64,000 bases of DNA from Candidatus Eiseniibacteriota bacterium (GTDB lineage Bacteria; Eisenbacteria; RBG-16-71-46): contig CAVQXP010000002.1 of the NCBI GenBank assembly GCA_963717935.1, positions 1 through 64,000 of the forward strand, given 5' to 3'. Position 1 is the first letter of the stretch, and each line of letters begins with the position of its first letter. This document shows positions 1 through 64,000 of this stretch, piece after piece. Position numbers and translations under genes: made by a program. Under the pieces are notes generated by a model. It saw only the letters and a program-made list of their open reading frames with translations, made no database searches and was not told where the DNA came from.

Positions 1-611
1 ATGACGAGGCCGAGCAGCTTCATCGTGACTTCGTAGAGCCCCTGGAGTGCGCGCTCGAACGCGCGCGCCGCCTCCGTCTTCGTGAGCGTGAGCCCCACGC
101 CCAGGAAGAGCGCGAAGACCATCACGGCGAGCATGTCGCCCTCGCCCATGGCCTTCACGATGTTCGCGGGCACGAGGCCGACGAAGAAGTCCATGCCGCC
201 GCCGCCGGCGAGCGAGGTCGCGGGCGCCGGCACGGAGGTGGCCTGCGCGGCGAGCCGCGCCTTGAGCGCGGGGGAGAGGCCCTCGCCGGGGCGCAGCGCG
301 TTCACGAGCCCGATGCCGATGAGCACCGCGATCGCCGAGACCGACACGGTGTAGACCAGGGTCTTGAGCCCGATGCGCCCGAGGCTCTTCATATCGCCCA
401 GGCCCGCCACGCCCAGCGCCAGCGCCGAGAGGATGAGCGGGATGACCAGCATGAAGAGCAGGCGCAGGAAGATGCGGCCGGCGGGCTCGGTGACGTACTG
501 GACGAAGCCGGCGAGCCGCGGCGAGTCGCCGGCGAGCAGGTTGGCGGCGACGCCGAGCACGATGCCGAAGAGAAGGCCCGCAAGCATGCGGACCGGAAGG
601 CCGCGGCGCAT
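1..611 (-). CDS. Dicarboxylate/amino acid:cation symporter (DAACS, GltP/DctA-like), 5' part; runs off the left edge
   Basis: Manual translation from ATG at 611: MRRGLPVRMLAGLLFGIVLGVAANLL...PAGRIFLRLLFMLVIPLILSALALGVAGLGDMKSLGRIGLKTLVY...LVNALRPGEGL, a typical DAACS N-terminus. Absent from the ORF track because it has no stop in the window. Confidence 0.9.
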   Translation of the reverse strand, partial: MRRGLPVRMLAGLLFGIVLGVAANLLAGDSPRLAGFVQYVTEPAGRIFLRLLFMLVIPLILSALALGVAGLGDMKSLGRIGLKTLVYTVSVSAIAVLIGIGLVNALRPGEGLSPALKARLAAQATSVPAPATSLAGGGGMDFFVGLVPANIVKAMGEGDMLAVMVFALFLGVGLTLTKTEAARAFERALQGLYEVTMKLLGLV

Positions 612-714
612 GGGGCGGCAGTATGGGAGAGGGGGTGGGGCGGCGCAAACGGCGAGACGGCGCGTGTGGGCCGCGGCAAAGCGGGGATCGAGACGCCCGC
701 TCGGGGCGCGCGAC

Positions 715-752
715 GGCCCGTCAGTTCAATCGGTAGAGCACCTGCCTTTTAA
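715..752 (+). tRNA. tRNA-Lys(UUU) 5' half only (truncated pseudo-tRNA, probable att remnant)
   Basis: GGCCCGT-CA-GTTC-AATCGGTA-GAGC-A-CCTGC-CTTTTAA gives acceptor 5' strand, D arm, anticodon 5' stem and loop with TTT at 748-750. The expected GCAGG 3' stem is replaced by CTCGA, and position 8 is C instead of U. Confidence 0.8.
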
Positions 753-801
753 CTCGACCACGCTAACCGCCGCCCGAGCCGAGAACTCGTTGGAACGCAA
801 G

Positions 802-830
802 CGCCCCCGTGGGTTACCCCCGCGGGGGCG
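802..830. terminator. 12-bp GC hairpin just inside the putative island end
   Basis: CGCCCCCGTGGG-TTACC-CCCGCGGGGGCG, with one G-U pair; weak U-tail. Confidence 0.45.
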
Positions 831-883
831 TTCCCGCTCTGAGGCCCCGAGAGGCCCGGAATTGACCCCAGAGGACATCGAGA

Positions 884-903
884 GTCACCCGAATCGTCAC
901 CCG
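884..903. repeat. Tandem GTCACCCG direct repeat, possible integrase arm-binding sites
   Basis: GTCACCCG at 884-891 and 896-903, about 130-150 bp from the tRNA breakpoint. Confidence 0.4.
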
Positions 904-1043
904 CGAAGGCTCCCTGCCTGCAGGCCAGGTTGCCCGAGAGGCATCGCGTGCCCGCATGGGACAGAGAAGTACCTCACTTGCCGGGTTTCGGTTGGTGCTA
1001 GATTCGGATTCGCTCTGACCAGAAGCCCACCCGGAGGCCGCCC

Positions 1044-1943
1044 ATGAAGCGCTACCTTCCCGCCGCCCTACTGCTGCTCCTGGTTCCATGTTGTTCCCCG
1101 TCCGACGACCGCGCAGTCCTCAAGGAGACGTACTACTTCGCAAGGACCCTTGGATCGGACACGACCTCCTTCGCTGATTTCGAGAAGGAGATGAAGAGTG
1201 ACACGGCGGCTTGGGCGGGGGCCCGCAGAACCTGGAAGGGCACAAGGGTTGCCCTTAGTGCCACTCTCGGTGAACTGGGCTACGGCACCGGCCCATTCCG
1301 GTGGCAATACGGCACCAGGGAGAAGGCCGCCCTCTCACAGTTCCAGCGAGACCTGGGCATTCAAGCAACCGGCCAACTGGACAGCCTCACGGTGGCGAAT
1401 CTCGCCAGGGCCGGGAACGCCTTGAGAATCAATGACGTCGTACTGCCCGACCTACTGGTGAATCAAATCGACTACATGATCTTCGCCAGGGGTACTTGGA
1501 AGGCCATTTCAAACAAGCTCGGCTATCCAGTCAACACTGTCGATATTGAGTGTGACGCCGTGCGGCGCGTGTGCAATGTGGTGCGAGTCGACTTCATCTC
1601 GGAGGACTTGACGCAGATAGCCGTCCATCGGAACGACTTCGCAATCGTGCAGTGGAGTGATGGCATCGTGGTCGCGCGGTCGGGCGACAACCAGAATGGT
1701 GCGACTCTTACGATCAATCTCCCGGCCAAGGAGGTCCTTTGCACGCAAGTGAACTCGGCCGTCGAGTTCGGCGGGCACAGAGTGATGGGACCTTCTACGA
1801 TGACGATGCGCCTTGTTGACGGCAGCAAGCTGAGCGCGCCTTTCGATGGTGGTCCGGACCTGAAGGATGTTCACGAGGCCCTCTTTGGGAACAAGGAGCG
1901 CTTCCTCGCGCTTCGACGGAAGAACATGCTCCTCAAGGACTGA
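1044..1943 (+). CDS. Putative lipoprotein with peptidoglycan-binding domain plus an uncharacterised C-terminal beta domain
   Basis: GGAGG RBS; signal MKRYLPAALLLLLVPCC; PG_binding_1-like LGELGYGTGP...ALSQFQRDLGIQATGQLDSLTVANL; less GC-biased codon usage than the host genes. Confidence 0.75.
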   Translation: MKRYLPAALLLLLVPCCSPSDDRAVLKETYYFARTLGSDTTSFADFEKEMKSDTAAWAGARRTWKGTRVALSATLGELGYGTGPFRWQYGTREKAALSQFQRDLGIQATGQLDSLTVANLARAGNALRINDVVLPDLLVNQIDYMIFARGTWKAISNKLGYPVNTVDIECDAVRRVCNVVRVDFISEDLTQIAVHRNDFAIVQWSDGIVVARSGDNQNGATLTINLPAKEVLCTQVNSAVEFGGHRVMGPSTMTMRLVDGSKLSAPFDGGPDLKDVHEALFGNKERFLALRRKNMLLKD

Positions 1944-2012
1944 GAGACAGTCCCCCGAACTCGCCAGGGAGCCATGCGAGACGGATAGGACCTCTGGCCG
2001 CGGGAGGCTATC

Positions 2013-2552
2013 TTGAAACCAGAGCGTTCCACATGCTGGCTGGGACTTGCGTGCATGGTGTTGGCAACGATCGTTGCTTTCGAGGGGTGTTCGAGGGCTC
2101 CCGGCGCTGACTCGGGGAGGGCCTGGCCTCCGGGAAGCAGGGGGCCCGTAACCGTTGCCCTGCCGTCCAAGATCTTCACGCAACTCGCGGACGGTCGTAT
2201 CCGAATCACGGGGCATTGGGTTCTCACGACCTCTGAGCCGCCCCTGTCGCGTGGGGAAATGCCGTTCGCCGCGCAGGTCCTCAATTCCTCGATCATCACG
2301 TGTTCGCGGTCGGCCGGGACGTGTGTTGAGTGTCGCGCGCAGATCACCGGTGGTCATCTCTTCCCGCTTGACCCCCTCGATTCAAAGGTCCTGACGTGGG
2401 ATGCCGACCGAATCGTGGCAACGTGGTCTGCTCCAGCCCAGGTCGAATGCCTTCTGCGGGTTGATTTGGCGAGTCAAGAAGTGGAGATGGAGTATCGGCG
2501 GCAGCCCACTCCGGGGCGAAGGCGGGTGTTCGAGCGTTGGGTGCTCGAATGA
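2013..2552 (+). CDS. Putative lipoprotein, distant paralogue of the C-terminal domain of the upstream gene
   Basis: TTG start after GGAGG; hydrophobic signal ending AFEGC; shares the GxW / NxxxIxCx5C / WxxxxxVA / LxxxLxxxEV pattern with 1044-1943. Confidence 0.65.
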   Translation: MKPERSTCWLGLACMVLATIVAFEGCSRAPGADSGRAWPPGSRGPVTVALPSKIFTQLADGRIRITGHWVLTTSEPPLSRGEMPFAAQVLNSSIITCSRSAGTCVECRAQITGGHLFPLDPLDSKVLTWDADRIVATWSAPAQVECLLRVDLASQEVEMEYRRQPTPGRRRVFERWVLE

Positions 2553-2714
2553 GGTCGTGCCGGAGGGTGTTCAGGAAGGCCCTGCAACCGCAGGCGCAGA
2601 AGTCCTTCGGCCACAATCGGCGCTGACGTAGCTGAATTCTGTTCCGAATGGACCTGGTTTTCGGACGCTGATCGCACTGGCACGCGCGGACGCAGCTCGC
2701 AGCTAATACCCGGA

Positions 2715-3212
2715 TTAGTCGACGCGATCGCCGGGGCCCCACAGGGACTCGAATTCGCTCTTCGTCTCTTCCAGCGCTGCGACCAGAACGGGATGTCCCG
2801 ATGCCGGCAGTCGTCCTGTGTCGGCAAGGAAGCTGTGGACATTCATGTCTCGGTGGATGGATTCCTGTCTGTCCTGCAGCACTTGGGTCCACGTGAGGTT
2901 CTCGTGACGCAGTGACGCCAATTCCTCAAGGTCCCTCAGGTCCACCAAGATGATGTCTCTCGCGAACTCGGCGTGCATTCCTCCATTCCGCATGATGTCG
3001 CGGTACCAGTCCATCAGCGCTGGCCACACAGGCAGGAATCGAAGCGTGGCGACAATTGGGACCAGGCGCAGCTCTGGGCTAGCTGCGCATCTCTCCAGAT
3101 GGAGTCGCCCGTCGCGAAAGGCATCTAACGCCCGAGCCAACTGTGGGAGCTTCTTCGACGTGCCTTCCCCCTCTCCAAACCAGACACGCTTCAGCCCCTC
3201 CGCCAGTGCGTC
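2715..3212 (-). pseudogene. C-terminal fragment of a hypothetical gene whose 5' part is cut by the IS3 end
   Basis: Protein-like frame DALAEGLKRVWFG...RLVPIVATLRFLP... begins exactly at the IS left end; the ORF-track start (3263) lies inside the IS. Confidence 0.6.
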
Positions 3213-3274
3213 CGTAAGCTTCCCCTCCAGGTAGACAGCCGCTGCTAGACTCTCCCGGGTCACGGGGAGGGCGC

Positions 3275-3541
3275 ATGAAGAAGGCGCGGTTCACGGAGTC
3301 GCAGATCGTGGCGATTCTGAAGGAGGGCGAGGCCGGCCTGACGGTGGCCGAGATCGCCCGCAAGCACGGGATCAGCAAGAACACGTACTTCAACTGGAAG
3401 TCACGCTACGGCGGAGCGACGGTGTCGGATCTGAGGCGGCTGAAGGAGCTCGAGGCCGAGAACGCCAAGCTGAAGCGGATGTACAGCGAGCTGGCGCTCG
3501 AGAACGCGGCGATCAAGGACCTGCTTCACCGAAAACCGTAA
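3275..3541 (+). CDS. IS3 transposase OrfA (HTH)
   Basis: MKKARFTESQIVAILKEGEAGLTVAEIARKHGISKNTYFNWKSRYGG plus leucine zipper LKELEAENAKLKRM. Confidence 0.95.
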   Translation: MKKARFTESQIVAILKEGEAGLTVAEIARKHGISKNTYFNWKSRYGGATVSDLRRLKELEAENAKLKRMYSELALENAAIKDLLHRKP

Positions 3542-3567
3542 CGCCGTCCGCGAAGCGAGAGGCCGCG

Positions 3568-4395
3568 ATGTTCCTGGTGGCAGAGCACAAGCTCTCGGTG
3601 CTGCGAGCTTGCGCCATCGTGCGGTTCTCGAGGGCGGCGTACTACCGGACGCCACGCGCTCCGCTCGAAGCCGATGCCGAGGTGATCACGGCACTCCAAG
3701 CCATGGTCGAGAAGCATCCGCGTCACGGCTTCTGGAAGTGCTACCGGCGCATGCGGCGTCAGGGGCATGCATGGAACCACAAGCGTGTGCACCGCGTGTA
3801 CTGCGCGCTCAAGCTGAACCTGCCACGCCGCACGAAACGGCGGCTGCCGACCCGGCTGCGCCAGCCGCTGGATGCGCCGGCGACGCTGAACACGGTGTGG
3901 GCGCTCGACTTCATGTCGGATGCGCTGTACGGCGGTCGGAAGTTCCGCACGCTGAACATCATCGACGAGGGCAACCGCGAGGGGTTGGTGATCGACGTCG
4001 CGTTCTCGATCCCGAGCATGCGAGTCATCCGTGTGCTCGACCAACTGGTCGCGACCTACGGCCGGCCGGGAGCACTTCGAATGGATAACGGCCCGGAACT
4101 GATCTCGGAGGCGCTGGCAGAATGGTGCGGGCAGCGCGGCATCACGATGCACCACATCCAGCCGGGCAAGCCGGACCAGAACGCCTACATCGAGCGGTTC
4201 AACCGCAGCTACCGCGAAGACGTGCTCGATGCCTACCTGTTCGGATCGATCGAAGAGGTCCAGTCGATCAGCGATGACTGGCTGGAGGACTACAACACCG
4301 AGCGGCCCCACGACAGCCTCGGCCAGGTGCCGCCACGGACGTTCTTGCCGAGGCGAAATCCACCCCGGGAGTCCAGCTTCGAACTGTCTACTTGA
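3568..4395 (+). CDS. IS3 transposase OrfB (rve/DDE integrase core), probably expressed as OrfAB by -1 frameshift near CGA-AAA-C (~3530)
   Basis: WALDFMSD, RMDNGPE, PGKPDQNAYIERFN, YNTERPHDSLG motifs; frame is -1 relative to orfA. Confidence 0.93.
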   Translation: MFLVAEHKLSVLRACAIVRFSRAAYYRTPRAPLEADAEVITALQAMVEKHPRHGFWKCYRRMRRQGHAWNHKRVHRVYCALKLNLPRRTKRRLPTRLRQPLDAPATLNTVWALDFMSDALYGGRKFRTLNIIDEGNREGLVIDVAFSIPSMRVIRVLDQLVATYGRPGALRMDNGPELISEALAEWCGQRGITMHHIQPGKPDQNAYIERFNRSYREDVLDAYLFGSIEEVQSISDDWLEDYNTERPHDSLGQVPPRTFLPRRNPPRESSFELST

Positions 4396-4409
4396 CGGGG
4401 AAGCTTACG

Positions 4410-4596
4410 GCTCCACGTAGTCAGGCGGATTCCTAGCCCACACGTGACTCAGGGGCAGCGTGGCTGCGAGGTGAACCCCGGAGACCTCTCGCCTGGCGCG
4501 AACGAGCTCAAGGCAGCAGTGCTTAAGCTTTGCATCGTAGCCGCACCTGCAGGGGTCGTTTCGCCCGATTGGTCTTCCGTCTGTGGGCCAGCGCAT
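4410..4596 (-). pseudogene. N-terminal fragment of a SEC-C motif protein, truncated by the IS3
   Basis: IGRNDPCRCGYDAKLKHCC is a degenerate SEC-C zinc motif; the frame runs into the IS right end. Confidence 0.6.
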
Positions 4597-4749
4597 GGGA
4601 CGGAGGATGTCATATCGCGCTAGGCTGGTTCAAAATGGGGCCCTTTCCGTACGCCAATGGCCGTGCAGTGCGACTGCCGCGCCAGAAGGAGTTGCAGAGG
4701 CATCGACGGCCACCCTTTTGGGACGGATGACGGTCTCGGTCTTGTGGCC

Positions 4750-5053
4750 CGTCGCCCCCCGCACCCAACCCTGGATCGCCGCCTCGTCGCGTTCGCGTGC
4801 CTGGCGCTCAGGTTTCTGGGGCGTGGACCCAAGACCTCGCAGGCGTCGGCCGACATGCGCGGGGTGATGGCGCGCCTTGAGCCGGCGGCGGGCGACCTCC
4901 GCGACCCGTGGACGGGTCCACAGTCCGACGGACCGAGCGGAGATTGATCCCGAGTTTGCGCGCCACTTCGACCGGCGCGGATCCCTCACGCAGCAACTTC
5001 CACGCTCGCAGCCGAAGCTGTTCCAGAGGCTCCGGGCTTCCGTGCGGACCAGG
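4750..5053 (-). pseudogene. Degraded IS630-family transposase (winged HTH part)
   Basis: Fragments in two frames: PHGSPEPLEQLRLRAWKLLREGSAPVEVARKLGINLRSVRR and HVGRRLRGLGSTPQKPERQARERDEAAIQGWVR, both typical of IS630 N-terminal regions. No start codon and no DDE part. Confidence 0.75.
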
Positions 5054-5140
5054 CAGTCGCTCAGCGCATTCGAGGCCTCCGCTACCTCGCGAACTTCGCC
5101 TTGAGTTGGCCGATGGAGATGGACTGCGCAGGATCCCGGT

Positions 5141-6877
5141 CTAGTCGAGCCTGCCGGACTTCTGCAGCGCCAGGTTCAGGTTGCGCTCGGCGGCGGCGTA
5201 GTGCGGATCGATCTCGAGAGCGCGGCGCAGTTGCTGGATTGCCTCCTCGAAGCGACCCGTCTGGGCAAGGACAATGCCGAGATTGTTGTGGGCCTCGACG
5301 TAGTCGTGCTTCAGCCGGATCGCCTCGCGATAGTGCGAAATGGCCTCCTCGAACTCGCCGTGGGCCGCCAGGGCAACGCCGAGATTGTTGTGGGCCTCGG
5401 CGTAGTCGTGCTTGAGCCGGATTGCCTCGCGATAGTGGGAAATGGCCTCATCGAACTGGCCCTGGGCCGTCAGGGTAGTGCCGAGATTGTTGTGGGCCTC
5501 GACGTAGTCGTGCTTCAGCCGGATTGCCTCGCGATAGTGAGAAATGGCCTCATCGAGCTTGCCCCGGGCGGCAAGGACGATGCCGAGATTGTTGTAGGCG
5601 ACCTCGATCCGGTGCGGGAACTTCTGGATGGTGTCCGTCCACAGCGTCTCGGAGTTCTTCCACACGCCGCAGCGCGTCCAAGTCTGGTAGAGCGACAAGG
5701 GGAGCATCGCGATCAACACCGCGCCGATCACCAGGCGCGCGGGCCTCCCGGCCTGCCCGGGCCGAGGGCGCTCGTCGAGCCACCAGGTCAGGCCCAGCAG
5801 CAGCCCGATGTAGGGCACGTAGGTGTAGCGATCCGCCATCACCGCCTTGCCGACCGTGAAGAACTGGAGCACCAGCAGGATATTGATGAAGAAGAACGCC
5901 CAGCCGAACAGCACCGGGCGCAGGCGCCGGTAGACGAACAGCAGCGCCGGGAGGGCGACCAGCATGACCACCAGCGCCCCATAGAATTCCGGGCCGATGC
6001 CGCTGCCCTTGTCGGGGTAGGGATAGACGGCGGACAGGCCGACGGGAACGAACAGCTTGAGCACGTACATGAGACTGCCGTACGAGGCGAACAACAGCTT
6101 CTCGAAGAGGCTCCAGGTGCCGACCGGGGCGACGGCTCCAACCGCCTGCTGGGCCTTGAGGGTGAGCCATCCGGCGGCGATGGACAGCGCCAGAAAGGGC
6201 AACTTCTCCAGGACCAGCCGGATGCGGTCGGTGCGCCGGAAGAAGTAGTCGAGCGCGAGCAGCGTGAGCGGGAACACCACCGCGGCCGGCTTGGACGCCA
6301 GGGACAAGACGAAGGCCGCGAGGCAGACCGCGAACCAGGCCCAGCGCCGGCGTTCCAGGTAGCGCAGGTAGGCGATCAGGCCGAGGAGATAGAAGAGCGT
6401 GTAGAGCACGTCCTTGCGCTCGGCGATCCAGGCGACAGATTCGACGTGCATCGGGTGGATGCCGAAGAACAGGCTGGTGGCGGTCGCGGTCCAGAACCGC
6501 CGCCGGGAGAGCATCCAGACGAACGCGAAGACGAGCCCGGTGTTCGCGAGGTGGAGCAGCAGGTTGAGCCAGTGATAGGAGGCTGGCTGGTAGCCCGAGA
6601 TCCGGTAGTTGAGCGCCAGGGACAGCACGGTGAGCGGATGGTAGTTGCCGCCGAGGGGCGTCATCAGCACGTCGACAGCGTGGGGACGAGCGACGAGTGG
6701 GTTCTCGGTTACGTAGACATCATCGTCCCAGTTGGTGAAACCGTTGCCGAGGCTCGGGAGGTAGACGATGAACGTGAGCACCAGGATGCCGATCACCGCG
6801 AGACTCGGGATGTGGCGGTTCGCGGGGGGGGCGCCCCGCGGCTTGGCGCGGGCGGGCTCGACTCGCTTCTTGGTCAT
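5141..6877 (-). CDS. TMTC-like membrane glycosyltransferase (GT-C fold) with C-terminal TPR repeats
   Basis: NGFTNWDD..YVTEN, YHPLT, HPMHVESVAWIAERKD, ADRYTY, WKNSETLW motifs, followed by EAHNNLG TPR repeats. Confidence 0.88.
   Translation of the reverse strand: MTKKRVEPARAKPRGAPPANRHIPSLAVIGILVLTFIVYLPSLGNGFTNWDDDVYVTENPLVARPHAVDVLMTPLGGNYHPLTVLSLALNYRISGYQPASYHWLNLLLHLANTGLVFAFVWMLSRRRFWTATATSLFFGIHPMHVESVAWIAERKDVLYTLFYLLGLIAYLRYLERRRWAWFAVCLAAFVLSLASKPAAVVFPLTLLALDYFFRRTDRIRLVLEKLPFLALSIAAGWLTLKAQQAVGAVAPVGTWSLFEKLLFASYGSLMYVLKLFVPVGLSAVYPYPDKGSGIGPEFYGALVVMLVALPALLFVYRRLRPVLFGWAFFFINILLVLQFFTVGKAVMADRYTYVPYIGLLLGLTWWLDERPRPGQAGRPARLVIGAVLIAMLPLSLYQTWTRCGVWKNSETLWTDTIQKFPHRIEVAYNNLGIVLAARGKLDEAISHYREAIRLKHDYVEAHNNLGTTLTAQGQFDEAISHYREAIRLKHDYAEAHNNLGVALAAHGEFEEAISHYREAIRLKHDYVEAHNNLGIVLAQTGRFEEAIQQLRRALEIDPHYAAAERNLNLALQKSGRLD
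5270..5595 (-). repeat. Three near-identical 102-bp TPR-coding tandem repeats
   Basis: GCCGAGATTGTTG recurs at 102-bp spacing; the protein repeat EAISHYREAIRLKHDY(V/A)EAHNNLG occurs three times. Confidence 0.85.
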
Positions 6878-7152
6878 CGTGAGGGTCTCGAGTGCGATGG
6901 TGCGGGCCGGGCTGGGGCTCGTGCGCGAGTGGAAGACCCGGCCTTGCTCATGTACGGCCTCCTGGCCCGAGCGGGCGGGCGCTCGGGGCTCCGAGGCGTG
7001 CGACTGCCCCCCGCGGGGGCGTGCGACATGACCGACGACATGGTCGAATCAGCCCCGGCCGATCTGGCCGAGCCAGTTGCCAGAGTGTAGTCGCGGAACG
7101 CTCACCCACCTAGCGCGCGATGCGCTGTACCTGGTCTTCGGAGTCGGAGAGC

Positions 7153-8382
7153 TCAGTGATCCTCCGCCTCCTCGATCAGATGCAGCAGCACCTGCCCGCC
7201 CTCGGGGATGCTCGCGACGTCGCCGGGGATGAGTGCGAGCGCGTTGGCGCGGGCCATCGAGGAGAGCACGCCCGAGCCCTGCGGCCCCGAGAGCCGCGCG
7301 TGCAACCCGCCACCCTCCTCGCGCACGAAGACCCGCAGGAAGTGCAGCCGGTCGTCCCCGGCCCGCCGCGTCCACGGCGTCTCGAGCGTGCCGCGCCGCT
7401 CCGGGCGGAACAGGCGCGCAAGGCCCATCATGCGGCGCAGCAGCGGGCGGACGTACTCCTCCATCACGAGCATCGCGGCGACGGGATTGCCGGGGACGCC
7501 GAACACGGGCTTGCCGCCGAGCCGCCAGAGCCCGAGCGGCCCGGCGGGCTTCTGGGCGACGCGCCAGAAGACGCGCTCCGCGCCCAGTTCGTCGAGCACG
7601 TCCTTCACGCAGTCGTACTCGCCCATCGAGACGCCGCCGGTGGTCACGATCGCGTCCGCGGCGGCGGTCGCCTCGCGGAGCGCGCGCGCGACCTCTTCGC
7701 GGCGGTCGGACACGCGCGGGAACGGCACGGGCAGCGCGCCGAAGGCCACGGCCTGCGCGCGCACGGCGTGCAGGTTGGCGTCGCGGATGCGCCCCGGCCC
7801 GGGTGGCTCGGCCACGTCCACGAGTTCGTCCCCGGTGGTGATGATCGCGAGCCGCGGCCGCGGATGGACGGAGACCGTGGCGCAACCGGCCACGGCCAGC
7901 AGGCCGACGTCCGCGGGCCGCAGGACGTCGCCCCGCGCGATCACGCGGGCGCCGGTCGCCAGGTCCTCGCCCGCGAGGCGCACGTTCGCGCCTTCGCGCA
8001 CGGGCCGGCGGACCTCGACGGTGTCTCCGGCCGACTCCGTGCTCTCGACCGGGACCACGGCGTCCGCGCCCGCGGGTAGCGGCGCGCCGGTCATGATCCG
8101 CAGCGCCGTGCCGGGCTCGACCGCGCGCGCCGCGACGTGGCCCGCGGGCACGTCTTCCAGCACGCGCAGGCGCGCGGGCGTCTGCGCGGTCGCACCCGCC
8201 ACGTCCGCGGCGCGCACGGCGAAGCCGTCCATGCCGGAGTTGTCGAACGGCGGCGCGGGGTCGGCGGCGAGCACGTCCGCGGCGGCGACCAGTCCGAGCG
8301 CCTCGTCGAGCGGCACGCGCCGGGCGGGACTCGTCACGGCCGAGTCCAGCACGCGCTGCAGCGCCTCGCGGTGGGTGAGCAT
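7153..8382 (-). CDS. moeA: Molybdopterin/tungstopterin metal-insertase MoeA
   Basis: PPFDNSGMDGFAVR, RIMTGAPLPAGADAVVPVE, TGDELV, TTGGVSMGEYD, PGNPVA, QGSGVLSSM. Confidence 0.95.
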   Translation of the reverse strand: MLTHREALQRVLDSAVTSPARRVPLDEALGLVAAADVLAADPAPPFDNSGMDGFAVRAADVAGATAQTPARLRVLEDVPAGHVAARAVEPGTALRIMTGAPLPAGADAVVPVESTESAGDTVEVRRPVREGANVRLAGEDLATGARVIARGDVLRPADVGLLAVAGCATVSVHPRPRLAIITTGDELVDVAEPPGPGRIRDANLHAVRAQAVAFGALPVPFPRVSDRREEVARALREATAAADAIVTTGGVSMGEYDCVKDVLDELGAERVFWRVAQKPAGPLGLWRLGGKPVFGVPGNPVAAMLVMEEYVRPLLRRMMGLARLFRPERRGTLETPWTRRAGDDRLHFLRVFVREEGGGLHARLSGPQGSGVLSSMARANALALIPGDVASIPEGGQVLLHLIEEAEDH

Positions 8383-8387
8383 CGTGT

Positions 8388-8816
8388 CTACTCGATCACG
8401 CGGCGGTGGAGGAAGGACCAATGCCGCCAGGTCTTCGGCATGTGCGAGCCGATCGAGGCGACGGCGGTGGCGGCGAGGTAGAACTCGAGCCGCGCCGCGG
8501 GGAACAGCGCCCCCAGTCCGAGCAACGCCAGTTTCAGCAGGACCGCGACGCCGTTGCCCTGGTACAGGTACGCGCCGCTCTTCCAGAGGTCCACGCCCAG
8601 CAGCAGCAGCCCGCTGGCGATCGTGAGCGCGATGGCGGAGGTCAGCGCCGGCTCCGGGACCGAGTAGGCCACGCCGCCGAGCACGAGCCCCATCGCCACG
8701 ACGTGCACCGTGCGCGCGGCCACCTGCACCGCGCGCAACCCGCGGAACGTGCGCGGGGGGCGGGGCGCGAGACGCTCGCGCAGGCTCCCGCGTTCGGCTG
8801 CGGCCCCGGCTGGCAT
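8388..8816 (-). CDS. Small hypothetical membrane protein (about 4 TM)
   Basis: C-terminal part of ORF 8388..11201; hydrophobic helices and SHMPKTWRHWS motif; tightly packed between pruA and moeA. Confidence 0.75.
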   Translation of the reverse strand: MPAGAAAERGSLRERLAPRPPRTFRGLRAVQVAARTVHVVAMGLVLGGVAYSVPEPALTSAIALTIASGLLLLGVDLWKSGAYLYQGNGVAVLLKLALLGLGALFPAARLEFYLAATAVASIGSHMPKTWRHWSFLHRRVIE

Positions 8817-8818
8817 GG

Positions 8819-10402
8819 TCAGACGCCGATGCCCGGCATGCGCGGCATGGTGATGCGCTCGGACGTGGTCTTGCCCTGCGTGAAGTTCATGAGGTAGTCG
8901 GGGCCGCCGGCCTTCGAGTCGGTGCCCGAGAGGTTGAACCCGCCGAAGGGGTGCACGCCCACGAGCGCGCCGGTGCAGCCGCGGTTCAGATAGAGATTGC
9001 CGCAGTGGAACTCGTGCTTCGCGCGGTCGATCCGCTCGATGCTGGTCGAGTAGACCGCGCCGGTCAACCCGTAGCGCGTGTCGTTGGCGATGTCCAGCGC
9101 CTGGTCGAAGCTCGTGGCCTCGATGACGGCCAGCACCGGCCCGAAGATCTCCTCCTGGCCGAGGAACGAGCGCGACGTCACCTGGTCGAAGATCGTGGGC
9201 GCGAGGTAGTGGCCCGGGCGGTCGAGCGCGTTCCCGCCCAGCAGCAGCCGGGCCTCCGCCTTGCCCCGTTCGATGGCCTTGAGGATGCCGGCGTGCGCCC
9301 TGGCGTTCGCCACCGGCCCGGTGAAGACGCAGGGGCCGTCCCACGGGAGCCCGGCGGGCAGCGGCTTCGTCTTCTCGAGGATCGACGCGACCAGGCGGTC
9401 CTTCACGGCCGCGTGGACGATGAGGCGCGAGCAGGCCGAACACTTCTGTCCCTGGAAGCCGAAGGCCGAGCGCACCACGTCGCTCGCGGCCGCGTCCAGG
9501 TCGGCGGTCTCGTCCACGACGATGGCGTCCTTGCCGCCCATCTCCAGGACGAAGCGGGTCATCCACCGGCGCCCGGGCTCGGGCTTCGAGGCGATCTCGT
9601 TGATGCGCAGGCCCACGTCGGCCGAGCCGGTGAAGGAGACGAAGCGGACCTCGGGGTGCGTGACCAGGTAGTCGCCGACTTCGCCGCCGGGGCCGGGCAG
9701 CAGGTTGATGACGCCGTCGGGCACGCCCGCCTCGCGCGCCAGCGCCACGAAGCGCGCGGCGATCACCGGCGTGTCGGAGGAGGGCTTCAGGAGCACGGCG
9801 TTGCCGCTCACCACGGCGGCCATGGTCATGCCGGCCAGGATCGCCAGCGGGAAGTTCCACGGCGCGATCACCGCGCCGACGCCCAGCGGGATGTAGTAGA
9901 AGCAGTTGTCCTCGGTCGGGATCCGGGTGAGCGGCTGGTACTGGAAGTGCTTGAGCGCCAGCCGCGCGTAGTACTCGCAGAAGTCGATGGCCTCGGTGAT
10001 CTCGGCGTCGGCCTCGTACCAGTCCTTGCCGATCTCGTACGAGAGCAGCGCCAGGAAGTCGAACCGGTCGCGGCGGATGAGCGCGGCCAGCTTCATCAGC
10101 GTCTCGGCGCGGATCTCCGGGTCGGTGCGCGCCCAGGACGCGAAGGCCTTCCGCGCCTCGGCGATGGCCTCGTCCACGTGGGCGCGCGTGCAGCTGGCGG
10201 CCCGGCCGACCACGCGGTCGGGCAGGGCGGGGCAGAGCGAGACGATGCTCTTCGCGGTCTCGACGCTGCGGCCGCCGATGAGGGCGGGGTGGTAGCCGTC
10301 GAGCCCGCCCTCGAGCGCCCGGATGGCCCGCTCGGCCGCCTTGACGTTCGCGTCCAGCGAGTAGTCGCAGATGGGCTCGTTCTTGAAGCGCGTGCAGATC
10401 AT
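8819..10402 (-). CDS. pruA: L-glutamate gamma-semialdehyde (P5C) dehydrogenase, PruA/RocA type
   Basis: FKNEP start, EAIDFCEYYA, PWNFPLAI, FTGS, EMGGKDAI, FQGQKCSACSR, QEEIFGPV, SGTDSKAGGPDYL; GGAGG RBS. Confidence 0.93.
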   Translation of the reverse strand: MICTRFKNEPICDYSLDANVKAAERAIRALEGGLDGYHPALIGGRSVETAKSIVSLCPALPDRVVGRAASCTRAHVDEAIAEARKAFASWARTDPEIRAETLMKLAALIRRDRFDFLALLSYEIGKDWYEADAEITEAIDFCEYYARLALKHFQYQPLTRIPTEDNCFYYIPLGVGAVIAPWNFPLAILAGMTMAAVVSGNAVLLKPSSDTPVIAARFVALAREAGVPDGVINLLPGPGGEVGDYLVTHPEVRFVSFTGSADVGLRINEIASKPEPGRRWMTRFVLEMGGKDAIVVDETADLDAAASDVVRSAFGFQGQKCSACSRLIVHAAVKDRLVASILEKTKPLPAGLPWDGPCVFTGPVANARAHAGILKAIERGKAEARLLLGGNALDRPGHYLAPTIFDQVTSRSFLGQEEIFGPVLAVIEATSFDQALDIANDTRYGLTGAVYSTSIERIDRAKHEFHCGNLYLNRGCTGALVGVHPFGGFNLSGTDSKAGGPDYLMNFTQGKTTSERITMPRMPGIGV

Positions 10403-10547
10403 CCTGGGCCTCCCGTGGGAATGACGCGGCCATTCTATCCCACGCCGCATCCGTCTGGCACCCCGCCGCGCGCCCTGAAAACCCGCGTGGGTTGTGGCAT
10501 ACTCCCCGCCGCGAACATCGGCTCACCCTGGAGTGCGCGGAGACGAC

Positions 10548-11330
10548 ATGGAGCCCATGGAACTCAAGGAGATGAAGGCGGCCCACCGGGTCCTGGCCGC
10601 GCTCGACTACCCGCCGGGCGAGGTCGAGCGCGGCTACGCGAACCGGACGCTGCACGTGGACCTGGGCGCGAACACGATCGAGGCCCGGCCGGTCACGCAG
10701 TACATGAAGGACTTCTTCACCGGGGGCAAGGGGTTCGACCTCTACCTGATGTGGAAGTCCGTCCCCGGCCCGATCCCCTGGGACGACCCGCGCAACGGGC
10801 TCTACTTCTCCGCGGGGCCGCTGGCCGGAACGCCGTATTTCTCGGGCTCGGGCAAGTGCCTGGTCACCGGCATCTCGCCGCTCACCAGCTCCGTCATGGA
10901 CTGCAACGTCGGCGGGCACTTCGGGCCGCTGCTCAAGTTCGCCGGCTTCGACGCCCTCGAGGTGCGCGGCAAGGCCTCCGAGTTCGTGATGCTGGTCATC
11001 GACGGGGACGCGCACCGCGTCACGCTCGAGACCGCGCCGCACGAGGCGCTCGACTCCTACGACGTCGCCAGCCAGCTGCACCGCATGTACGCCCGCACGC
11101 CCGCCGAGCTGCAGGACATCTCGGTCGTGTCGGCGGGCCGGGGGGCGCTCCACACGCTGATCGGCTGCATCAACATCTCGTTCTACGACTGGAAGCGCCA
11201 CGAGCCGCGCCTCAAGCAGGCCGGCCGCGGCGGACTGGGCAGCGTGATGATGAACAAGCAGCTCAAGGCGATCGTGGCCCGGACGGCGAAGAACCGTCCG
11301 CGCTGGGCGATGTCGGTGGAGGCGCCATGA
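10548..11330 (+). CDS. Stand-alone aldehyde:ferredoxin oxidoreductase N-terminal domain (WorS-like)
   Basis: GYANRTLHVDLG, TGGKGF, SPLTSSVMDCNVGGHFGPLLKFAGFDAL, AGRGGLGSVMMNKQLKAI. Confidence 0.9.
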   Translation: MEPMELKEMKAAHRVLAALDYPPGEVERGYANRTLHVDLGANTIEARPVTQYMKDFFTGGKGFDLYLMWKSVPGPIPWDDPRNGLYFSAGPLAGTPYFSGSGKCLVTGISPLTSSVMDCNVGGHFGPLLKFAGFDALEVRGKASEFVMLVIDGDAHRVTLETAPHEALDSYDVASQLHRMYARTPAELQDISVVSAGRGALHTLIGCINISFYDWKRHEPRLKQAGRGGLGSVMMNKQLKAIVARTAKNRPRWAMSVEAP

Positions 11331-11878
11331 GCCCCGGGGGGAATGGCTCCATGCCGACGGTGATCGTTCCGGACGTGCTCGGGGTGGACGCCATCGTGGA
11401 CCGCTGGGGCGCGGATCCCGAGTTCGCCGTCGAGATGCTGCAGGACGTCCAGAAGCACTACCGCCACCTGCCGAAGGCCGCGCTCGAGCGCATCGCCGAG
11501 CGCACGCACGCCGACCTGGCGCGGCTCTACCACATCGCCACCTTCTTCAAGGCGTTCTCGCTGACGCCGCGCGGCGAGACCACGATCCAGGTCTGCACCG
11601 GCACCGCCTGCCACGTGCAGGGCGCGGCGCGGGTGCTCGACGCCTTCGGCCGCGAGCTGGGCGTGAAGCCGGGCGAGACCACCGCGGACCAGAAGTACAG
11701 CCTCGAGGGCGTGCGCTGCCTGGGCTGCTGCGGGCTGGCGCCGGTGGTGACCTTCGGAGCGGAGCTGGTCGGCGGGGTGGACTCCTCCAAGGTCGGCAAG
11801 CTGATGCGCCGGCACCGCAAGACCGGCTCCGTGGTCGCGCGGCAGGCGAGCGCCGCGGCGGAGGACGCCGATGCCTAG
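11327..11878 (+). CDS. NuoE/HydC(BfuC)-like [2Fe-2S] subunit
   Basis: ATGA overlap; IATFFKAFSLTPRG, CTGTACHVQGA and VRCLGCCGLAP motifs. Confidence 0.92.
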   Translation: MSPGGNGSMPTVIVPDVLGVDAIVDRWGADPEFAVEMLQDVQKHYRHLPKAALERIAERTHADLARLYHIATFFKAFSLTPRGETTIQVCTGTACHVQGAARVLDAFGRELGVKPGETTADQKYSLEGVRCLGCCGLAPVVTFGAELVGGVDSSKVGKLMRRHRKTGSVVARQASAAAEDADA

Positions 11879-13755
11879 GGTGACCCTCGAGAACCTCGAC
11901 ACCCTGGCGCGCGAGGCCCAGCGGCGCCACGCGGGCTGGAAGTCCATGCTCATGGTCTGCGCCGGCACGGGCTGCGTCTCGGCCAAGTCGCTGCCCCTGC
12001 GCGATGCCTTCCGCCAGGAGCTCGAGCGCCGCGGCCTGCAGGACGAGATCAAGGTCGTGGCCACGGGCTGCAACGGCTTCTGCGCCCACGGGCCGATCTG
12101 CGTGGTCCAGCCCGAGGGCGTGTTCTACGAGCGCCTCAAGGCCGAGGCCGTGCCCGAGCTGATCGAGTCGCACTTCGTGAGGAAGCAGCCGCTCGAGGAC
12201 TTCCTCTACCGCTCGAGCGGCGGCGAGAAGACGGTCCCGCTCGAGAAGGACATCGAGTTCTTCGCCAAGCAGCAGTGCATCGCGCTGCGCAACCGGGGCC
12301 GGATCGACCCCGAGGACATCACGGACGCGATCCGCACCGGCGCGTACCAGGCGCTCGCGAAGATCCTGCGCGAGGGGCTCGACGGCGACACGCTCGTCCA
12401 GCGACTGGTCCGCTCGGGGCTGCGCGGGCGCGGCGGCGGCGGTTTCCCCGCCGGCGTCAAGTGGAAGTCCTGCCTCGAGGCCGCGCGCGCGCAGGACGTG
12501 CGCCCCTTCATCGTCTGCAACGGCGACGAGGGCGACCCGGGCGCCTTCATGGACCGCAGCATCGTCGAGGCCGACCCGCACGCCGTGATCGAGGGCATGC
12601 TGATCGGCGCGCGGGCGCTCGGCGCCACCGAGGGCTTCGTCTACATCCGCCACGAGTATCCCGCTGGCGCTGCAGCGTCTCATCCGGGCGCTCCAGCAGG
12701 CCCGCGAGTGGGGCCTGCTGGGCAAGGACATCCTGGGCACGGGGATGGAGTTCGACATCACCATCCACCGCGGCGCCGGCGCCTTCGTCTGCGGCGAGTC
12801 CACCGCGCTCATGGCCTCCATGGCGGGCCGCGCCGGCGAGCCCCGGGCGAAGTACGTGCACACGGTCGAGCACGGCTTCCGCGACCTGCCGACGGTGCTC
12901 AACAACGTCGAGACCTGGGCCAACATCCCGCAGATCGTCCTGAACGGTCCCGAGTGGTTCGCCGCGATCGGCACCGGCGACGTCTCGAAGTCGCCCTGGG
13001 GCGGCAGCAGCGGCACCAAGGTCTTCTCGCTGGTCGGCAACATCCGCAACTCGGGTCTGGTCGAGGTGCCGATGGGCATCACGCTGCGCGAGATCGTCTT
13101 CGACATCGGCGGCGGCATCCCGGACGGCAGGAAGTTCAAGGCCGTGCAGACCGGCGGCCCCTCGGGCGGCTGCCTGCCCGAGTCGAAGCTCGACCTGGCG
13201 GTGGACTTCGACACGCTGGTCGAGGCCGGCTCCATGATGGGCTCGGGCGGCATGATCGTGATGGACGACCGCACCTGCATGGTGGACGTGGCGCGCTACT
13301 TCGTGGACTTCCTCTGCGACGAGTCCTGCGGCAAGTGCACCCCGTGCCGCGAGGGCCTGGTGAACCTGCGGGGCGTGCTGACGCGCATCACGGCGGGGGA
13401 GGGCCGCGAGGGCGACCTCGAGCTGCTCGAGGACCTGGGCGCGGTGCTCGCCGACGGCTCGCTCTGCGGCCTGGGGCAGACCGCGGCGAACCCGGTGCTC
13501 TCGACCCTGCGCTACTTCCGCGCCGAGTACGAGGCCCACATCCGCGAGCGGCGCTGCCCCGCGGGGGTCTGCAAGGCGCTCATCCGCTACACCATCACCG
13601 AGGAGTGCACGGGCTGCACCGCCTGCGTGAAGATCTGCCCGACCGACGCGATCACCGGCGAGCGCCGCAAGCTCCACACGATCGCCCAGGACAAGTGCAT
13701 CCAGTGCGGCACCTGCATGGACGTCTGCAAGGACGGCGCGGTGCTGGTCCGATGA
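11871..13755 (+). CDS. NuoF/HydB(BfuB)-like FMN/NAD-binding Fe-S subunit, interrupted by one extra C at 12660-12662
   Basis: N-terminal thioredoxin-like ferredoxin (CAGTGC...GCNGFC), [25 protein letters not shown], then in the next frame [29 protein letters not shown] and 2x[4Fe-4S]. Removing one C gives HEYPLALQRL and a 627-aa protein. Confidence 0.9.
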
Positions 13756-15761
13756 GCGGCGAAAGGAAACCCGAGATGATCCAGGTCACGATCGACGGCA
13801 GGAAGACCGAGGTCGCGCCGGGGACCACGATCCTCGCGGCCGCGAAGCAGGCCGGGGTCGCCATCCCGGCGCTCTGCCACAGCCCGCTGGTCGAGGCCTA
13901 CGGCGTCTGCCGCGTCTGCAGCGTCGAGGTGGACGACGGCCGCCGCAAGCGCATCGTCACCGCCTGCAACTACCCGCTCCAGAAGCCCGTCGCGGTCTCC
14001 ACCCGCAGCGCGCGCGTCCTGCGCACCCGCCGGCTGGTGCTCGAGATGATGCTGGCGCGCTGGCCCCAGGTGAAGGTCGTGCAGGACCTGGCGCGCGAGG
14101 CCGGCGTCGCCGAGCCGCGCTTCGCCCACCCGCAACGCAACGAGAACCCGCACGCCTGCATCCTGTGCGGTCTCTGCGTGCGCCTCTGCGACGAGGGCGT
14201 CTGGCACCACGTGCTGGCCTTCGAGGGCCGCGGGGAGTCGCGCCGGGTGACCATGCCCTACGACGAGACGTCGGCGATCTGCGTGGGCTGCATGGCCTGC
14301 GCCAGCGTCTGCCCGACCGGGGCGATCCGCTTCACGGAGGACCCGAACCACCCCGTGGACGCCGACCGCATCCGCCGCGCCGGCGCCGAGCTGACGCGCG
14401 AGGTGCTGGTGCTGGACAAGCACCAGTGCCACATGCGCGAGATCGGCACGGCGCACCTGACGGAGATCATGGACGACTACGACCTGCTGCCGGTCTACAA
14501 CTACCGTTACGGGAAGCACGTGGACACGCCGCGGATCGCCTCGGACAAGTTCAAGGCGCTCTTCACCCAGAACGTGGCCGACGGCTGCGCGCTGGGTTGC
14601 GACATGGCCTGCGCCAAGGCGGTGGACGGCCACGTGCTGCGCACCGGGCCGGACCGGGGCAAGAGCGTCCTCGTCGACGGGCCCGAGTACGAGACCGTCT
14701 CGTGCGCCGGCAGCAACCTCGGCATCTTCGAGCCCTGGGCCATCATCGAGATCAACTACTACTGCGACCACTACGGCCTGGACACGATCTCCTTCGGCAC
14801 GCTGATGGCCTTCGTCATGGAATGCTACGAGGCCGGCGTGCTGAACCGGGAGCGCACCGGCGGGCTCGACCTCTCGCCGGGGAGCATCGAGGGCACGCTC
14901 GAGGTGCTGCACCAGATGGCGCGCGGCGAGGGCTTCGGCCTGATCGCGGGCCAGGGCGTGCGGCGCATGAAGAAGATCTTCGCCGAGCGCTTCGGCGCCG
15001 ACCCCGCGTTCCTGCAGGACATCGGCATGGAGGCCAAGGGGCTCGAGTACTCCGGCTACATCTGCAAGGAGTCGCTCGCCCAGCAGGGCGGCTACGGCAT
15101 CGCCCTCAAGGGCCCGCAGCACGACGAGGCCTGGCTCATCTTCATGGACATGGTCAACAAGCAGATCCCCAGCTTCGAGGACAAGGCCGAGGCGCTGCAC
15201 TACTTCCCGATGTGGCGCACCTGGTTCGGCCTGAACGGGCTGTGCAAGCTGCTCTGGAACGACGTCGAGCCCGAGGACAACGCCGAATCCGGCGCCCCGG
15301 CCAAGGTGCCGGGACACGTGCGCGGCTACTGCGAGTTCGTCGCCGGGATGACGGGCCGGGAGGTGAAGCCCGAGGACCTCATCCTGCAGAGCGAGCGCGT
15401 CTACAACTTCCAGCGCCTCTTCAACCTCAAGATGGGCTTCGGCCGCCGAGCGCACGATGCGATCCCCTACCGCGCCAAGGGCCCGGTCACGGCCGCCGAG
15501 TACGAGTCGCGCCAGGAGCGCTACGACAAGCAGCTCAAGGAGGAGGCCGGGGTCGACCCCGCGCCGCTGACGCTCGACGAGCGGCGCGCGGCGCTGCGCA
15601 GCTACCGCGAGGACCGCTACCAGAAGCTGTGCGACGCCGTCTACAAGCGGCGCGGCTGGACGAGCGACGGCATCCCCACGCTGGCCAAGGTGCGCGCGCT
15701 CGGCATCGACAAGGTCGAGGGGGTCGTCGAACTCCTGCGGGCGAACGGCGTCACGGAGTAG
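13752..15761 (+). CDS. Fusion of NuoG/HydA-N(BfuA)-like Fe-S domain with aldehyde oxidoreductase C-terminal tungstopterin domains
   Basis: ATGA overlap; IPALC...CRVC...TAC [2Fe-2S], [23 protein letters not shown], then AOR motifs [37 protein letters not shown]...GIPT. Confidence 0.88.
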
Positions 15762-15763
15762 CG

Positions 15764-15964
15764 ATGGCACTCACGGTCAATGGCGACCCGCATCCCTGCC
15801 GCGAGGGCCTCACCGTCGAGGACCTGCTGCGGGAGAAGACCTACACGTTCCCGCTGCGGGTCATCCTGGTGAACCAGCAGGTCGTCAGGCGGGAGCAGAT
15901 CCCCACCACCGTGCTCCACGACGGCGACGTCGTGGAGGTCATCCACCTGATCGGCGGCGGCTAG
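15764..15964 (+). CDS. ThiS/MoaD-family sulfur carrier protein
   Basis: 66 aa, MALTVNG...LHDGDVVEVIHLIGGG with C-terminal GG. Confidence 0.9.
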   Translation: MALTVNGDPHPCREGLTVEDLLREKTYTFPLRVILVNQQVVRREQIPTTVLHDGDVVEVIHLIGGG

Positions 15965-16006
15965 CCGGCGACCGGGTCGCCGGCCCCGCTGCGGGGGGAA
16001 TCGCGC

Positions 16007-16838
16007 ATGGCCAGGCTTCGCCGCCTCGTCCCGTTCCTCGCGGCACTCGCGTGTCTCGCCCTGCCGGGCGCGGCCGCCTCGCGCGAAGCCCCCGGTCCTC
16101 ACGCTGGTCCTCGCGACCACGACCAGCACGCAGGACACCGGTCTGCTGGACGTGCTGCTGCCCGCCTTCGAGAAGCAGACGCGCATCCGGGTCAAGGCGA
16201 TCGCCGTGGGCTCGGGCGAAGCGCTCGCCATGGGCCGCCGCGGCGACGCCGACGTGCTGCTCGTCCACTCGCCGGCCGCCGAGGACGTGTTCATGGCCGA
16301 GGGTCACGGAGCGGCGCGCTTCGACGTCATGCACAACGACTTCGTGCTGGTGGGCCCGGCCGCCGACCCGGCGCGCGTCCGCGGCGCGGACGCGGTCGAG
16401 GCCTTCCAGCGCATCGCCGCGGCGGCCGCGCCGTTCGTCTCGCGCGGCGACCGGTCCGGCACGCACGTGAAGGAGCAGGGTCTCTGGAAGAAGGCGGGCG
16501 TGGAGCCGGAGGGGCAGGCCTGGTACGTCTCGGCCGGGCAGGGCATGGGCGCGACCGCGCGGATCGCCTCCGAGAAGCGGGCCTACGCGCTCATCGACCG
16601 CGGCACCTGGCTGGCGCTGTCCACGGGTCTCGACCTGCCGGTGCTCTGCGAGGGCGGAGCGGACCTGCTGAACAGCTACCGCGTCATCGTCGTGGATCCC
16701 GCGAAGCACCCGCAGGCCCACGTGCTCGAGGCCTGGGCGTTCGCGAAGTGGCTCGTCTCGCCGGCCACCCAGAAGCGGATCGGCCGCTTCGGCATCGCGA
16801 AGCACGGCCGCCCGCTCTTCGTCCCCGACGCGAAGTGA
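16007..16838 (+). CDS. tupA: Tungstate ABC transporter substrate-binding protein; +1 frameshift in the C5 run at 16089-16093
   Basis: The signal peptide is in one frame and LATTTSTQDTGLLD (TTTS tungstate motif), FVSRGDRSGTH, GQGMG are in the next. Deleting one C joins them as AAASREAPVLTLVLATTTS (276 aa). Confidence 0.88.
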
Positions 16839-17518
16839 GCGGGCTCGGCCAGGCGCTGCAGTCGGTCCTCGCGATGCGGCAGGAGCTCGCGGGGATCCTC
16901 GGGCTCTCGCTGCTGGTCTCCGGCGTGGCCGTCGTCGTGGCCATGCTGCTCGGCGTGCCGGCGGGGATCTACCTCGGCCTGCGCCGCTTCCCCGGACGGC
17001 AGCTCCTGGTCACGCTGGTCAACACCGGCATGGGCCTGCCGCCCGTGGTGGTCGGGCTGGTGGTGTTCCTGCTGCTGGCGCGCGCGGGCCCCTTCGGCGC
17101 GCTCGAGCTGCTCTACACGCCGTGGGCCATGATCGTCGCCCAGGTCATCATCGCCACGCCGCTCGTGATCGGCATCACGCTGGCCGCCGTGCAGGGGCTC
17201 GACCCGCGCGTGCACCTGCAGATCCTCTCGCTCGGCGCCTCGGGGCCGCAGCACTATTGGAAGATCGTGCGCGAGGCACGGCTCTCCCTGGTCGCAGCGC
17301 TGGCCGCCGGATTCGGCTCGATCATCTCCGAGGTCGGCGCGGTCATGATGGTGGGCGGCAACATCCGGGGCCAGACCCGCGTCATGACCACGGCCATCGT
17401 GCTCGAGACCCGGCAGGGGAACTTCGCGCTGGCCGTGGCGCTGGGCGTGCTGCTGCTGGTGCTGGCCGTGCTCTTCAACTGGCTGTTCACCTGGGTCCAG
17501 CAGAGGTCCAAGGCATGA
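16835..17518 (+). CDS. tupB: Tungstate ABC transporter permease
   Basis: GTGA overlap; NTGMGLPPVVVGL, ISEVGAVMMVGGNIRGQTRVMTTAIVLET. Confidence 0.92.
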   Translation: MSGLGQALQSVLAMRQELAGILGLSLLVSGVAVVVAMLLGVPAGIYLGLRRFPGRQLLVTLVNTGMGLPPVVVGLVVFLLLARAGPFGALELLYTPWAMIVAQVIIATPLVIGITLAAVQGLDPRVHLQILSLGASGPQHYWKIVREARLSLVAALAAGFGSIISEVGAVMMVGGNIRGQTRVMTTAIVLETRQGNFALAVALGVLLLVLAVLFNWLFTWVQQRSKA

Positions 17519-18603
17519 GCCTGCTGTCGCTGACGGACGTCGTGGTCCGGGCCGGGGGCCGGACCCTGCTCGACCTGCCGCGGCTCGAGGTCCGCGAGGG
17601 CGAGATCCTCGTCGTGCTCGGGCCCACGGGCGCCGGGAAGAGCACGCTGCTCCGGGTCATGGGCTGCCTGCAGCGCGCGGATGGCGGGAGCCTCGCCTGG
17701 CGCGGGGAGCCGGTCGCCTGGCCGCCGTCGCTGGCGCTGCGGCGGCGCATGGCGATGGTGTTCCAGGCGCCGCTGCTCTTCTCGGGGACGGTCTTCGACA
17801 ACGTCGCCTACGGCCTGCGCCTGCGCGGCGAGCGGGGCGACGCGCTGCGCGGGAAGGTCGAGGCCGGGCTCACGCAGTTCCACATCGCGCAGCTCGCCGG
17901 GCAGCGCGCCGCCACGCTCTCGGGCGGGGAGGCCCAGCGCGCGGCGCTGGCGCGCGCGGTCGTGCTCGAGCCCGAGCTGCTCCTGCTGGACGAGCCGCTG
18001 GTGGCGCTCGACGCCCCCATCCGCGAGCGGCTGCGCGACGAGTTGCGGCAGGTGATCCGCGCGCGCGGGATGAGCTGCGTCTACGTGACCCACGAGCTGC
18101 CCGAAGCGTTCACGCTCGCCGACCGGATCGCGGTGCTCGCGGCGGGCCGGCTCCTGCAATCCGGGAGGCCGGAGGAGGTCTTCTACGCGCCGAACCAGCG
18201 CGCCGTCGCCGAGTTCCTGCGCGCCGGCAACCTGCTGTCCGCCGAGGTGGTCTCGCTGTCCGGCGGCCTCGCGACGGTGCGCATCGCCGGGCGGACCCTG
18301 ACCGCCGCCTCGGCGCTCGCAGCCGGGAGCCGGGTGCTGGCCTGCATCCATCCCGAGGAGGTGCAGGTCGCCCTGGCGCCGGCCGGCACCGGGGAGTGGC
18401 ACGAGGCGACGGTGGTCGCCGTCACCGACCGCGGCCCGACGCTGCGGGTGGACCTCGATTGCGGCTTCCCGCTGCGCGCGCTCGTGACCCGGCGGGCCGC
18501 GCGGGAGATGGCGCTGGGGCCCGGCGTGCGGGTCGCGGTCGCGCTCGCGTCCGGGTCGGTCCACTTGATTCCCGGGGACGGTGCGGAGAACATGGCGCCA
18601 TGA
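17515..18603 (+). CDS. tupC: Tungstate ABC transporter ATPase with TOBE domains
   Basis: GPTGAGKST, LSGGEAQR, LLLDEP; C-terminal TOBE-like region. Confidence 0.88.
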   Translation: MSLLSLTDVVVRAGGRTLLDLPRLEVREGEILVVLGPTGAGKSTLLRVMGCLQRADGGSLAWRGEPVAWPPSLALRRRMAMVFQAPLLFSGTVFDNVAYGLRLRGERGDALRGKVEAGLTQFHIAQLAGQRAATLSGGEAQRAALARAVVLEPELLLLDEPLVALDAPIRERLRDELRQVIRARGMSCVYVTHELPEAFTLADRIAVLAAGRLLQSGRPEEVFYAPNQRAVAEFLRAGNLLSAEVVSLSGGLATVRIAGRTLTAASALAAGSRVLACIHPEEVQVALAPAGTGEWHEATVVAVTDRGPTLRVDLDCGFPLRALVTRRAAREMALGPGVRVAVALASGSVHLIPGDGAENMAP

Positions 18604-19649
18604 CAGGGGGGGAGCGTCCGACGAGCCCGCAAGCCGGCGACCGCTACGCGCGGCAGGTCCTCTACGCCCCGATCGGGGCCGCGGGGCAGGCGCGGCTGCG
18701 CGCCGCGCGCGTGCTGCTCGCGGGCTGCGGCGGACTCGGCGCGGAGTCGGCGAGCCTGCTGGCGCGCGCCGGCGTGGGCCTCCTGCGCCTGGTGGACCGC
18801 GATGTCGTGGAGCTCACGAACCTCCAGCGCCAGGCGCTCTTCGACGAGGCCGACGTGCGCGGCTGCATCCCCAAGGCCGTGGCCGCCGCGCGCCACCTCG
18901 CCGCGATCAACGCCGGGGTCGCCGTCGAGCCCGTGGTGGCCGACCTGCACGCCGGCAACGTCGGCGACCTGCTCGCGGGCGTGGACCTGGTGGTGGACGG
19001 CTTCGACAACTTCGAGGGCCGTTACCTGCTCAACGACGCCTGCGTGCGCGCCGGCGTGCCCTGGGTGCACGGGGCCTGCGTGGGCAGCTACGGTGTCAGC
19101 ACGCTGATCGTGCCGGGGAAGACCCCCTGTCTGCGCTGCATCCAGCCCGAGCTGCCCCCGCCGGGCTCGTCGCCGACCTGCGATACCGTCGGTATCCTCG
19201 GTTCCGCCGCGCACCTGATCGCCTCGCTCGAGACCGCGCAGGCGCTGCGCTGGCTCGTCACCCGGAAGGCGCCGGAGCCGGCCGTGATGGTGAGCGCGGA
19301 TGTCTGGGACCTGCGCTTCCAGCACGTCGAGCTGCCGCCGCGCGACCCGCGGTGTCCCTGCTGTGGCGAGCGGCGCTTCGAGTTCCTCGAGGGCAGCCCG
19401 GCGCCCGCGGAGGCGCTGTGCGGGCGGGACTCGGTGCTGGTGCGCCCGTCGAGCGGCGCCACGCCCGACTTCACCGCGATCGCCGCGCGCCTGCGGCCAC
19501 TGGGGGAGGTGCTGGCGAACGAGCACGTGCTGCGCTTCCGCCTGCCGCCCCACGAGCTGACGCTCTTCACCGACGGCCGCGCGATCGTCAGGGGCACCGG
19601 CGACCCCGTGCTCGCCCGCAGCCTGGTGGCGCGCTACCTCGGGGCGTGA
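18600..19649 (+). CDS. moeB: MoeB/ThiF-family adenylyltransferase
   Basis: RYARQ, GCGGLG, DRDVVELTNLQRQ, DNFEGRYLLND, CLRC, TCDTVG, CPCC. Confidence 0.88.
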   Translation: MTGGERPTSPQAGDRYARQVLYAPIGAAGQARLRAARVLLAGCGGLGAESASLLARAGVGLLRLVDRDVVELTNLQRQALFDEADVRGCIPKAVAAARHLAAINAGVAVEPVVADLHAGNVGDLLAGVDLVVDGFDNFEGRYLLNDACVRAGVPWVHGACVGSYGVSTLIVPGKTPCLRCIQPELPPPGSSPTCDTVGILGSAAHLIASLETAQALRWLVTRKAPEPAVMVSADVWDLRFQHVELPPRDPRCPCCGERRFEFLEGSPAPAEALCGRDSVLVRPSSGATPDFTAIAARLRPLGEVLANEHVLRFRLPPHELTLFTDGRAIVRGTGDPVLARSLVARYLGA

Positions 19650-19701
19650 CGGCGCGCGCCTCCTGCGGCGCGGCGCAGGGCCCCGGCCGGCGCGGGATGA
19701 C

Positions 19702-20193
19702 TCAGCGGCGCCGACCGCGCGCGGGGCCGGCGAACAGCCACGCGCCCGCCAGGACCATCACCGTCGAGATGGCGACTGGCACCCACACCGGCTGGACCCA
19801 CCAGGGCCCCGGCGGGAGGAGGAAGAGCAGGTCCGGCGTGGCGAGGCTCGGCGGCCAGCGCAGCAGGGCGTAGAGCGCGACGTAGTAGACGATGTCCCAG
19901 ACGCCGAAGGCGAGGAGGAACGCGCCCAGGCGGGGGAGGAAGCGCGGCGCCGCGAGCCAGGCGACCGTGGCGAGCATGACGATCGTGGCGGCCTCGCGTC
20001 CCTGCTCGGTCGCGATGAGCCACGGCACCGAGGCGAGGCGGCGCGTCAACTCGTCCGGGGCGGGCGCGGCGGCCCCGTGCGCGACGCCCAGCAGGGCGCG
20101 GATGTAGACCACCACCACCGCCTCGAGCCAGCCCATCGCGACCGCGAAGACCACGAGCACGCCGAGACGCGGTCCGGGCCGCGCGGGGCTCAT
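19702..20193 (-). CDS. Hypothetical membrane protein
   Basis: AMGWLEAVVVVY, EQGREAATIVML, FGVWDIVYY, DLLFLLP..W.QPVW; overlaps the polX stop. Confidence 0.75.
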   Translation of the reverse strand: MSPARPGPRLGVLVVFAVAMGWLEAVVVVYIRALLGVAHGAAAPAPDELTRRLASVPWLIATEQGREAATIVMLATVAWLAAPRFLPRLGAFLLAFGVWDIVYYVALYALLRWPPSLATPDLLFLLPPGPWWVQPVWVPVAISTVMVLAGAWLFAGPARGRRR

Positions 20194-22006
20194 CGTTTCC
20201 TGGCGGTCTTCGGCTTCGCGGCGCTCTTCGCCCGCGCCGCCTTCACCGCTCCGCCGCGGCCCTTCCGGATCGCCCTGCGCATGCGTTCCCGGGGCCACGC
20301 ATTCAGCACGTCGTCCTTCGTGAGCCCGGCGCGCCGCGCGACGAACAGGCCGTAGCGCATGAGGTCCAGGTTCGCCATGCTGTGGGCGTCGGTGTCGATG
20401 ACCAGCGTCACGCCCTTCTCCTTCGCGAGCCGCGCGTTCACGTCGGAGAGGTCCATGCGGTCGGGCTGGCAGTTGATCTCCATCGCCACGCCCAGCTCGG
20501 CCGCGCGCCCGAGCACCTTCTCCATGTCGAAGGGCGAGGCGGGCCGCGTGCCGATCATGCGCCCGGTCGGATGCCCCATCGCGCACGCGGCGGGGTGCTC
20601 GAGCGCCTTGAGCACGCGCGCGGTGGCCGCCTCGGCCGGCTGGTCCAGCCGCGAGTGCAGCGAGACGATCACCCAGTCGAGCAGCTCGAGCGCGCCGTCG
20701 TCCAGGTCGAGCGCGCCGTCGGCGAGGATGTCCACCTCGAGGCCGTGCAGCACCTCGATGCCGGGCACCTCGCGCCGCACGGCCTCGATCTCGGCGACCG
20801 AACGGCGCACACGCGCCTCGTCGAAGCCGCCCGCCATGGCGAGTGACTTCGAGTGCTCGGTGATGGCGACGTAGGCGTAGCCGCGGTCCTTCGCCGCCCG
20901 CACCATCTCGGCGAGCGTGTGCCGCCCGTCGCTGCGGGTGGTGTGCACGTGCAGGTCGCCCCTGAGGTCGTCCTGCTCGATCAGCTTCGGCAGCCGCCCC
21001 GCGCGTGCCAGCGCGATCTCGCCGCCGGCCTCGCGCAACTCGGGCGGGATCCAGTCGAGGCCGAGCGCGCGGTAGATCTCCTCCTCGGTGCGCCCGGCCA
21101 CGACGCCGCCCGACCCGGGTTTCGCCGGGGCGCCCGGCCCGCGCGCGAGCCCGTACTCGTTCAGCGTCAATCCCCGGTCGTTCGCCACACGGCGCAGCTC
21201 GATGTTGTGCTCCTTGCTGCCGGTGAAGTAGAGCAGCGCGGCGCCGAACGACTCCGCGGGCACGAGCCGCAGGTCCACCTGCAGGCCGCCGGCGAGCCGC
21301 ACCGCCGACCGGGTGTCGCCGCGCGCCAGCACCTCGGCCACCTGGTCGTGGGTCGTGAACGCGTCCATCACGGTGGCGGGCGAGCCGCCGCAGACGAGCA
21401 GGTCGAGGTCGCCGACCGTGTCGCGGCGCCGGCGGAAGGAGCCCGCCACCTCGACGCGGGTGACGTCCGGCACCGCGCGCAGCCGGTCGGCGAGGCCGTG
21501 CGCCACCGCCCAGGCGCTGGCGAGCAGCAGGCGCCCCGAGACCTGCTCGGCGATCGCGAGCGAGTGCAGCACCTTCTGCTCGAGCTTCTCGCCGAAGCCC
21601 GGCAGCTCGCGCAACTGCCCGGCCTTCGCGGCGGCCTCGAGCCCCGCGCGGTCGCGGATGTGGAGCGTGTCGTGGAGGGCGCGCACGCGCTTCGCGCCGA
21701 GCCCCTGCAGCTCGGTCAGGCGCACCAGCTCGAGCGGGTATCTCTTCAGCAGCTCGTCGTAGAGCCCGGTCGAACCCGTGGCGAGCAGGTCGCGGATCTT
21801 CTGCGCCAGGTCCTTGCCGATGCCGGGCAGCGCCTCGAGCGCGCCCTCCTCGCCGGCGAGCCGCCCCACCGGCCCGGGCAGCGCGTCCACCACGCGCGCG
21901 GCCTCCTTGTAGGCGCGCACGCGGAACGGGTTGGCGCCGTCGATCTCCAGCATGGTGGCGAGCGTGGCGAGGACGCGCCCCACGTCGGCGTTGGTGAGGG
22001 CGGGCA

Positions 22007-22007
<1 letters not shown>
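20190..22007 (-). CDS. polX: DNA polymerase/3'-5' exonuclease PolX
   Basis: NPFRVRAY, GSFRRRRDTVGDLD (intact DxD), YFTGSKEHN; PHP motifs DLHVHT, TEHS, DTDAH. Confidence 0.95.
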
Positions 22008-25496
<3,489 letters not shown>

Positions 25497-25658
25497 GGGG
25501 TTCCCGGGTGGGGGGACGGGTGGTGCGTTCGAGATTCGCGAGGCCAGCCTAACCCGCCCCGGCCGGCTTGGAAAGTTGGCGGCCCGGCCGGCCTGAGGCT
25601 AAGATGCGGGCGACATGAACGAGCCCGGGATGAACAGACCCAGCGGAGTCCGGCGGCC

Positions 25659-26525
25659 GTGAATCCCGGCGTCGGCGGCGTGCCTGCGAGCCTCATCGAA
25701 GTGCGCCTCGGACGCGGGTTGATGCTGCCCGGACGCGTCTGGTGCGCCGAGCGGCCGCGCGCCCTGGTCGCCGTGGTCCACGGGCTGGGCGAGCATTGCG
25801 CGCGCTACGCCGCGCTCGCCGCCGACCTGGTGCGGGCGCGTTGCAGCGTCGCGGCGCTCGACCTGCCGGGGCACGGCGAGGCGCAGGGTCCGCGCGGCGA
25901 CGTGCCCTCGTGGACGCGATTGCGCGAGCAGGTCGTGCCCGCCATGTTCACCGCGCTGCGCGGGGTGCCCGGCCAGCCCACGGACCTGCCGCACGTGCTG
26001 CTCGGGCACAGCCTGGGCGGGGTGCTGGCGCTGGATTACGCGATCGCGCACCCGCGCACGCTCGTGGCCGCGGTGGCGACGTCGCCGGCCCTGCGCACCG
26101 GCATGCCGCCGTGGTGGAAGCTCGCGCTGGGCCACGCGGCGCGCCTCACCGCGCCGAGCGTCGGTTTCGCGCACGGGCTCGACGAGAGCGGCATGGCGCG
26201 CGATCCCGAGGTGCTGGCGCTGCGCAGGGAGGACCCGCGGGTGCACGACCGCATCAGCCCGCGGCTCTACTCCTCCTTCAACGAGGCGCGCCAGCGCGTG
26301 CTGCGCGAGGCGCGGCGGCTGCAGGTGCCCACGCTGGTGCTGCAGGGCATGGGAGACCGCATCGTGGACCCGAAGGGCGCGCTCGAATTCAACGCCGCCG
26401 CGCCGCACGGCATGGTGCGGCTCATCACCTACGCCGGCGTCTACCACGAGGTCTTCAACGACCCCGATCGCGGCCAGGCCGTTCGCGACCTGCTCGGCTG
26501 GCTGGACGCGGCGCTGGTGGTCTGA
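25659..26525 (+). CDS. Alpha/beta hydrolase (lysophospholipase/monoglyceride lipase-like)
   Basis: HGLGEH, DLPGHG, GHSLGG nucleophile, DRIVD, YHEVFND. GTG start inferred from an upstream GGAG. Confidence 0.88.
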   Translation: MNPGVGGVPASLIEVRLGRGLMLPGRVWCAERPRALVAVVHGLGEHCARYAALAADLVRARCSVAALDLPGHGEAQGPRGDVPSWTRLREQVVPAMFTALRGVPGQPTDLPHVLLGHSLGGVLALDYAIAHPRTLVAAVATSPALRTGMPPWWKLALGHAARLTAPSVGFAHGLDESGMARDPEVLALRREDPRVHDRISPRLYSSFNEARQRVLREARRLQVPTLVLQGMGDRIVDPKGALEFNAAAPHGMVRLITYAGVYHEVFNDPDRGQAVRDLLGWLDAALVV

Positions 26526-26587
26526 ACGATCCAGACGCCCGGCTCGCGGCGCCGCGCCCTCCTCGTTCCGTGCGAAAGAGGCACCTG

Positions 26588-27301
26588 ATGAACCCGTTCG
26601 TGCTGTCCCTTGCGATCGCCTCCTCCCTGGCCGCGGTGGCCCCGTCCGGGCAGAAGGCCGCCCCGCTCAAGCCTCCCATCCCGGTGTTCGATCCCGCCGG
26701 TTTCACGTCCATGGTGGACAACCCGTACTTCCCGCTCCGACCGGGCACGGTCCTCGTGTACCAGGCGCGCGCCGGAGAGACGCCCGATGTGGACACGGTC
26801 ACCGTGACGCGCGAAACGAGGACGGTCCTCGGAGTCACCGCGGTGGTCGTGCGCGACCGCGCCTACCGCGGCGGGCAGCTGGCCGAAGAGTCCTTCGACT
26901 GGTACGCGCAGGACCGGAAGGGCAATGTCTGGTCCCTGGGCGAGGACACGAAGGACCTGCGTGACGGCCAGGTGGTCAGCACGGCGGGCTCCTGGGAGGC
27001 GGGCAAGGACAGCGCCTGCGCCGGGATCGTCATGCCGGCGATCCTCGAGGCCGGGATGGAGTACCGGCGGGCGTACCGCCGCGGCGTGGTGGAGGACCTG
27101 GCGGAGGTGCGGAATCTCGACGCGAAGGCGACGGTGCTGAACGACACGTTCACCGCGTGCGTCGAGATCGAGGAATGGTCCGCGCTCGAGCGCCGCGTGC
27201 GGGAGAGGAGCACCTACGCGCCTGGCCTGGGCCTCGTGCTGCGGCGGACGGTCGCCGGCGGGGACGAGTGGATGAAGCTCGTGAAGGTGATCGCGCCCTA
27301 G
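26588..27301 (+). CDS. Hypothetical secreted protein
   Basis: Signal peptide; VDNPYFPLRPG, DWYAQDRKGNVW.LGE, GSWEAG, YAPGLGLV. Confidence 0.75.
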   Translation: MNPFVLSLAIASSLAAVAPSGQKAAPLKPPIPVFDPAGFTSMVDNPYFPLRPGTVLVYQARAGETPDVDTVTVTRETRTVLGVTAVVVRDRAYRGGQLAEESFDWYAQDRKGNVWSLGEDTKDLRDGQVVSTAGSWEAGKDSACAGIVMPAILEAGMEYRRAYRRGVVEDLAEVRNLDAKATVLNDTFTACVEIEEWSALERRVRERSTYAPGLGLVLRRTVAGGDEWMKLVKVIAP

Positions 27302-27390
27302 CGGGGGCCGGCGCGGGCCGCGCCGGCAGGGGACGGGCCTCCGGGCCATCCGGCCCGGAGGCCCCCGACTCGGCTCCGCGGAGCGCCGCC

Positions 27391-28503
27391 CTAGAGCGCC
27401 GCCATGCGCGGCCAGAGCCTCTTCGCCTCTTCCCGGGCCTTCGCGCGCAGTTCCTCGATGTCTCCACGCACCAGCTTGCCCCGGTCCACGACGACCTGCC
27501 CGGCGACCGTCACGCGGCTCACCTGCGCGGGCTTCTCGCCTTCGCCCGCCGTGTAGCTGACCTGGTCGCCGTCGAGGTCGGCGCCGCCCGGCGCGCCGGC
27601 GAAGCGCTCGGCCGCCAGCACGCGGCCGGTCACGAGCCGGCGCGCGGCGGCGTCCACCTCCTCGTGCATGCTGCCCGCGCTCAGGCGCTCGAGCGCGGCG
27701 AACTCCCTGGGCATGTCCGCCTCCCAGCCGTCGGTGCCGAGCGCCACCTTGCCGCTCACCCAGAGCGACGAGGCGTAGCCGACGCGGTTGCCCTCGTTGG
27801 AACGCGGATTCTGCACCAGCCACAGGCCGCGCGACTCGGCGACGCGCACCTGCGAGGGCTCGAGGTGCACGCCATGCGCCAGGATCGAGCCGGGAGGCAG
27901 CGAGTCGGTCGCGAGCAGGCGCTCGAGCGGGCCCTCGTAGCCGCGCTTGCGCGCGTCCTCGACGTCGGCGCGATCCTCGGCCAGGTGCACGTGCGTCACG
28001 GTGCCCAGCTCGCGCGCCACCTCGCCGGACTCGCGCAGCGTCTCGTCGGAGCAGGTGAACGAGGCGTGCAGGCCGACCACTCCGCGCACCAGCGGTCGCT
28101 GGTTCCCGCGGAAGAAGCGGCGGCACTCGGCGAGCCCGCGCCGGCCCTCCTCGCGCCCGCCGTTGCGGTCGGTCGCGCCGTAGCACAGCACCGCGCGGAC
28201 GCCGAACTCCTGGCAGGCGTCGGCCAGCACGTCGAGCGAGCCTTCGATGAACGCGGGCGACTCCTGGTGGTCGATGAGCGTGGTGGTGCCGTAGAGCAGG
28301 GACTCGGCCGCGTAGAGCCGGGCCGAGGCGCGCAGCGAGCGCTCGTCGAGGGCGCGGTCGAGCCGCCACCAGACGCGCTCCAGGATCTGCACGAAGTTCT
28401 CGGGCGGGGGTTCTGCCGGCGGCATGCCGTAGGGTGCCAGCGCGCTGTAGACGTGCGTGTGGGCGTTCACGAAGCCCGGGACCGTCCGGCTCGGCGTGGT
28501 CAT
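27391..28503 (-). CDS. SsnA-like metal-dependent amidohydrolase (short N-terminus)
   Basis: [71 protein letters not shown]. Confidence 0.85.
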
Positions 28504-28888
28504 CGCAGACCCTCCCCCTGTGCTCGATTCGCCGCGCGACCACGGCGAGCGCCGCGCGGTGGCGTGCAGGAGCCGGAGTGTACCGCATCGTGATCGAGGA
28601 ATGCCTCCCGGGCGGGGCCTGCCGCCGCGGGCCGGTCCCCCGCCGGACCGCCGATGCGACCAAAGGAGCAGGCCGCCCGGCGGGCTGCCGGGCGGGCCGC
28701 CCGCTCGCCCGCGGACCCCGGATTGCGTAGACTCTGCCCGACGTCGCCTGCTCCTCCCGGCCGCGTCGCGCCCGAGGCCGACGGCGCATCGCACCGAACG
28801 ATCCGCGCCCCGCGTCCGCCGTCCGACCCACGCTTCGCGTGGGTGCCCGGCGGCCCGCCCGGCTGACCCGCACCAGGGAGAACCTGCC

Positions 28889-31381
28889 GTGAAGCACCCG
28901 AGCCTCTTTCTGACCGACGCCCAGCTGGCCTCCGAGATCGCGCGTTGCGTCTACTGCGAGGAGAAGCCCTGCACCGAGGCCTGCCCGGCCGACTGCTCGC
29001 CGGCGGACTTCCTCATGGCGGCGAAGGGCGGCACGCCCGCGGACATCGCGCGCTCGGCGGCGCTCATCATGACCAAGAATCCGCTGGGTGGCGTGTGCGG
29101 CGCGGTCTGCCCCGACACGCACTGCCAGGCCGCGTGCTCGCGCAAGCTCTTCGACCACTCGATCGAGATCCCCCGCGTGCAGGCGGCGATCGTGGCACGC
29201 GCGAAGGCGCTGGGCGTGATGCCGAAGCTCGAGGTGACGCCGGCGAACGGCAGGAAGGTCGCCATCGTGGGCTCGGGCGCCGCGGGTCTCGCCGCGGCGC
29301 TGGTGCTGGCGCAGATGGGCTACGAGGTGGACATCCTCGACCGCCGGGCGGAACCCGGCGGCGCGGTCCGCTACATCCCGGCGCACCGCATGGATCCGGG
29401 CGTGCTCGACACCGACATCGCCTGGCTGCTCGAGCACCCGCGGGTGCGCCTGCACGCGAGCCGCCCGGTGGACGACGCCGGCGCGCTGCTCGCGCAGGGC
29501 TACGCCGCGGTGCTGCTCGCCGGCGGCCTGCACGAGCCCGTCACGCTGGGCATCGAGGGCGAGGACCTGGCCGTGTCCTGCCTCGCCTACCTGGCCGACC
29601 CCGGGCGCTGGCCGTCGCGGGGGCGCGTCGCCGTGATCGGCGGGGGCGCGATCGCCTGCGACTGCGCCACCACCGCGCTCGCCCGCGGCGCCAGCGGCGT
29701 CGAGATGATCACGCTGGAGCAGTGGAGCGAACTGCCGCTGACTCCCCAGGAGCGCGGGGAGCTGCTCGAGCATCCCGTGAACGTCGTGGGCCGCACGCGC
29801 GTCGTGGCCGTGCTGGCCGCGAGCGGGAAGGTGAGCGGCGTGCGCGTGCAGCGCGTGGCCCTCGCCCCGGGCGAGAAGTTCCACCCCTCGCAGACGAGCC
29901 CGGTTCCCGGCACCGAGCAGACGCTCCCCGGGATCACGCAGGTCATCGTCGCCATCGGCAACCGCGCCGGGCTCAAGAGCGACGGTCGCGCCGGCGTGTT
30001 CATGGCGGGCGACGGCGCCTGGGGGCCCTCGACCGTGGTCGAGGCCTCGGCCTCGGGCAAGAACGCCGCGCTCCAGATGGACGCCTGGATCCGGAAGCAG
30101 CCCGCGCCGAAGATCGACAAGCCGACCAAGGGCCGCGTGCGCGTGCCCGGCTACGCCGACGTGCCGGTGCCGCTCGCGACCGACTTCTTCGGGCGCACCA
30201 TCCCCTCGCCGTTCCTGCTCTCGGCCGCGCCGCCCACCGACGGCTACGAGCCGATGAAGAAGGCGCTGGAGGCCGGCTGGGCCGGCGGCATCATGAAGAC
30301 CGCCTTCGACGGGCTGCACGTCCACATCCCGGCCGACTACATGCACGTCTTCGACAGCGAGACCTACGGGAACTCCGACAACGTCTCGGACCACCCGCTC
30401 GACCGCGTCTGCCGGGAGATCGAGAAGCTGGTGAAGGAGTACCCGGACCGCCTCATCGGCGCCTCGACCGGCGGCCCGGTCTCCGGGCACGACGACGAAG
30501 ACAAGAAGGTCTGGCAGGCCAACAGCCGCAAGCTCGAGCGCGCCGGGGCCCAGGTGGTCGAGTTCAGCCTCTCGTGCCCCCAGGGCGGTGACGGCACCGA
30601 GGGCGCGATCGTCTCGCAGTCGGCCGGCGTCACGGCCAAGGTCATCGGCTGGATCATGGAGACCGGCGACCCGCAGGTGCCCAAGCTCTTCAAGCTCACG
30701 GGCGCGGTGACCTCGGTCGAGGTCATCCTGCGCGCGGTGAAGCAGGTGCTGGACCGCCACCCGGGGAAGAAGGCCGGCGTGACGCTGGCGAACTCGTTCC
30801 CGACGCTGTTCTTCCGCCCCGGGGAGAAGCGGGAGTGGGACGAGGGCATCGTGGTCGGGATGAGCGGCGCCGGCGTGGCGCCCATCTCCAACCTGTCGCT
30901 CGCCTCGGTGGGGCACCTGGGGGTGACCGTCTCGGGCAACGGCGGGCCGATGGACTACCGCTCGGCCGCGCACTTCCTGGCGCTGGGCGCGCGCACCGTG
31001 CAGTTCTGCACGGTGGCGATGAAGTACGGCGTCGGCATCGTGGGCGAGCTGCACTCGGGGCTCTCGCACCTGATGCAGGCGCGCGGCATCCGTTCGGTCG
31101 AGGAGCTGATCGGCCGGGCGCTGCCGGACCCCGTCACCGACTTCATGGCGCTTTCGCCCACGCTGCGCATCCCGTCGCTGACCCGGGAGCTGTGCGTCTC
31201 GTGCGGCAACTGCACGCGCTGCGGCTACCTGGCCGTGAGCCTGGGCGAGGACCGGCTGCCGCGCTTCGATGCGTCCAGGTGCGTCGGCTGCAGCCTGTGC
31301 GCGCAGAAGTGCTTCACCGGCGCGCTGGCGATGCGCGACCGGACGCCCGAGGAGCTGGCGGCGCGCCCGGCGGGCGCGTAG
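28889..31381 (+). CDS. Fused PreT-PreA dihydropyrimidine-dehydrogenase-like flavo-iron-sulfur protein
   Basis: CVYCEEKPC...[30 protein letters not shown]; then FMN barrel [26 protein letters not shown]-terminal CVSCGNC and CVGCSLC. Confidence 0.88.
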
Positions 31382-31560
31382 CGGGCGGCCGAAGAGACCA
31401 CGGGCGCGGCGTGCCCGGGGGCGAGCGCGGGCTCCGGAGGCGGGACCTCCGGGGCCCGCGGCGCCTTCCAACCCTGGAGGACGTCCCCGTGTCCAAGCCG
31501 GTGAAGCCCGCATTCACGGTCGTCGCACCCGCTCACGCCGACACTTCACCGGAGGCACCC

Positions 31561-32427
31561 ATGCAGACTCCCGCCCGTTCCCCCGCGCTCGTCCGCCGGC
31601 AGGCCGCACTCACCTTCCTGCCGGTGCTGGCGCTGCTCGCCGTCCCCCCGGTCGCCCGTGCCGCGGATCCGGTCTGCACGCCCCGGATCGTCCTCTCCGG
31701 GCACCACCAGCCGGTCGCCCACGTCGCGCACGTCGCTCACGCCGTCCGCGCGTCCGTGCGTTCCTCCTTGCGCCACGCGGCCCATCGGCATGGCGTCGCT
31801 CCCGTCCACCGGCACTCGTGGAGCGAGGACGGATTCCGCTGGAGCCTCTACGACGGAACGTCGCGCTCCACCACCGGGGCCTCCGACGAGGAGATCCGGG
31901 ACGTGATCGCCGCCCGGGGCGCTCACTCGAGCTTCCTCTGGTTCTCGCAGGACGGTCAGCGGTGGGTCGTCCGGGACCCCGCGCTGGTCGCCCGGGCTCA
32001 CGAGAGCATCGAGCCGATGGAGCGGCTCGGGAAGGAGATGGGCCGGCTCGGAGGCGAGATGGGCCAGCTCGGCGCGCGGCAGGGCCGCTTCGGGGCCGAG
32101 ATGGGGCGTCTCGGTGCCCGCCAGGGCGCGCTCGCCGCCCGGCTCGCCCTGTTGGAGCTCCGCGACTACGACGACCCGGGGATCGAGCGCGAGATCGCGG
32201 CGATCGAGCGCAAGATGGACGAGCTGTCCCGCCGGCAGGACGAATTCAGCCGGCGGCAGGAGTCGCTCGGCGGCGAGCGGATGGACGAGCTCGGCGACCG
32301 GATGGGCGAACTCGGCGACCGGATGGAGCGGCTCGCCGAGCGTGCCGAGCGGGAGCTGAAGGCTCTGGCGAAGGAGGCCATCTCCTCGCGCAAGGCCGAA
32401 CGCCTCGGGGACCGCGGCGACCTGTAG
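31561..32427 (+). CDS. Secreted protein with His-rich segment and heptad coiled-coil repeats
   Basis: GGAGG RBS, signal ending ARA; LWFSQDGQRWVVRDP followed by MGRLGGE/MGQLGAR/MDELGDR heptads. Confidence 0.7.
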   Translation: MQTPARSPALVRRQAALTFLPVLALLAVPPVARAADPVCTPRIVLSGHHQPVAHVAHVAHAVRASVRSSLRHAAHRHGVAPVHRHSWSEDGFRWSLYDGTSRSTTGASDEEIRDVIAARGAHSSFLWFSQDGQRWVVRDPALVARAHESIEPMERLGKEMGRLGGEMGQLGARQGRFGAEMGRLGARQGALAARLALLELRDYDDPGIEREIAAIERKMDELSRRQDEFSRRQESLGGERMDELGDRMGELGDRMERLAERAERELKALAKEAISSRKAERLGDRGDL

Positions 32428-32442
32428 CCGGGACCCTCTCGT

Positions 32443-32480
32443 CACGGGGCGCGGCGACCCGCGGGTCGCCGCGCCCCGTG
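32443..32480. terminator. Perfect 38-bp palindrome between convergent genes (bidirectional terminator-like hairpin)
   Basis: CACGGGGCGCGGCGACCC-GC-GGGTCGCCGCGCCCCGTG. Confidence 0.75.
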
Positions 32481-32501
32481 CTGCTCTCCGGTGTCAGAAC
32501 G

Positions 32502-34088
32502 CTATGCCTGGGCCGCCGCGGCGGGCTCGGGGTGCTTCTCGAGCCAGCGGTTGAACAGCCACATGGCGAGAGCCGAGGCGAAGCCGATCGCCATCAGGAT
32601 GATCCACCCCGCGGCGTTGTTCCACGGGACCAGCTCGAGCAATCCGTCGGGCCGCACGGTGGCGTCCCTGGCCATGACCTCGTTGAAGATGAGCGCCCCC
32701 ACCGGGCCGCCGGTCAGCGAGCCGATGGCGAGCGGCAGGTTGGCGTAGCCCAGGAAGAGCCCCTCCTGGCCCTTGGGCGCAAGCGCGCCGATGTACTCGT
32801 ACATGCGCGGCGAGGTGAACAGTTCGCCGAAGGCGATCAGCGCGACGGTGAAGATCAGGAACATCGAGCCGACCGGCAGCCAGTTCGCGGCGAGCGCCCG
32901 CAGTCCGCCGGGCTCCCAGATCGGGAAGAGGTTCAGGATCATCGCCAGGCCGATGATCACCGTCCCGATGACGATCGAGCGGATCGCCCGGACCTTGCCG
33001 AAGAACGCCGTGACCAGCAGCTGGAAGCAGACGATGATGAAGGGGTTCGCCGCCGTGTAGAGGTCCATGGCCGGCTTGGTCTCGATCACGCGCTTCGCGT
33101 AGAGCGGGAGCACGTTGTAGACCTGGTTGTAGAGGAAGAAGAAGCCGCTCATCACGATCAGGAACATGGTGAAGCGCTTGTTGCGGAGCACCAGCACCAT
33201 GTCGAGCAGGATGCGGCCGATCGAGCGGCGCGGCCTGGGAGGCGTCCCGGCGGCGACCTCCATGTCGCGATAGAAGAAGAGCACCACGAAGAACGCCACG
33301 ATCGAGGCGACGGCCGCCACCGCGAAGATGTAGGACAGTCCGGCCTCCGAGCGCGCGGTCGGAGGCGCGCGGTGGACGAGCCAGGCGATGGCGAGCCCGC
33401 CGCCGACGATCAGCGCGGCGAAGGGCAGCGCCGTCCAGGCCCGGTGCCCCTTCTGCGACTTCGACTCGACCGAGCGGTAGACCAGCAGGATCAGTGCGGC
33501 GGCCACCAGTCCGCAGATGCCCACCACGGTCAGCGTGGTGGCGAAGCTCGAGCCGGTGCGCACGACGAACGCCACGCCGCGCCCGACCAGCGAGCCGATG
33601 TTGATGATCATGTAGAAGATGGCGAAGCCCAGCGTGACGCGCGCGCCGGCGCTCTTCTGCATGGTCCCGGAGATGCAGGGCTTGATCACCGATCCGCCCA
33701 TGCCGATCAGCAGGATGGCGACGAGGACCGTGGCGATCAGCCCGGGCGAGGCCGTGAACTCATTGTGGACGACCGGCGAGAGCACCGCCCCGCCGAACCA
33801 CACCGGGTAGCCCATCAGGGCGTAGCCGGCCGCCAGCAGCACGAAGGCCACCAGCAGAGAGCGGCGGAACCCGACCTGGTCGGCGATCGTGCCCGAGAGG
33901 ATCGGCAGGAAGTAGACCAGGGTCCACAACACGCTGTTGAGGTTGGAGGGCCAGTACGCCCCGAGGCCGAGCTGGCCGAGATAGATGACCACGAAGCTGG
34001 CCATCGAGTAATACGCGGCGCGCTCGAACAACTCGGTGACGTTGGCGCTCCAGAACACGTTGGGGAACTTCGCGTGGGCTTCGGCCAT
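32502..34088 (-). CDS. MFS transporter, POT/PTR-like peptide transporter
   Basis: ELFERAAYY, GTIADQVGFR, IKPCISG, FYMIINIGSL, GELFTSPR. Confidence 0.88.
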   Translation of the reverse strand: MAEAHAKFPNVFWSANVTELFERAAYYSMASFVVIYLGQLGLGAYWPSNLNSVLWTLVYFLPILSGTIADQVGFRRSLLVAFVLLAAGYALMGYPVWFGGAVLSPVVHNEFTASPGLIATVLVAILLIGMGGSVIKPCISGTMQKSAGARVTLGFAIFYMIINIGSLVGRGVAFVVRTGSSFATTLTVVGICGLVAAALILLVYRSVESKSQKGHRAWTALPFAALIVGGGLAIAWLVHRAPPTARSEAGLSYIFAVAAVASIVAFFVVLFFYRDMEVAAGTPPRPRRSIGRILLDMVLVLRNKRFTMFLIVMSGFFFLYNQVYNVLPLYAKRVIETKPAMDLYTAANPFIIVCFQLLVTAFFGKVRAIRSIVIGTVIIGLAMILNLFPIWEPGGLRALAANWLPVGSMFLIFTVALIAFGELFTSPRMYEYIGALAPKGQEGLFLGYANLPLAIGSLTGGPVGALIFNEVMARDATVRPDGLLELVPWNNAAGWIILMAIGFASALAMWLFNRWLEKHPEPAAAAQA

Positions 34089-34201
34089 GGTGGTCTCCAG
34101 GATGCGGCGATAACGGATGCCGGGCGTTCTCCGGCTCGGCGGCGGGGCGGAGCATAGCACCCGTGTCCAGTCGGTCCGGCGGCCGGGCCGTGCGACCGAC
34201 G

Positions 34202-35674
34202 CTACTCGATGGTGCGGATGCTCAGATCCCGCCGGCCCTCTTGGTCGGAGATGATCTCGTGATCGGGGTTCGCCGGGTCCCGGATCATCCGGCCGTCCAC
34301 GAGGAAGGCGTAGGGGGTCCTGCCCGGCGGCAGCACGAAGTCGCCCGCCCAGCCGTCCGCGGTCCGCGCGAGGAACGAGAAGAGAGACCACCGCGAGATA
34401 CCGAACACACACACGAAGCGGGCGTCGCGGTATCCCTCGAGCTCGAAGCGGGCGTTCGCGGCGGGCGGACGGTCCCCGTTCAGCCGTGCCAGGAGCGTCC
34501 GCACCGCGGGCAGATAGGCCCGCCGTGCCACGGGATCGGTGGAATCCGCCGCCGCCTGGCGCTCCAGGCAGGCTCTCGCCCCTTCCGGGTCGCCGGTCAC
34601 GAGCCGCGCGAGCCCCTCGTAGAACTCGGCGGCCGGGTCCGCGCGGCCGCCCGTCCCCAGCCACTCGTCGACGAAGACACGGGCGTCGGCGAAGCGGCTG
34701 GTCCGGTACAGGGCGCCGCAGAAGATGTGGCGCAGGGCGGCCAGGCGCGCCGGTTCGGGCAGCGTGTCACGCATGCGCTCGGAGATCCGCACGGCCGCGG
34801 CGGCCCCCTTCGCCTGACAGGCGTCCCGGATCGTCACGATCGGGGCGTCGCGGAACAGCGTGCGCATGAGATAGGACCGCTTCCCCCGCGCGAGCAGGTC
34901 CTGGATCGTGAAGTGGTAGGCCTTCCGGAAGTCGCCCGCGTAGTAGAAGTAGATGTCGCCCGTCGCCAGGTTCGCGATGTTGGTGTAGACGGTGCTGACA
35001 CCCCGGCGCTGCTGGGTGGAGTCCATCACCGCCCGGAAGCTCTCGAGGCTCACGCCGCGCGCGGCAAGCATCCGTTCGGCGATGGGGAAGCGCCAGCACG
35101 TCAGGGCCCAGGGCGAGGAGCGCTGCGTGCAGACGTTGAAGTTGGTCGAGATCTGAGGGCCGGTCTGCGTCAGGCACACGCCGTCCGCGTTGACGATGGC
35201 CAGGTTCCCCAGACGGTCGGCCACGTGGAGCTGGCCGCCCAGCAGCGAGGGCAGGCGATAGGTCTCGAACAGCGCGAGGACCTCGGGCACGGTGGCGCAC
35301 GTCCTCAGCATGTGCTTCACGAAGGCGGGATCCTCCCCCGGGAAGTCCTTCTTCCTGTCCCAGTCCCGGTATTCCGACGTGGGAATCCCGGGCAGCGCGT
35401 TGAGATCGAGGAACAGGCCCCGCTCGTTGAGCCCGCCCTGCACGAACGCGTGGGGCCGGTCGTAGGGAAGGGTGTACGTGAAGGCGATCACGCCGAGCAG
35501 GCCGCGCTCGCGAGGCAGGACGTTCAGGTACGTGTCGAAATCGAACGCGTAGTCCTCGTTGTTGCCGGTCCACACGTCGCCGCCGGGGGCCCGGCCGGAG
35601 ATGATCGTGCAGGCGTCCGCGACACCGGCGAGGAGCGCGATGAGCAGGCAACAGGCGGCGAAGAGACGTCCCAC
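34202..35674 (-). CDS. Secreted Ntn-hydrolase (peptidase C45-like) with helical/TPR and C-terminal CBM48-like regions
   Basis: Signal ending ADA followed by nucleophile CTII; GNNED, GGLNERGL, STNF, TVYTNI; C-terminal LPPGRTPYAFLVDG...DPANP. Confidence 0.78.
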   Translation of the reverse strand: MGRLFAACCLLIALLAGVADACTIISGRAPGGDVWTGNNEDYAFDFDTYLNVLPRERGLLGVIAFTYTLPYDRPHAFVQGGLNERGLFLDLNALPGIPTSEYRDWDRKKDFPGEDPAFVKHMLRTCATVPEVLALFETYRLPSLLGGQLHVADRLGNLAIVNADGVCLTQTGPQISTNFNVCTQRSSPWALTCWRFPIAERMLAARGVSLESFRAVMDSTQQRRGVSTVYTNIANLATGDIYFYYAGDFRKAYHFTIQDLLARGKRSYLMRTLFRDAPIVTIRDACQAKGAAAAVRISERMRDTLPEPARLAALRHIFCGALYRTSRFADARVFVDEWLGTGGRADPAAEFYEGLARLVTGDPEGARACLERQAAADSTDPVARRAYLPAVRTLLARLNGDRPPAANARFELEGYRDARFVCVFGISRWSLFSFLARTADGWAGDFVLPPGRTPYAFLVDGRMIRDPANPDHEIISDQEGRRDLSIRTIE

Positions 35675-35843
35675 GATGGCACCTCCGGGGTGGATGGGCG
35701 CGCGGCGACCGCGCGCCGGCTCACGCCAGCGAAACCCACCCATCCGGTGTCCGTCAAGCGGGAAGCGACGAGTGCCGGTCCGGCACGACGTGTGAACGGG
35801 GCGCGGGTCGTCGCACGGCAGGGGCGGGACCGGTTCGGAGCGT

Positions 35844-38015
35844 TCAGAGGACGAGCAGGGCCGCGAGCGCGACGGCCGCCGCCAGCGCGGCGGTCGCCGG
35901 CAGGCCCAGCATCGGGATCGCGACGAGGCCCGCGACGAGCGACCCGGCGCAGCCCCCGAGCAGGTCGGCGGCATAGACGGGGCCGATGACGGTGCCCCCG
36001 TCCGGCGTGCCGTGGAGCACGGCGTAGGCGAACGCGGCGGCGACCAGGAAGCCGCAGGCGAAGAGCAGTGTCCCCGCGCCCGCGAGCGCGCCGCCGGCAC
36101 CCGCATGGAGCAGTGCCGCGCACGCGAGCCCGAGCGCGGCGAGGGCGACGAAGGCGAGCGCGCCGGCGAAGCGCCCGGTGCCGGGCCGGCGCATCAGGCG
36201 CTCCATCGCCCGCGCGCCCAGCGCCAGCCCGCCCATGAACGCCATGAGCAGCGCCCCGAGGTCCTGGTAGAGCACCCCCGAGCGCGTCTGGTAATCGAGC
36301 AGGAGCGCCGACTCGAGCAGCATGCCCGCGAAGCCCGCGGCCGCGGCGAGCAGGGCGCGGCGCGGCATGGCGTGCCGCCGCGCGAGGAGGAAGGCGAACC
36401 CGAGCAGGGCCGTCGCGGCCCACGCCCACGGCGACCGGGCCAGCGTCCGGGCCTCGACCTCCGGCAGGTCGAGGCGCCCCAGCGAAGGGAAGAAGCGCGC
36501 GAGCCAGAGCATCATCGTGGTCTGGTAGCAGACGGGCCGGGCGTCGCGATTGGCGAGCGCGGGCGTGTCGGCCAGCTGCCGCGCGATCTCCGCGAACCGG
36601 TCGTTGGTGTAGAGGTAGCGCACGTACGCCGGGGTGACGAGCCGCGTGCCGGGGTCGCGCGCGGGCAGGCGCCCGCCCAGCACCGCGGGATCCCGCACCA
36701 GCGGCGCGCGCGAGGCGAACAGGAGGCTCGTGGTGCCCGGCAGCACCACGGTCGCGGGGAAGACCTGGTGCAGCGCCCGGTGGATGCTCGCCGTGCGCCG
36801 GGCGAGCACGGGCGTCCAGAGGTTCTCGGCGCTCCTCAGGCGCAGCGCGAGCACGCCGCCGGGCGCGAGGTGAGCGGCGCAGGCCGCGAAGAACTCGCGG
36901 GTGTAGTAGCGGTTCGTGCGCCCCGACTCGGGCTCGGGCAGGCCGATCAGGATGAGGTCGTACACCTGGGCGTGGTCGAGGAAGCGGCGTGGATCGGCGA
37001 ACGCGACGTGCACGCGCGGATCCGCGAGTGCCGCCCGCTGCGGGTCCGGCAACCGCGGCGCGACGAGCGCCAGGAGCGTCGCGTCCAACTCGACGTCGTC
37101 CACGCGCGCAAGGCGGTGGCGGAGGAGCTCGAGCACCAGCCCCTGCGCGGCTCCGCCCAGGACCAGCACCCGGCCCACCGTGTCGCGCTGGACGGCGGCC
37201 AGCTGGACGAACTCCTCAGCTGCGGTGCCCTGGCTCTCGTAGGCGAGCGCGTCGTTCTCGAACACCGCGACCTGGCCGAGCGTGCCGGTCACGGTGACGC
37301 GCCCGTAGGGCGTGTCGCGCGTGGCGAGCAGGCCCGGATGGTTCCAGCGCGTCATGCCCCGGTCGAGAGCGGGCGCCACGGCCAGCAGGACGAGCGCGAG
37401 GAGGAGGCCCGCGGCGGCGGCCGGCCCGCGACCCGCCTTCGGCGGGTGCCCGGTGGGTGTCCGGCTCGCGCCCGAGCCGGGCCAGGCGGCGGCGCAGGCC
37501 GCGATCCCGCAGAGCAGCGCGGCGTCCCAGTTCTGCAGCCCCGCGGCGGACAGGAGCGTGGCGAGCAGTCCCCCGAGCAGACCGCCCGCGCTCTCGAGGG
37601 CGTAGGCGGCCGCGGGCGAGCGTCCGGTCGCGATGAACCGCCGGGCCGTCCACTGGAAGAGCAGGCCGAGCAGGAGCGAGACGGGCACCAGGCAGAGCGC
37701 CAGGGCGAGCAGTTGCCGTTCGAACGGCAGGTAGGCGCCCGGTACGCCGCCGAAGAGGATGCGCACGCCGCGCGCGAGCACGACCGCGAGCGGCAGCAGG
37801 AGCCCGAGGGCGACGAAGAGTCGCCGCACCGCGCGCTCGCCGGGCGGCTGCGCGCCACGGCCCGGGGCGGCGCCGGCGGCGGTGCCGAGGAGCCAGGCGC
37901 CCAGCCCCAGCACGAGCACCAGCTCGCTGCCGAAGAACGCGACCTCGCACTCGCGCAGCAGCACCACCTGCGCGAGCAGCGCGATGGCGCCGACGGCGAA
38001 GAGCCGGAGTCTCAT
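35844..38015 (-). CDS. Membrane-embedded spermidine-synthase-like (SAM-binding) protein flanked by TM regions
   Basis: QVVLLRE...FFGSEL, AYALESAG, DTPYGRV, VLVLGG, VELD, NRYYTREFF, YAADLLGG. Confidence 0.82.
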   Translation of the reverse strand: MRLRLFAVGAIALLAQVVLLRECEVAFFGSELVLVLGLGAWLLGTAAGAAPGRGAQPPGERAVRRLFVALGLLLPLAVVLARGVRILFGGVPGAYLPFERQLLALALCLVPVSLLLGLLFQWTARRFIATGRSPAAAYALESAGGLLGGLLATLLSAAGLQNWDAALLCGIAACAAAWPGSGASRTPTGHPPKAGRGPAAAAGLLLALVLLAVAPALDRGMTRWNHPGLLATRDTPYGRVTVTGTLGQVAVFENDALAYESQGTAAEEFVQLAAVQRDTVGRVLVLGGAAQGLVLELLRHRLARVDDVELDATLLALVAPRLPDPQRAALADPRVHVAFADPRRFLDHAQVYDLILIGLPEPESGRTNRYYTREFFAACAAHLAPGGVLALRLRSAENLWTPVLARRTASIHRALHQVFPATVVLPGTTSLLFASRAPLVRDPAVLGGRLPARDPGTRLVTPAYVRYLYTNDRFAEIARQLADTPALANRDARPVCYQTTMMLWLARFFPSLGRLDLPEVEARTLARSPWAWAATALLGFAFLLARRHAMPRRALLAAAAGFAGMLLESALLLDYQTRSGVLYQDLGALLMAFMGGLALGARAMERLMRRPGTGRFAGALAFVALAALGLACAALLHAGAGGALAGAGTLLFACGFLVAAAFAYAVLHGTPDGGTVIGPVYAADLLGGCAGSLVAGLVAIPMLGLPATAALAAAVALAALLVL

Positions 38016-38094
38016 GCCCGACCCGGGCGGTTCGTGGATCGCCCGGGCCGGGTCCCGTGCCCCGGCCGCCGCGGCCGTCGCGCGCGGCCGCGAC

Positions 38095-39675
38095 TCACCG
38101 GAACTGCGATTCCCGGAAGTGGATGCTGCGGAAGGTCCAGAACTCGGCGCCACTCTTCCACGCGTCCTTCGTGAGCCCCGCCTTGAGGCAGAGGTTCTCC
38201 ATGAGCGCCGTCTTGTCCCAGCCCTGCTCGGCCGGCACCTGCGGCAGGAACACCGCCACGCGGCCGTCCTTGCGGATCTGGACCCCGTCGCGGCCGAGGA
38301 CGACCGCGTCGGGGCCGGCGACCCGCTCGAGCGGGGTGAGCACCGAGATCTCGATCTCGAGGTCCCCGAGCTCCGCGGGCTCGACGGGCGGGAAGCGCGG
38401 GTCCTCGAGCGCGGCCGAGAGCGCCATGGCCCCGACGTTCTGCGCGAGCGGCCGGTCCCCGGCCAGGTGGCCGATGCAGCCGCGCAGCTCGCCGCGCGCG
38501 TAGAGGGTCACGAACACGCCCTGCTTCCGCCGGGCGGCGGGGGAGAAGCCGCGCGGGAGCGGCACGGTGCCGGTCGCGAACCAGCGCTCGAGCGTGCGGC
38601 GCGCCAGCCGCAGCAGCGCCCTCTGGTCGGCGGGGCCGAGCGCCGCGTCCCCCGCCGGATCGGGTGGGGGGCCGAGCGCCGCGGTGTCCGCGTCTCCACG
38701 GCCCGAGGTGAACATCACCGCGCCGTAGCCCACGACGTGCGCGGGGTCGCCCACCGGCACGTCGCCGCTGTTCGCCCGCGACAGCACGATGCCGCGCCGG
38801 GCGCCCAGCGCCCGCGCCGCCTCCATCGCCACCATGACCGCCCCCTCTCCGCAGGCGCAGGTTTCGAGGCCGCGGTGGCCGGCCCGCAACTGCGCCGCCG
38901 CGACCTGCTGCAGTGCCGCCGGATCGAGCCGCGCGATGGCGGCAAGCACGGCGCGATCCGCGGCGAGACTGCCCTCGGAGTCGGGGTAATGCGACAGGTC
39001 GCTGCTCGCCACGATCAGGACGCGGCGTCCGGCGAGCACGCGCGCCAGCGCCTGGGCGATGCGCGCCAGGGCCGGCGGGTCCTCCGTGCCGACGACCACG
39101 GGCAGGATCCTCGCATCCGGCAGCACGACCTGCGCGAACGGCACCTGCACCTCGATCGAGTGCTCGCGCTCGTGGACACGCGCATCCGAGTTGAAAGGCC
39201 CGCCCGTGGCCAGCAGCGCCGCGGCGGCCGCCGTGTCCACCTCGGCCACGCCCAGCGGCGTGCGGAAGCCCGCCCCCGGGTAGACGGAGGCGCCCGAGAA
39301 ACCCGGCGTCGTGTGGTTCGTGCCGAGGATGACGACCAGGTCGTACGCCCGTCCCGCCGCCTGGCGCCAGCCGTCGGCTGCGATCTGCCCCGAGTAGACG
39401 TAGCCCGCGTGCGGCAGGACCAGCGCGACGGGGCGCTCGTTGCGCGCCGGGACGGCGTCGGCGAGGAACGCCTTCACCGCGGCCTCGAGCTTCGCGGGCT
39501 CCTTCGGGTAGAACTGTCCCGCGACCGCGGCCGGCCGCACGCCGGCCTCCGGCGTCGTGGCCGCGGGGGAGGAACAGGTCGAGGCGCTGAAGACGAGCGC
39601 CGCGGCGAGCAGAGCCGGCAGGGCGATCCAGGGGCCCGGGCGCTTCACGAGCCGGCGCAGCGGAGGGTTCGTCAT
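38095..39675 (-). CDS. amrB: AmrB-AmrA fusion (MEMO1 plus AMMECR1 domains) with N-terminal signal-like segment
   Basis: Hydrophobic leader, VRPAAVAGQFYP, PHAGY, EHSIE, SSDLSHY, VVGY; then GVFVTL, LRGCIG, DPRFPP, EISVLTP, FLPQV. Confidence 0.9.
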   Translation of the reverse strand: MTNPPLRRLVKRPGPWIALPALLAAALVFSASTCSSPAATTPEAGVRPAAVAGQFYPKEPAKLEAAVKAFLADAVPARNERPVALVLPHAGYVYSGQIAADGWRQAAGRAYDLVVILGTNHTTPGFSGASVYPGAGFRTPLGVAEVDTAAAAALLATGGPFNSDARVHEREHSIEVQVPFAQVVLPDARILPVVVGTEDPPALARIAQALARVLAGRRVLIVASSDLSHYPDSEGSLAADRAVLAAIARLDPAALQQVAAAQLRAGHRGLETCACGEGAVMVAMEAARALGARRGIVLSRANSGDVPVGDPAHVVGYGAVMFTSGRGDADTAALGPPPDPAGDAALGPADQRALLRLARRTLERWFATGTVPLPRGFSPAARRKQGVFVTLYARGELRGCIGHLAGDRPLAQNVGAMALSAALEDPRFPPVEPAELGDLEIEISVLTPLERVAGPDAVVLGRDGVQIRKDGRVAVFLPQVPAEQGWDKTALMENLCLKAGLTKDAWKSGAEFWTFRSIHFRESQFR

Positions 39676-40598
39676 CCTCGGCTCCGGGGAGCGGGACGCA
39701 TCACGTGCGCGGGCGCGTCGAGCGCGGCCAGGTCCGCGCCGGGCTCGCCCGCGGTGAACAGGACCGCACCATAGCCCACGACGCGTGCGCGGTCGCCCGG
39801 CGGAGCGTCGCCGCTGCTGGCGTGCGAGAGCACCGCGCCGCGCGTGGCGCCGAGCGTCCTCGCGGCCGCCAGCGCCGTGAGCACCGGCGCCAGGCCGCAG
39901 GCGCAGGTGTCGAGCCCGCGGCGCCCGGCGCCCTCCTCGCGGGCGATGGTCTCGCGCAGCCCGTCCGGGTCGAGCCGTGCCATGGCGGCCAGCACCGCGC
40001 GGTCCGCGGCGACGGCGTCCTCGTAGGAAGGGAAGTGCGAGAGGTCGCTGCTCGCCACGATCAGCGCGCGGCGGCTGGCGAGCACGTTCGCGAGCGCCAC
40101 GCCCAGCCGGGCGCACAGGTGCGGGTCCTCGTCGCTGACGATCACGGGCAGGATGGGCACGCCGGGCAGCACGGTCTGCACGAACGGCAGCTGCACCTCG
40201 ATCGAGTGCTCGCGCTCGTGCGGCGCAGGGTCCGAGGAGCAGTCGCGGTCGGCGGCGAGCAGGGCGGCGGCGGCCTGCTCGTCCACCTCCACGACGCCGA
40301 GCGGCGTGCGGAAGCCGCTGCCGATGAAGACCGAGACGCCGGTGAAGAAGCCGGCGGTGTGGTTCGTGCCGAGCAGGACGACCAGATCGTAGCGGTGGCC
40401 CTGGGCCTGCCGCCAGGCGTCGGCGGCGATCAGCCCCGAGAAGGCGAAGCCCGCGTGCGGGACGACCATCGCGAGGGGGCGCCCGCCGCGCGGCGGCAGC
40501 GCCACCGCGAGCAGGGCCCTCACGTCGGCCGCGAGGCGCCGCGGCTCCTGCGGGTAGAACGAGCCCGCCACCGCGGGCGGGCGCACCGGCTGTCTCAT
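39672..40598 (-). CDS. amrB: AmmeMemoRadiSam protein B (MEMO1 family), no signal peptide
   Basis: VRPPAVAGSFYP, PHAGF, EHSIEVQLPF, SSDLSHF, CACG, VVGY. Confidence 0.92.
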   Translation of the reverse strand: MRQPVRPPAVAGSFYPQEPRRLAADVRALLAVALPPRGGRPLAMVVPHAGFAFSGLIAADAWRQAQGHRYDLVVLLGTNHTAGFFTGVSVFIGSGFRTPLGVVEVDEQAAAALLAADRDCSSDPAPHEREHSIEVQLPFVQTVLPGVPILPVIVSDEDPHLCARLGVALANVLASRRALIVASSDLSHFPSYEDAVAADRAVLAAMARLDPDGLRETIAREEGAGRRGLDTCACGLAPVLTALAAARTLGATRGAVLSHASSGDAPPGDRARVVGYGAVLFTAGEPGADLAALDAPAHVMRPAPRSRG

Positions 40599-40602
40599 CG
40601 CG

Positions 40603-41853
40603 TCAGCTCCACACGCCCGGGATCGCGCGGGCGCAGTGCTCGCAACGTCCGTCCTTCAGGTGCATTCCGGTCACGAACAGCCCATCGCGCTCGATCACCG
40701 TCCTGCCGCACTTCGGACAGTAGGTGTTGTTCCCCGGGTGTCCCGGCACGTTGCCCACGTACGCGAAGTGCAGGCCCTGCTGCAGGCCGATCTCCCGCGC
40801 GCGCTCGAGCGTGGCCACGGGTGTGCCCGGGAGGTTGGGCAGCTGGTAGTCGGGATGGAAGCGCGTGAAGTGGACGGGCACGTCGGGCCCGACCTCGCCC
40901 ACGATCCACTTCGCGAGTTCGGTCAGCATCCCGGGCGAGTCGTTGAGCGTGGGCACGACCAGGTTCACGATCTCGAGGTGCACGCGGCTCTTCGCCACCT
41001 GCCGGATGCTGCGCAGCACGGGCTTCAACTCCGCTCCGCACACGTCGCGGTAGAAGCCCTCGCTGAACCCCTTGAGGTCCACCTTGATGGCATCGAGCAC
41101 CTCGCACATCTCGGCCAGCGGTGATTCGTTCATGTAGCCGCACGAGATCAGCACCGAGCGCCGGCCGAGCGGCCTGCCCGCCCGCGCGATGTCGGTCAGG
41201 TACTCGGTGAAGACCGTCGGCTCGTTGTAGGTGAAGGCGATGACCGGCGCCCGCCGCTCGACCGCGGCGCGTGCGAGGCTCGCGGGGGGCAGCGGCGCCT
41301 GAGCATAGTCCTCGGGGCGGGCCTGCGAGATCCCCCAGTTCTGGCAGAACTTGCAGCGCAACGGGCAACCGCTTGTCGCCAGCGAGTATGCGGCCGCTCC
41401 CGGCAGGAAGTGGAAGAACGGCTTCTTCTCGATCGGGTCCACGTGGATGGCCATGGGCCGCCCGTAGACCAGGCTCCTGAGTTCCCCGTTGACGTGGATG
41501 CGCGCCCGGCACATGCCGCGCTCGCCCTCGGCCAGCGTGCAGTCCCGCGCGCACAGCGTGCAGCGGATGAGCGCGCGCCGGTGCGCGGGCTTCACGCCCG
41601 CGGCGAGCGAGCCCGCCGGGTGACAGGCCGCGCAGTCGGCCCTGCCCGCGGTGGCGGTGGAGACCCAGTAACGCGCCCGCGGCGCGGCGCGGACCAGGTC
41701 CGCGAGCAGGTCGTTCGCGGCGCAGGCGGGCTCGAGCGGGAGCGGGAGCCACCCGTGCGACCCGGAGAGCAGGGTGCTTCCCGCCAGCAGGGCCCCGCAG
41801 GTGGCGCAGGTCCTCAGCAGGAAATCACGGCGGGTGGATGTGCGTCGGGACAT
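40603..41853 (-). CDS. amrS: AmmeMemoRadiSam radical SAM enzyme with twin-arginine signal
   Basis: TRRDFL leader; CTLCARDC, DPIEKKPFFHF, CPLRCKFC (CxxxCxxC), FTYNEP, HFTRFHP, YVGNVPG, CPKC, CEHC. Confidence 0.92.
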   Translation of the reverse strand: MSRRTSTRRDFLLRTCATCGALLAGSTLLSGSHGWLPLPLEPACAANDLLADLVRAAPRARYWVSTATAGRADCAACHPAGSLAAGVKPAHRRALIRCTLCARDCTLAEGERGMCRARIHVNGELRSLVYGRPMAIHVDPIEKKPFFHFLPGAAAYSLATSGCPLRCKFCQNWGISQARPEDYAQAPLPPASLARAAVERRAPVIAFTYNEPTVFTEYLTDIARAGRPLGRRSVLISCGYMNESPLAEMCEVLDAIKVDLKGFSEGFYRDVCGAELKPVLRSIRQVAKSRVHLEIVNLVVPTLNDSPGMLTELAKWIVGEVGPDVPVHFTRFHPDYQLPNLPGTPVATLERAREIGLQQGLHFAYVGNVPGHPGNNTYCPKCGRTVIERDGLFVTGMHLKDGRCEHCARAIPGVWS

Positions 41854-41944
41854 GGCCGCGCCTCGCTCGGATGGGAGCGTAGCGCAGCCGACGGGTCCGG
41901 TCCACGGGGCGGCGGGAGCGTGCGGCGCCCGCGGCGTGGTCCCC

Positions 41945-44659
<2,715 letters not shown>

Positions 44660-44724
44660 GGGCTCTCGTCGGAATGTGACGGACGCGGTGCGAGGATCCA
44701 CCGCGGGCCACGGGGTTGCAGCGG

Positions 44725-44752
44725 TTATCGGCCCCGCGGGCTCGCGGCTTGA
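44725..44752 (-). promoter_or_regulatory. Sigma28 (FliA)-like promoter upstream of the hybrid kinase
   Basis: TCAAG-N15-GCCGATAA on the minus strand; the -10 is a perfect consensus and the spacer is one base longer than usual. Confidence 0.55.
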
Positions 44753-44992
44753 CCCGGGAACCCGAAGGCCTTTCGGGCCACGGCCCGCCCGGGCGGGCCG
44801 CCCTCAGGCCGCCGGCGGGGCCGCCGGCACTCGGGTGGATGCCACGCCCCGGCCCTGGCGGCGCGCGGCGTTTCGAACGCGCGCGGGAGCGGACCGCCAG
44901 GGGTGGTCCCGGCCATGCCGCACGCATCCGCCTTCCAGGGTCGGCGGTCACGACGTCCGCTCGAGTCCCGGCCTCGGCCCTCCCCGCCCGGA

Positions 44993-46546
44993 CTACCTCT
45001 CCGCGAACACGCTGGGGTAGCGCGCGAGGAAGGCGATCGCGTGCTGCAACTCGCGCAGGTCCAGGACCTCGCCGATCTGGTGCGCGTTCTGCATGATCCC
45101 GCTGCCGAAGCCGAACAGGGCCGGGTGGCGGTGCTCGCCCGTGGTGACCCAGCGCTTCGATTCCGGCACGATCAGCACCCGATCGCTCACGGGCACGGGC
45201 CAGCCCACGCCGTCGGTCGAGAACACCCAGCGGTCCACGTGCGGCTCGCGGCGCAGCGAGCCGCCTTCCTCCCGTCGCACGTCCACGTGCGGCGTGATCA
45301 CGCTGCGGTAGGTCGCCAGTGCCGCCTGGATGGCGGGGTGCTCCTCGGGCGTCAGCCAGGCCAGGTAGACCTGGGGGTTCCCGGGCACGTAGCCGCGCCA
45401 GGTGGGTTGCTCGTAGACCGGCACCATGACCTCGACCGTGAGGCCCGCGGCGCGCGCGCGGCGCACGGTCTCGAGCGACTCGATGTCACGCAGCGCCTGC
45501 TCGGGCGATTCCCCGGTGGTGAGCCGCCGGTCGAGACGGAAGGTGAAGCGCTCGGGCACGGAGCAGTCGCTCGGGGTCTCGACTTCGGCCCACGAGGCGG
45601 TGCGCGAGCCGGGGCCGAGCAGCGGGTCGCGCAGAAACCCCTCGCCCCGCTCGTGCTGTGCGGTGGCCTCGGCGAGGACCGCGCTGCCGTGCTCGAGCGG
45701 GTTCAGGCCCTCGCGCGGGATCGAGCCGTGGCACGAGCGCCCGGTCACCCGGACCTCGATCATCATGCGGCCGCGCTGACCACGGCGGATGCCCAGCGCG
45801 CCGTTCGCCGTGTCGCCGGTCATCTCGGTGAGCACGACGACGTCGGGGAGCATGGCGGACGGCGCACCGGGGAACACGCGGCGCGTGAGGTAGAGCGGCC
45901 CGCCGCCCTCGTTGTCCTCCTCGGCCAGCGTGACGTAGCTGCGCACGACCGCGCCGTGCAGCGCACCCTCGGGCCTCAACTCGAGCAGGATGCGCGAGGC
46001 GATGATCTGCGCCACCACGCCGCCCAACTGGTCCGCGGCGCCGCGGCCGAAGACCAGGTGCTCCCACTCGTCGTCGGGCGGGAGCCAGCCGAGTTCCCGT
46101 CGCAGGTAGCCGCGGTCGAGCCGCGCGGGGTCGACGAGCCCGAGGAACGGGTCGAGCCCGCCGGTCTTCTCGTGCCACTGGGCGCGCAGCGGCCTGACCG
46201 TGTCGCCGTGGCCGTCCAGGTAGATGACACGCTTCTCGCGGCGCGGCACGCCGTCGTCGCGGTCCTCCAGCACCCAGTTGAGGTTGCCGAAGGCGTCGTA
46301 GCCGATGTCGTCCTCGTGCACGACCGCGCCGGCCTCGAGGATCGCGCGCCGCAGGTACTCCAGGCGCGGGCCCTCGTGGTTGCTGATGCCGCACAGCGGG
46401 TCGCCGCCCTGCACGAGCGGCCGGTCCACGTGGTCGGCGGGGATGCGGATGGCCTCCCGCAGGATGGAGGCCGCGAGCGGCAGGTCCCGCGCGGCGGCCG
46501 CCGCGATCTTCGCGTCGAGCCCGCCGCGCGAGGCGCCTTCGCTCAT
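44993..46546 (-). CDS. YgeY-like M20 metallo-amidohydrolase, long form
   Basis: LDGHGDTV, GRGAADQLGG, EEDNEG, IRRGQRGRM, GRSCHGS, WVFSTDGVG, GFGSG...AH; directly downstream of ygeW. Confidence 0.82.
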   Translation of the reverse strand: MSEGASRGGLDAKIAAAAARDLPLAASILREAIRIPADHVDRPLVQGGDPLCGISNHEGPRLEYLRRAILEAGAVVHEDDIGYDAFGNLNWVLEDRDDGVPRREKRVIYLDGHGDTVRPLRAQWHEKTGGLDPFLGLVDPARLDRGYLRRELGWLPPDDEWEHLVFGRGAADQLGGVVAQIIASRILLELRPEGALHGAVVRSYVTLAEEDNEGGGPLYLTRRVFPGAPSAMLPDVVVLTEMTGDTANGALGIRRGQRGRMMIEVRVTGRSCHGSIPREGLNPLEHGSAVLAEATAQHERGEGFLRDPLLGPGSRTASWAEVETPSDCSVPERFTFRLDRRLTTGESPEQALRDIESLETVRRARAAGLTVEVMVPVYEQPTWRGYVPGNPQVYLAWLTPEEHPAIQAALATYRSVITPHVDVRREEGGSLRREPHVDRWVFSTDGVGWPVPVSDRVLIVPESKRWVTTGEHRHPALFGFGSGIMQNAHQIGEVLDLRELQHAIAFLARYPSVFAER

Positions 46547-46550
46547 CGGA

Positions 46551-47696
46551 CTACTTCCCGAGCGCTTCCAGCCGTTGCGCGAGGTTCGGGACCTTCGCCA
46601 CCGCGAGCAGCGCCATGATGGCGTACATCTTGTACTGGGCCTGGCGCGCGACGTTCACGGTGTGCTGCCGCATCACCCCGTGCGAGACCTCGTCGCCGAT
46701 GTCCGCGGGCAGCGGGTGCATGTAGAGCGCGTCCCCGCCCCGGGTGAGTCCCATGCGGTTCTCGTTGCAGATCCAGTCCTTGTGCTTCGCGTTGCCCGCC
46801 AGCGCTTCCCTCTCGATCTCGCCCAGGCGCGCCTTGTCCTTCGCCTTGTTGGCCTCGACGCGCTGGAGCATGAGGTCGTAGGGGCCCCAGGACTTCGGAT
46901 ACACGATGTCGGCGCCCTTGAACGCCTCGTCCATCGAGTTCACCACCTTGAACGAACCGCCCGAGGCCTTCGCGCTGGCCGCGGCGAACTCCATGGTGTC
47001 GGGCATCAGGTGGTAGCCCTCGGGGTGGGCGAGCACCACGTCCGCGCCGAAGCGGGTGAAGAGCATGGAGCAGCCCTGCGCCACCGAGAGCGGCTTGGCG
47101 TACGAGGGCGAGTAGGCCCAGGAGATGGCGATCTTCTTCCCCTTGAGGCCGCCGGGGTTGCACTCGCGCATCCACATCAGGTCGGCCAGCGTCTGTGTCG
47201 GGTGGTCGATGTCGCACTGCAGGTTCACGACCGGCACGCGGCGCGGGTCCCGGGTCGCGGCGAGGTAGTCGTCGATGCCCTGCTTCACGTCGCGCATGAA
47301 GCGGTTGCCCTCGCCGATGATGAGGTCGTGGCGCACGCCCAGGGCGTGGGCGTTCATCCCGAGCATGGCGCCGGTCTCGACCGCGGTCTCGCCGTGCGAG
47401 ACCTGCGTGCTGCTGCCGTCCACGATGACCGGAGCCAGGCCGAGTCGCGCGCAGGCGCCGGCCCAGGCCGACTTCGTGCGGGTGGACTGGTCGAAGAACA
47501 GGGCCCAGCCCAGCTCGTCCTTGAACAGCGCGGTGGACTTGCCGGCGTAGTCGAGGCCGGCGAAGCGGCCGATCACCGCCATCAGGATCTCGAGCTCGGG
47601 TGTGGTCCAGTCACGGGTCAGCAGCAGGCTGCGGCCAAAGAGGGAATCGAGCGCCGCGCGGGCGGGGACCGGTGGGAGGGACGTCACGGGACTCAT
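46551..47696 (-). CDS. ygeW: Knotted carbamoyltransferase YgeW-like
   Basis: DQSTRT, STQVSHGET, NLQCDIDHPTQ, KKIAISWAYSPSYAKPLSVAQG, ADIVYPKSW, YMHPLPAD; AAGGAG RBS. Confidence 0.88.
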   Translation of the reverse strand: MSPVTSLPPVPARAALDSLFGRSLLLTRDWTTPELEILMAVIGRFAGLDYAGKSTALFKDELGWALFFDQSTRTKSAWAGACARLGLAPVIVDGSSTQVSHGETAVETGAMLGMNAHALGVRHDLIIGEGNRFMRDVKQGIDDYLAATRDPRRVPVVNLQCDIDHPTQTLADLMWMRECNPGGLKGKKIAISWAYSPSYAKPLSVAQGCSMLFTRFGADVVLAHPEGYHLMPDTMEFAAASAKASGGSFKVVNSMDEAFKGADIVYPKSWGPYDLMLQRVEANKAKDKARLGEIEREALAGNAKHKDWICNENRMGLTRGGDALYMHPLPADIGDEVSHGVMRQHTVNVARQAQYKMYAIMALLAVAKVPNLAQRLEALGK

Positions 47697-48031
47697 GCTG
47701 ACTCCTTGCAGGTGCGGGAGCCGGCGGACCCCTCGAAGGTCCCGGCCGGCGCCTCGGGATGGCGGATGGCATCGTCTGGCCGCCGCGCTCGAGGGATCGA
47801 CAAGCCGCAGGTGGCCACAGTCACGAGATCGGCCCGGCATCGTACCCGCTGTGCCGGACCGCGTTCAACCCGGGTTGGGCCGTTCCGTGGCCCGACGGGC
47901 CCGCGCCGTGCGGGCCCGTTTCGTCAGGAACCCGTGCAGGCGGCTGCGTTTGCCCGCGGCAGGGGCCTCGGTTATCCTCCTTGGTCCCTCACGAACGCAG
48001 GTCTTCCCGCGAATCTCTAAGGAGCCATCGG

Positions 48032-49510
48032 ATGCGGGCTACTCCGAAAATCAACGAAGCCGTCCTTGCCAAGACCGCCGCGCGGTGCCGCGAGCGCAAG
48101 ATCATCATCCCCACCTTTGCCGAGCAGAAGGACCCGAGCCGGATCCCGGAGCCGATCAAGAAGCGGCTGGCCGGGGTGGGCCTGTGGGACGTCAACCCCC
48201 TCAACCTCTACCGGATCACCTGGAAGAACGAGCCGAAGGAGAAGGGCGGGTTGTTCAATCGCGGCAACTGGATCGAGTTCCCGAGCGAACTCACGGGGGT
48301 GAAGGCCCGCATCGTCGGTCTCGTCGGCAAGTACTTCCCCACGGGCGCGCACAAGGTGGGCGCCGGCTTCGGCTGCCTCGTGCCGCGGCTCGTGTCCGGC
48401 GAGTTCGACCCGGACACGCAGAAGGCCGTCTGGCCCTCGACGGGCAATTTCTGCCGCGGCGGCGCCTTCGACTGCGCGCTGCTCGCCTGCAAGGCCATCG
48501 CCATCCTGCCCGAGGGCATGAGCCGCGAGCGCTTCGACTGGCTGCGCGAGATCGGCACGGACGAGGTCATCGCGACCCCGGGCACCGAGTCGAACGTCAA
48601 GGAGATCTACGACAAGTGCTGGCAGCTGCGGACGGAACGCGGTGACAAGATCTCGATCTTCAACCAGTTCGAGGAGTTCGGGAACGCGATCTGGCACTAC
48701 ACCCTGACCGGCTCGATCATCGAGGAGGTGTTCGGCCAGATCCGCAAGCCGGACAGCCGGCTCGCCGCGTACATCTCCGCGACCGGTTCGGCGGGCACCA
48801 TCGCGGCCGGCGACTACCTGCGCACCAAGTTCCCCCACGTCAGGGTCGTGGCGACCGAGGCGCTGCAGTGCCCCACGCTGCTGCAGAACGGCTTCGGCGC
48901 GCACCGCATCGAGGGCATCGGCGACAAGCACGTGCCCTGGGTGCACAACGTGCGCAACACCGACATGGTCGCGGCCATCGACGACGAGCAGTGCATGAGC
49001 CTGCTGCGGCTGTTCAACGAGGAGGAGGGGATCGCGTTCCTCGAGCGCAGCGGGGTGAAGGCGGACTTCCTCAAGCTGCTGCCGCTGGTGGGGATCTCCA
49101 GTATCGCGAACGTCGTGGCGGCCATCAAGACGGCGAAGCACTACGAGCTGGACGGGCGGGACATCCTGTTCACGCCGCTCACCGACTCGATGGAGCTCTA
49201 CGGGTCGCGCAAGCAGGAGCTGCGCGAGGAGCACGGTCCGTACACCCGCGAACGCGCGGCGCAGGACTTCGCCCGTTACCTCGAGGGCGCCGGGATCGAC
49301 TACCTGCAGGAACTCGGCTACCACGACCGCAAGCGGCTCCACAACCTGAAGTACTTCACCTGGGTGGAGCAGCAGGGCAAGAGCTCCGAGGAACTGGCCG
49401 CCCTGTGGGAGCCCGATTTCTGGACCGAGACCTGGGCCCAGGTCGGCGAGTGGGACCGGCTCATCCAGCAGTTCAACGAGCGCACGGGCCTGCTCAAGAC
49501 GCTCGACTAG
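48032..49510 (+). CDS. PLP-dependent fold-type II enzyme of unknown substrate
   Basis: FPTGAHKVGA (PLP lysine), WPSTGNFCRGG, ATGSAGT, HRIEGIGDKH; AAGGAG RBS. Confidence 0.85.
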   Translation: MRATPKINEAVLAKTAARCRERKIIIPTFAEQKDPSRIPEPIKKRLAGVGLWDVNPLNLYRITWKNEPKEKGGLFNRGNWIEFPSELTGVKARIVGLVGKYFPTGAHKVGAGFGCLVPRLVSGEFDPDTQKAVWPSTGNFCRGGAFDCALLACKAIAILPEGMSRERFDWLREIGTDEVIATPGTESNVKEIYDKCWQLRTERGDKISIFNQFEEFGNAIWHYTLTGSIIEEVFGQIRKPDSRLAAYISATGSAGTIAAGDYLRTKFPHVRVVATEALQCPTLLQNGFGAHRIEGIGDKHVPWVHNVRNTDMVAAIDDEQCMSLLRLFNEEEGIAFLERSGVKADFLKLLPLVGISSIANVVAAIKTAKHYELDGRDILFTPLTDSMELYGSRKQELREEHGPYTRERAAQDFARYLEGAGIDYLQELGYHDRKRLHNLKYFTWVEQQGKSSEELAALWEPDFWTETWAQVGEWDRLIQQFNERTGLLKTLD

Positions 49511-49611
49511 CGCGCGCCGCGCGCGTCGCGGACGGGAGCCGTCACCGGGCGGCTCCGAGTCACCGACCGACAATCGATCGCGCCCGACCGGGCGCGGATG
49601 GAGTGGGGAAC

Positions 49612-50562
49612 ATGACGACCGAGAAGAAGCTCGCCATCCTCGCGGTGGGCGGGAATTCACTGATCATGGACGAGTCGCACAGGTCGGTGGAGGACCAGTA
49701 CGCCGCCGTCGAGGAGACCTGCCGCCACATCGCGGGACTCGTGAAGGCCGGCTATCGGGTCGTGGTGACCCACGGCAACGGTCCGCAGGTCGGTTTCATC
49801 CTGCGGCGCAGCGAGCTGGCGGCCCACGAGCTGCACCAGGTGCCGCTCGACTCGTGCGGCGCCGACACGCAGGGTGCGATCGGCTACCAGGTGCAGCGGG
49901 CGATGTACAACGAGATGAAGGACTGGCCGCAGCGCTCCGTGGTCGCCACCGTGGTGACGCAGGTGCTGGTGGACCGCAACGACCCGTCCTTCAAGAAGCC
50001 GTCGAAGCCGATCGGCTCCTTCATGGACGAGAAGACGGCGACGGAGCACCGGCAGAAGGACCGCTGGGACATCGTCGAGGACGCCGGGCGCGGGTTCCGC
50101 CGCGTCGTGGCCTCGCCACGGCCCCTGCGGATCATCGAGCTGGAGGCCATCCGCCGGCTGCTCGAGAACGACATCGTGGTGGTCGCGGTGGGCGGCGGCG
50201 GCATCCCGGTGATCGAGGACGAGAAGGGCCATCTGCGGGGTGCCGCGGCCGTGATCGACAAGGACCTCGCGACCAGCCTGCTCGCGCGCGACCTGAAGGC
50301 CGACCTGCTCATCATCTCGACCGCGATCGAGAAGGTCTGCCTCAACTACCGCAAGCCCGACCAGAAGGACATCGACCGCATGACCCTCGCGGAGGCGAAG
50401 AAGTACCTGGCCGAGGGCCACTTCGCACCGGGAAGCATGAAGCCCAAGATCGAGGCCATCATCGAGTTCCTCGAATCCGGCGGGAAGGAAGCGCTCATCA
50501 CCGACCCGCAGCACCTGGTGCCCGCGCTGGAGGGCAAGTCGGGCACCTGGATCGTCGCGTGA
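49612..50562 (+). CDS. arcC: Carbamate kinase
   Basis: GGNSL, THGNGPQVG, KPSKPIG, EDAGRGFRRVVASP, GGGGIPV, AVIDKD, GSMKPKI. Confidence 0.95.
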   Translation: MTTEKKLAILAVGGNSLIMDESHRSVEDQYAAVEETCRHIAGLVKAGYRVVVTHGNGPQVGFILRRSELAAHELHQVPLDSCGADTQGAIGYQVQRAMYNEMKDWPQRSVVATVVTQVLVDRNDPSFKKPSKPIGSFMDEKTATEHRQKDRWDIVEDAGRGFRRVVASPRPLRIIELEAIRRLLENDIVVVAVGGGGIPVIEDEKGHLRGAAAVIDKDLATSLLARDLKADLLIISTAIEKVCLNYRKPDQKDIDRMTLAEAKKYLAEGHFAPGSMKPKIEAIIEFLESGGKEALITDPQHLVPALEGKSGTWIVA

Positions 50563-51797
50563 GCGCGAAGGCCGGGGCTGCGACCGGCCTGCGGTGCGTC
50601 GCCTGCGGTCGGCTCACGCCGGTCGCCGACGACCTCTACGTCTGCCCGGGCTGTGGCGGGAACACGCTGGTCGAGTACGACCTCGACGCGCTGAGGAAGA
50701 GCTGGTCGCGCGAATCACTCGCGAAGAACGGCGACCGCACGCTCTGGCGCTACCTGCCCATCCTGCCCGTGAGCGCCCGGCTCGAGGGGCCGCCGGTCGG
50801 CTGGACGCCGCTGGTCGCCGCCCCGCGCCTGGCGCGGGAGCTCGGGCTCGCGCAGCCGCTGCTGCTCAAGGACGACGGGCGCAATCCCAGCGCCTCGTTC
50901 AAGTGCCGCGCCAGCTCGGTGGCGCTCAGACGCGCGCAGGAGCTCGGGCACACGCTCGTGACCGGGGCCTCGACCGGCAATGCCGCCTCGGCGACCGCCG
51001 TGCTCGCCGCCGCGCCCGGCATCCGCACGCGCATCTTCGTGCCGAAGACCGCGCCGCGGGCGAAGATCGCCCAGCTGCTCACCTTCGGCGCCGAGGTGCT
51101 GGCGGTGGACGGCACCTACGACCAGGCCTTCGACCTCTGCCTCGAGGCCACGCGCCGGTTCGGCTGGTACAACCGCAACACCGGCTTCAACCCCTACACG
51201 CGCGAGGGCAAGAAGACGGTCTCCTTCGAACTCTGCGAGCAGCTGGACTGGCAGGTGCCGGACCTGGTCGTCGTGCCGGTCGGCGACGGCAACATCCTCT
51301 CGGGCGTCTGGAAGGGCTTCGTCGAGTTCCAGCGCCTGGGTTTCATCGAACGCACGCCCCGGCTGCTCGCGGTGCAGGCCGAGGGCAGCGCGGCGATCGT
51401 GAAGGCCGCGGCCGGCGACGGCGTGATCCGGCCGGTGTCGGGAGACACCGTGGCGGACTCGATCTCGGTGAGCCTGCCGCGCGATGGCGAGGCGGCCGTG
51501 AAGGCGATCCGCGAGTCGGGCGGGTTCGGCGTCACGGTGAGCGATGCCGCGATCCTCGCCGCCATCGGCGAGGTGGCGCGCGGCGCGGGCGTGTTCGCCG
51601 AGCCCGCGGCGGCGGCCTCCTGGGCCGGGCTCAAGGAGGCCGCGCGCCAGGGCCTGGTGGACCCGGCCTGGCGCATCGTGGCGCTCATCACCGGCAACGG
51701 ACTCAAGGACGTGGCCTCGGCCATGAAGGTGGCCGGCGAGCCGCGGATCATCCCGCCGGACGCCAGCGTGCTCGATACGTTGTTCCCCGAGGGGTAG
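50559..51797 (+). CDS. Threonine-synthase-like PLP enzyme
   Basis: GTGA overlap with arcC; CxxC...CxxC, NPSASFKCR (canonical FKDR), ASTGNAA, EGKKT, PVGDGN, TGNGLKD. Confidence 0.85.
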   Translation: MSAKAGAATGLRCVACGRLTPVADDLYVCPGCGGNTLVEYDLDALRKSWSRESLAKNGDRTLWRYLPILPVSARLEGPPVGWTPLVAAPRLARELGLAQPLLLKDDGRNPSASFKCRASSVALRRAQELGHTLVTGASTGNAASATAVLAAAPGIRTRIFVPKTAPRAKIAQLLTFGAEVLAVDGTYDQAFDLCLEATRRFGWYNRNTGFNPYTREGKKTVSFELCEQLDWQVPDLVVVPVGDGNILSGVWKGFVEFQRLGFIERTPRLLAVQAEGSAAIVKAAAGDGVIRPVSGDTVADSISVSLPRDGEAAVKAIRESGGFGVTVSDAAILAAIGEVARGAGVFAEPAAAASWAGLKEAARQGLVDPAWRIVALITGNGLKDVASAMKVAGEPRIIPPDASVLDTLFPEG

Positions 51798-51867
51798 CGA
51801 AGGAAGCAGGAACCACAGTCAGCGTCGCGCTCGACTGTCGACAATCAACCGATCTGGGAGAAATGCC

Positions 51868-52824
51868 ATGAGGAGCTTCATCGGACGTGACATCCTGTCG
51901 CTCAAGGATTTCGAGCGCGACGATTACACCCGCATCTTCGAGGTGTGCGAGAAGCTCGCGCCGCACGCCCACAACCGCCGCAACACCGACCTGTGCGCGG
52001 ACAAGACGCTGCTGACCGCGTTCTACCAGCCGAGCACCCGCACCCGCCTGTCCACCGAGGCCGCGATGCACCGCCTGGGCGGCCACGTCCTGGGCTTCTC
52101 CGACGCCAAGATGACCCGCGCCGGCGACTTCTACCAGGAATCCATCAAGGACACCGTGCGCATGCTCGAGTACTACGGCGACGTGATCGCCATGCGGCAC
52201 TTCCAGCTGGGCGCGCCGGCCGAGGCGGCGAAGCACTCCTCGGTGCCCATCATCAACTGCGGCGACGGCTGGGGCGAGCACCCGACCCAGGTGCTCACCG
52301 ACCTGTACACGATCTGGCGCGAGCGGGGCACGCTCGACGGACTGCGCTGGCTGTGCGTCGGTGACCACCGCATGCGCACCATGCACTCGATCGGCTACGC
52401 CGCCGCGTCGTTCGACATGGAGCTCGACGTGGTGTACCCGCCGGACATGGCGCCCACGGCCGAGTTCAAGCAGGAGCTGGCCGACCGCAACGTGCGCTAC
52501 CACGAGTGGAAGAGCACGTCCGAGTGCATCGACAAGGCCGACGTGATCTACATCGAGCCGGTGGTGCAGGCCGACTACACCAAGTCGCGCGTGGATGCGG
52601 CCGAGGCGAAGAAGGGCCTCACGCCGCCCGAGTACCAGGTCACGCGCACGATGATGCGCGAGAAGGCCAAGCCCGGCTCGATCGTCCTGCACTCGCTGCC
52701 CCGCATGGACGAGCTGCCGGCCGACGTGGACAGCACGCGCCACGCCCGCTACTGGATCGAAGCCGCCAACGGCGTGGTGCTGCGCATGGCGCTGATCGCG
52801 CTGGTGCTGGGCCGCGCCGAGTAG
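51868..52824 (+). CDS. ATCase-like carbamoyltransferase with divergent substrate site
   Basis: QPSTRT, ESIKDT, NCGDG..EHPTQ, HSLPR..E; lacks the ATCase RxQxER motif (has EPVVQADY). Confidence 0.85.
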   Translation: MRSFIGRDILSLKDFERDDYTRIFEVCEKLAPHAHNRRNTDLCADKTLLTAFYQPSTRTRLSTEAAMHRLGGHVLGFSDAKMTRAGDFYQESIKDTVRMLEYYGDVIAMRHFQLGAPAEAAKHSSVPIINCGDGWGEHPTQVLTDLYTIWRERGTLDGLRWLCVGDHRMRTMHSIGYAAASFDMELDVVYPPDMAPTAEFKQELADRNVRYHEWKSTSECIDKADVIYIEPVVQADYTKSRVDAAEAKKGLTPPEYQVTRTMMREKAKPGSIVLHSLPRMDELPADVDSTRHARYWIEAANGVVLRMALIALVLGRAE

Positions 52825-53011
52825 ACGGCCTTCCGGAGACTCACGCGCGGCGGGTCGTCACGGCCCGCCGCGCGGTCCGTTCCGGGCGGTGGGGCGGTGC
52901 GCCGCGGTCCGGGCGCCGTCGTCCGTTGCTCCCTGCCGGCGCGGCGCGTTGCCGGCGCGGCGCCCGCAGGCTAGCATGACCGCGACCCGGACTCCGACCC
53001 GTGAGGTGACG

Positions 53012-54556
53012 ATGGCCGCCGAGTACCGCTTCCCGCCGCTCGTGGATCTCGAGGACGACACACCGCGACGCGCGATCGTGACACGCGACGCGGCCGAGGA
53101 GCGCGCCTTCCTCGATCACCTGCGCCGCGGCGTGGTCGGCGCGGACGCGACGTTCCGCACGCCGGAGGGGGAGAAGCCGCTCCTCTATTTCGACTACATC
53201 GCCTCGGGCCGCTTCCATCGCGCCGTCGAGGACGAGCTGGCCGGGCGCGTGCTGCCCTTCATGGCCAACACGCACACCGATTCCTCGTACACCGGGCGGC
53301 TCATGACGCGCTATTACGAGGACGCGTTCCGCCGCATCGGGCGCTACCTGAACGCGGGGCCCGACGACGTCATCATCCCGGTGGGTGCGGGCTCGACCGG
53401 CGCCGTGAACCGGCTCATCGCCATCCTGGGCCTGCGGATCCCCTGCCAGCTCGAGGACCGCTACCGGCTCTCGAGCAGGATCCCCGCCGGGGAGCGCCCG
53501 GTGGTGTTCCGCAGCCACATGGAACACCACAGCAACGACATCACCTGGCGCGAGACCATCGCCGAGACGGTCTACGTGGACTTCGACGCGCACGGGCGCG
53601 TGAGCCTCGAGCACCTGGACCTGCTGCTCGAGACCTACGCGGACCGGGCGCTCAAGATCGGCACCTTCTCGGCCGCCTCGAACGTCACGGGGATCCTCAA
53701 CGAGACCGGCGCGATCGCGCGGGTGCTGCACGCGCACGGGGCGCTGGCCTTCTTCGACTACGCCGCCTCGGGCCCCTACGTGGACATCGACCTGCATCCC
53801 GCGGGGGCCGACGGCCGCCCCGACGAGGCGGCCGCCAAGGACGTCGCGTTCTTCTCGGTCCACAAGTTCCTGGGCGGACCGCGCACGCCGGGGCTGCTGG
53901 TCGCGAACCGGCGGCTGTTCACGAACCGCGTGCCCGCGGAGCCCGGCGGCGGCACCGTGCTCTACACCTCGCCGACCGAGCACGTCTACCTGCCCGACTT
54001 CTTCCACCGCGAGACCGGCGGCACGCCGCCCATCGTGGGCAGCATCCAGGCCGGACTGTGCTTCGACCTCAAGCACGCGATCGGCTCCGAGCGCATGCGG
54101 CGGATCGAGCAGGACTACCTGCGGCGCGCGCTGGCCGAGTGGACGAGGAACCCCGGGCTCGAGGTGCTGGGCAACCCGGAGCCCGAACGGCTGGGCGTGG
54201 TCTCGCTCATCTTCAAGGGCGTGCACCACAACCTGGCCTCGGCCCTGCTCAACGACTTCTTCGGCATCCAGGTCCGAGGCGGCTGCATGTGCGCCGGGCC
54301 CTACGGCCACGAACTGCTGCACATCGACCAGGGCATCTCGCTCGCGATCAAGCACGAGCTCGAAGAGGGGCACATCGGTGTGAAGCCCGGCTGGGTGCGC
54401 ATCTGCTTCTCGCCCGTGACGGGCGAGAACGAGTTCCAGACGCTGCTCGAGGGCGTCGACTTCGTCTCGAAGCGCGGGCGCGAGTTCTACGACCGCTACA
54501 CGCTCGACGATCACACCGGCGAGTGGCGCCGCACCGGGAAGGGCGCGAAGGCGTAG
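53012..54556 (+). CDS. Class V aminotransferase (cysteine-desulfurase-like)
   Basis: YFDYIASGR, ANTHT, EHHSN, SAASNVTG, DYAA, SVHKFLGG, RGGCMCAGPY, KPGWVR. Confidence 0.9.
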   Translation: MAAEYRFPPLVDLEDDTPRRAIVTRDAAEERAFLDHLRRGVVGADATFRTPEGEKPLLYFDYIASGRFHRAVEDELAGRVLPFMANTHTDSSYTGRLMTRYYEDAFRRIGRYLNAGPDDVIIPVGAGSTGAVNRLIAILGLRIPCQLEDRYRLSSRIPAGERPVVFRSHMEHHSNDITWRETIAETVYVDFDAHGRVSLEHLDLLLETYADRALKIGTFSAASNVTGILNETGAIARVLHAHGALAFFDYAASGPYVDIDLHPAGADGRPDEAAAKDVAFFSVHKFLGGPRTPGLLVANRRLFTNRVPAEPGGGTVLYTSPTEHVYLPDFFHRETGGTPPIVGSIQAGLCFDLKHAIGSERMRRIEQDYLRRALAEWTRNPGLEVLGNPEPERLGVVSLIFKGVHHNLASALLNDFFGIQVRGGCMCAGPYGHELLHIDQGISLAIKHELEEGHIGVKPGWVRICFSPVTGENEFQTLLEGVDFVSKRGREFYDRYTLDDHTGEWRRTGKGAKA

Positions 54557-54655
54557 CCGAGCCCTGCGGCCCGGCCGGCGATGAAGCGCCGGTTCCGGTG
54601 GCCCCCGGGGCCTCTTCATCCCCGGGCCCCGGCGACGCCCCGGGAGGGCGACCGG

Positions 54656-54701
54656 TGTCCCGGGCGGGACGGCTCCGCACCCCGTGGGACATCCGAGCCT
54701 G
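54656..54701. promoter_or_regulatory. Candidate enhancer-binding-protein sites (TGTCCC...GGGAC dyads), conserved in copy 2
   Basis: TGTCCCGGGCGGGAC and CCCCGTGGGACA about 200 bp upstream of the sigma54 box; same arrangement near 55633-55678. Confidence 0.45.
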
Positions 54702-54873
54702 GCCGGTTCCGGACGACGGCAGCGGTGGCCGCGCGGGAATCCCCACTCTTTCGGGCCCGTCTTTCGCGGAATGCAGCGAATGCGGGGACGAATGGCCCTG
54801 GTGGTGCACGTTTCGCCATCCGTGCGGGCCTCGATGCCGGCGTCCGGTGACCCGCCGCCGTTCCGATGACCTC

Positions 54874-54889
54874 TGGCATGCCCCATGCA
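54874..54889 (+). promoter_or_regulatory. Sigma54 -24/-12 promoter
   Basis: TGGCATGCCCCATGCA = GG-N10-GC. Confidence 0.7.
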
Positions 54890-54963
54890 ATTGACGGCCG
54901 GGTGACCTGGCGTGGACCAGGGGACACCGGAAGTCTCACGCATCATCTCGAGGAGGTCCGCAG

Positions 54964-55425
54964 ATGAAGAAGCACAGCTTGCTCGTCATCGTGGCAGTGC
55001 TGCTCGCTCTCGCCGCGGGTTCCGCGTACGCCGCGCCCCACGGGCCGGGCGACAATGGCCTGGGATACACGGTCGGGGGGATCTTCGAGTCGGCGCCCGA
55101 TGCTGACGGGGACGGCATCCCCAACGGGCAGGATCTCGATTACCAGCCGCCCCTGGACGGCAGCGGCTCGCAGTTCGGTCCGCGGGTGAGCGCGTTCGAC
55201 AGCCCCGGGCTGGAGACGCCGATTCGCTCGAACTACTGGTTCCGCTACATGTGGATGGGTGGACTCGGCCCCTTCATGAACGGCCTGTTGGGCAACAGCT
55301 ACGGTCCCGGCGACGGCACGGGCTTCAACGGCGACGGACCGGGCGACGGCACCGGCTACGGCCCCGGCGACGCCATGGGCGAGTGCGACGGCACGCTCGT
55401 TCGCGAGAGATTCCAGCGGCCGTAG
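54964..55425 (+). CDS. Small secreted Gly/Asp-rich protein, copy 1
   Basis: AGGAGG RBS, signal ending AYA, DADGDGIPNGQD, GPGDGTG repeats. Confidence 0.85.
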   Translation: MKKHSLLVIVAVLLALAAGSAYAAPHGPGDNGLGYTVGGIFESAPDADGDGIPNGQDLDYQPPLDGSGSQFGPRVSAFDSPGLETPIRSNYWFRYMWMGGLGPFMNGLLGNSYGPGDGTGFNGDGPGDGTGYGPGDAMGECDGTLVRERFQRP

Positions 55426-55849
55426 CAGCAGGCATCGCAGCAACCGGTCCCGGACGCGGCCGGGGTCCTCGTGACCCGGCCGCGTTCTTCATGGCGCGGG
55501 GTTCATCCCGGCCGGAGGAAGAGGAGCGCGGGATCGTTCGGGCTCGACCCGACGGCATCGTCCCCTCGAGGTGCGGCCGCGAATCCCACGACCGTCACAT
55601 GCTCGACGATCACATCGGTGGGCAGGTGCCGGTGTCCCGGGCGGGACGGCCCCGTACCCCGCGGGACATCCGAGCCTGGACGGTTCCGGGCGACGGCAGC
55701 GGCGCTCGCGCAGGAATCCCCAGTTTCCGCGCCCATCCTGTGCAGAACGCGGCGGACGCAGGGACGAATTGCCCCGGTGACGCACGTTTCGCCGTCCGTG
55801 CGGGTCTCGATGTCAGCGTCCGCTGACCCACCGCCATTCCGATGACTTC

Positions 55850-55865
55850 TGGCATGCCGCGTGCA
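55850..55865 (+). promoter_or_regulatory. Sigma54 -24/-12 promoter, copy 2
   Basis: TGGCATGCCGCGTGCA = GG-N10-GC. Confidence 0.65.
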
Positions 55866-55938
55866 GCCACAGCCGGGCGCCCTGGTGTGGTCCAGGGGAG
55901 ACCGGATGTCTTACGCATCATCTCGAGGAGGTCCACAG

Positions 55939-56388
55939 ATGAAGAAGTCCAGCTCGGTCGTCATCCTGGCAGTGCTGCTCGCTCTGGCCGCAGGTTCCGC
56001 GCACGCTGCGCCCTACGCGACGGGCGACGATGGCCTGGGATACATGATCGGAGGGGATTGCGACTCGGCGCCCGACGCCGATGGTGACGGCATCCCCAAC
56101 GGGCAGGATTCCGATTACCTGCCGCCCCTGGATGGCTCCGGCTCGCAGTTCGGCACGCTCAGCGCGGTCGCGCTGGATACGCCGATTCGTTCGCACCACT
56201 GGTTCCGCTACATGTGGATGGGTGGACTCGGGCCCATGGTGAGCACCCTGTTGAGCACCGGTTACGGACCCGGCGACGGCTTGGGCTTCGACGGCGACGG
56301 GCCGGCCGACGGCACCGGCTACGGGCCCGGCGACTGCACGGGCGACTGCGACGGCACGTTCGACCGCGACCGGCTTCACTGGCAGTAG
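55939..56388 (+). CDS. Small secreted Gly/Asp-rich protein, copy 2
   Basis: Paralogue of 54964-55425; shares WFRYMWMGGLGP and DADGDGIPNGQD. Confidence 0.85.
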   Translation: MKKSSSVVILAVLLALAAGSAHAAPYATGDDGLGYMIGGDCDSAPDADGDGIPNGQDSDYLPPLDGSGSQFGTLSAVALDTPIRSHHWFRYMWMGGLGPMVSTLLSTGYGPGDGLGFDGDGPADGTGYGPGDCTGDCDGTFDRDRLHWQ

Positions 56389-56517
56389 CAGCGAACATCG
56401 TACCGACCGCTTCCAAGCGCGGCCGGGTCCTCGTGACCCGGCCGCGTCCTTCATGGCACAGGGCTCACCCCGGGAGTGAGCCCCGTCCCCCGGGGCCGCC
56501 GGGCCCGGGCCGGCCGT

Positions 56518-56955
56518 TCAGGCCAGCAGCTTCTGCGTCCGCCCGAACAAGGCGTAGCGCCCGGGGCCGGTGAGCAGCAGGACGACGGCGACGACGGCGA
56601 GCAGCAGGGCGTACTCGTAGCCCTGGCCGCGGCCTCCGGCAGCGCCCCCGTTCATGAAGAACCCGCTCGCCCAGTGCAGCTTGACGATGGCGACCACCAT
56701 CGCGACGGCGAAGCCCAGCGCGGCGAGGCGGCTCAGCACGCCGAAGGCGATGGCGATGCCGCCGAAGAACTCGACGGCGATCACGAGCCAGGCCATCGAG
56801 GCCGGCAGGCCGAGCGTGCCGACCAGGCGCACGAACCCCTGCGGTCCGTGGCCGCCGAAGAGCCCGAGGAGCTTCTGCGCCCCGTGCGCCCACATGATGG
56901 CGCCCAGCGCCAGCCGGAGAAGGAGCAGCGCGAGATCGTTGAAGCTCGACTTCAT
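56518..56955 (-). CDS. DoxX family membrane protein
   Basis: LLLRLALG...HGAQKL.G.FGG.G, EFFGG, GYEY, GPGRYAL. Confidence 0.92.
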   Translation of the reverse strand: MKSSFNDLALLLLRLALGAIMWAHGAQKLLGLFGGHGPQGFVRLVGTLGLPASMAWLVIAVEFFGGIAIAFGVLSRLAALGFAVAMVVAIVKLHWASGFFMNGGAAGGRGQGYEYALLLAVVAVVLLLTGPGRYALFGRTQKLLA

Positions 56956-57116
56956 GGCATCGTCCCCCCAGGGTCCGTCCTCAGGTCGCGAGTCGCGAAA
57001 CGCCGCGCAGGATAGCACCGCCCGGCAGGTTGCCGGAACGCACGCTGCGTGCTATCGCTTCCGCGGTGCGTCGGCCGTCGGCGCCACGGAGCCACTTCCT
57101 GCCAGCGAGGGTCCCG

Positions 57117-57731
57117 ATGTTCTCCCTCTTCCCCAAGGACGAGAACTTCTTCGAGTTGTTCCGGCGCCAGGCGGTGCTCGTGCGCGCGGGCAGCGACCAA
57201 CTGGACGAGATGGTGCAGAAGTTCGACCGGCTCGAGGAGCGCTCCCGGGCCCTCAAGGACATCGAGCACCAGGGCGATCTGATCGCGCACGAGCTGTTCG
57301 AGCGCCTGAACCGCACCTTCATCACCCCGCTCGACCGTGAGGACATCCACGGCCTGGCGAGCGGCCTCGACGACGTGCTGGACGCGGTCGAGGCGATCGC
57401 CAGCCGCATCGTGCTCTTCAAGATCACGAACACGACGCCCCAGGCCCAGCAGCTCACGCGGATCGTGGCCGAGTGCGGGGTGCAGATCGAGCAGGCGGTC
57501 GGGCACCTCAAGGACTTCAAGGGTCTGATGTCCTTCACGATCGAGATCAACCGGCTGGAGAACGAGGCCGACGGGCTCTCGCGCCAGGCCGTGGCGGACC
57601 TCTTCAACGGCCAGCACGACTTCCTCGACGTGATCCGCTGGAAGGAGATCTACGGTCGTCTCGAGAACGCCACGGACCAGTGCGAGGACGTGGCCAACGT
57701 GATCGAGTCCATCGTCCTCAAGAGCCGCTGA
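57117..57731 (+). CDS. DUF47 phosphate transport regulator (PhoU-like)
   Basis: FPKDENFFELF, EHQGD, FITPLDREDI, ENEAD, LENATDQCEDVA. Confidence 0.92.
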   Translation: MFSLFPKDENFFELFRRQAVLVRAGSDQLDEMVQKFDRLEERSRALKDIEHQGDLIAHELFERLNRTFITPLDREDIHGLASGLDDVLDAVEAIASRIVLFKITNTTPQAQQLTRIVAECGVQIEQAVGHLKDFKGLMSFTIEINRLENEADGLSRQAVADLFNGQHDFLDVIRWKEIYGRLENATDQCEDVANVIESIVLKSR

Positions 57732-57733
57732 GC

Positions 57734-58741
57734 ATGGACCTGCCGCTGAGCGTGATCGCGATCATCCTGATCGCGCTGGCCTTCGACTTCAGCAACGGCT
57801 TCCACGACGCCGCCAACTCCATCGCCACCGTGGTGAGCACCCGCGTGCTGTCGCCGCGCCTGGCCGTGATGTGGGCGGCGTTCTTCAACTTTGCAGCATT
57901 CCTGGTCTTCGGGGTCCACGTCGCGAAGACCATCGGCAAGGGGGTGGTGGACCCCGCGATCGTGACCCCGCCCATCATCCTGGCCGCGGTGCTGGGGGCG
58001 CTGTTCTGGAACCTCATCACCTGGTGGATCGGTCTGCCGACGTCCTCCTCCCACGCGCTCATCGGGGGGCTGGCGGGCGCGGCGCTGGTCTCGTCGGGTC
58101 CGCAGTCGGTGATGGTCGGGGGGCTGATCAAGATCGCCCAGTTCATCGTGCTCGCGCCGCTGATCGGGCTGGTGGCCGGCTTCGGGATCATGGTGGCCGT
58201 GATGTGGGGGTTCCGGCGGGCCACGCCGCGCGGGGTGGACGGGCTGTTCCGGCGCCTGCAGCTCGTCTCGGCCGCGGCCTACAGCCTGGGGCACGGGGGC
58301 AACGACGCGCAGAAGACCATGGGCATCATCACCGCCCTGCTCTACTCGACCGGGCAGCTCCACGGCGAGTTCCACGTGCCGCTGTGGGTGGTGCTCATCA
58401 GCCACGGGGCGATCGCCGCGGGCACGATGTTCGGCGGCTGGCGGATCGTGAAGACCATGGGCATGAACATCACCAAGCTGAAGCCGGTGGGCGGCTTCTG
58501 CGCCGAGACCGCGGGGGCGCTCACCCTGTTCGGCGCGACCGCGGCGGGGATCCCGGTCTCCACCACCCACACCATCACCGGCGCGATCGTCGGCGTGGGG
58601 GTCAGCTCCACCGGACGCCTCTCCGCCGTGAAGTGGGGCGTGGCCGGGCGCATCGTCTGGGCCTGGGTCCTGACCATGCCGGCGGCGGCGCTCATCGCGG
58701 CCGCCGCCTGGTTCGTCGCGCACGCGCTCGGGATGAGGTAG
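57734..58741 (+). CDS. pit: Inorganic phosphate transporter, PiT family
   Basis: NGFHDAANSIATVV, PTSSSHALIGG, HGGNDAQKTMG, PVSTTH. Confidence 0.95.
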   Translation: MDLPLSVIAIILIALAFDFSNGFHDAANSIATVVSTRVLSPRLAVMWAAFFNFAAFLVFGVHVAKTIGKGVVDPAIVTPPIILAAVLGALFWNLITWWIGLPTSSSHALIGGLAGAALVSSGPQSVMVGGLIKIAQFIVLAPLIGLVAGFGIMVAVMWGFRRATPRGVDGLFRRLQLVSAAAYSLGHGGNDAQKTMGIITALLYSTGQLHGEFHVPLWVVLISHGAIAAGTMFGGWRIVKTMGMNITKLKPVGGFCAETAGALTLFGATAAGIPVSTTHTITGAIVGVGVSSTGRLSAVKWGVAGRIVWAWVLTMPAAALIAAAAWFVAHALGMR

Positions 58742-58826
58742 CCGCCCGCCCTGCCCGGATCGCGGGCGGCCCGCCTCGTGCGAGGCGGGCCGTCGTCGTG
58801 CCGTGCCGATCGTGCCGTGGCGGGGC

Positions 58827-59729
58827 TCACCGCTTCGGGGGCTTGGCGAAGCCCAGTTCGCCGCGCTCGCGGTCCCGCAGCCGGTCTCCGTCCAGAGCGA
58901 TGCCCAGCGCCCGCAGGCTCGAAGCGTACTCGTAACGGAAGACCAGGTGGTCGCCCGGCGTCGCGGCGGCCACGAACGAGGTCTCGCGCACCGGGTCCCG
59001 CCGCCGCTCGCCCCAGCCCGTGCCGGGGTAGGCGTCGCTCTGCGGAGCACCGGCCAGGTCCCTGGCGAGGGACTCCTCCGCCGTGCGTGGCGCGTTCGCC
59101 TCTCCCTTCCGCATCCGGTCGGCGCCGGGCGCGGGGGCCTCGGTCGCCTGGGGCTTCGCGTCGCCGAGCAGACGCTTGATCTCGCCCCGGCCGAACCGCG
59201 CCACGGGGTGGCGCTCCTCGAAGGCCAGCACGCGGATCCAGCCCATGTCGCCGTTCGCCTGCCCGGTGCGCTCGGCGTAGGAGCGCTCCTCGTCCACGAA
59301 GACGAACTGCCGCACCTGCTCGAGCGAGGTGCGCCAGCCGCGGATGGTGGCCGTCTCCCACGGGCCGAGCACGTACATGGATTCGTTGCGCCGCAGGCTC
59401 GAGCGCTCGCCGTTCACGACGTTCAGTCCGTCCACCGAGATGAGCACGCCCACGCGCCGGCCGGTGCGGTTGTGGACGCGCAGTGCGTAGTTCCGGCCGC
59501 GCAGCGCCTGGAAGTAGCGGCGGTCCCAGCGGCCCGGGGCGAAGTAGAGCGGCGCGCTACGGCCCTCGACCAGCACCTGCACGTCCACCAGGTTGCCGTT
59601 CGCCGCGCGGTCCCAGCGGCTGCCGTCGGAGTCATCGTAGCGGGTGGCGCGGGCCGGAGCGGGGCTCAGCACGAGGGCGAGCACGGCGCAGGCCGCGAGA
59701 CTGCGGATCAGGTTCCAGTGGGTGTGCAT
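58827..59729 (-). CDS. Hypothetical secreted protein
   Basis: GAGGAG RBS, signal ending ARA; NRTGRRVGVLISVDGLNVVNGE, IRGWRTS, GTGWGE, GFAKPP. Confidence 0.8.
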   Translation of the reverse strand: MHTHWNLIRSLAACAVLALVLSPAPARATRYDDSDGSRWDRAANGNLVDVQVLVEGRSAPLYFAPGRWDRRYFQALRGRNYALRVHNRTGRRVGVLISVDGLNVVNGERSSLRRNESMYVLGPWETATIRGWRTSLEQVRQFVFVDEERSYAERTGQANGDMGWIRVLAFEERHPVARFGRGEIKRLLGDAKPQATEAPAPGADRMRKGEANAPRTAEESLARDLAGAPQSDAYPGTGWGERRRDPVRETSFVAAATPGDHLVFRYEYASSLRALGIALDGDRLRDRERGELGFAKPPKR

Positions 59730-59781
59730 GGCGCTCCTCCTCGGTGGTGGGTCGTTGTGCTCCTGCGCTTCCTGCACCGGG

Positions 59782-59806
59782 TACGCCGGGGGAGGAGGCG
59801 TATTCC
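59782..59806 (-). promoter_or_regulatory. Possible ECF-sigma promoter
   Basis: GGAAT-N16-CGTA about 50 nt upstream of the ATG at 59729. Confidence 0.4.
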
Positions 59807-60066
59807 CGGGGGGCGGGGCGGAGTCACGGCAGTGCGCCTTGCACGGTCCCCGGAACCCGTTCGGCGGCACGTACCTGAGTCCGGTCGGTCGGGCTGGTCC
59901 CAAGGGATGAGCCCGGGAGCGCGTGCAGGGCTGGACCGGCCGCGGACGCGGCTGATAGCATTAGAGGCAACCACGGGCTTCCCACTGATCTTCAGAGGAC
60001 GGCCGACGAAGCCCGGGACTCTCTCCGGTGCGCCCCCTCGGTGTCTCCGGAACCTGTGGAGAACCG

Positions 60067-62193
60067 ATGCCCCCGACACGACTCTCCGGCCCGGCGTGCA
60101 TCGCCGTAGCCTGTGCTCTCGCCTTCTGCTCCGCAGCGCCCACCCCGGCCGGCGCCGTGATCCCCAACGGCCGCCTGCAGATCATCCATCTGGACGTCGG
60201 GCAGGGCGATGGCGCCGTCATCATCTCCCCGCTGGGTGAGGTGGCGATGATCGACAACGGCGTTTACACCAATCCGACGCCCGCCTGCGGGGTGAAGGTG
60301 CTCGCCCAGCTCCAGGCGCTGGGCGTGACGCACGTGGACCACCACTTCGCCAGCCACTACCACTCGGACCACATCGGGCTCATGCCCACGATCTTCGGCA
60401 CCGGTGGCGTGACGCTCGACTATGGCTGGGACCGGGGCGGGTCCTACACGACCGCCACGTACACGAACTACGTGAACACGCTGGGTGCGAGGCGTCGCAC
60501 GATGGTCAAGGACCAGATCGTCACGCTCGATTCGCTCTCGGCGCATCCGGTCACGATCAAGTGCGTGAATCTGAACGGCGCGGGGGTCTCGACGACCGAC
60601 GAGAACACGCTGAGCATGGTGCTCAAGATCAGCTACGGTGAGTTCGACGCCGTGTTCGGCGGCGACATCGGCGGCTACAATTCCGGCGACTACAGGGACA
60701 TCGAGAGCATCGTCGGGCCGCAGGTCGGGCCGGTCGAGGTCCTCAAGGTGCACCACCACGGCTCGGCGACCTCCACCAACCCGACCTGGCTCAGCACCAT
60801 CCAGCCCAAGATCGGGGTGATCTCCGTGGGCAACAACTCCTACGGCCATCCGACCGCGGCGGCACTGGGACGCCTGCACACCGCTCTGGTCAAGACCTAC
60901 TGGACCGAGCTCGGGGACGGCGTCGCGCCCCTGGCCGGATGGGACAAGGTCTCCAACAACCAGGTCATCATCTCCGCGACCTGGCAACCGGCCGGCGTGG
61001 ACACCGTGCGCGGCACGGGCTTCGCGGACACCTTCACGAACTCCGGCACCGCGCTCGACGTCACGGCCCCGGCGGTGGCGGTGACCTCGCCCGACGGCGG
61101 CGAGGTCTGGAAGGTGGGCTCGACGCACGCGGTCACCTGGAGCGCCACGGACGCCGTGGGGGTGACGAGCGTGGACCTGGCCTACTCGACCGACGGCGGG
61201 GCCACCTTCCCCAACGCCATCGCCACCGGCATCGCCAACAGCGGTTCGTGGTGGTGGACCGTGCCCAACACGCCGACCGCCGCCGCGCGCGTGCGGGTCC
61301 TCGCCCGTGACGCCGCGGGCAACCTGGGCCGCGACTCGAGCGCGGCGAACTTCACGCTCGACCGCTGGAGCATCGTGGCCTCCGCGGGCGCGGGCGGGAG
61401 CGTCACGCCGGCCGGCACCGTGTACGTGGTCGAGGGCGCGAGCCAGGGCTTCAGCATCGCCCCGGTCGTCGGCTACCAGATCGCCGACGTGCGGGTGGAC
61501 GCGGTCTCGGTGGGCGCGGTCGCGAGCTACACCTTCAGCAACGTCGTGGCGAACCACACCCTTGCCGCCACGTTCGCGGACGCCTCGGCGCCCACGGTGT
61601 TCCTGACCTCGCCGGTCGGTGGCGAAACCTGGGAGCTGGGCGCGCTGTACACCATCCGCTGGACCGCGAGCGACAACACCGGGGTGGACTCGGTGGACGT
61701 GGACTACTCGGTGACCGGGCTGGCGGGCCCGTGGCTGCCGATCGCGCACGGGCTCGACAACTCGGGCTCCTACGCCTGGACCGTGACGGGCCCGGCGAGC
61801 GACAGCGCACTGGTGCGGGTGACGGCGTACGACGCGGAGCGGAACGCCGGGAACGCGGCGAGCGACAGCCTGTTCCACCTCGTCGATTCGACGGCCGGCG
61901 TGTGGGGGGGTGGCCCGGGGATGCTGGCGCTCGCGCGTCCGCAGCCGAACCCCAGCCAGGGCACGACGCTGCTGCGCTTCTCGCTGCCGGCGATGGGGCA
62001 CGCGCGGCTGGAGATCGTGGACATCTCCGGGCGGCGCCTGGGGATCTTCGAGGGTGAGTTCTCCGCCGGTCCGCAGACGTGGCGCTGGGATGGGCGCAGC
62101 CTGGACGGCGAGGCCTCGGGAGCCGGGCTCTACTTCGTGCGCCTGGTCACGCCCTGGGGCAACCGCACCGAGCGGCTCGTGCGGCTGCGGTAG
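60067..62193 (+). CDS. Secreted ComEC-like metallo-beta-lactamase-fold hydrolase with Ig-like repeats and C-terminal FlgD-Ig domain
   Basis: [24 protein letters not shown]; two SPxGGExW...W.VP-type domains; PNP...WDGRS..G...GAGLYFVRL tail. Confidence 0.85.
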
Positions 62194-62248
62194 TACGCGG
62201 CGGGCGGCGCGCTGGCAGGACCGGCGCGCCGCCTGCTAGCCTGCGGAC

Positions 62249-63160
62249 ATGGTTCGGGTCGCGACCGTGCTCCCAGCCGCCCTGGCCGTGGCGGCCAGTC
62301 TCGCCGGCCTCCCCGCGCAGGCCCAGGTCCACTCCGAGTTTCCCGCGCTGACGCGGCCGTTCACCTGCGAGTCCTTCTCCACGCAGCCGGACGACCTGCG
62401 CGCCCGGCTGGCGGACCGCGGGTTCACCGTGGAGGCCGCGGCACTGAGGCTCTCGCGGGGCGGGCGCTGCGGAGGCGCGAACGCGGAGGTGTCGCGCGGC
62501 GATGCGGGCGGCCGGCTCGCGCTCCAGTACCGCCACGGCCGCCACGCCGTCACCGCCGAGTTCAGCGAGGACGGTCCGCGGGGCAGCGAGCCGCGCGAGT
62601 ACCCGGTGCGCGTCGCGGGAAGCGGCGTGTGGCCCGAGGCGCGCGTCTTCGCCGCGCTCGTCGCCGGCTTCGACGCGGACGGTCACGCGGGCACGGACCT
62701 CGCTCTCGAGGCCGCGCCGCTGGTCTCGGGCCTGCCCGCGCCGAGCCGCTTCCCGGTCGACTGCCGGCCCCGCCTCGTCACCCGGGCGCGGCTGCGGCTG
62801 CCGGCGCGCGGCGGCGGCGCGAGCCTGGCACCCGCGGCCGCCGTCGTCCTCGATCACCTGCCGGGCCTGGCCTCGAGCCTCGTGCTGGCGCCCTCGGTCC
62901 AGAGCGAGTGGCGCGCGGGCGCGGCGCCGGTGAGCGTGCTGCTCGCGCAGGCGGCCTGGTCGGCCGGGCCGTGGCCGCTCGGAGGCGACGCCGGCGTCGT
63001 CCGCCGCGGCTCGCGGCGGCCTGCGCACCGGCTGGTGGGCCTGTTCCTGCACGCGGGCTACGCCTGGCCGCTCGACGAACGCTCGCCCGCCCGTTTCGTG
63101 CTCGGCGTGGGCACGGACCTCGATGTCGTCCTGAGGAGCGCATGGCCAACCTCAGGGTGA
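62249..63160 (+). CDS. Hypothetical secreted protein (probably leaderless)
   Basis: TAGCCT-N6-ATG; signal ending AQA; GC-biased codon usage. Confidence 0.6.
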   Translation: MVRVATVLPAALAVAASLAGLPAQAQVHSEFPALTRPFTCESFSTQPDDLRARLADRGFTVEAAALRLSRGGRCGGANAEVSRGDAGGRLALQYRHGRHAVTAEFSEDGPRGSEPREYPVRVAGSGVWPEARVFAALVAGFDADGHAGTDLALEAAPLVSGLPAPSRFPVDCRPRLVTRARLRLPARGGGASLAPAAAVVLDHLPGLASSLVLAPSVQSEWRAGAAPVSVLLAQAAWSAGPWPLGGDAGVVRRGSRRPAHRLVGLFLHAGYAWPLDERSPARFVLGVGTDLDVVLRSAWPTSG

Positions 63161-64000
63161 TCGCCGCGCAGCGCGCCCGGGCGCGCGAGGCGCTCTGGGA
63201 ATGGACGGAGCGCCCGCTCACGCTGCGCCGCCGTGTCTACTTCGTCCCGGGCTTCACGGACGAGGACGGGCTCTCGTGCTGGGGTGAGGCCGGGAGTGGC
63301 GCGCTGTGCCTCGCGAGCCAGCTGCCCGAGGTCTGTGGCAACCCGGGCCTCGCCACCTTCGTGAGCTTCGAGGCGGACGGCGCGCCACCGCGCTACGAGG
63401 ACTTCATCCGCTTCGGCGCGCACCTGGCGCGGCTCGTGGAGCAGGACCGCGCCGCGGCCGGGTCCGCGGGCGGCGATGCGGAGGTGGACCTCGTCTGCCA
63501 CAGCATGGGCGGGCTCGATGCGCTGGCCGCCATCGCCCTGCTCGACGACTACCCCGAACTCGACGCGCCGCCGCTCCAGGGCGTGCGCAACGTCATCACC
63601 TTCGACACGCCCTTCCTCGGCTTCGCCGCGGCGGACAATCCGCTCTTCGTCAAGCTCAAGCGCATGCAGCGGCCGGACGAGCCCTGGCTGACCTCCCAGC
63701 TCCTCGCGATGGAGACCCGCTCGCTGCGCATCGCCGAGGTGGTCCAGGCGCGCGACGAGTTCCTGTCGCGGGTGCGGGCGTTCTGGCCGCGCGGGGCGGA
63801 CAACACCGGCGGGCTGATCGAGGTGCCGCACGAGAGCGCCTCGTTCGGTGAGCCGGAGGAGTTCGCCCGGGCGAACCGGGAGCGCTACCGTGGCTACCGC
63901 GCCTGGGAGGACACCAGCCATTCGGGCGCGAAGGGGCTCACCCGGGACCCCCGCGCCATCGTCGAGGCGCTGGAGATCCTGGCCGGGGACCGTCCGGGGG
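63142..64000 (+). CDS. Alpha/beta-fold hydrolase (lipase/PGAP1-like); runs off the right edge
   Basis: Manual translation after GAGGAG: MANLRVIAAQR...YFVPGF...VDLVCHSMGGL...VITFDTPFLG...TSHSG. Confidence 0.8.
   Translation, partial: MANLRVIAAQRARAREALWEWTERPLTLRRRVYFVPGFTDEDGLSCWGEAGSGALCLASQLPEVCGNPGLATFVSFEADGAPPRYEDFIRFGAHLARLVEQDRAAAGSAGGDAEVDLVCHSMGGLDALAAIALLDDYPELDAPPLQGVRNVITFDTPFLGFAAADNPLFVKLKRMQRPDEPWLTSQLLAMETRSLRIAEVVQARDEFLSRVRAFWPRGADNTGGLIEVPHESASFGEPEEFARANRERYRGYRAWEDTSHSGAKGLTRDPRAIVEALEILAGDRPG

What the first reader, a model, noticed from the sequence alone, without database searches (positions are those of the whole stretch)
35844..41853. Apparently exported AmmeMemoRadiSam system linked to a membrane SAM-binding protein
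Seen: amrS with a Tat leader (TRRDFL), a signal-less amrB, an amrB-amrA fusion with a hydrophobic leader, then a multi-TM spermidine-synthase-like gene whose DxxD region reads LIGLPEP. Known: the AmrS/A/B trio is of unknown function and usually assumed cytoplasmic, and radical SAM enzymes need SAM and reductant. Inference: an extracytoplasmic or membrane-anchored radical SAM modification pathway, with the membrane protein possibly handling SAM or its products.
Basis: partly seen in the sequence, partly recalled or inferred. Interest (0 to 1): 0.75.

Follow-up and report, generated by a model that had tools for sequence, protein, structure and literature searches.

The report
Exported Memo/AMMECR1/radical-SAM gene module
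Four neighbouring genes encode a version of the uncharacterised Memo/AMMECR1/radical-SAM system whose parts all appear built to work outside the cytoplasmic membrane, an unexpected place for a radical SAM enzyme, and here that enzyme also carries a likely haem-attachment site.

Summary
They are AmrS with a Tat leader, a leaderless AmrB, an AmrB-AmrA fusion with a lipoprotein-type leader, and a 14-helix membrane protein with a SpeE-like domain that reads LIGLPEP where spermidine synthases have D..DP.

None of this is a start-codon artefact. The Tat leader passes NCBI's curated Tat model and is kept in 64 of 77 readable related loci from many phyla. None of 30 canonical AmrS genes of the same phylum has it.

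The membrane protein folds as an MFS transporter, closest to organic-cation carriers. Its SAM-type domain is inserted after helix 7, so it should face outward.

I add three observations:
- This AmrS clade carries an invariant CxxCH...H insert.
- In Chloroflexota, the insert-bearing gene lies directly behind the cytochrome c biogenesis genes ResB and CcsA.
- Clades without the insert have a DUF362 gene there instead.

My reading is that this is a genuinely extracytoplasmic AmmeMemoRadiSam variant (odds about 0.6). Export, haem attachment and SAM supply are predictions only. One lineage has a leaderless AmrS.

This scan had already noted the same module in at least 8 other genomes. A 2019 paper on Memo-AMMECR1 systems could not be read.

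The parts
40603..41853 (-). amrS: AmmeMemoRadiSam radical SAM enzyme, long form, 416 aa
   Evidence: It scores 365.8 bits on TIGR04337 (cut-off 220) and 55.3 bits on PF04055. The AF2 model has pLDDT 84.8, and the closest solved fold is PFL-AE 3cb8 (E 1.9e-14, TMt 0.80).
41716..41853 (-). Tat signal peptide of AmrS (about residues 1-46): TRRDFLL, an h-region, then ACA|A
   Evidence: TIGR01409 scores 22.1 bits against a cut-off of 16.7. R8 and R9 are invariant in 20 homologues and kept in at least 90% of 65 homologues. The region has low pLDDT in the model.
41575..41658 (-). Insert in the N-terminal domain of AmrS (about residues 66-93). It holds C74-x-x-C77-H78 (41620-41634) and H91, and is a candidate haem c site.
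   Evidence: C74, C77 and H78 are invariant in 65 and in 38 sequences, and H91 is kept in at least 90%. Canonical AmrS lacks the insert. A profile of the module finds only AmrS N-termini and multihaem cytochromes.
41344..41367 (-). Radical SAM cluster motif C163-x3-C167-x2-C170
   Evidence: The sequence reads CPLRCKFC, and the three Cys are invariant in the alignments.
39672..40598 (-). amrB: stand-alone Memo-like protein B, 308 aa, no leader
   Evidence: It scores 236.9 bits on TIGR04336. Its start lies 4 nt after the amrS stop. It is kept, still leaderless, in 7 of 7 congeners.
38095..39675 (-). amrB-amrA fusion, 526 aa. Leader 39574-39675 ends in Cys34; Memo domain 38710-39537; AMMECR1 domain 38116-38619.
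   Evidence: Searches give the domains and coordinates. The Cys that follows the hydrophobic core is kept in all 7 congeners. Leaders are present in 40 of 43 readable related loci.
35844..38015 (-). 14-helix MFS-fold protein with an inserted SpeE-like domain. MFS half 1: 37365-38015. SpeE-like domain: 36435-37364. MFS half 2: 35847-36434.
   Evidence: The domain scores 46.4 bits on PF01564. The AF2 model has pLDDT 90 and pTM 0.92. VIA-align gives 1uir Z 25.6, VMAT2 9kqa Z 24.8 and SotB Z 23.3. Lys and Arg are enriched in loops 2-3, 4-5, 6-7, 8-9 and 10-11 across 38 homologues.
36930..36950 (-). LIGLPEP, at the position of the D-x-x-D-P motif of aminopropyltransferases
   Evidence: Residue-by-residue alignment to 3anx/1uir. 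Only the two Pro are conserved in the family.

Best explanation
The four genes form one module. It is a variant of the AmmeMemoRadiSam system built to work on the outer face of the cytoplasmic membrane.

Shown by sequence and comparison:
- The family memberships of all four proteins.
- The Tat leader on AmrS.
- The lipoprotein-type leader on AmrB-AmrA.
- The MFS fold of the membrane protein, with the SpeE-like domain inserted after helix 7.
- Conservation of this gene set across phyla.

Inferred mechanism:
1. AmrS receives its Fe-S clusters in the cytoplasm and is exported folded by Tat. TatC is present in the genome.
2. AmrB-AmrA goes out by Sec and is lipid-anchored at Cys34.
3. The invariant CxxCH...H insert of this AmrS clade is a bis-His haem c site, attached outside the membrane by the cytochrome c maturation system. 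Periplasmic carriers would reduce the radical SAM cluster through it, in place of flavodoxin or ferredoxin (my odds about 0.45).
4. The MFS part, which has four conserved membrane-embedded acidic residues, moves a cation such as SAM outward or carries its products back. The outward Rossmann domain keeps the ribose-binding and adenine-binding residues but lacks the aminopropyl-transfer aspartates. It would hold the nucleoside next to AmrS (my odds about 0.3).
5. The extra leaderless AmrB, kept throughout the genus, rides out bound to AmrS. This is speculative.

The substrate is unknown. The PFL-AE-like fold suggests a protein-bound or peptide-bound residue, possibly on AmrA, on AmrB or on an envelope component.
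For: Family membership. All three Amr models are matched above their curated cut-offs.

Tat leader.
- It scores 22.1 bits on TIGR01409, cut-off 16.7.
- Of 80 related loci, 64 have RR plus an h-region by a strict script; L022 and L037 also do by eye. Four have KR plus an h-region, 3 have a hydrophobic leader without RR, and 3 are unreadable.
- None of 30 canonical-type AmrS loci of the same phylum has such a leader. Nor does the genome's own second copy at C4:821467-822465.

Partners.
- AmrB-AmrA lies just downstream in 45 of 80 loci. It has a hydrophobic leader in 40 of 43 readable cases, and in 23 of these a Cys follows the hydrophobic core (by eye).
- The SpeE-like MFS gene lies within 6 kb in 46 of 80 loci, and in 36 of the 45 loci that have AmrB-AmrA.
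- In 206 genomes of the phylum, it lies within 6 kb of 0 of 40 AmrS hits scoring 400 bits or more, and of 37 of 71 lower-scoring hits.

Topology. Lys and Arg are enriched in the even-numbered loops of 38 homologues. There are 7 helices before the domain. The fold is MFS (VMAT2 Z 24.8, 324 residues aligned, rmsd 3.5). MFS N-termini are cytoplasmic (established knowledge), so the domain should be outside.

Haem site.
- C74, C77 and H78 are invariant and H91 is kept in at least 90%.
- ResB and/or CcsA lie upstream on the same strand in 5 of 7 Chloroflexota loci with the insert. In L036 the genes ResB-CcsA-AmrS-AmrBA are separated by 3 nt or overlap. At least 3 of those genomes also hold CcmF-like and CcmC-like hits elsewhere.
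- All 40 insert-bearing genomes have PF01578, against 31 of 38 genomes without the insert.
- The own genome has TatC and two PF01578 genes.
- A DUF362 gene sits less than 300 nt upstream in 11 of 38 insert-less loci and in 0 of 40 insert-bearing loci.

Logic. The Fe-S enzyme uses Tat while the cofactor-free partner uses Sec. That is the split expected of real export.
Against: - Nothing here is experimental. There is no proteomic, fractionation or reporter evidence.
- No periplasmic pool of SAM or of a low-potential reductant is known (established knowledge).
- As far as I recall, c-type cytochromes are normally Sec substrates. One paper search found no precedent for haem attachment to a Tat-exported folded protein.
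- The insert matches no cytochrome Pfam family.
- The profile hits to multihaem cytochromes rest largely on the C..CH columns themselves.
- L045 has CcsA 2.1 kb upstream but no CxxCH.
- The CxxCH insert arose once (44-row group in the quick tree, SH-aLRT 81). The DUF362 loci also cluster (10 of 11). The counts are therefore not independent events.
- L054, L060 and L070 (Thermodesulfovibrionales) have a leaderless AmrS beside a lipoprotein-type AmrB-AmrA and the MFS-SpeE gene.
- L058, L075 and L076 have Sec-like leaders without RR on an Fe-S enzyme, which does not fit the Tat logic.
- L008 and L027 have AmrB-AmrA without a leader.
- L001, L005 and L024 have at least 4.2 kb of downstream flank but no MFS-SpeE gene.
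Confidence: 0.6

Rival explanations
1. The chemistry is cytoplasmic and only the product is periplasmic. AmrS uses cytoplasmic SAM and reductant to modify a partner (AmrB, AmrA or itself) before transport. The Tat leader then carries out a finished enzyme-product complex. AmrS does not turn over outside the membrane.
For: - This removes the problem of supplying SAM and reductant outside.
- There is a precedent: the HXS defence system, in which the radical SAM enzymes HxsB/C mature the effector in the cytoplasm and the effector is then exported (PMC13128918; I read passages).
- Three Thermodesulfovibrionales loci keep a leaderless AmrS beside exported partners.
- The leaderless AmrB here, and the leaderless AmrB-AmrA in L008 and L027, could be cargo bound to AmrS.
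Against: - It does not explain why the enzyme itself carries the leader in 64 or more of 77 readable loci.
- It does not explain why a SAM-type Rossmann domain is placed outside on a transporter that accompanies only this paralogue.
- It does not explain why an invariant CxxCH...H insert, or else a DUF362 partner (5 of 10 of which carry their own RR leader), goes with it.
Confidence: 0.2
2. The leader does not lead to export. It is a vestigial Tat-like sequence, a chaperone-binding sequence or a membrane tether, and AmrS stays on the cytoplasmic face.
For: - Non-exported remnant Tat leaders exist, for example on NarG (recalled, not checked here).
- The h-region is only moderately hydrophobic.
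- No experiment bears on this question.
Against: - The leader scores above the curated TIGR01409 cut-off.
- An A-x-A type site follows the h-region in most homologues.
- Partners encoded in the same operon carry Sec or lipoprotein leaders.
- The partner's SAM-type domain is predicted to be outside.
- A CxxCH site, with ResB and CcsA next to it in Chloroflexota, makes sense only outside the membrane.
Confidence: 0.1
3. AmrS is exported, but the CxxCH...H insert is not a haem site. It binds zinc or iron, or supplies ligands to an auxiliary Fe-S cluster loaded in the cytoplasm. Electrons would then come from another source.
For: - A Cys2His2-like spacing is compatible with a metal site.
- Tat export of a prefolded protein fits cofactors loaded in the cytoplasm better than haem attached afterwards.
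- No cytochrome family matches the insert.
- The insert has only middling model confidence, pLDDT 66-70.
- AmrS already has further Cys clusters: C98/C101/C105/C115 and C379/C382/C404/C407.
Against: - The motif is invariantly C-x-x-C-H rather than merely two Cys.
- ResB and CcsA lie directly upstream in 5 of 7 Chloroflexota loci, in genomes that also have other PF01578 genes.
- Outside AmrS, the profile finds only multi-CxxCH proteins, 18 of the 19 multi-stretch hits.
Confidence: 0.35
4. The MFS-SpeE protein does not supply SAM. It could be the exporter of the pathway's substrate or product, or an enzyme that transfers a group to an envelope acceptor. Its link to AmrS would then be metabolic rather than about cofactor delivery.
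For: - Its closest folds are organic-cation and drug carriers of many specificities.
- The domain has lost the aminopropyl-transfer aspartates but keeps its own conserved residues (N368, R369, N489, D491) of unknown role.
- Weaker relatives with 7 helices plus a SpeE domain occur in many genomes that have no AmrS.
Against: - The domain keeps the glycine-rich loop, the ribose-binding acid and the adenine-binding Asp of SAM/dcSAM binders.
- In the phylum it lies within 6 kb of non-canonical AmrS hits only, never of canonical ones. In several loci it is separated from AmrS by only 18-33 nt.
Confidence: 0.3

Closest known systems
Canonical AmmeMemoRadiSam system (NCBIfam TIGR04335 AmrA / TIGR04336 AmrB / TIGR04337 AmrS; 'Memo-AMMECR1 systems' of Burroughs et al. 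2019, not read)
   Same: The same three protein families are matched above their curated cut-offs, and the genes are clustered. The radical SAM CX3CX2C motif and both flanking Cys clusters are kept.
   Different: - AmrS has a Tat leader and a CxxCH...H insert.
- AmrB and AmrA are fused behind a lipoprotein-type leader.
- There is an extra leaderless AmrB.
- A fourth component, the MFS-SpeE protein, lies within 6 kb of this paralogue only (0 of 40 canonical hits against 37 of 71).
- The canonical AmrS copy in the same genome has no leader and no Amr neighbours.
Pyruvate formate-lyase activating enzyme (PFL-AE; PDB 3cb8, 3c8f)
   Same: It is the closest solved fold (Foldseek E 1.9e-14, TMt 0.80, rmsd 2.6) and the closest by sequence (E 5.6e-4). 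That suggests a protein-directed hydrogen-abstracting enzyme.
   Different: - The equivalog cut-off is not reached (47.3 bits against 231.75).
- No glycyl-radical enzyme gene was seen among the genes I annotated between 22 and 55 kb.
- AmrS has extra N-terminal and C-terminal Cys-rich parts.
- PFL-AE is cytoplasmic.
Spermidine synthase / polyamine aminopropyltransferase (PF01564; Thermus SpeE, PDB 1uir)
   Same: The Rossmann fold is shared (Z 25.6, 274 residues aligned). The glycine-rich loop, the ribose-binding acid and the adenine-binding Asp are kept.
   Different: - DLTDP becomes GLPEP, and only the prolines are conserved in the family.
- The equivalog cut-offs are missed by a wide margin (58 against 249.55 bits; 92 against 472).
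- The domain is inserted between helices 7 and 8 of a transporter and is predicted to be outside.
Major facilitator superfamily carriers of organic cations (VMAT2 9kqa, VAChT 8zmr, DHA1 SotB 6kki)
   Same: The membrane part aligns over 324-331 residues with Z 22-25. It has conserved membrane-embedded acidic residues.
   Different: - No Pfam MFS family hit at E 1e-3 or better.
- There are 14 helices, with a 310-residue soluble domain at the outer tip of the central hairpin.
- The substrate is unknown.
HXS antiphage system (radical SAM enzymes HxsB/C with periplasmic effector HxsA; PMC13128918)
   Same: A radical SAM enzyme is linked to a periplasmic end product (passages read).
   Different: In HXS the enzymes act in the cytoplasm and only the substrate has a signal. 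Here the enzyme itself carries the Tat leader.

Membership tests
AmmeMemoRadiSam system | A radical SAM enzyme matching TIGR04337 above its cut-off, with a CX3CX2C motif | tested here: met
   365.8 bits against a cut-off of 220; the motif is C163/C167/C170.
AmmeMemoRadiSam system | A Memo-like protein B (TIGR04336) and an AMMECR1-like protein A (TIGR04335) encoded beside it | tested here: met
   Two B copies score 236.9 bits each (cut-off 26). A scores 163.5 bits (cut-off 99). The genes are contiguous on one strand.
AmmeMemoRadiSam system | Soluble proteins without export signals, as in canonical members | tested here: not met
   AmrS has a Tat leader and AmrB-AmrA has a hydrophobic leader with Cys34. 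None of 30 canonical loci has a leader. This module is therefore a variant of the system.
Tat substrates | An N-terminal S/T-R-R-x-F-L-K motif, a moderately hydrophobic h-region and an A-x-A site | tested here: met
   The motif reads T-R-R-D-F-L-L. TIGR01409 scores 22.1 bits against a cut-off of 16.7. ACA|A follows the h-region.
Tat substrates | Tat machinery in the genome | tested here: met
   TatC (PF00902) scores 193.1 bits at G000:C2:369759-370376.
Tat substrates | Tat-dependent transport shown | not testable with these tools
   This needs reporter fusions or cell fractionation.
c-type cytochromes (covalent haem) | A CxxCH motif with a distal ligand in an extracytoplasmic segment | tested here: met
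   C74, C77 and H78 are invariant, H91 is kept in at least 90%, and all lie downstream of the Tat leader.
c-type cytochromes (covalent haem) | A cytochrome c maturation system is present | tested here: met
   The own genome has two PF01578 genes. All 40 insert-bearing genomes have PF01578. ResB and CcsA are adjacent in Chloroflexota.
c-type cytochromes (covalent haem) | A match to a known cytochrome c family | tested here: inconclusive
   Pfam gives no hit for residues 1-95. The profile search gives weak multi-stretch hits to multihaem cytochromes.
c-type cytochromes (covalent haem) | Covalently bound haem | not testable with these tools
   This needs haem staining or mass spectrometry.
Spermidine synthase (SpeE) | An equivalog-level match | tested here: not met
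   TIGR00417 scores 58 bits against 249.55, and NF002956 scores 92 against 472.
Spermidine synthase (SpeE) | The catalytic and dcSAM-binding aspartates of the D-x-x-D-P motif | tested here: not met
   The motif reads G-L-P-E-P here, and only the Pro residues are conserved in 38 homologues.
Spermidine synthase (SpeE) | SpeE fold with nucleoside-binding residues | tested here: met
   1uir aligns with Z 25.6. The GG..G loop, the VELD acid and D341 are kept.
Major facilitator superfamily | MFS fold of two helix bundles | tested here: met
   Z 24.8 to VMAT2 and Z 23.3 to SotB, well above the guide value of about 13 for helical bundles.
Major facilitator superfamily | A sequence-family match (Pfam MFS_1 or similar) | tested here: inconclusive
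   Only PF01564 is reported at E 1e-3 or better.
Glycyl-radical enzyme activases (PFL-AE family) | An equivalog match and a glycyl-radical enzyme partner | tested here: not met
   TIGR02493 scores 47.3 bits against 231.75. No such partner was found among the neighbours scanned.

The most novel reading that the evidence does not exclude
Radical SAM catalysis takes place outside the cytoplasm. AmrS would be a natural chimera of a radical SAM enzyme and a c-type cytochrome. It is exported folded by Tat and receives haem on its CxxCH...H insert. Periplasmic electron carriers then reduce it, and a dedicated MFS exporter feeds it SAM, with the outward SpeE-like domain acting as the docking site.
Probability: 0.25. 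Interest if true: 0.92.

Novelty: new variant of a known kind. Interest (0 to 1): 0.78.

Why it matters
Radical SAM enzymes are taken to be cytoplasmic, because they need SAM, a low-potential reductant and cytoplasmic Fe-S assembly.

This module is widespread and conserved, and each of its parts carries the export signal that suits its cofactor needs. It also contains a candidate electron entry site (CxxCH, or a DUF362 partner in other clades) and a candidate SAM-handling transporter. If the module is real, that rule is open to direct testing with ordinary reporter, haem-stain and binding assays.

It would also give the first functional handle on the Memo/AMMECR1 pair, which is conserved from bacteria to humans and has no known biochemical role. 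The handle is that at least one version acts on something at the cell envelope.

The module is spread across many anaerobic phyla in a pattern that suggests horizontal transfer. It is therefore likely to confer a self-contained function.

Tried and rejected
- Complex prediction of AmrS (residues 48-416, alignment A3) with the leaderless AmrB (alignment A2) gave no verdict. The score was 0.00 against a mark of 0.32, and the controls were not run. It says nothing for or against hitch-hiking.
- RNA evidence. One metatranscriptome run (X1) shares 0.09 of the words. It gave 24 short contigs, 90-99% alike, that belong to relatives. They cover parts of all four genes but give no transcript ends and no proof of transcription.
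- Pfam and NCBIfam on the AmrS N-terminal 95 residues gave no cytochrome family. PF10399 (E 0.069) and PF18608 (E 0.18) I take as noise. The leader of the fusion hit only PF12454 weakly, below its cut-off. That leader and the N-terminus of the membrane protein do not hit TIGR01409.
- The careful tree did not finish in 300 s, so only the quick IQ-TREE result was used.
- My automatic lipobox classifier misjudged several leaders, so I counted by eye instead.
- The neighbouring genes show no conserved link to the module: hybrid histidine kinase, C45-like hydrolase, POT/MFS transporter, M20 peptidase.
- Literature. Searches for AmmeMemoRadiSam; radical SAM + twin-arginine + periplasmic; radical SAM + Tat signal; AMMECR1 with MEMO1, Memo or radical terms; Memo-AMMECR1; and twin-arginine + c-type cytochrome + haem attachment found no description of an exported AmrS. 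In PMC10924467 'radical SAM' names only an unrelated neighbouring gene. A search for 'fused MFS/spermidine synthase' failed on syntax and I did not repeat it. Burroughs et al. 2019 (J Biol Chem 294:10211) is not held. It may already describe secreted or membrane-linked versions.
- The ESM Atlas search only returned the protein's own family, Spermine_synth clusters from Acidobacteriota, Thermodesulfobacteriota, Omnitrophota and Aminicenantota.

Full report
**What is there**

Window positions 35844-41853 hold four co-directional, tightly packed genes on the minus strand.

- *amrS* (40603-41853, 416 aa). It scores 365.8 bits on TIGR04337 (cut-off 220). The match covers only residues 95-415, so about 90 residues precede the core.
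- *amrB* (39672-40598). It starts 4 nt after the amrS stop and matches TIGR04336 from its residue 6.
- The *amrB-amrA* fusion. Its ATG at 39675 overlaps the amrB stop (ATGA). It runs to 38095 and holds Memo plus AMMECR1 behind the leader MTNPPLRRLVKRPGPWIALPALLAAALVFSASTC.
- The membrane protein (35844-38015). After a 79-nt gap comes a 723-aa protein with seven hydrophobic helices, a Spermine_synth domain (46.4 bits) and seven more helices.

Aligned to Thermus SpeE, the motif IIDLTDP reads LIGLPEP.

**Are the leaders real?**

Residues 7-31 of AmrS pass NCBI's curated Tat-signal model (22.1 bits, cut-off 16.7). The fusion's leader and the membrane protein's N-terminus do not hit that model.

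A homologue search returned thousands of relatives. Most of the best 120 are about 416 aa long and cover the whole query. R8 and R9 are invariant in 20 homologues and kept in at least 90% of 65.

I took the 80 best of at least 598 genomic loci and classified their AmrS N-termini with a strict script:

| Class | Loci |
|---|---|
| RR plus a hydrophobic stretch | 64 |
| KR plus a hydrophobic stretch | 4 |
| Hydrophobic leader without RR | 3 |
| No leader called by the script | 6 |
| Unreadable | 3 |

By eye, two more loci carry RR. L022 is one of the 6 that the script called leaderless, and L037 is one of the 3 unreadable. L052's first copy has a degenerate leader. L069 has its hydrophobic leader on a detached small ORF that ends in the AmrS N-terminal strand. 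L054, L060 and L070 are truly leaderless.

As a negative control, none of 30 canonical-type AmrS loci of the same phylum has a Tat-like leader. Two regular-expression hits there are spurious by eye. The window genome's own second AmrS (C4:821467-822465, 432.7 bits) also has none.

AmrB-AmrA lies just downstream in 45 of the 80 loci. Its N-terminus is readable in 43 of these. By eye:
- 40 have a hydrophobic leader, and in 23 a Cys follows the hydrophobic core in lipoprotein fashion.
- L008 and L027 have no leader.
- L032 is ambiguous.

In all 7 congeners the fusion keeps that Cys (..ATCSSPA or ..PACA..).

**The fourth component**

The AlphaFold model of the membrane protein is confident (pLDDT 90, pTM 0.92). 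A Foldseek-independent search of 48,161 chains gave two sets of matches.
- The soluble domain matches spermidine synthases (1uir, Z 25.6).
- The membrane part matches MFS carriers: VMAT2 Z 24.8 with 324 residues aligned at rmsd 3.5, SotB Z 23.3 and VAChT Z 22.3. OCTN2, FLVCR, NorA and MdfA follow.

The SpeE-like domain sits between helices 7 and 8. Across 38 homologues, Lys and Arg pile up in loops 2-3, 4-5, 6-7, 8-9 and 10-11 and at the N-terminus. By the positive-inside rule, and because MFS N-termini are cytoplasmic (established knowledge), the domain faces outward.

The domain keeps the glycine-rich loop, the ribose-binding acid (VELD) and the adenine-binding Asp. It has lost both aspartates of D-x-x-D-P, and only the prolines are conserved. 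It falls far below the SpeE equivalog cut-offs.

Conserved acidic residues lie in or at helices 1, 2, 5 and 13 (E22, E31, E141, D684).

**Co-occurrence**

The MFS-SpeE gene lies within 6 kb of AmrS in 46 of the 80 loci, and in 36 of the 45 loci that have AmrB-AmrA. Of the 9 without it, 6 have less than 2.9 kb of downstream flank, and 3 (L001, L005, L024) have at least 4.2 kb.

I then ran a census less tied to the query, over 206 genomes of the window's phylum. Of these, 62 have AmrS, giving 111 hits.
- 40 hits score 400 bits or more, the canonical type. None has a match to the MFS-SpeE alignment within 6 kb.
- 71 hits score less, and 37 of them have such a match. Many of the misses lie at contig ends.

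For that script I left out the MFS-SpeE rows of genomes that have no AmrS hit, because they cannot be adjacent to one. The 400-bit split was set from the window genome's own pair (432.7 and 369.3 bits). I did not read the leaders of the lower-scoring hits outside the genus.

Weaker partial matches (7 helices plus a SpeE domain, about 110-150 bits) occur in many genomes without AmrS. They are a different family. One of them is in G014, which is flagged as unpublished; no claim here rests on it.

**New here: the CxxCH insert**

Canonical AmrS begins ..ARWW.....G.V.C.LCP. In the window's clade, about 25 residues are inserted between ARYW and V.C.LC. They hold C74-x-x-C77-H78 and H91.
- The three motif residues are invariant in 65 full-length sequences and in 38 genomic sequences. 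H91 is kept in at least 90%.
- Forty of the 80 loci carry the insert.
- In the quick tree they form one group of 44 rows (SH-aLRT 81), with four nested rows that are not counted as insert-bearing (L023, L031 and L033 lack it; L029 is cut off at the contig start and unreadable). The group contains a Chloroflexota subclade of 7 and a main clade of 37 in which phyla are intermixed (the careful search was not finished).

Four observations point to covalent haem.

1. In 5 of the 7 Chloroflexota loci, CcsA lies 300-2485 nt upstream on the same strand, and in 4 of these ResB does too. In L036 the order is ResB (6028-7158), CcsA (7152-7967), AmrS (7971-9263), AmrB-AmrA (9260-10813). In L041 a CHAT/FGE-sulfatase gene lies between them. 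The genomes of L036, L041 and L055 also have CcmF-sized and CcmC-sized PF01578 hits elsewhere, so the adjacent pair looks like an extra set.
2. All 40 insert-bearing genomes have PF01578, against 31 of 38 insert-less genomes. Two loci are unreadable. This is a weak test, because most of these genomes have PF01578 anyway.
3. A profile of the module was searched against 1.84 billion representative proteins and found 73 at E 1e-3 or better. Of these, 54 are AmrS N-termini (52 with RR). The other 19 match in four or more stretches, and 18 of those hold 4-36 CxxCH motifs. This is partly circular, since C..CH carries much of the profile's information.
4. Where the insert is absent, a DUF362 gene sits less than 300 nt upstream on the same strand in 11 of 38 loci. 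This happens in 0 of the 40 insert-bearing loci (L048 has a DUF362 match 5.4 kb downstream). Five of 10 inspected DUF362 proteins have their own RR leader. Ten of the 11 fall in one 12-row group, so few independent events are involved.

Against the haem reading:
- L045 has CcsA upstream but no CxxCH.
- No cytochrome family matches the insert.
- I know of no precedent for haem attachment to a Tat-exported protein (recalled; the search found none).

The earlier notes of this scan do not mention the motif.

**Genomic setting**

The genome (3.0 Mb, 93% complete) has the following:
- two AmrS genes;
- one AmrA, which is the fusion;
- four Memo hits: two here, one at window 24168-25037 and one on C4;
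- one MFS-SpeE gene;
- TatC;
- two PF01578 genes.

The arrangement amrS-amrB-amrBA is kept in 7 of 7 congeners, and the stand-alone AmrB is leaderless in each. With this query the module was not found in the 5 other genera of the family that were searched. It was found in 1 of 8 genomes of other families of the order. Together with the mixed phyla in the tree, this suggests horizontal spread.

**How it most likely works**

*Shown:* family memberships, leader types, fold and predicted topology, and conserved linkage.

*Inferred:*
- AmrS is loaded with Fe-S clusters in the cytoplasm and exported folded by Tat.
- The cofactor-free AmrB-AmrA goes out by Sec and is lipid-anchored.
- The CxxCH...H insert takes haem outside and passes electrons to the radical SAM cluster. 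The DUF362 partner may do this in other clades.
- The MFS part moves a cation such as SAM out, or its products back, and the outward Rossmann domain holds the nucleoside beside AmrS.

A leaner variant is that AmrS is exported with SAM already bound and fires once, as an activase. That would fit its PFL-AE-like fold (3cb8, E 1.9e-14, TMt 0.80).

The leaderless AmrB here, and the leaderless AmrB-AmrA in L008 and L027, may hitch-hike on AmrS. The one complex prediction gave no verdict (see Tried and rejected).

The main rival is cytoplasmic chemistry followed by export, as in the HXS system (PMC13128918, passages read). The three leaderless Thermodesulfovibrionales AmrS genes favour it. It leaves unexplained the leader on the enzyme, the outward SAM-type domain and the CxxCH/DUF362 alternation.

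**Comparison and novelty**

By its defining models this is a member of the AmmeMemoRadiSam system. Three things make it a variant: its predicted location, the fusion and the fourth component.
- The SpeE-like domain is not a spermidine synthase, because the defining residues and cut-offs are not met.
- The membrane part has the MFS fold but matches no MFS sequence family.
- AmrS resembles PFL-AE in fold but is not an equivalog.

I found no paper describing an exported AmrS. The paper that introduced 'Memo-AMMECR1 systems' is Burroughs et al. 2019. It is cited in PMC7159879 (one passage read) and in the reference list of PMC7694686. It is not held and may bear on novelty.

This scan had already noted the same module on other DNA in at least 8 genomes. 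My reading was recorded before I saw those notes, and it agrees with them. The CxxCH/ResB-CcsA observation, the DUF362 alternation, the canonical-paralogue control and the genus-wide leaderless AmrB are additions.

**Verdict**

It is a new variant of a known kind and of high interest, because it makes 'radical SAM chemistry outside the cytoplasm' directly testable.

Noticed in passing
window 24132-25598 (-): A third Memo-like gene (PF01875 121 bits; TIGR04336 98 bits) lies next to an NAD-dependent DNA ligase gene (22007-24157). It has an N-terminal extension of up to about 190 residues and no hydrophobic leader. Part of the extension (..[18 protein letters not shown]..) reminded me of PqqD-like peptide-binding domains. 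That is a recollection and was not tested.
   Followed up: no
G000:C4:820175-822666 (locus L081): The genome's second AmrS is canonical and leaderless (432.7 bits). It stands without AmrA or AmrB, next to a small ORF (820175-820861) with a signal-peptide-like start, MKRHIVSLLVTALLAGAVSFAAEP. I did not run that ORF against any family library.
   Followed up: partly
L056, L061, L064-L066, L068, L071, L074, L078-L080 (upstream of AmrS): A DUF362 gene lies less than 300 nt upstream of Tat-AmrS genes that lack the CxxCH insert. Five of the 10 inspected have their own RR leader. A signal-bearing DUF6599 gene lies divergently beside it in L065, L066, L079 and L080.
   Followed up: partly
L036:6028-10813; L041:3577-9092: Chloroflexota have operons of the form ResB-CcsA-AmrS(-AmrB-AmrA). 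In L041 a CHAT plus FGE-sulfatase fusion gene (5618-7762) lies between CcsA and AmrS. L036 also has a second, insert-less Tat-AmrS and an MFS-SpeE gene placed divergently upstream.
   Followed up: partly
L058, L075, L076 (and L042 with KR): These AmrS homologues have strongly hydrophobic, Sec-like or anchor-like leaders without a twin arginine. That is odd for an Fe-S enzyme if they are really exported.
   Followed up: no
L069:4900-5500: In an Omnitrophota locus, the AmrS N-terminal strand (..REAKYYRVIEE) and a hydrophobic leader are on a separate small ORF just upstream of the leaderless core. This could be a split gene or a frameshift. It fits the earlier scan note e1-1561014.
   Followed up: partly
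window 34202-35677 (-), 32502-34001 (-), 41945-44701 (-): The module is flanked by three genes. One is a weak C45-like Ntn-hydrolase (33.5 bits, below its cut-off) with a signal-like start and a Cys after it. One is a POT/MFS transporter. One is a hybrid histidine kinase with receiver and Hpt domains. None recurs beside the module in other phyla.
   Followed up: partly
window 36001-40000: G+C is 76.4-76.6% over the module, against about 69-74% in the flanking 2-kb bins. I did not test this as a sign of transfer.
   Followed up: no
phylum census: Many genomes without any AmrS hold proteins that match only the first approximately 440 positions of the MFS-SpeE profile (about 110-150 bits, 7 helices plus a SpeE domain). 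This appears to be a separate, common family of membrane-anchored SpeE-like proteins.
   Followed up: no
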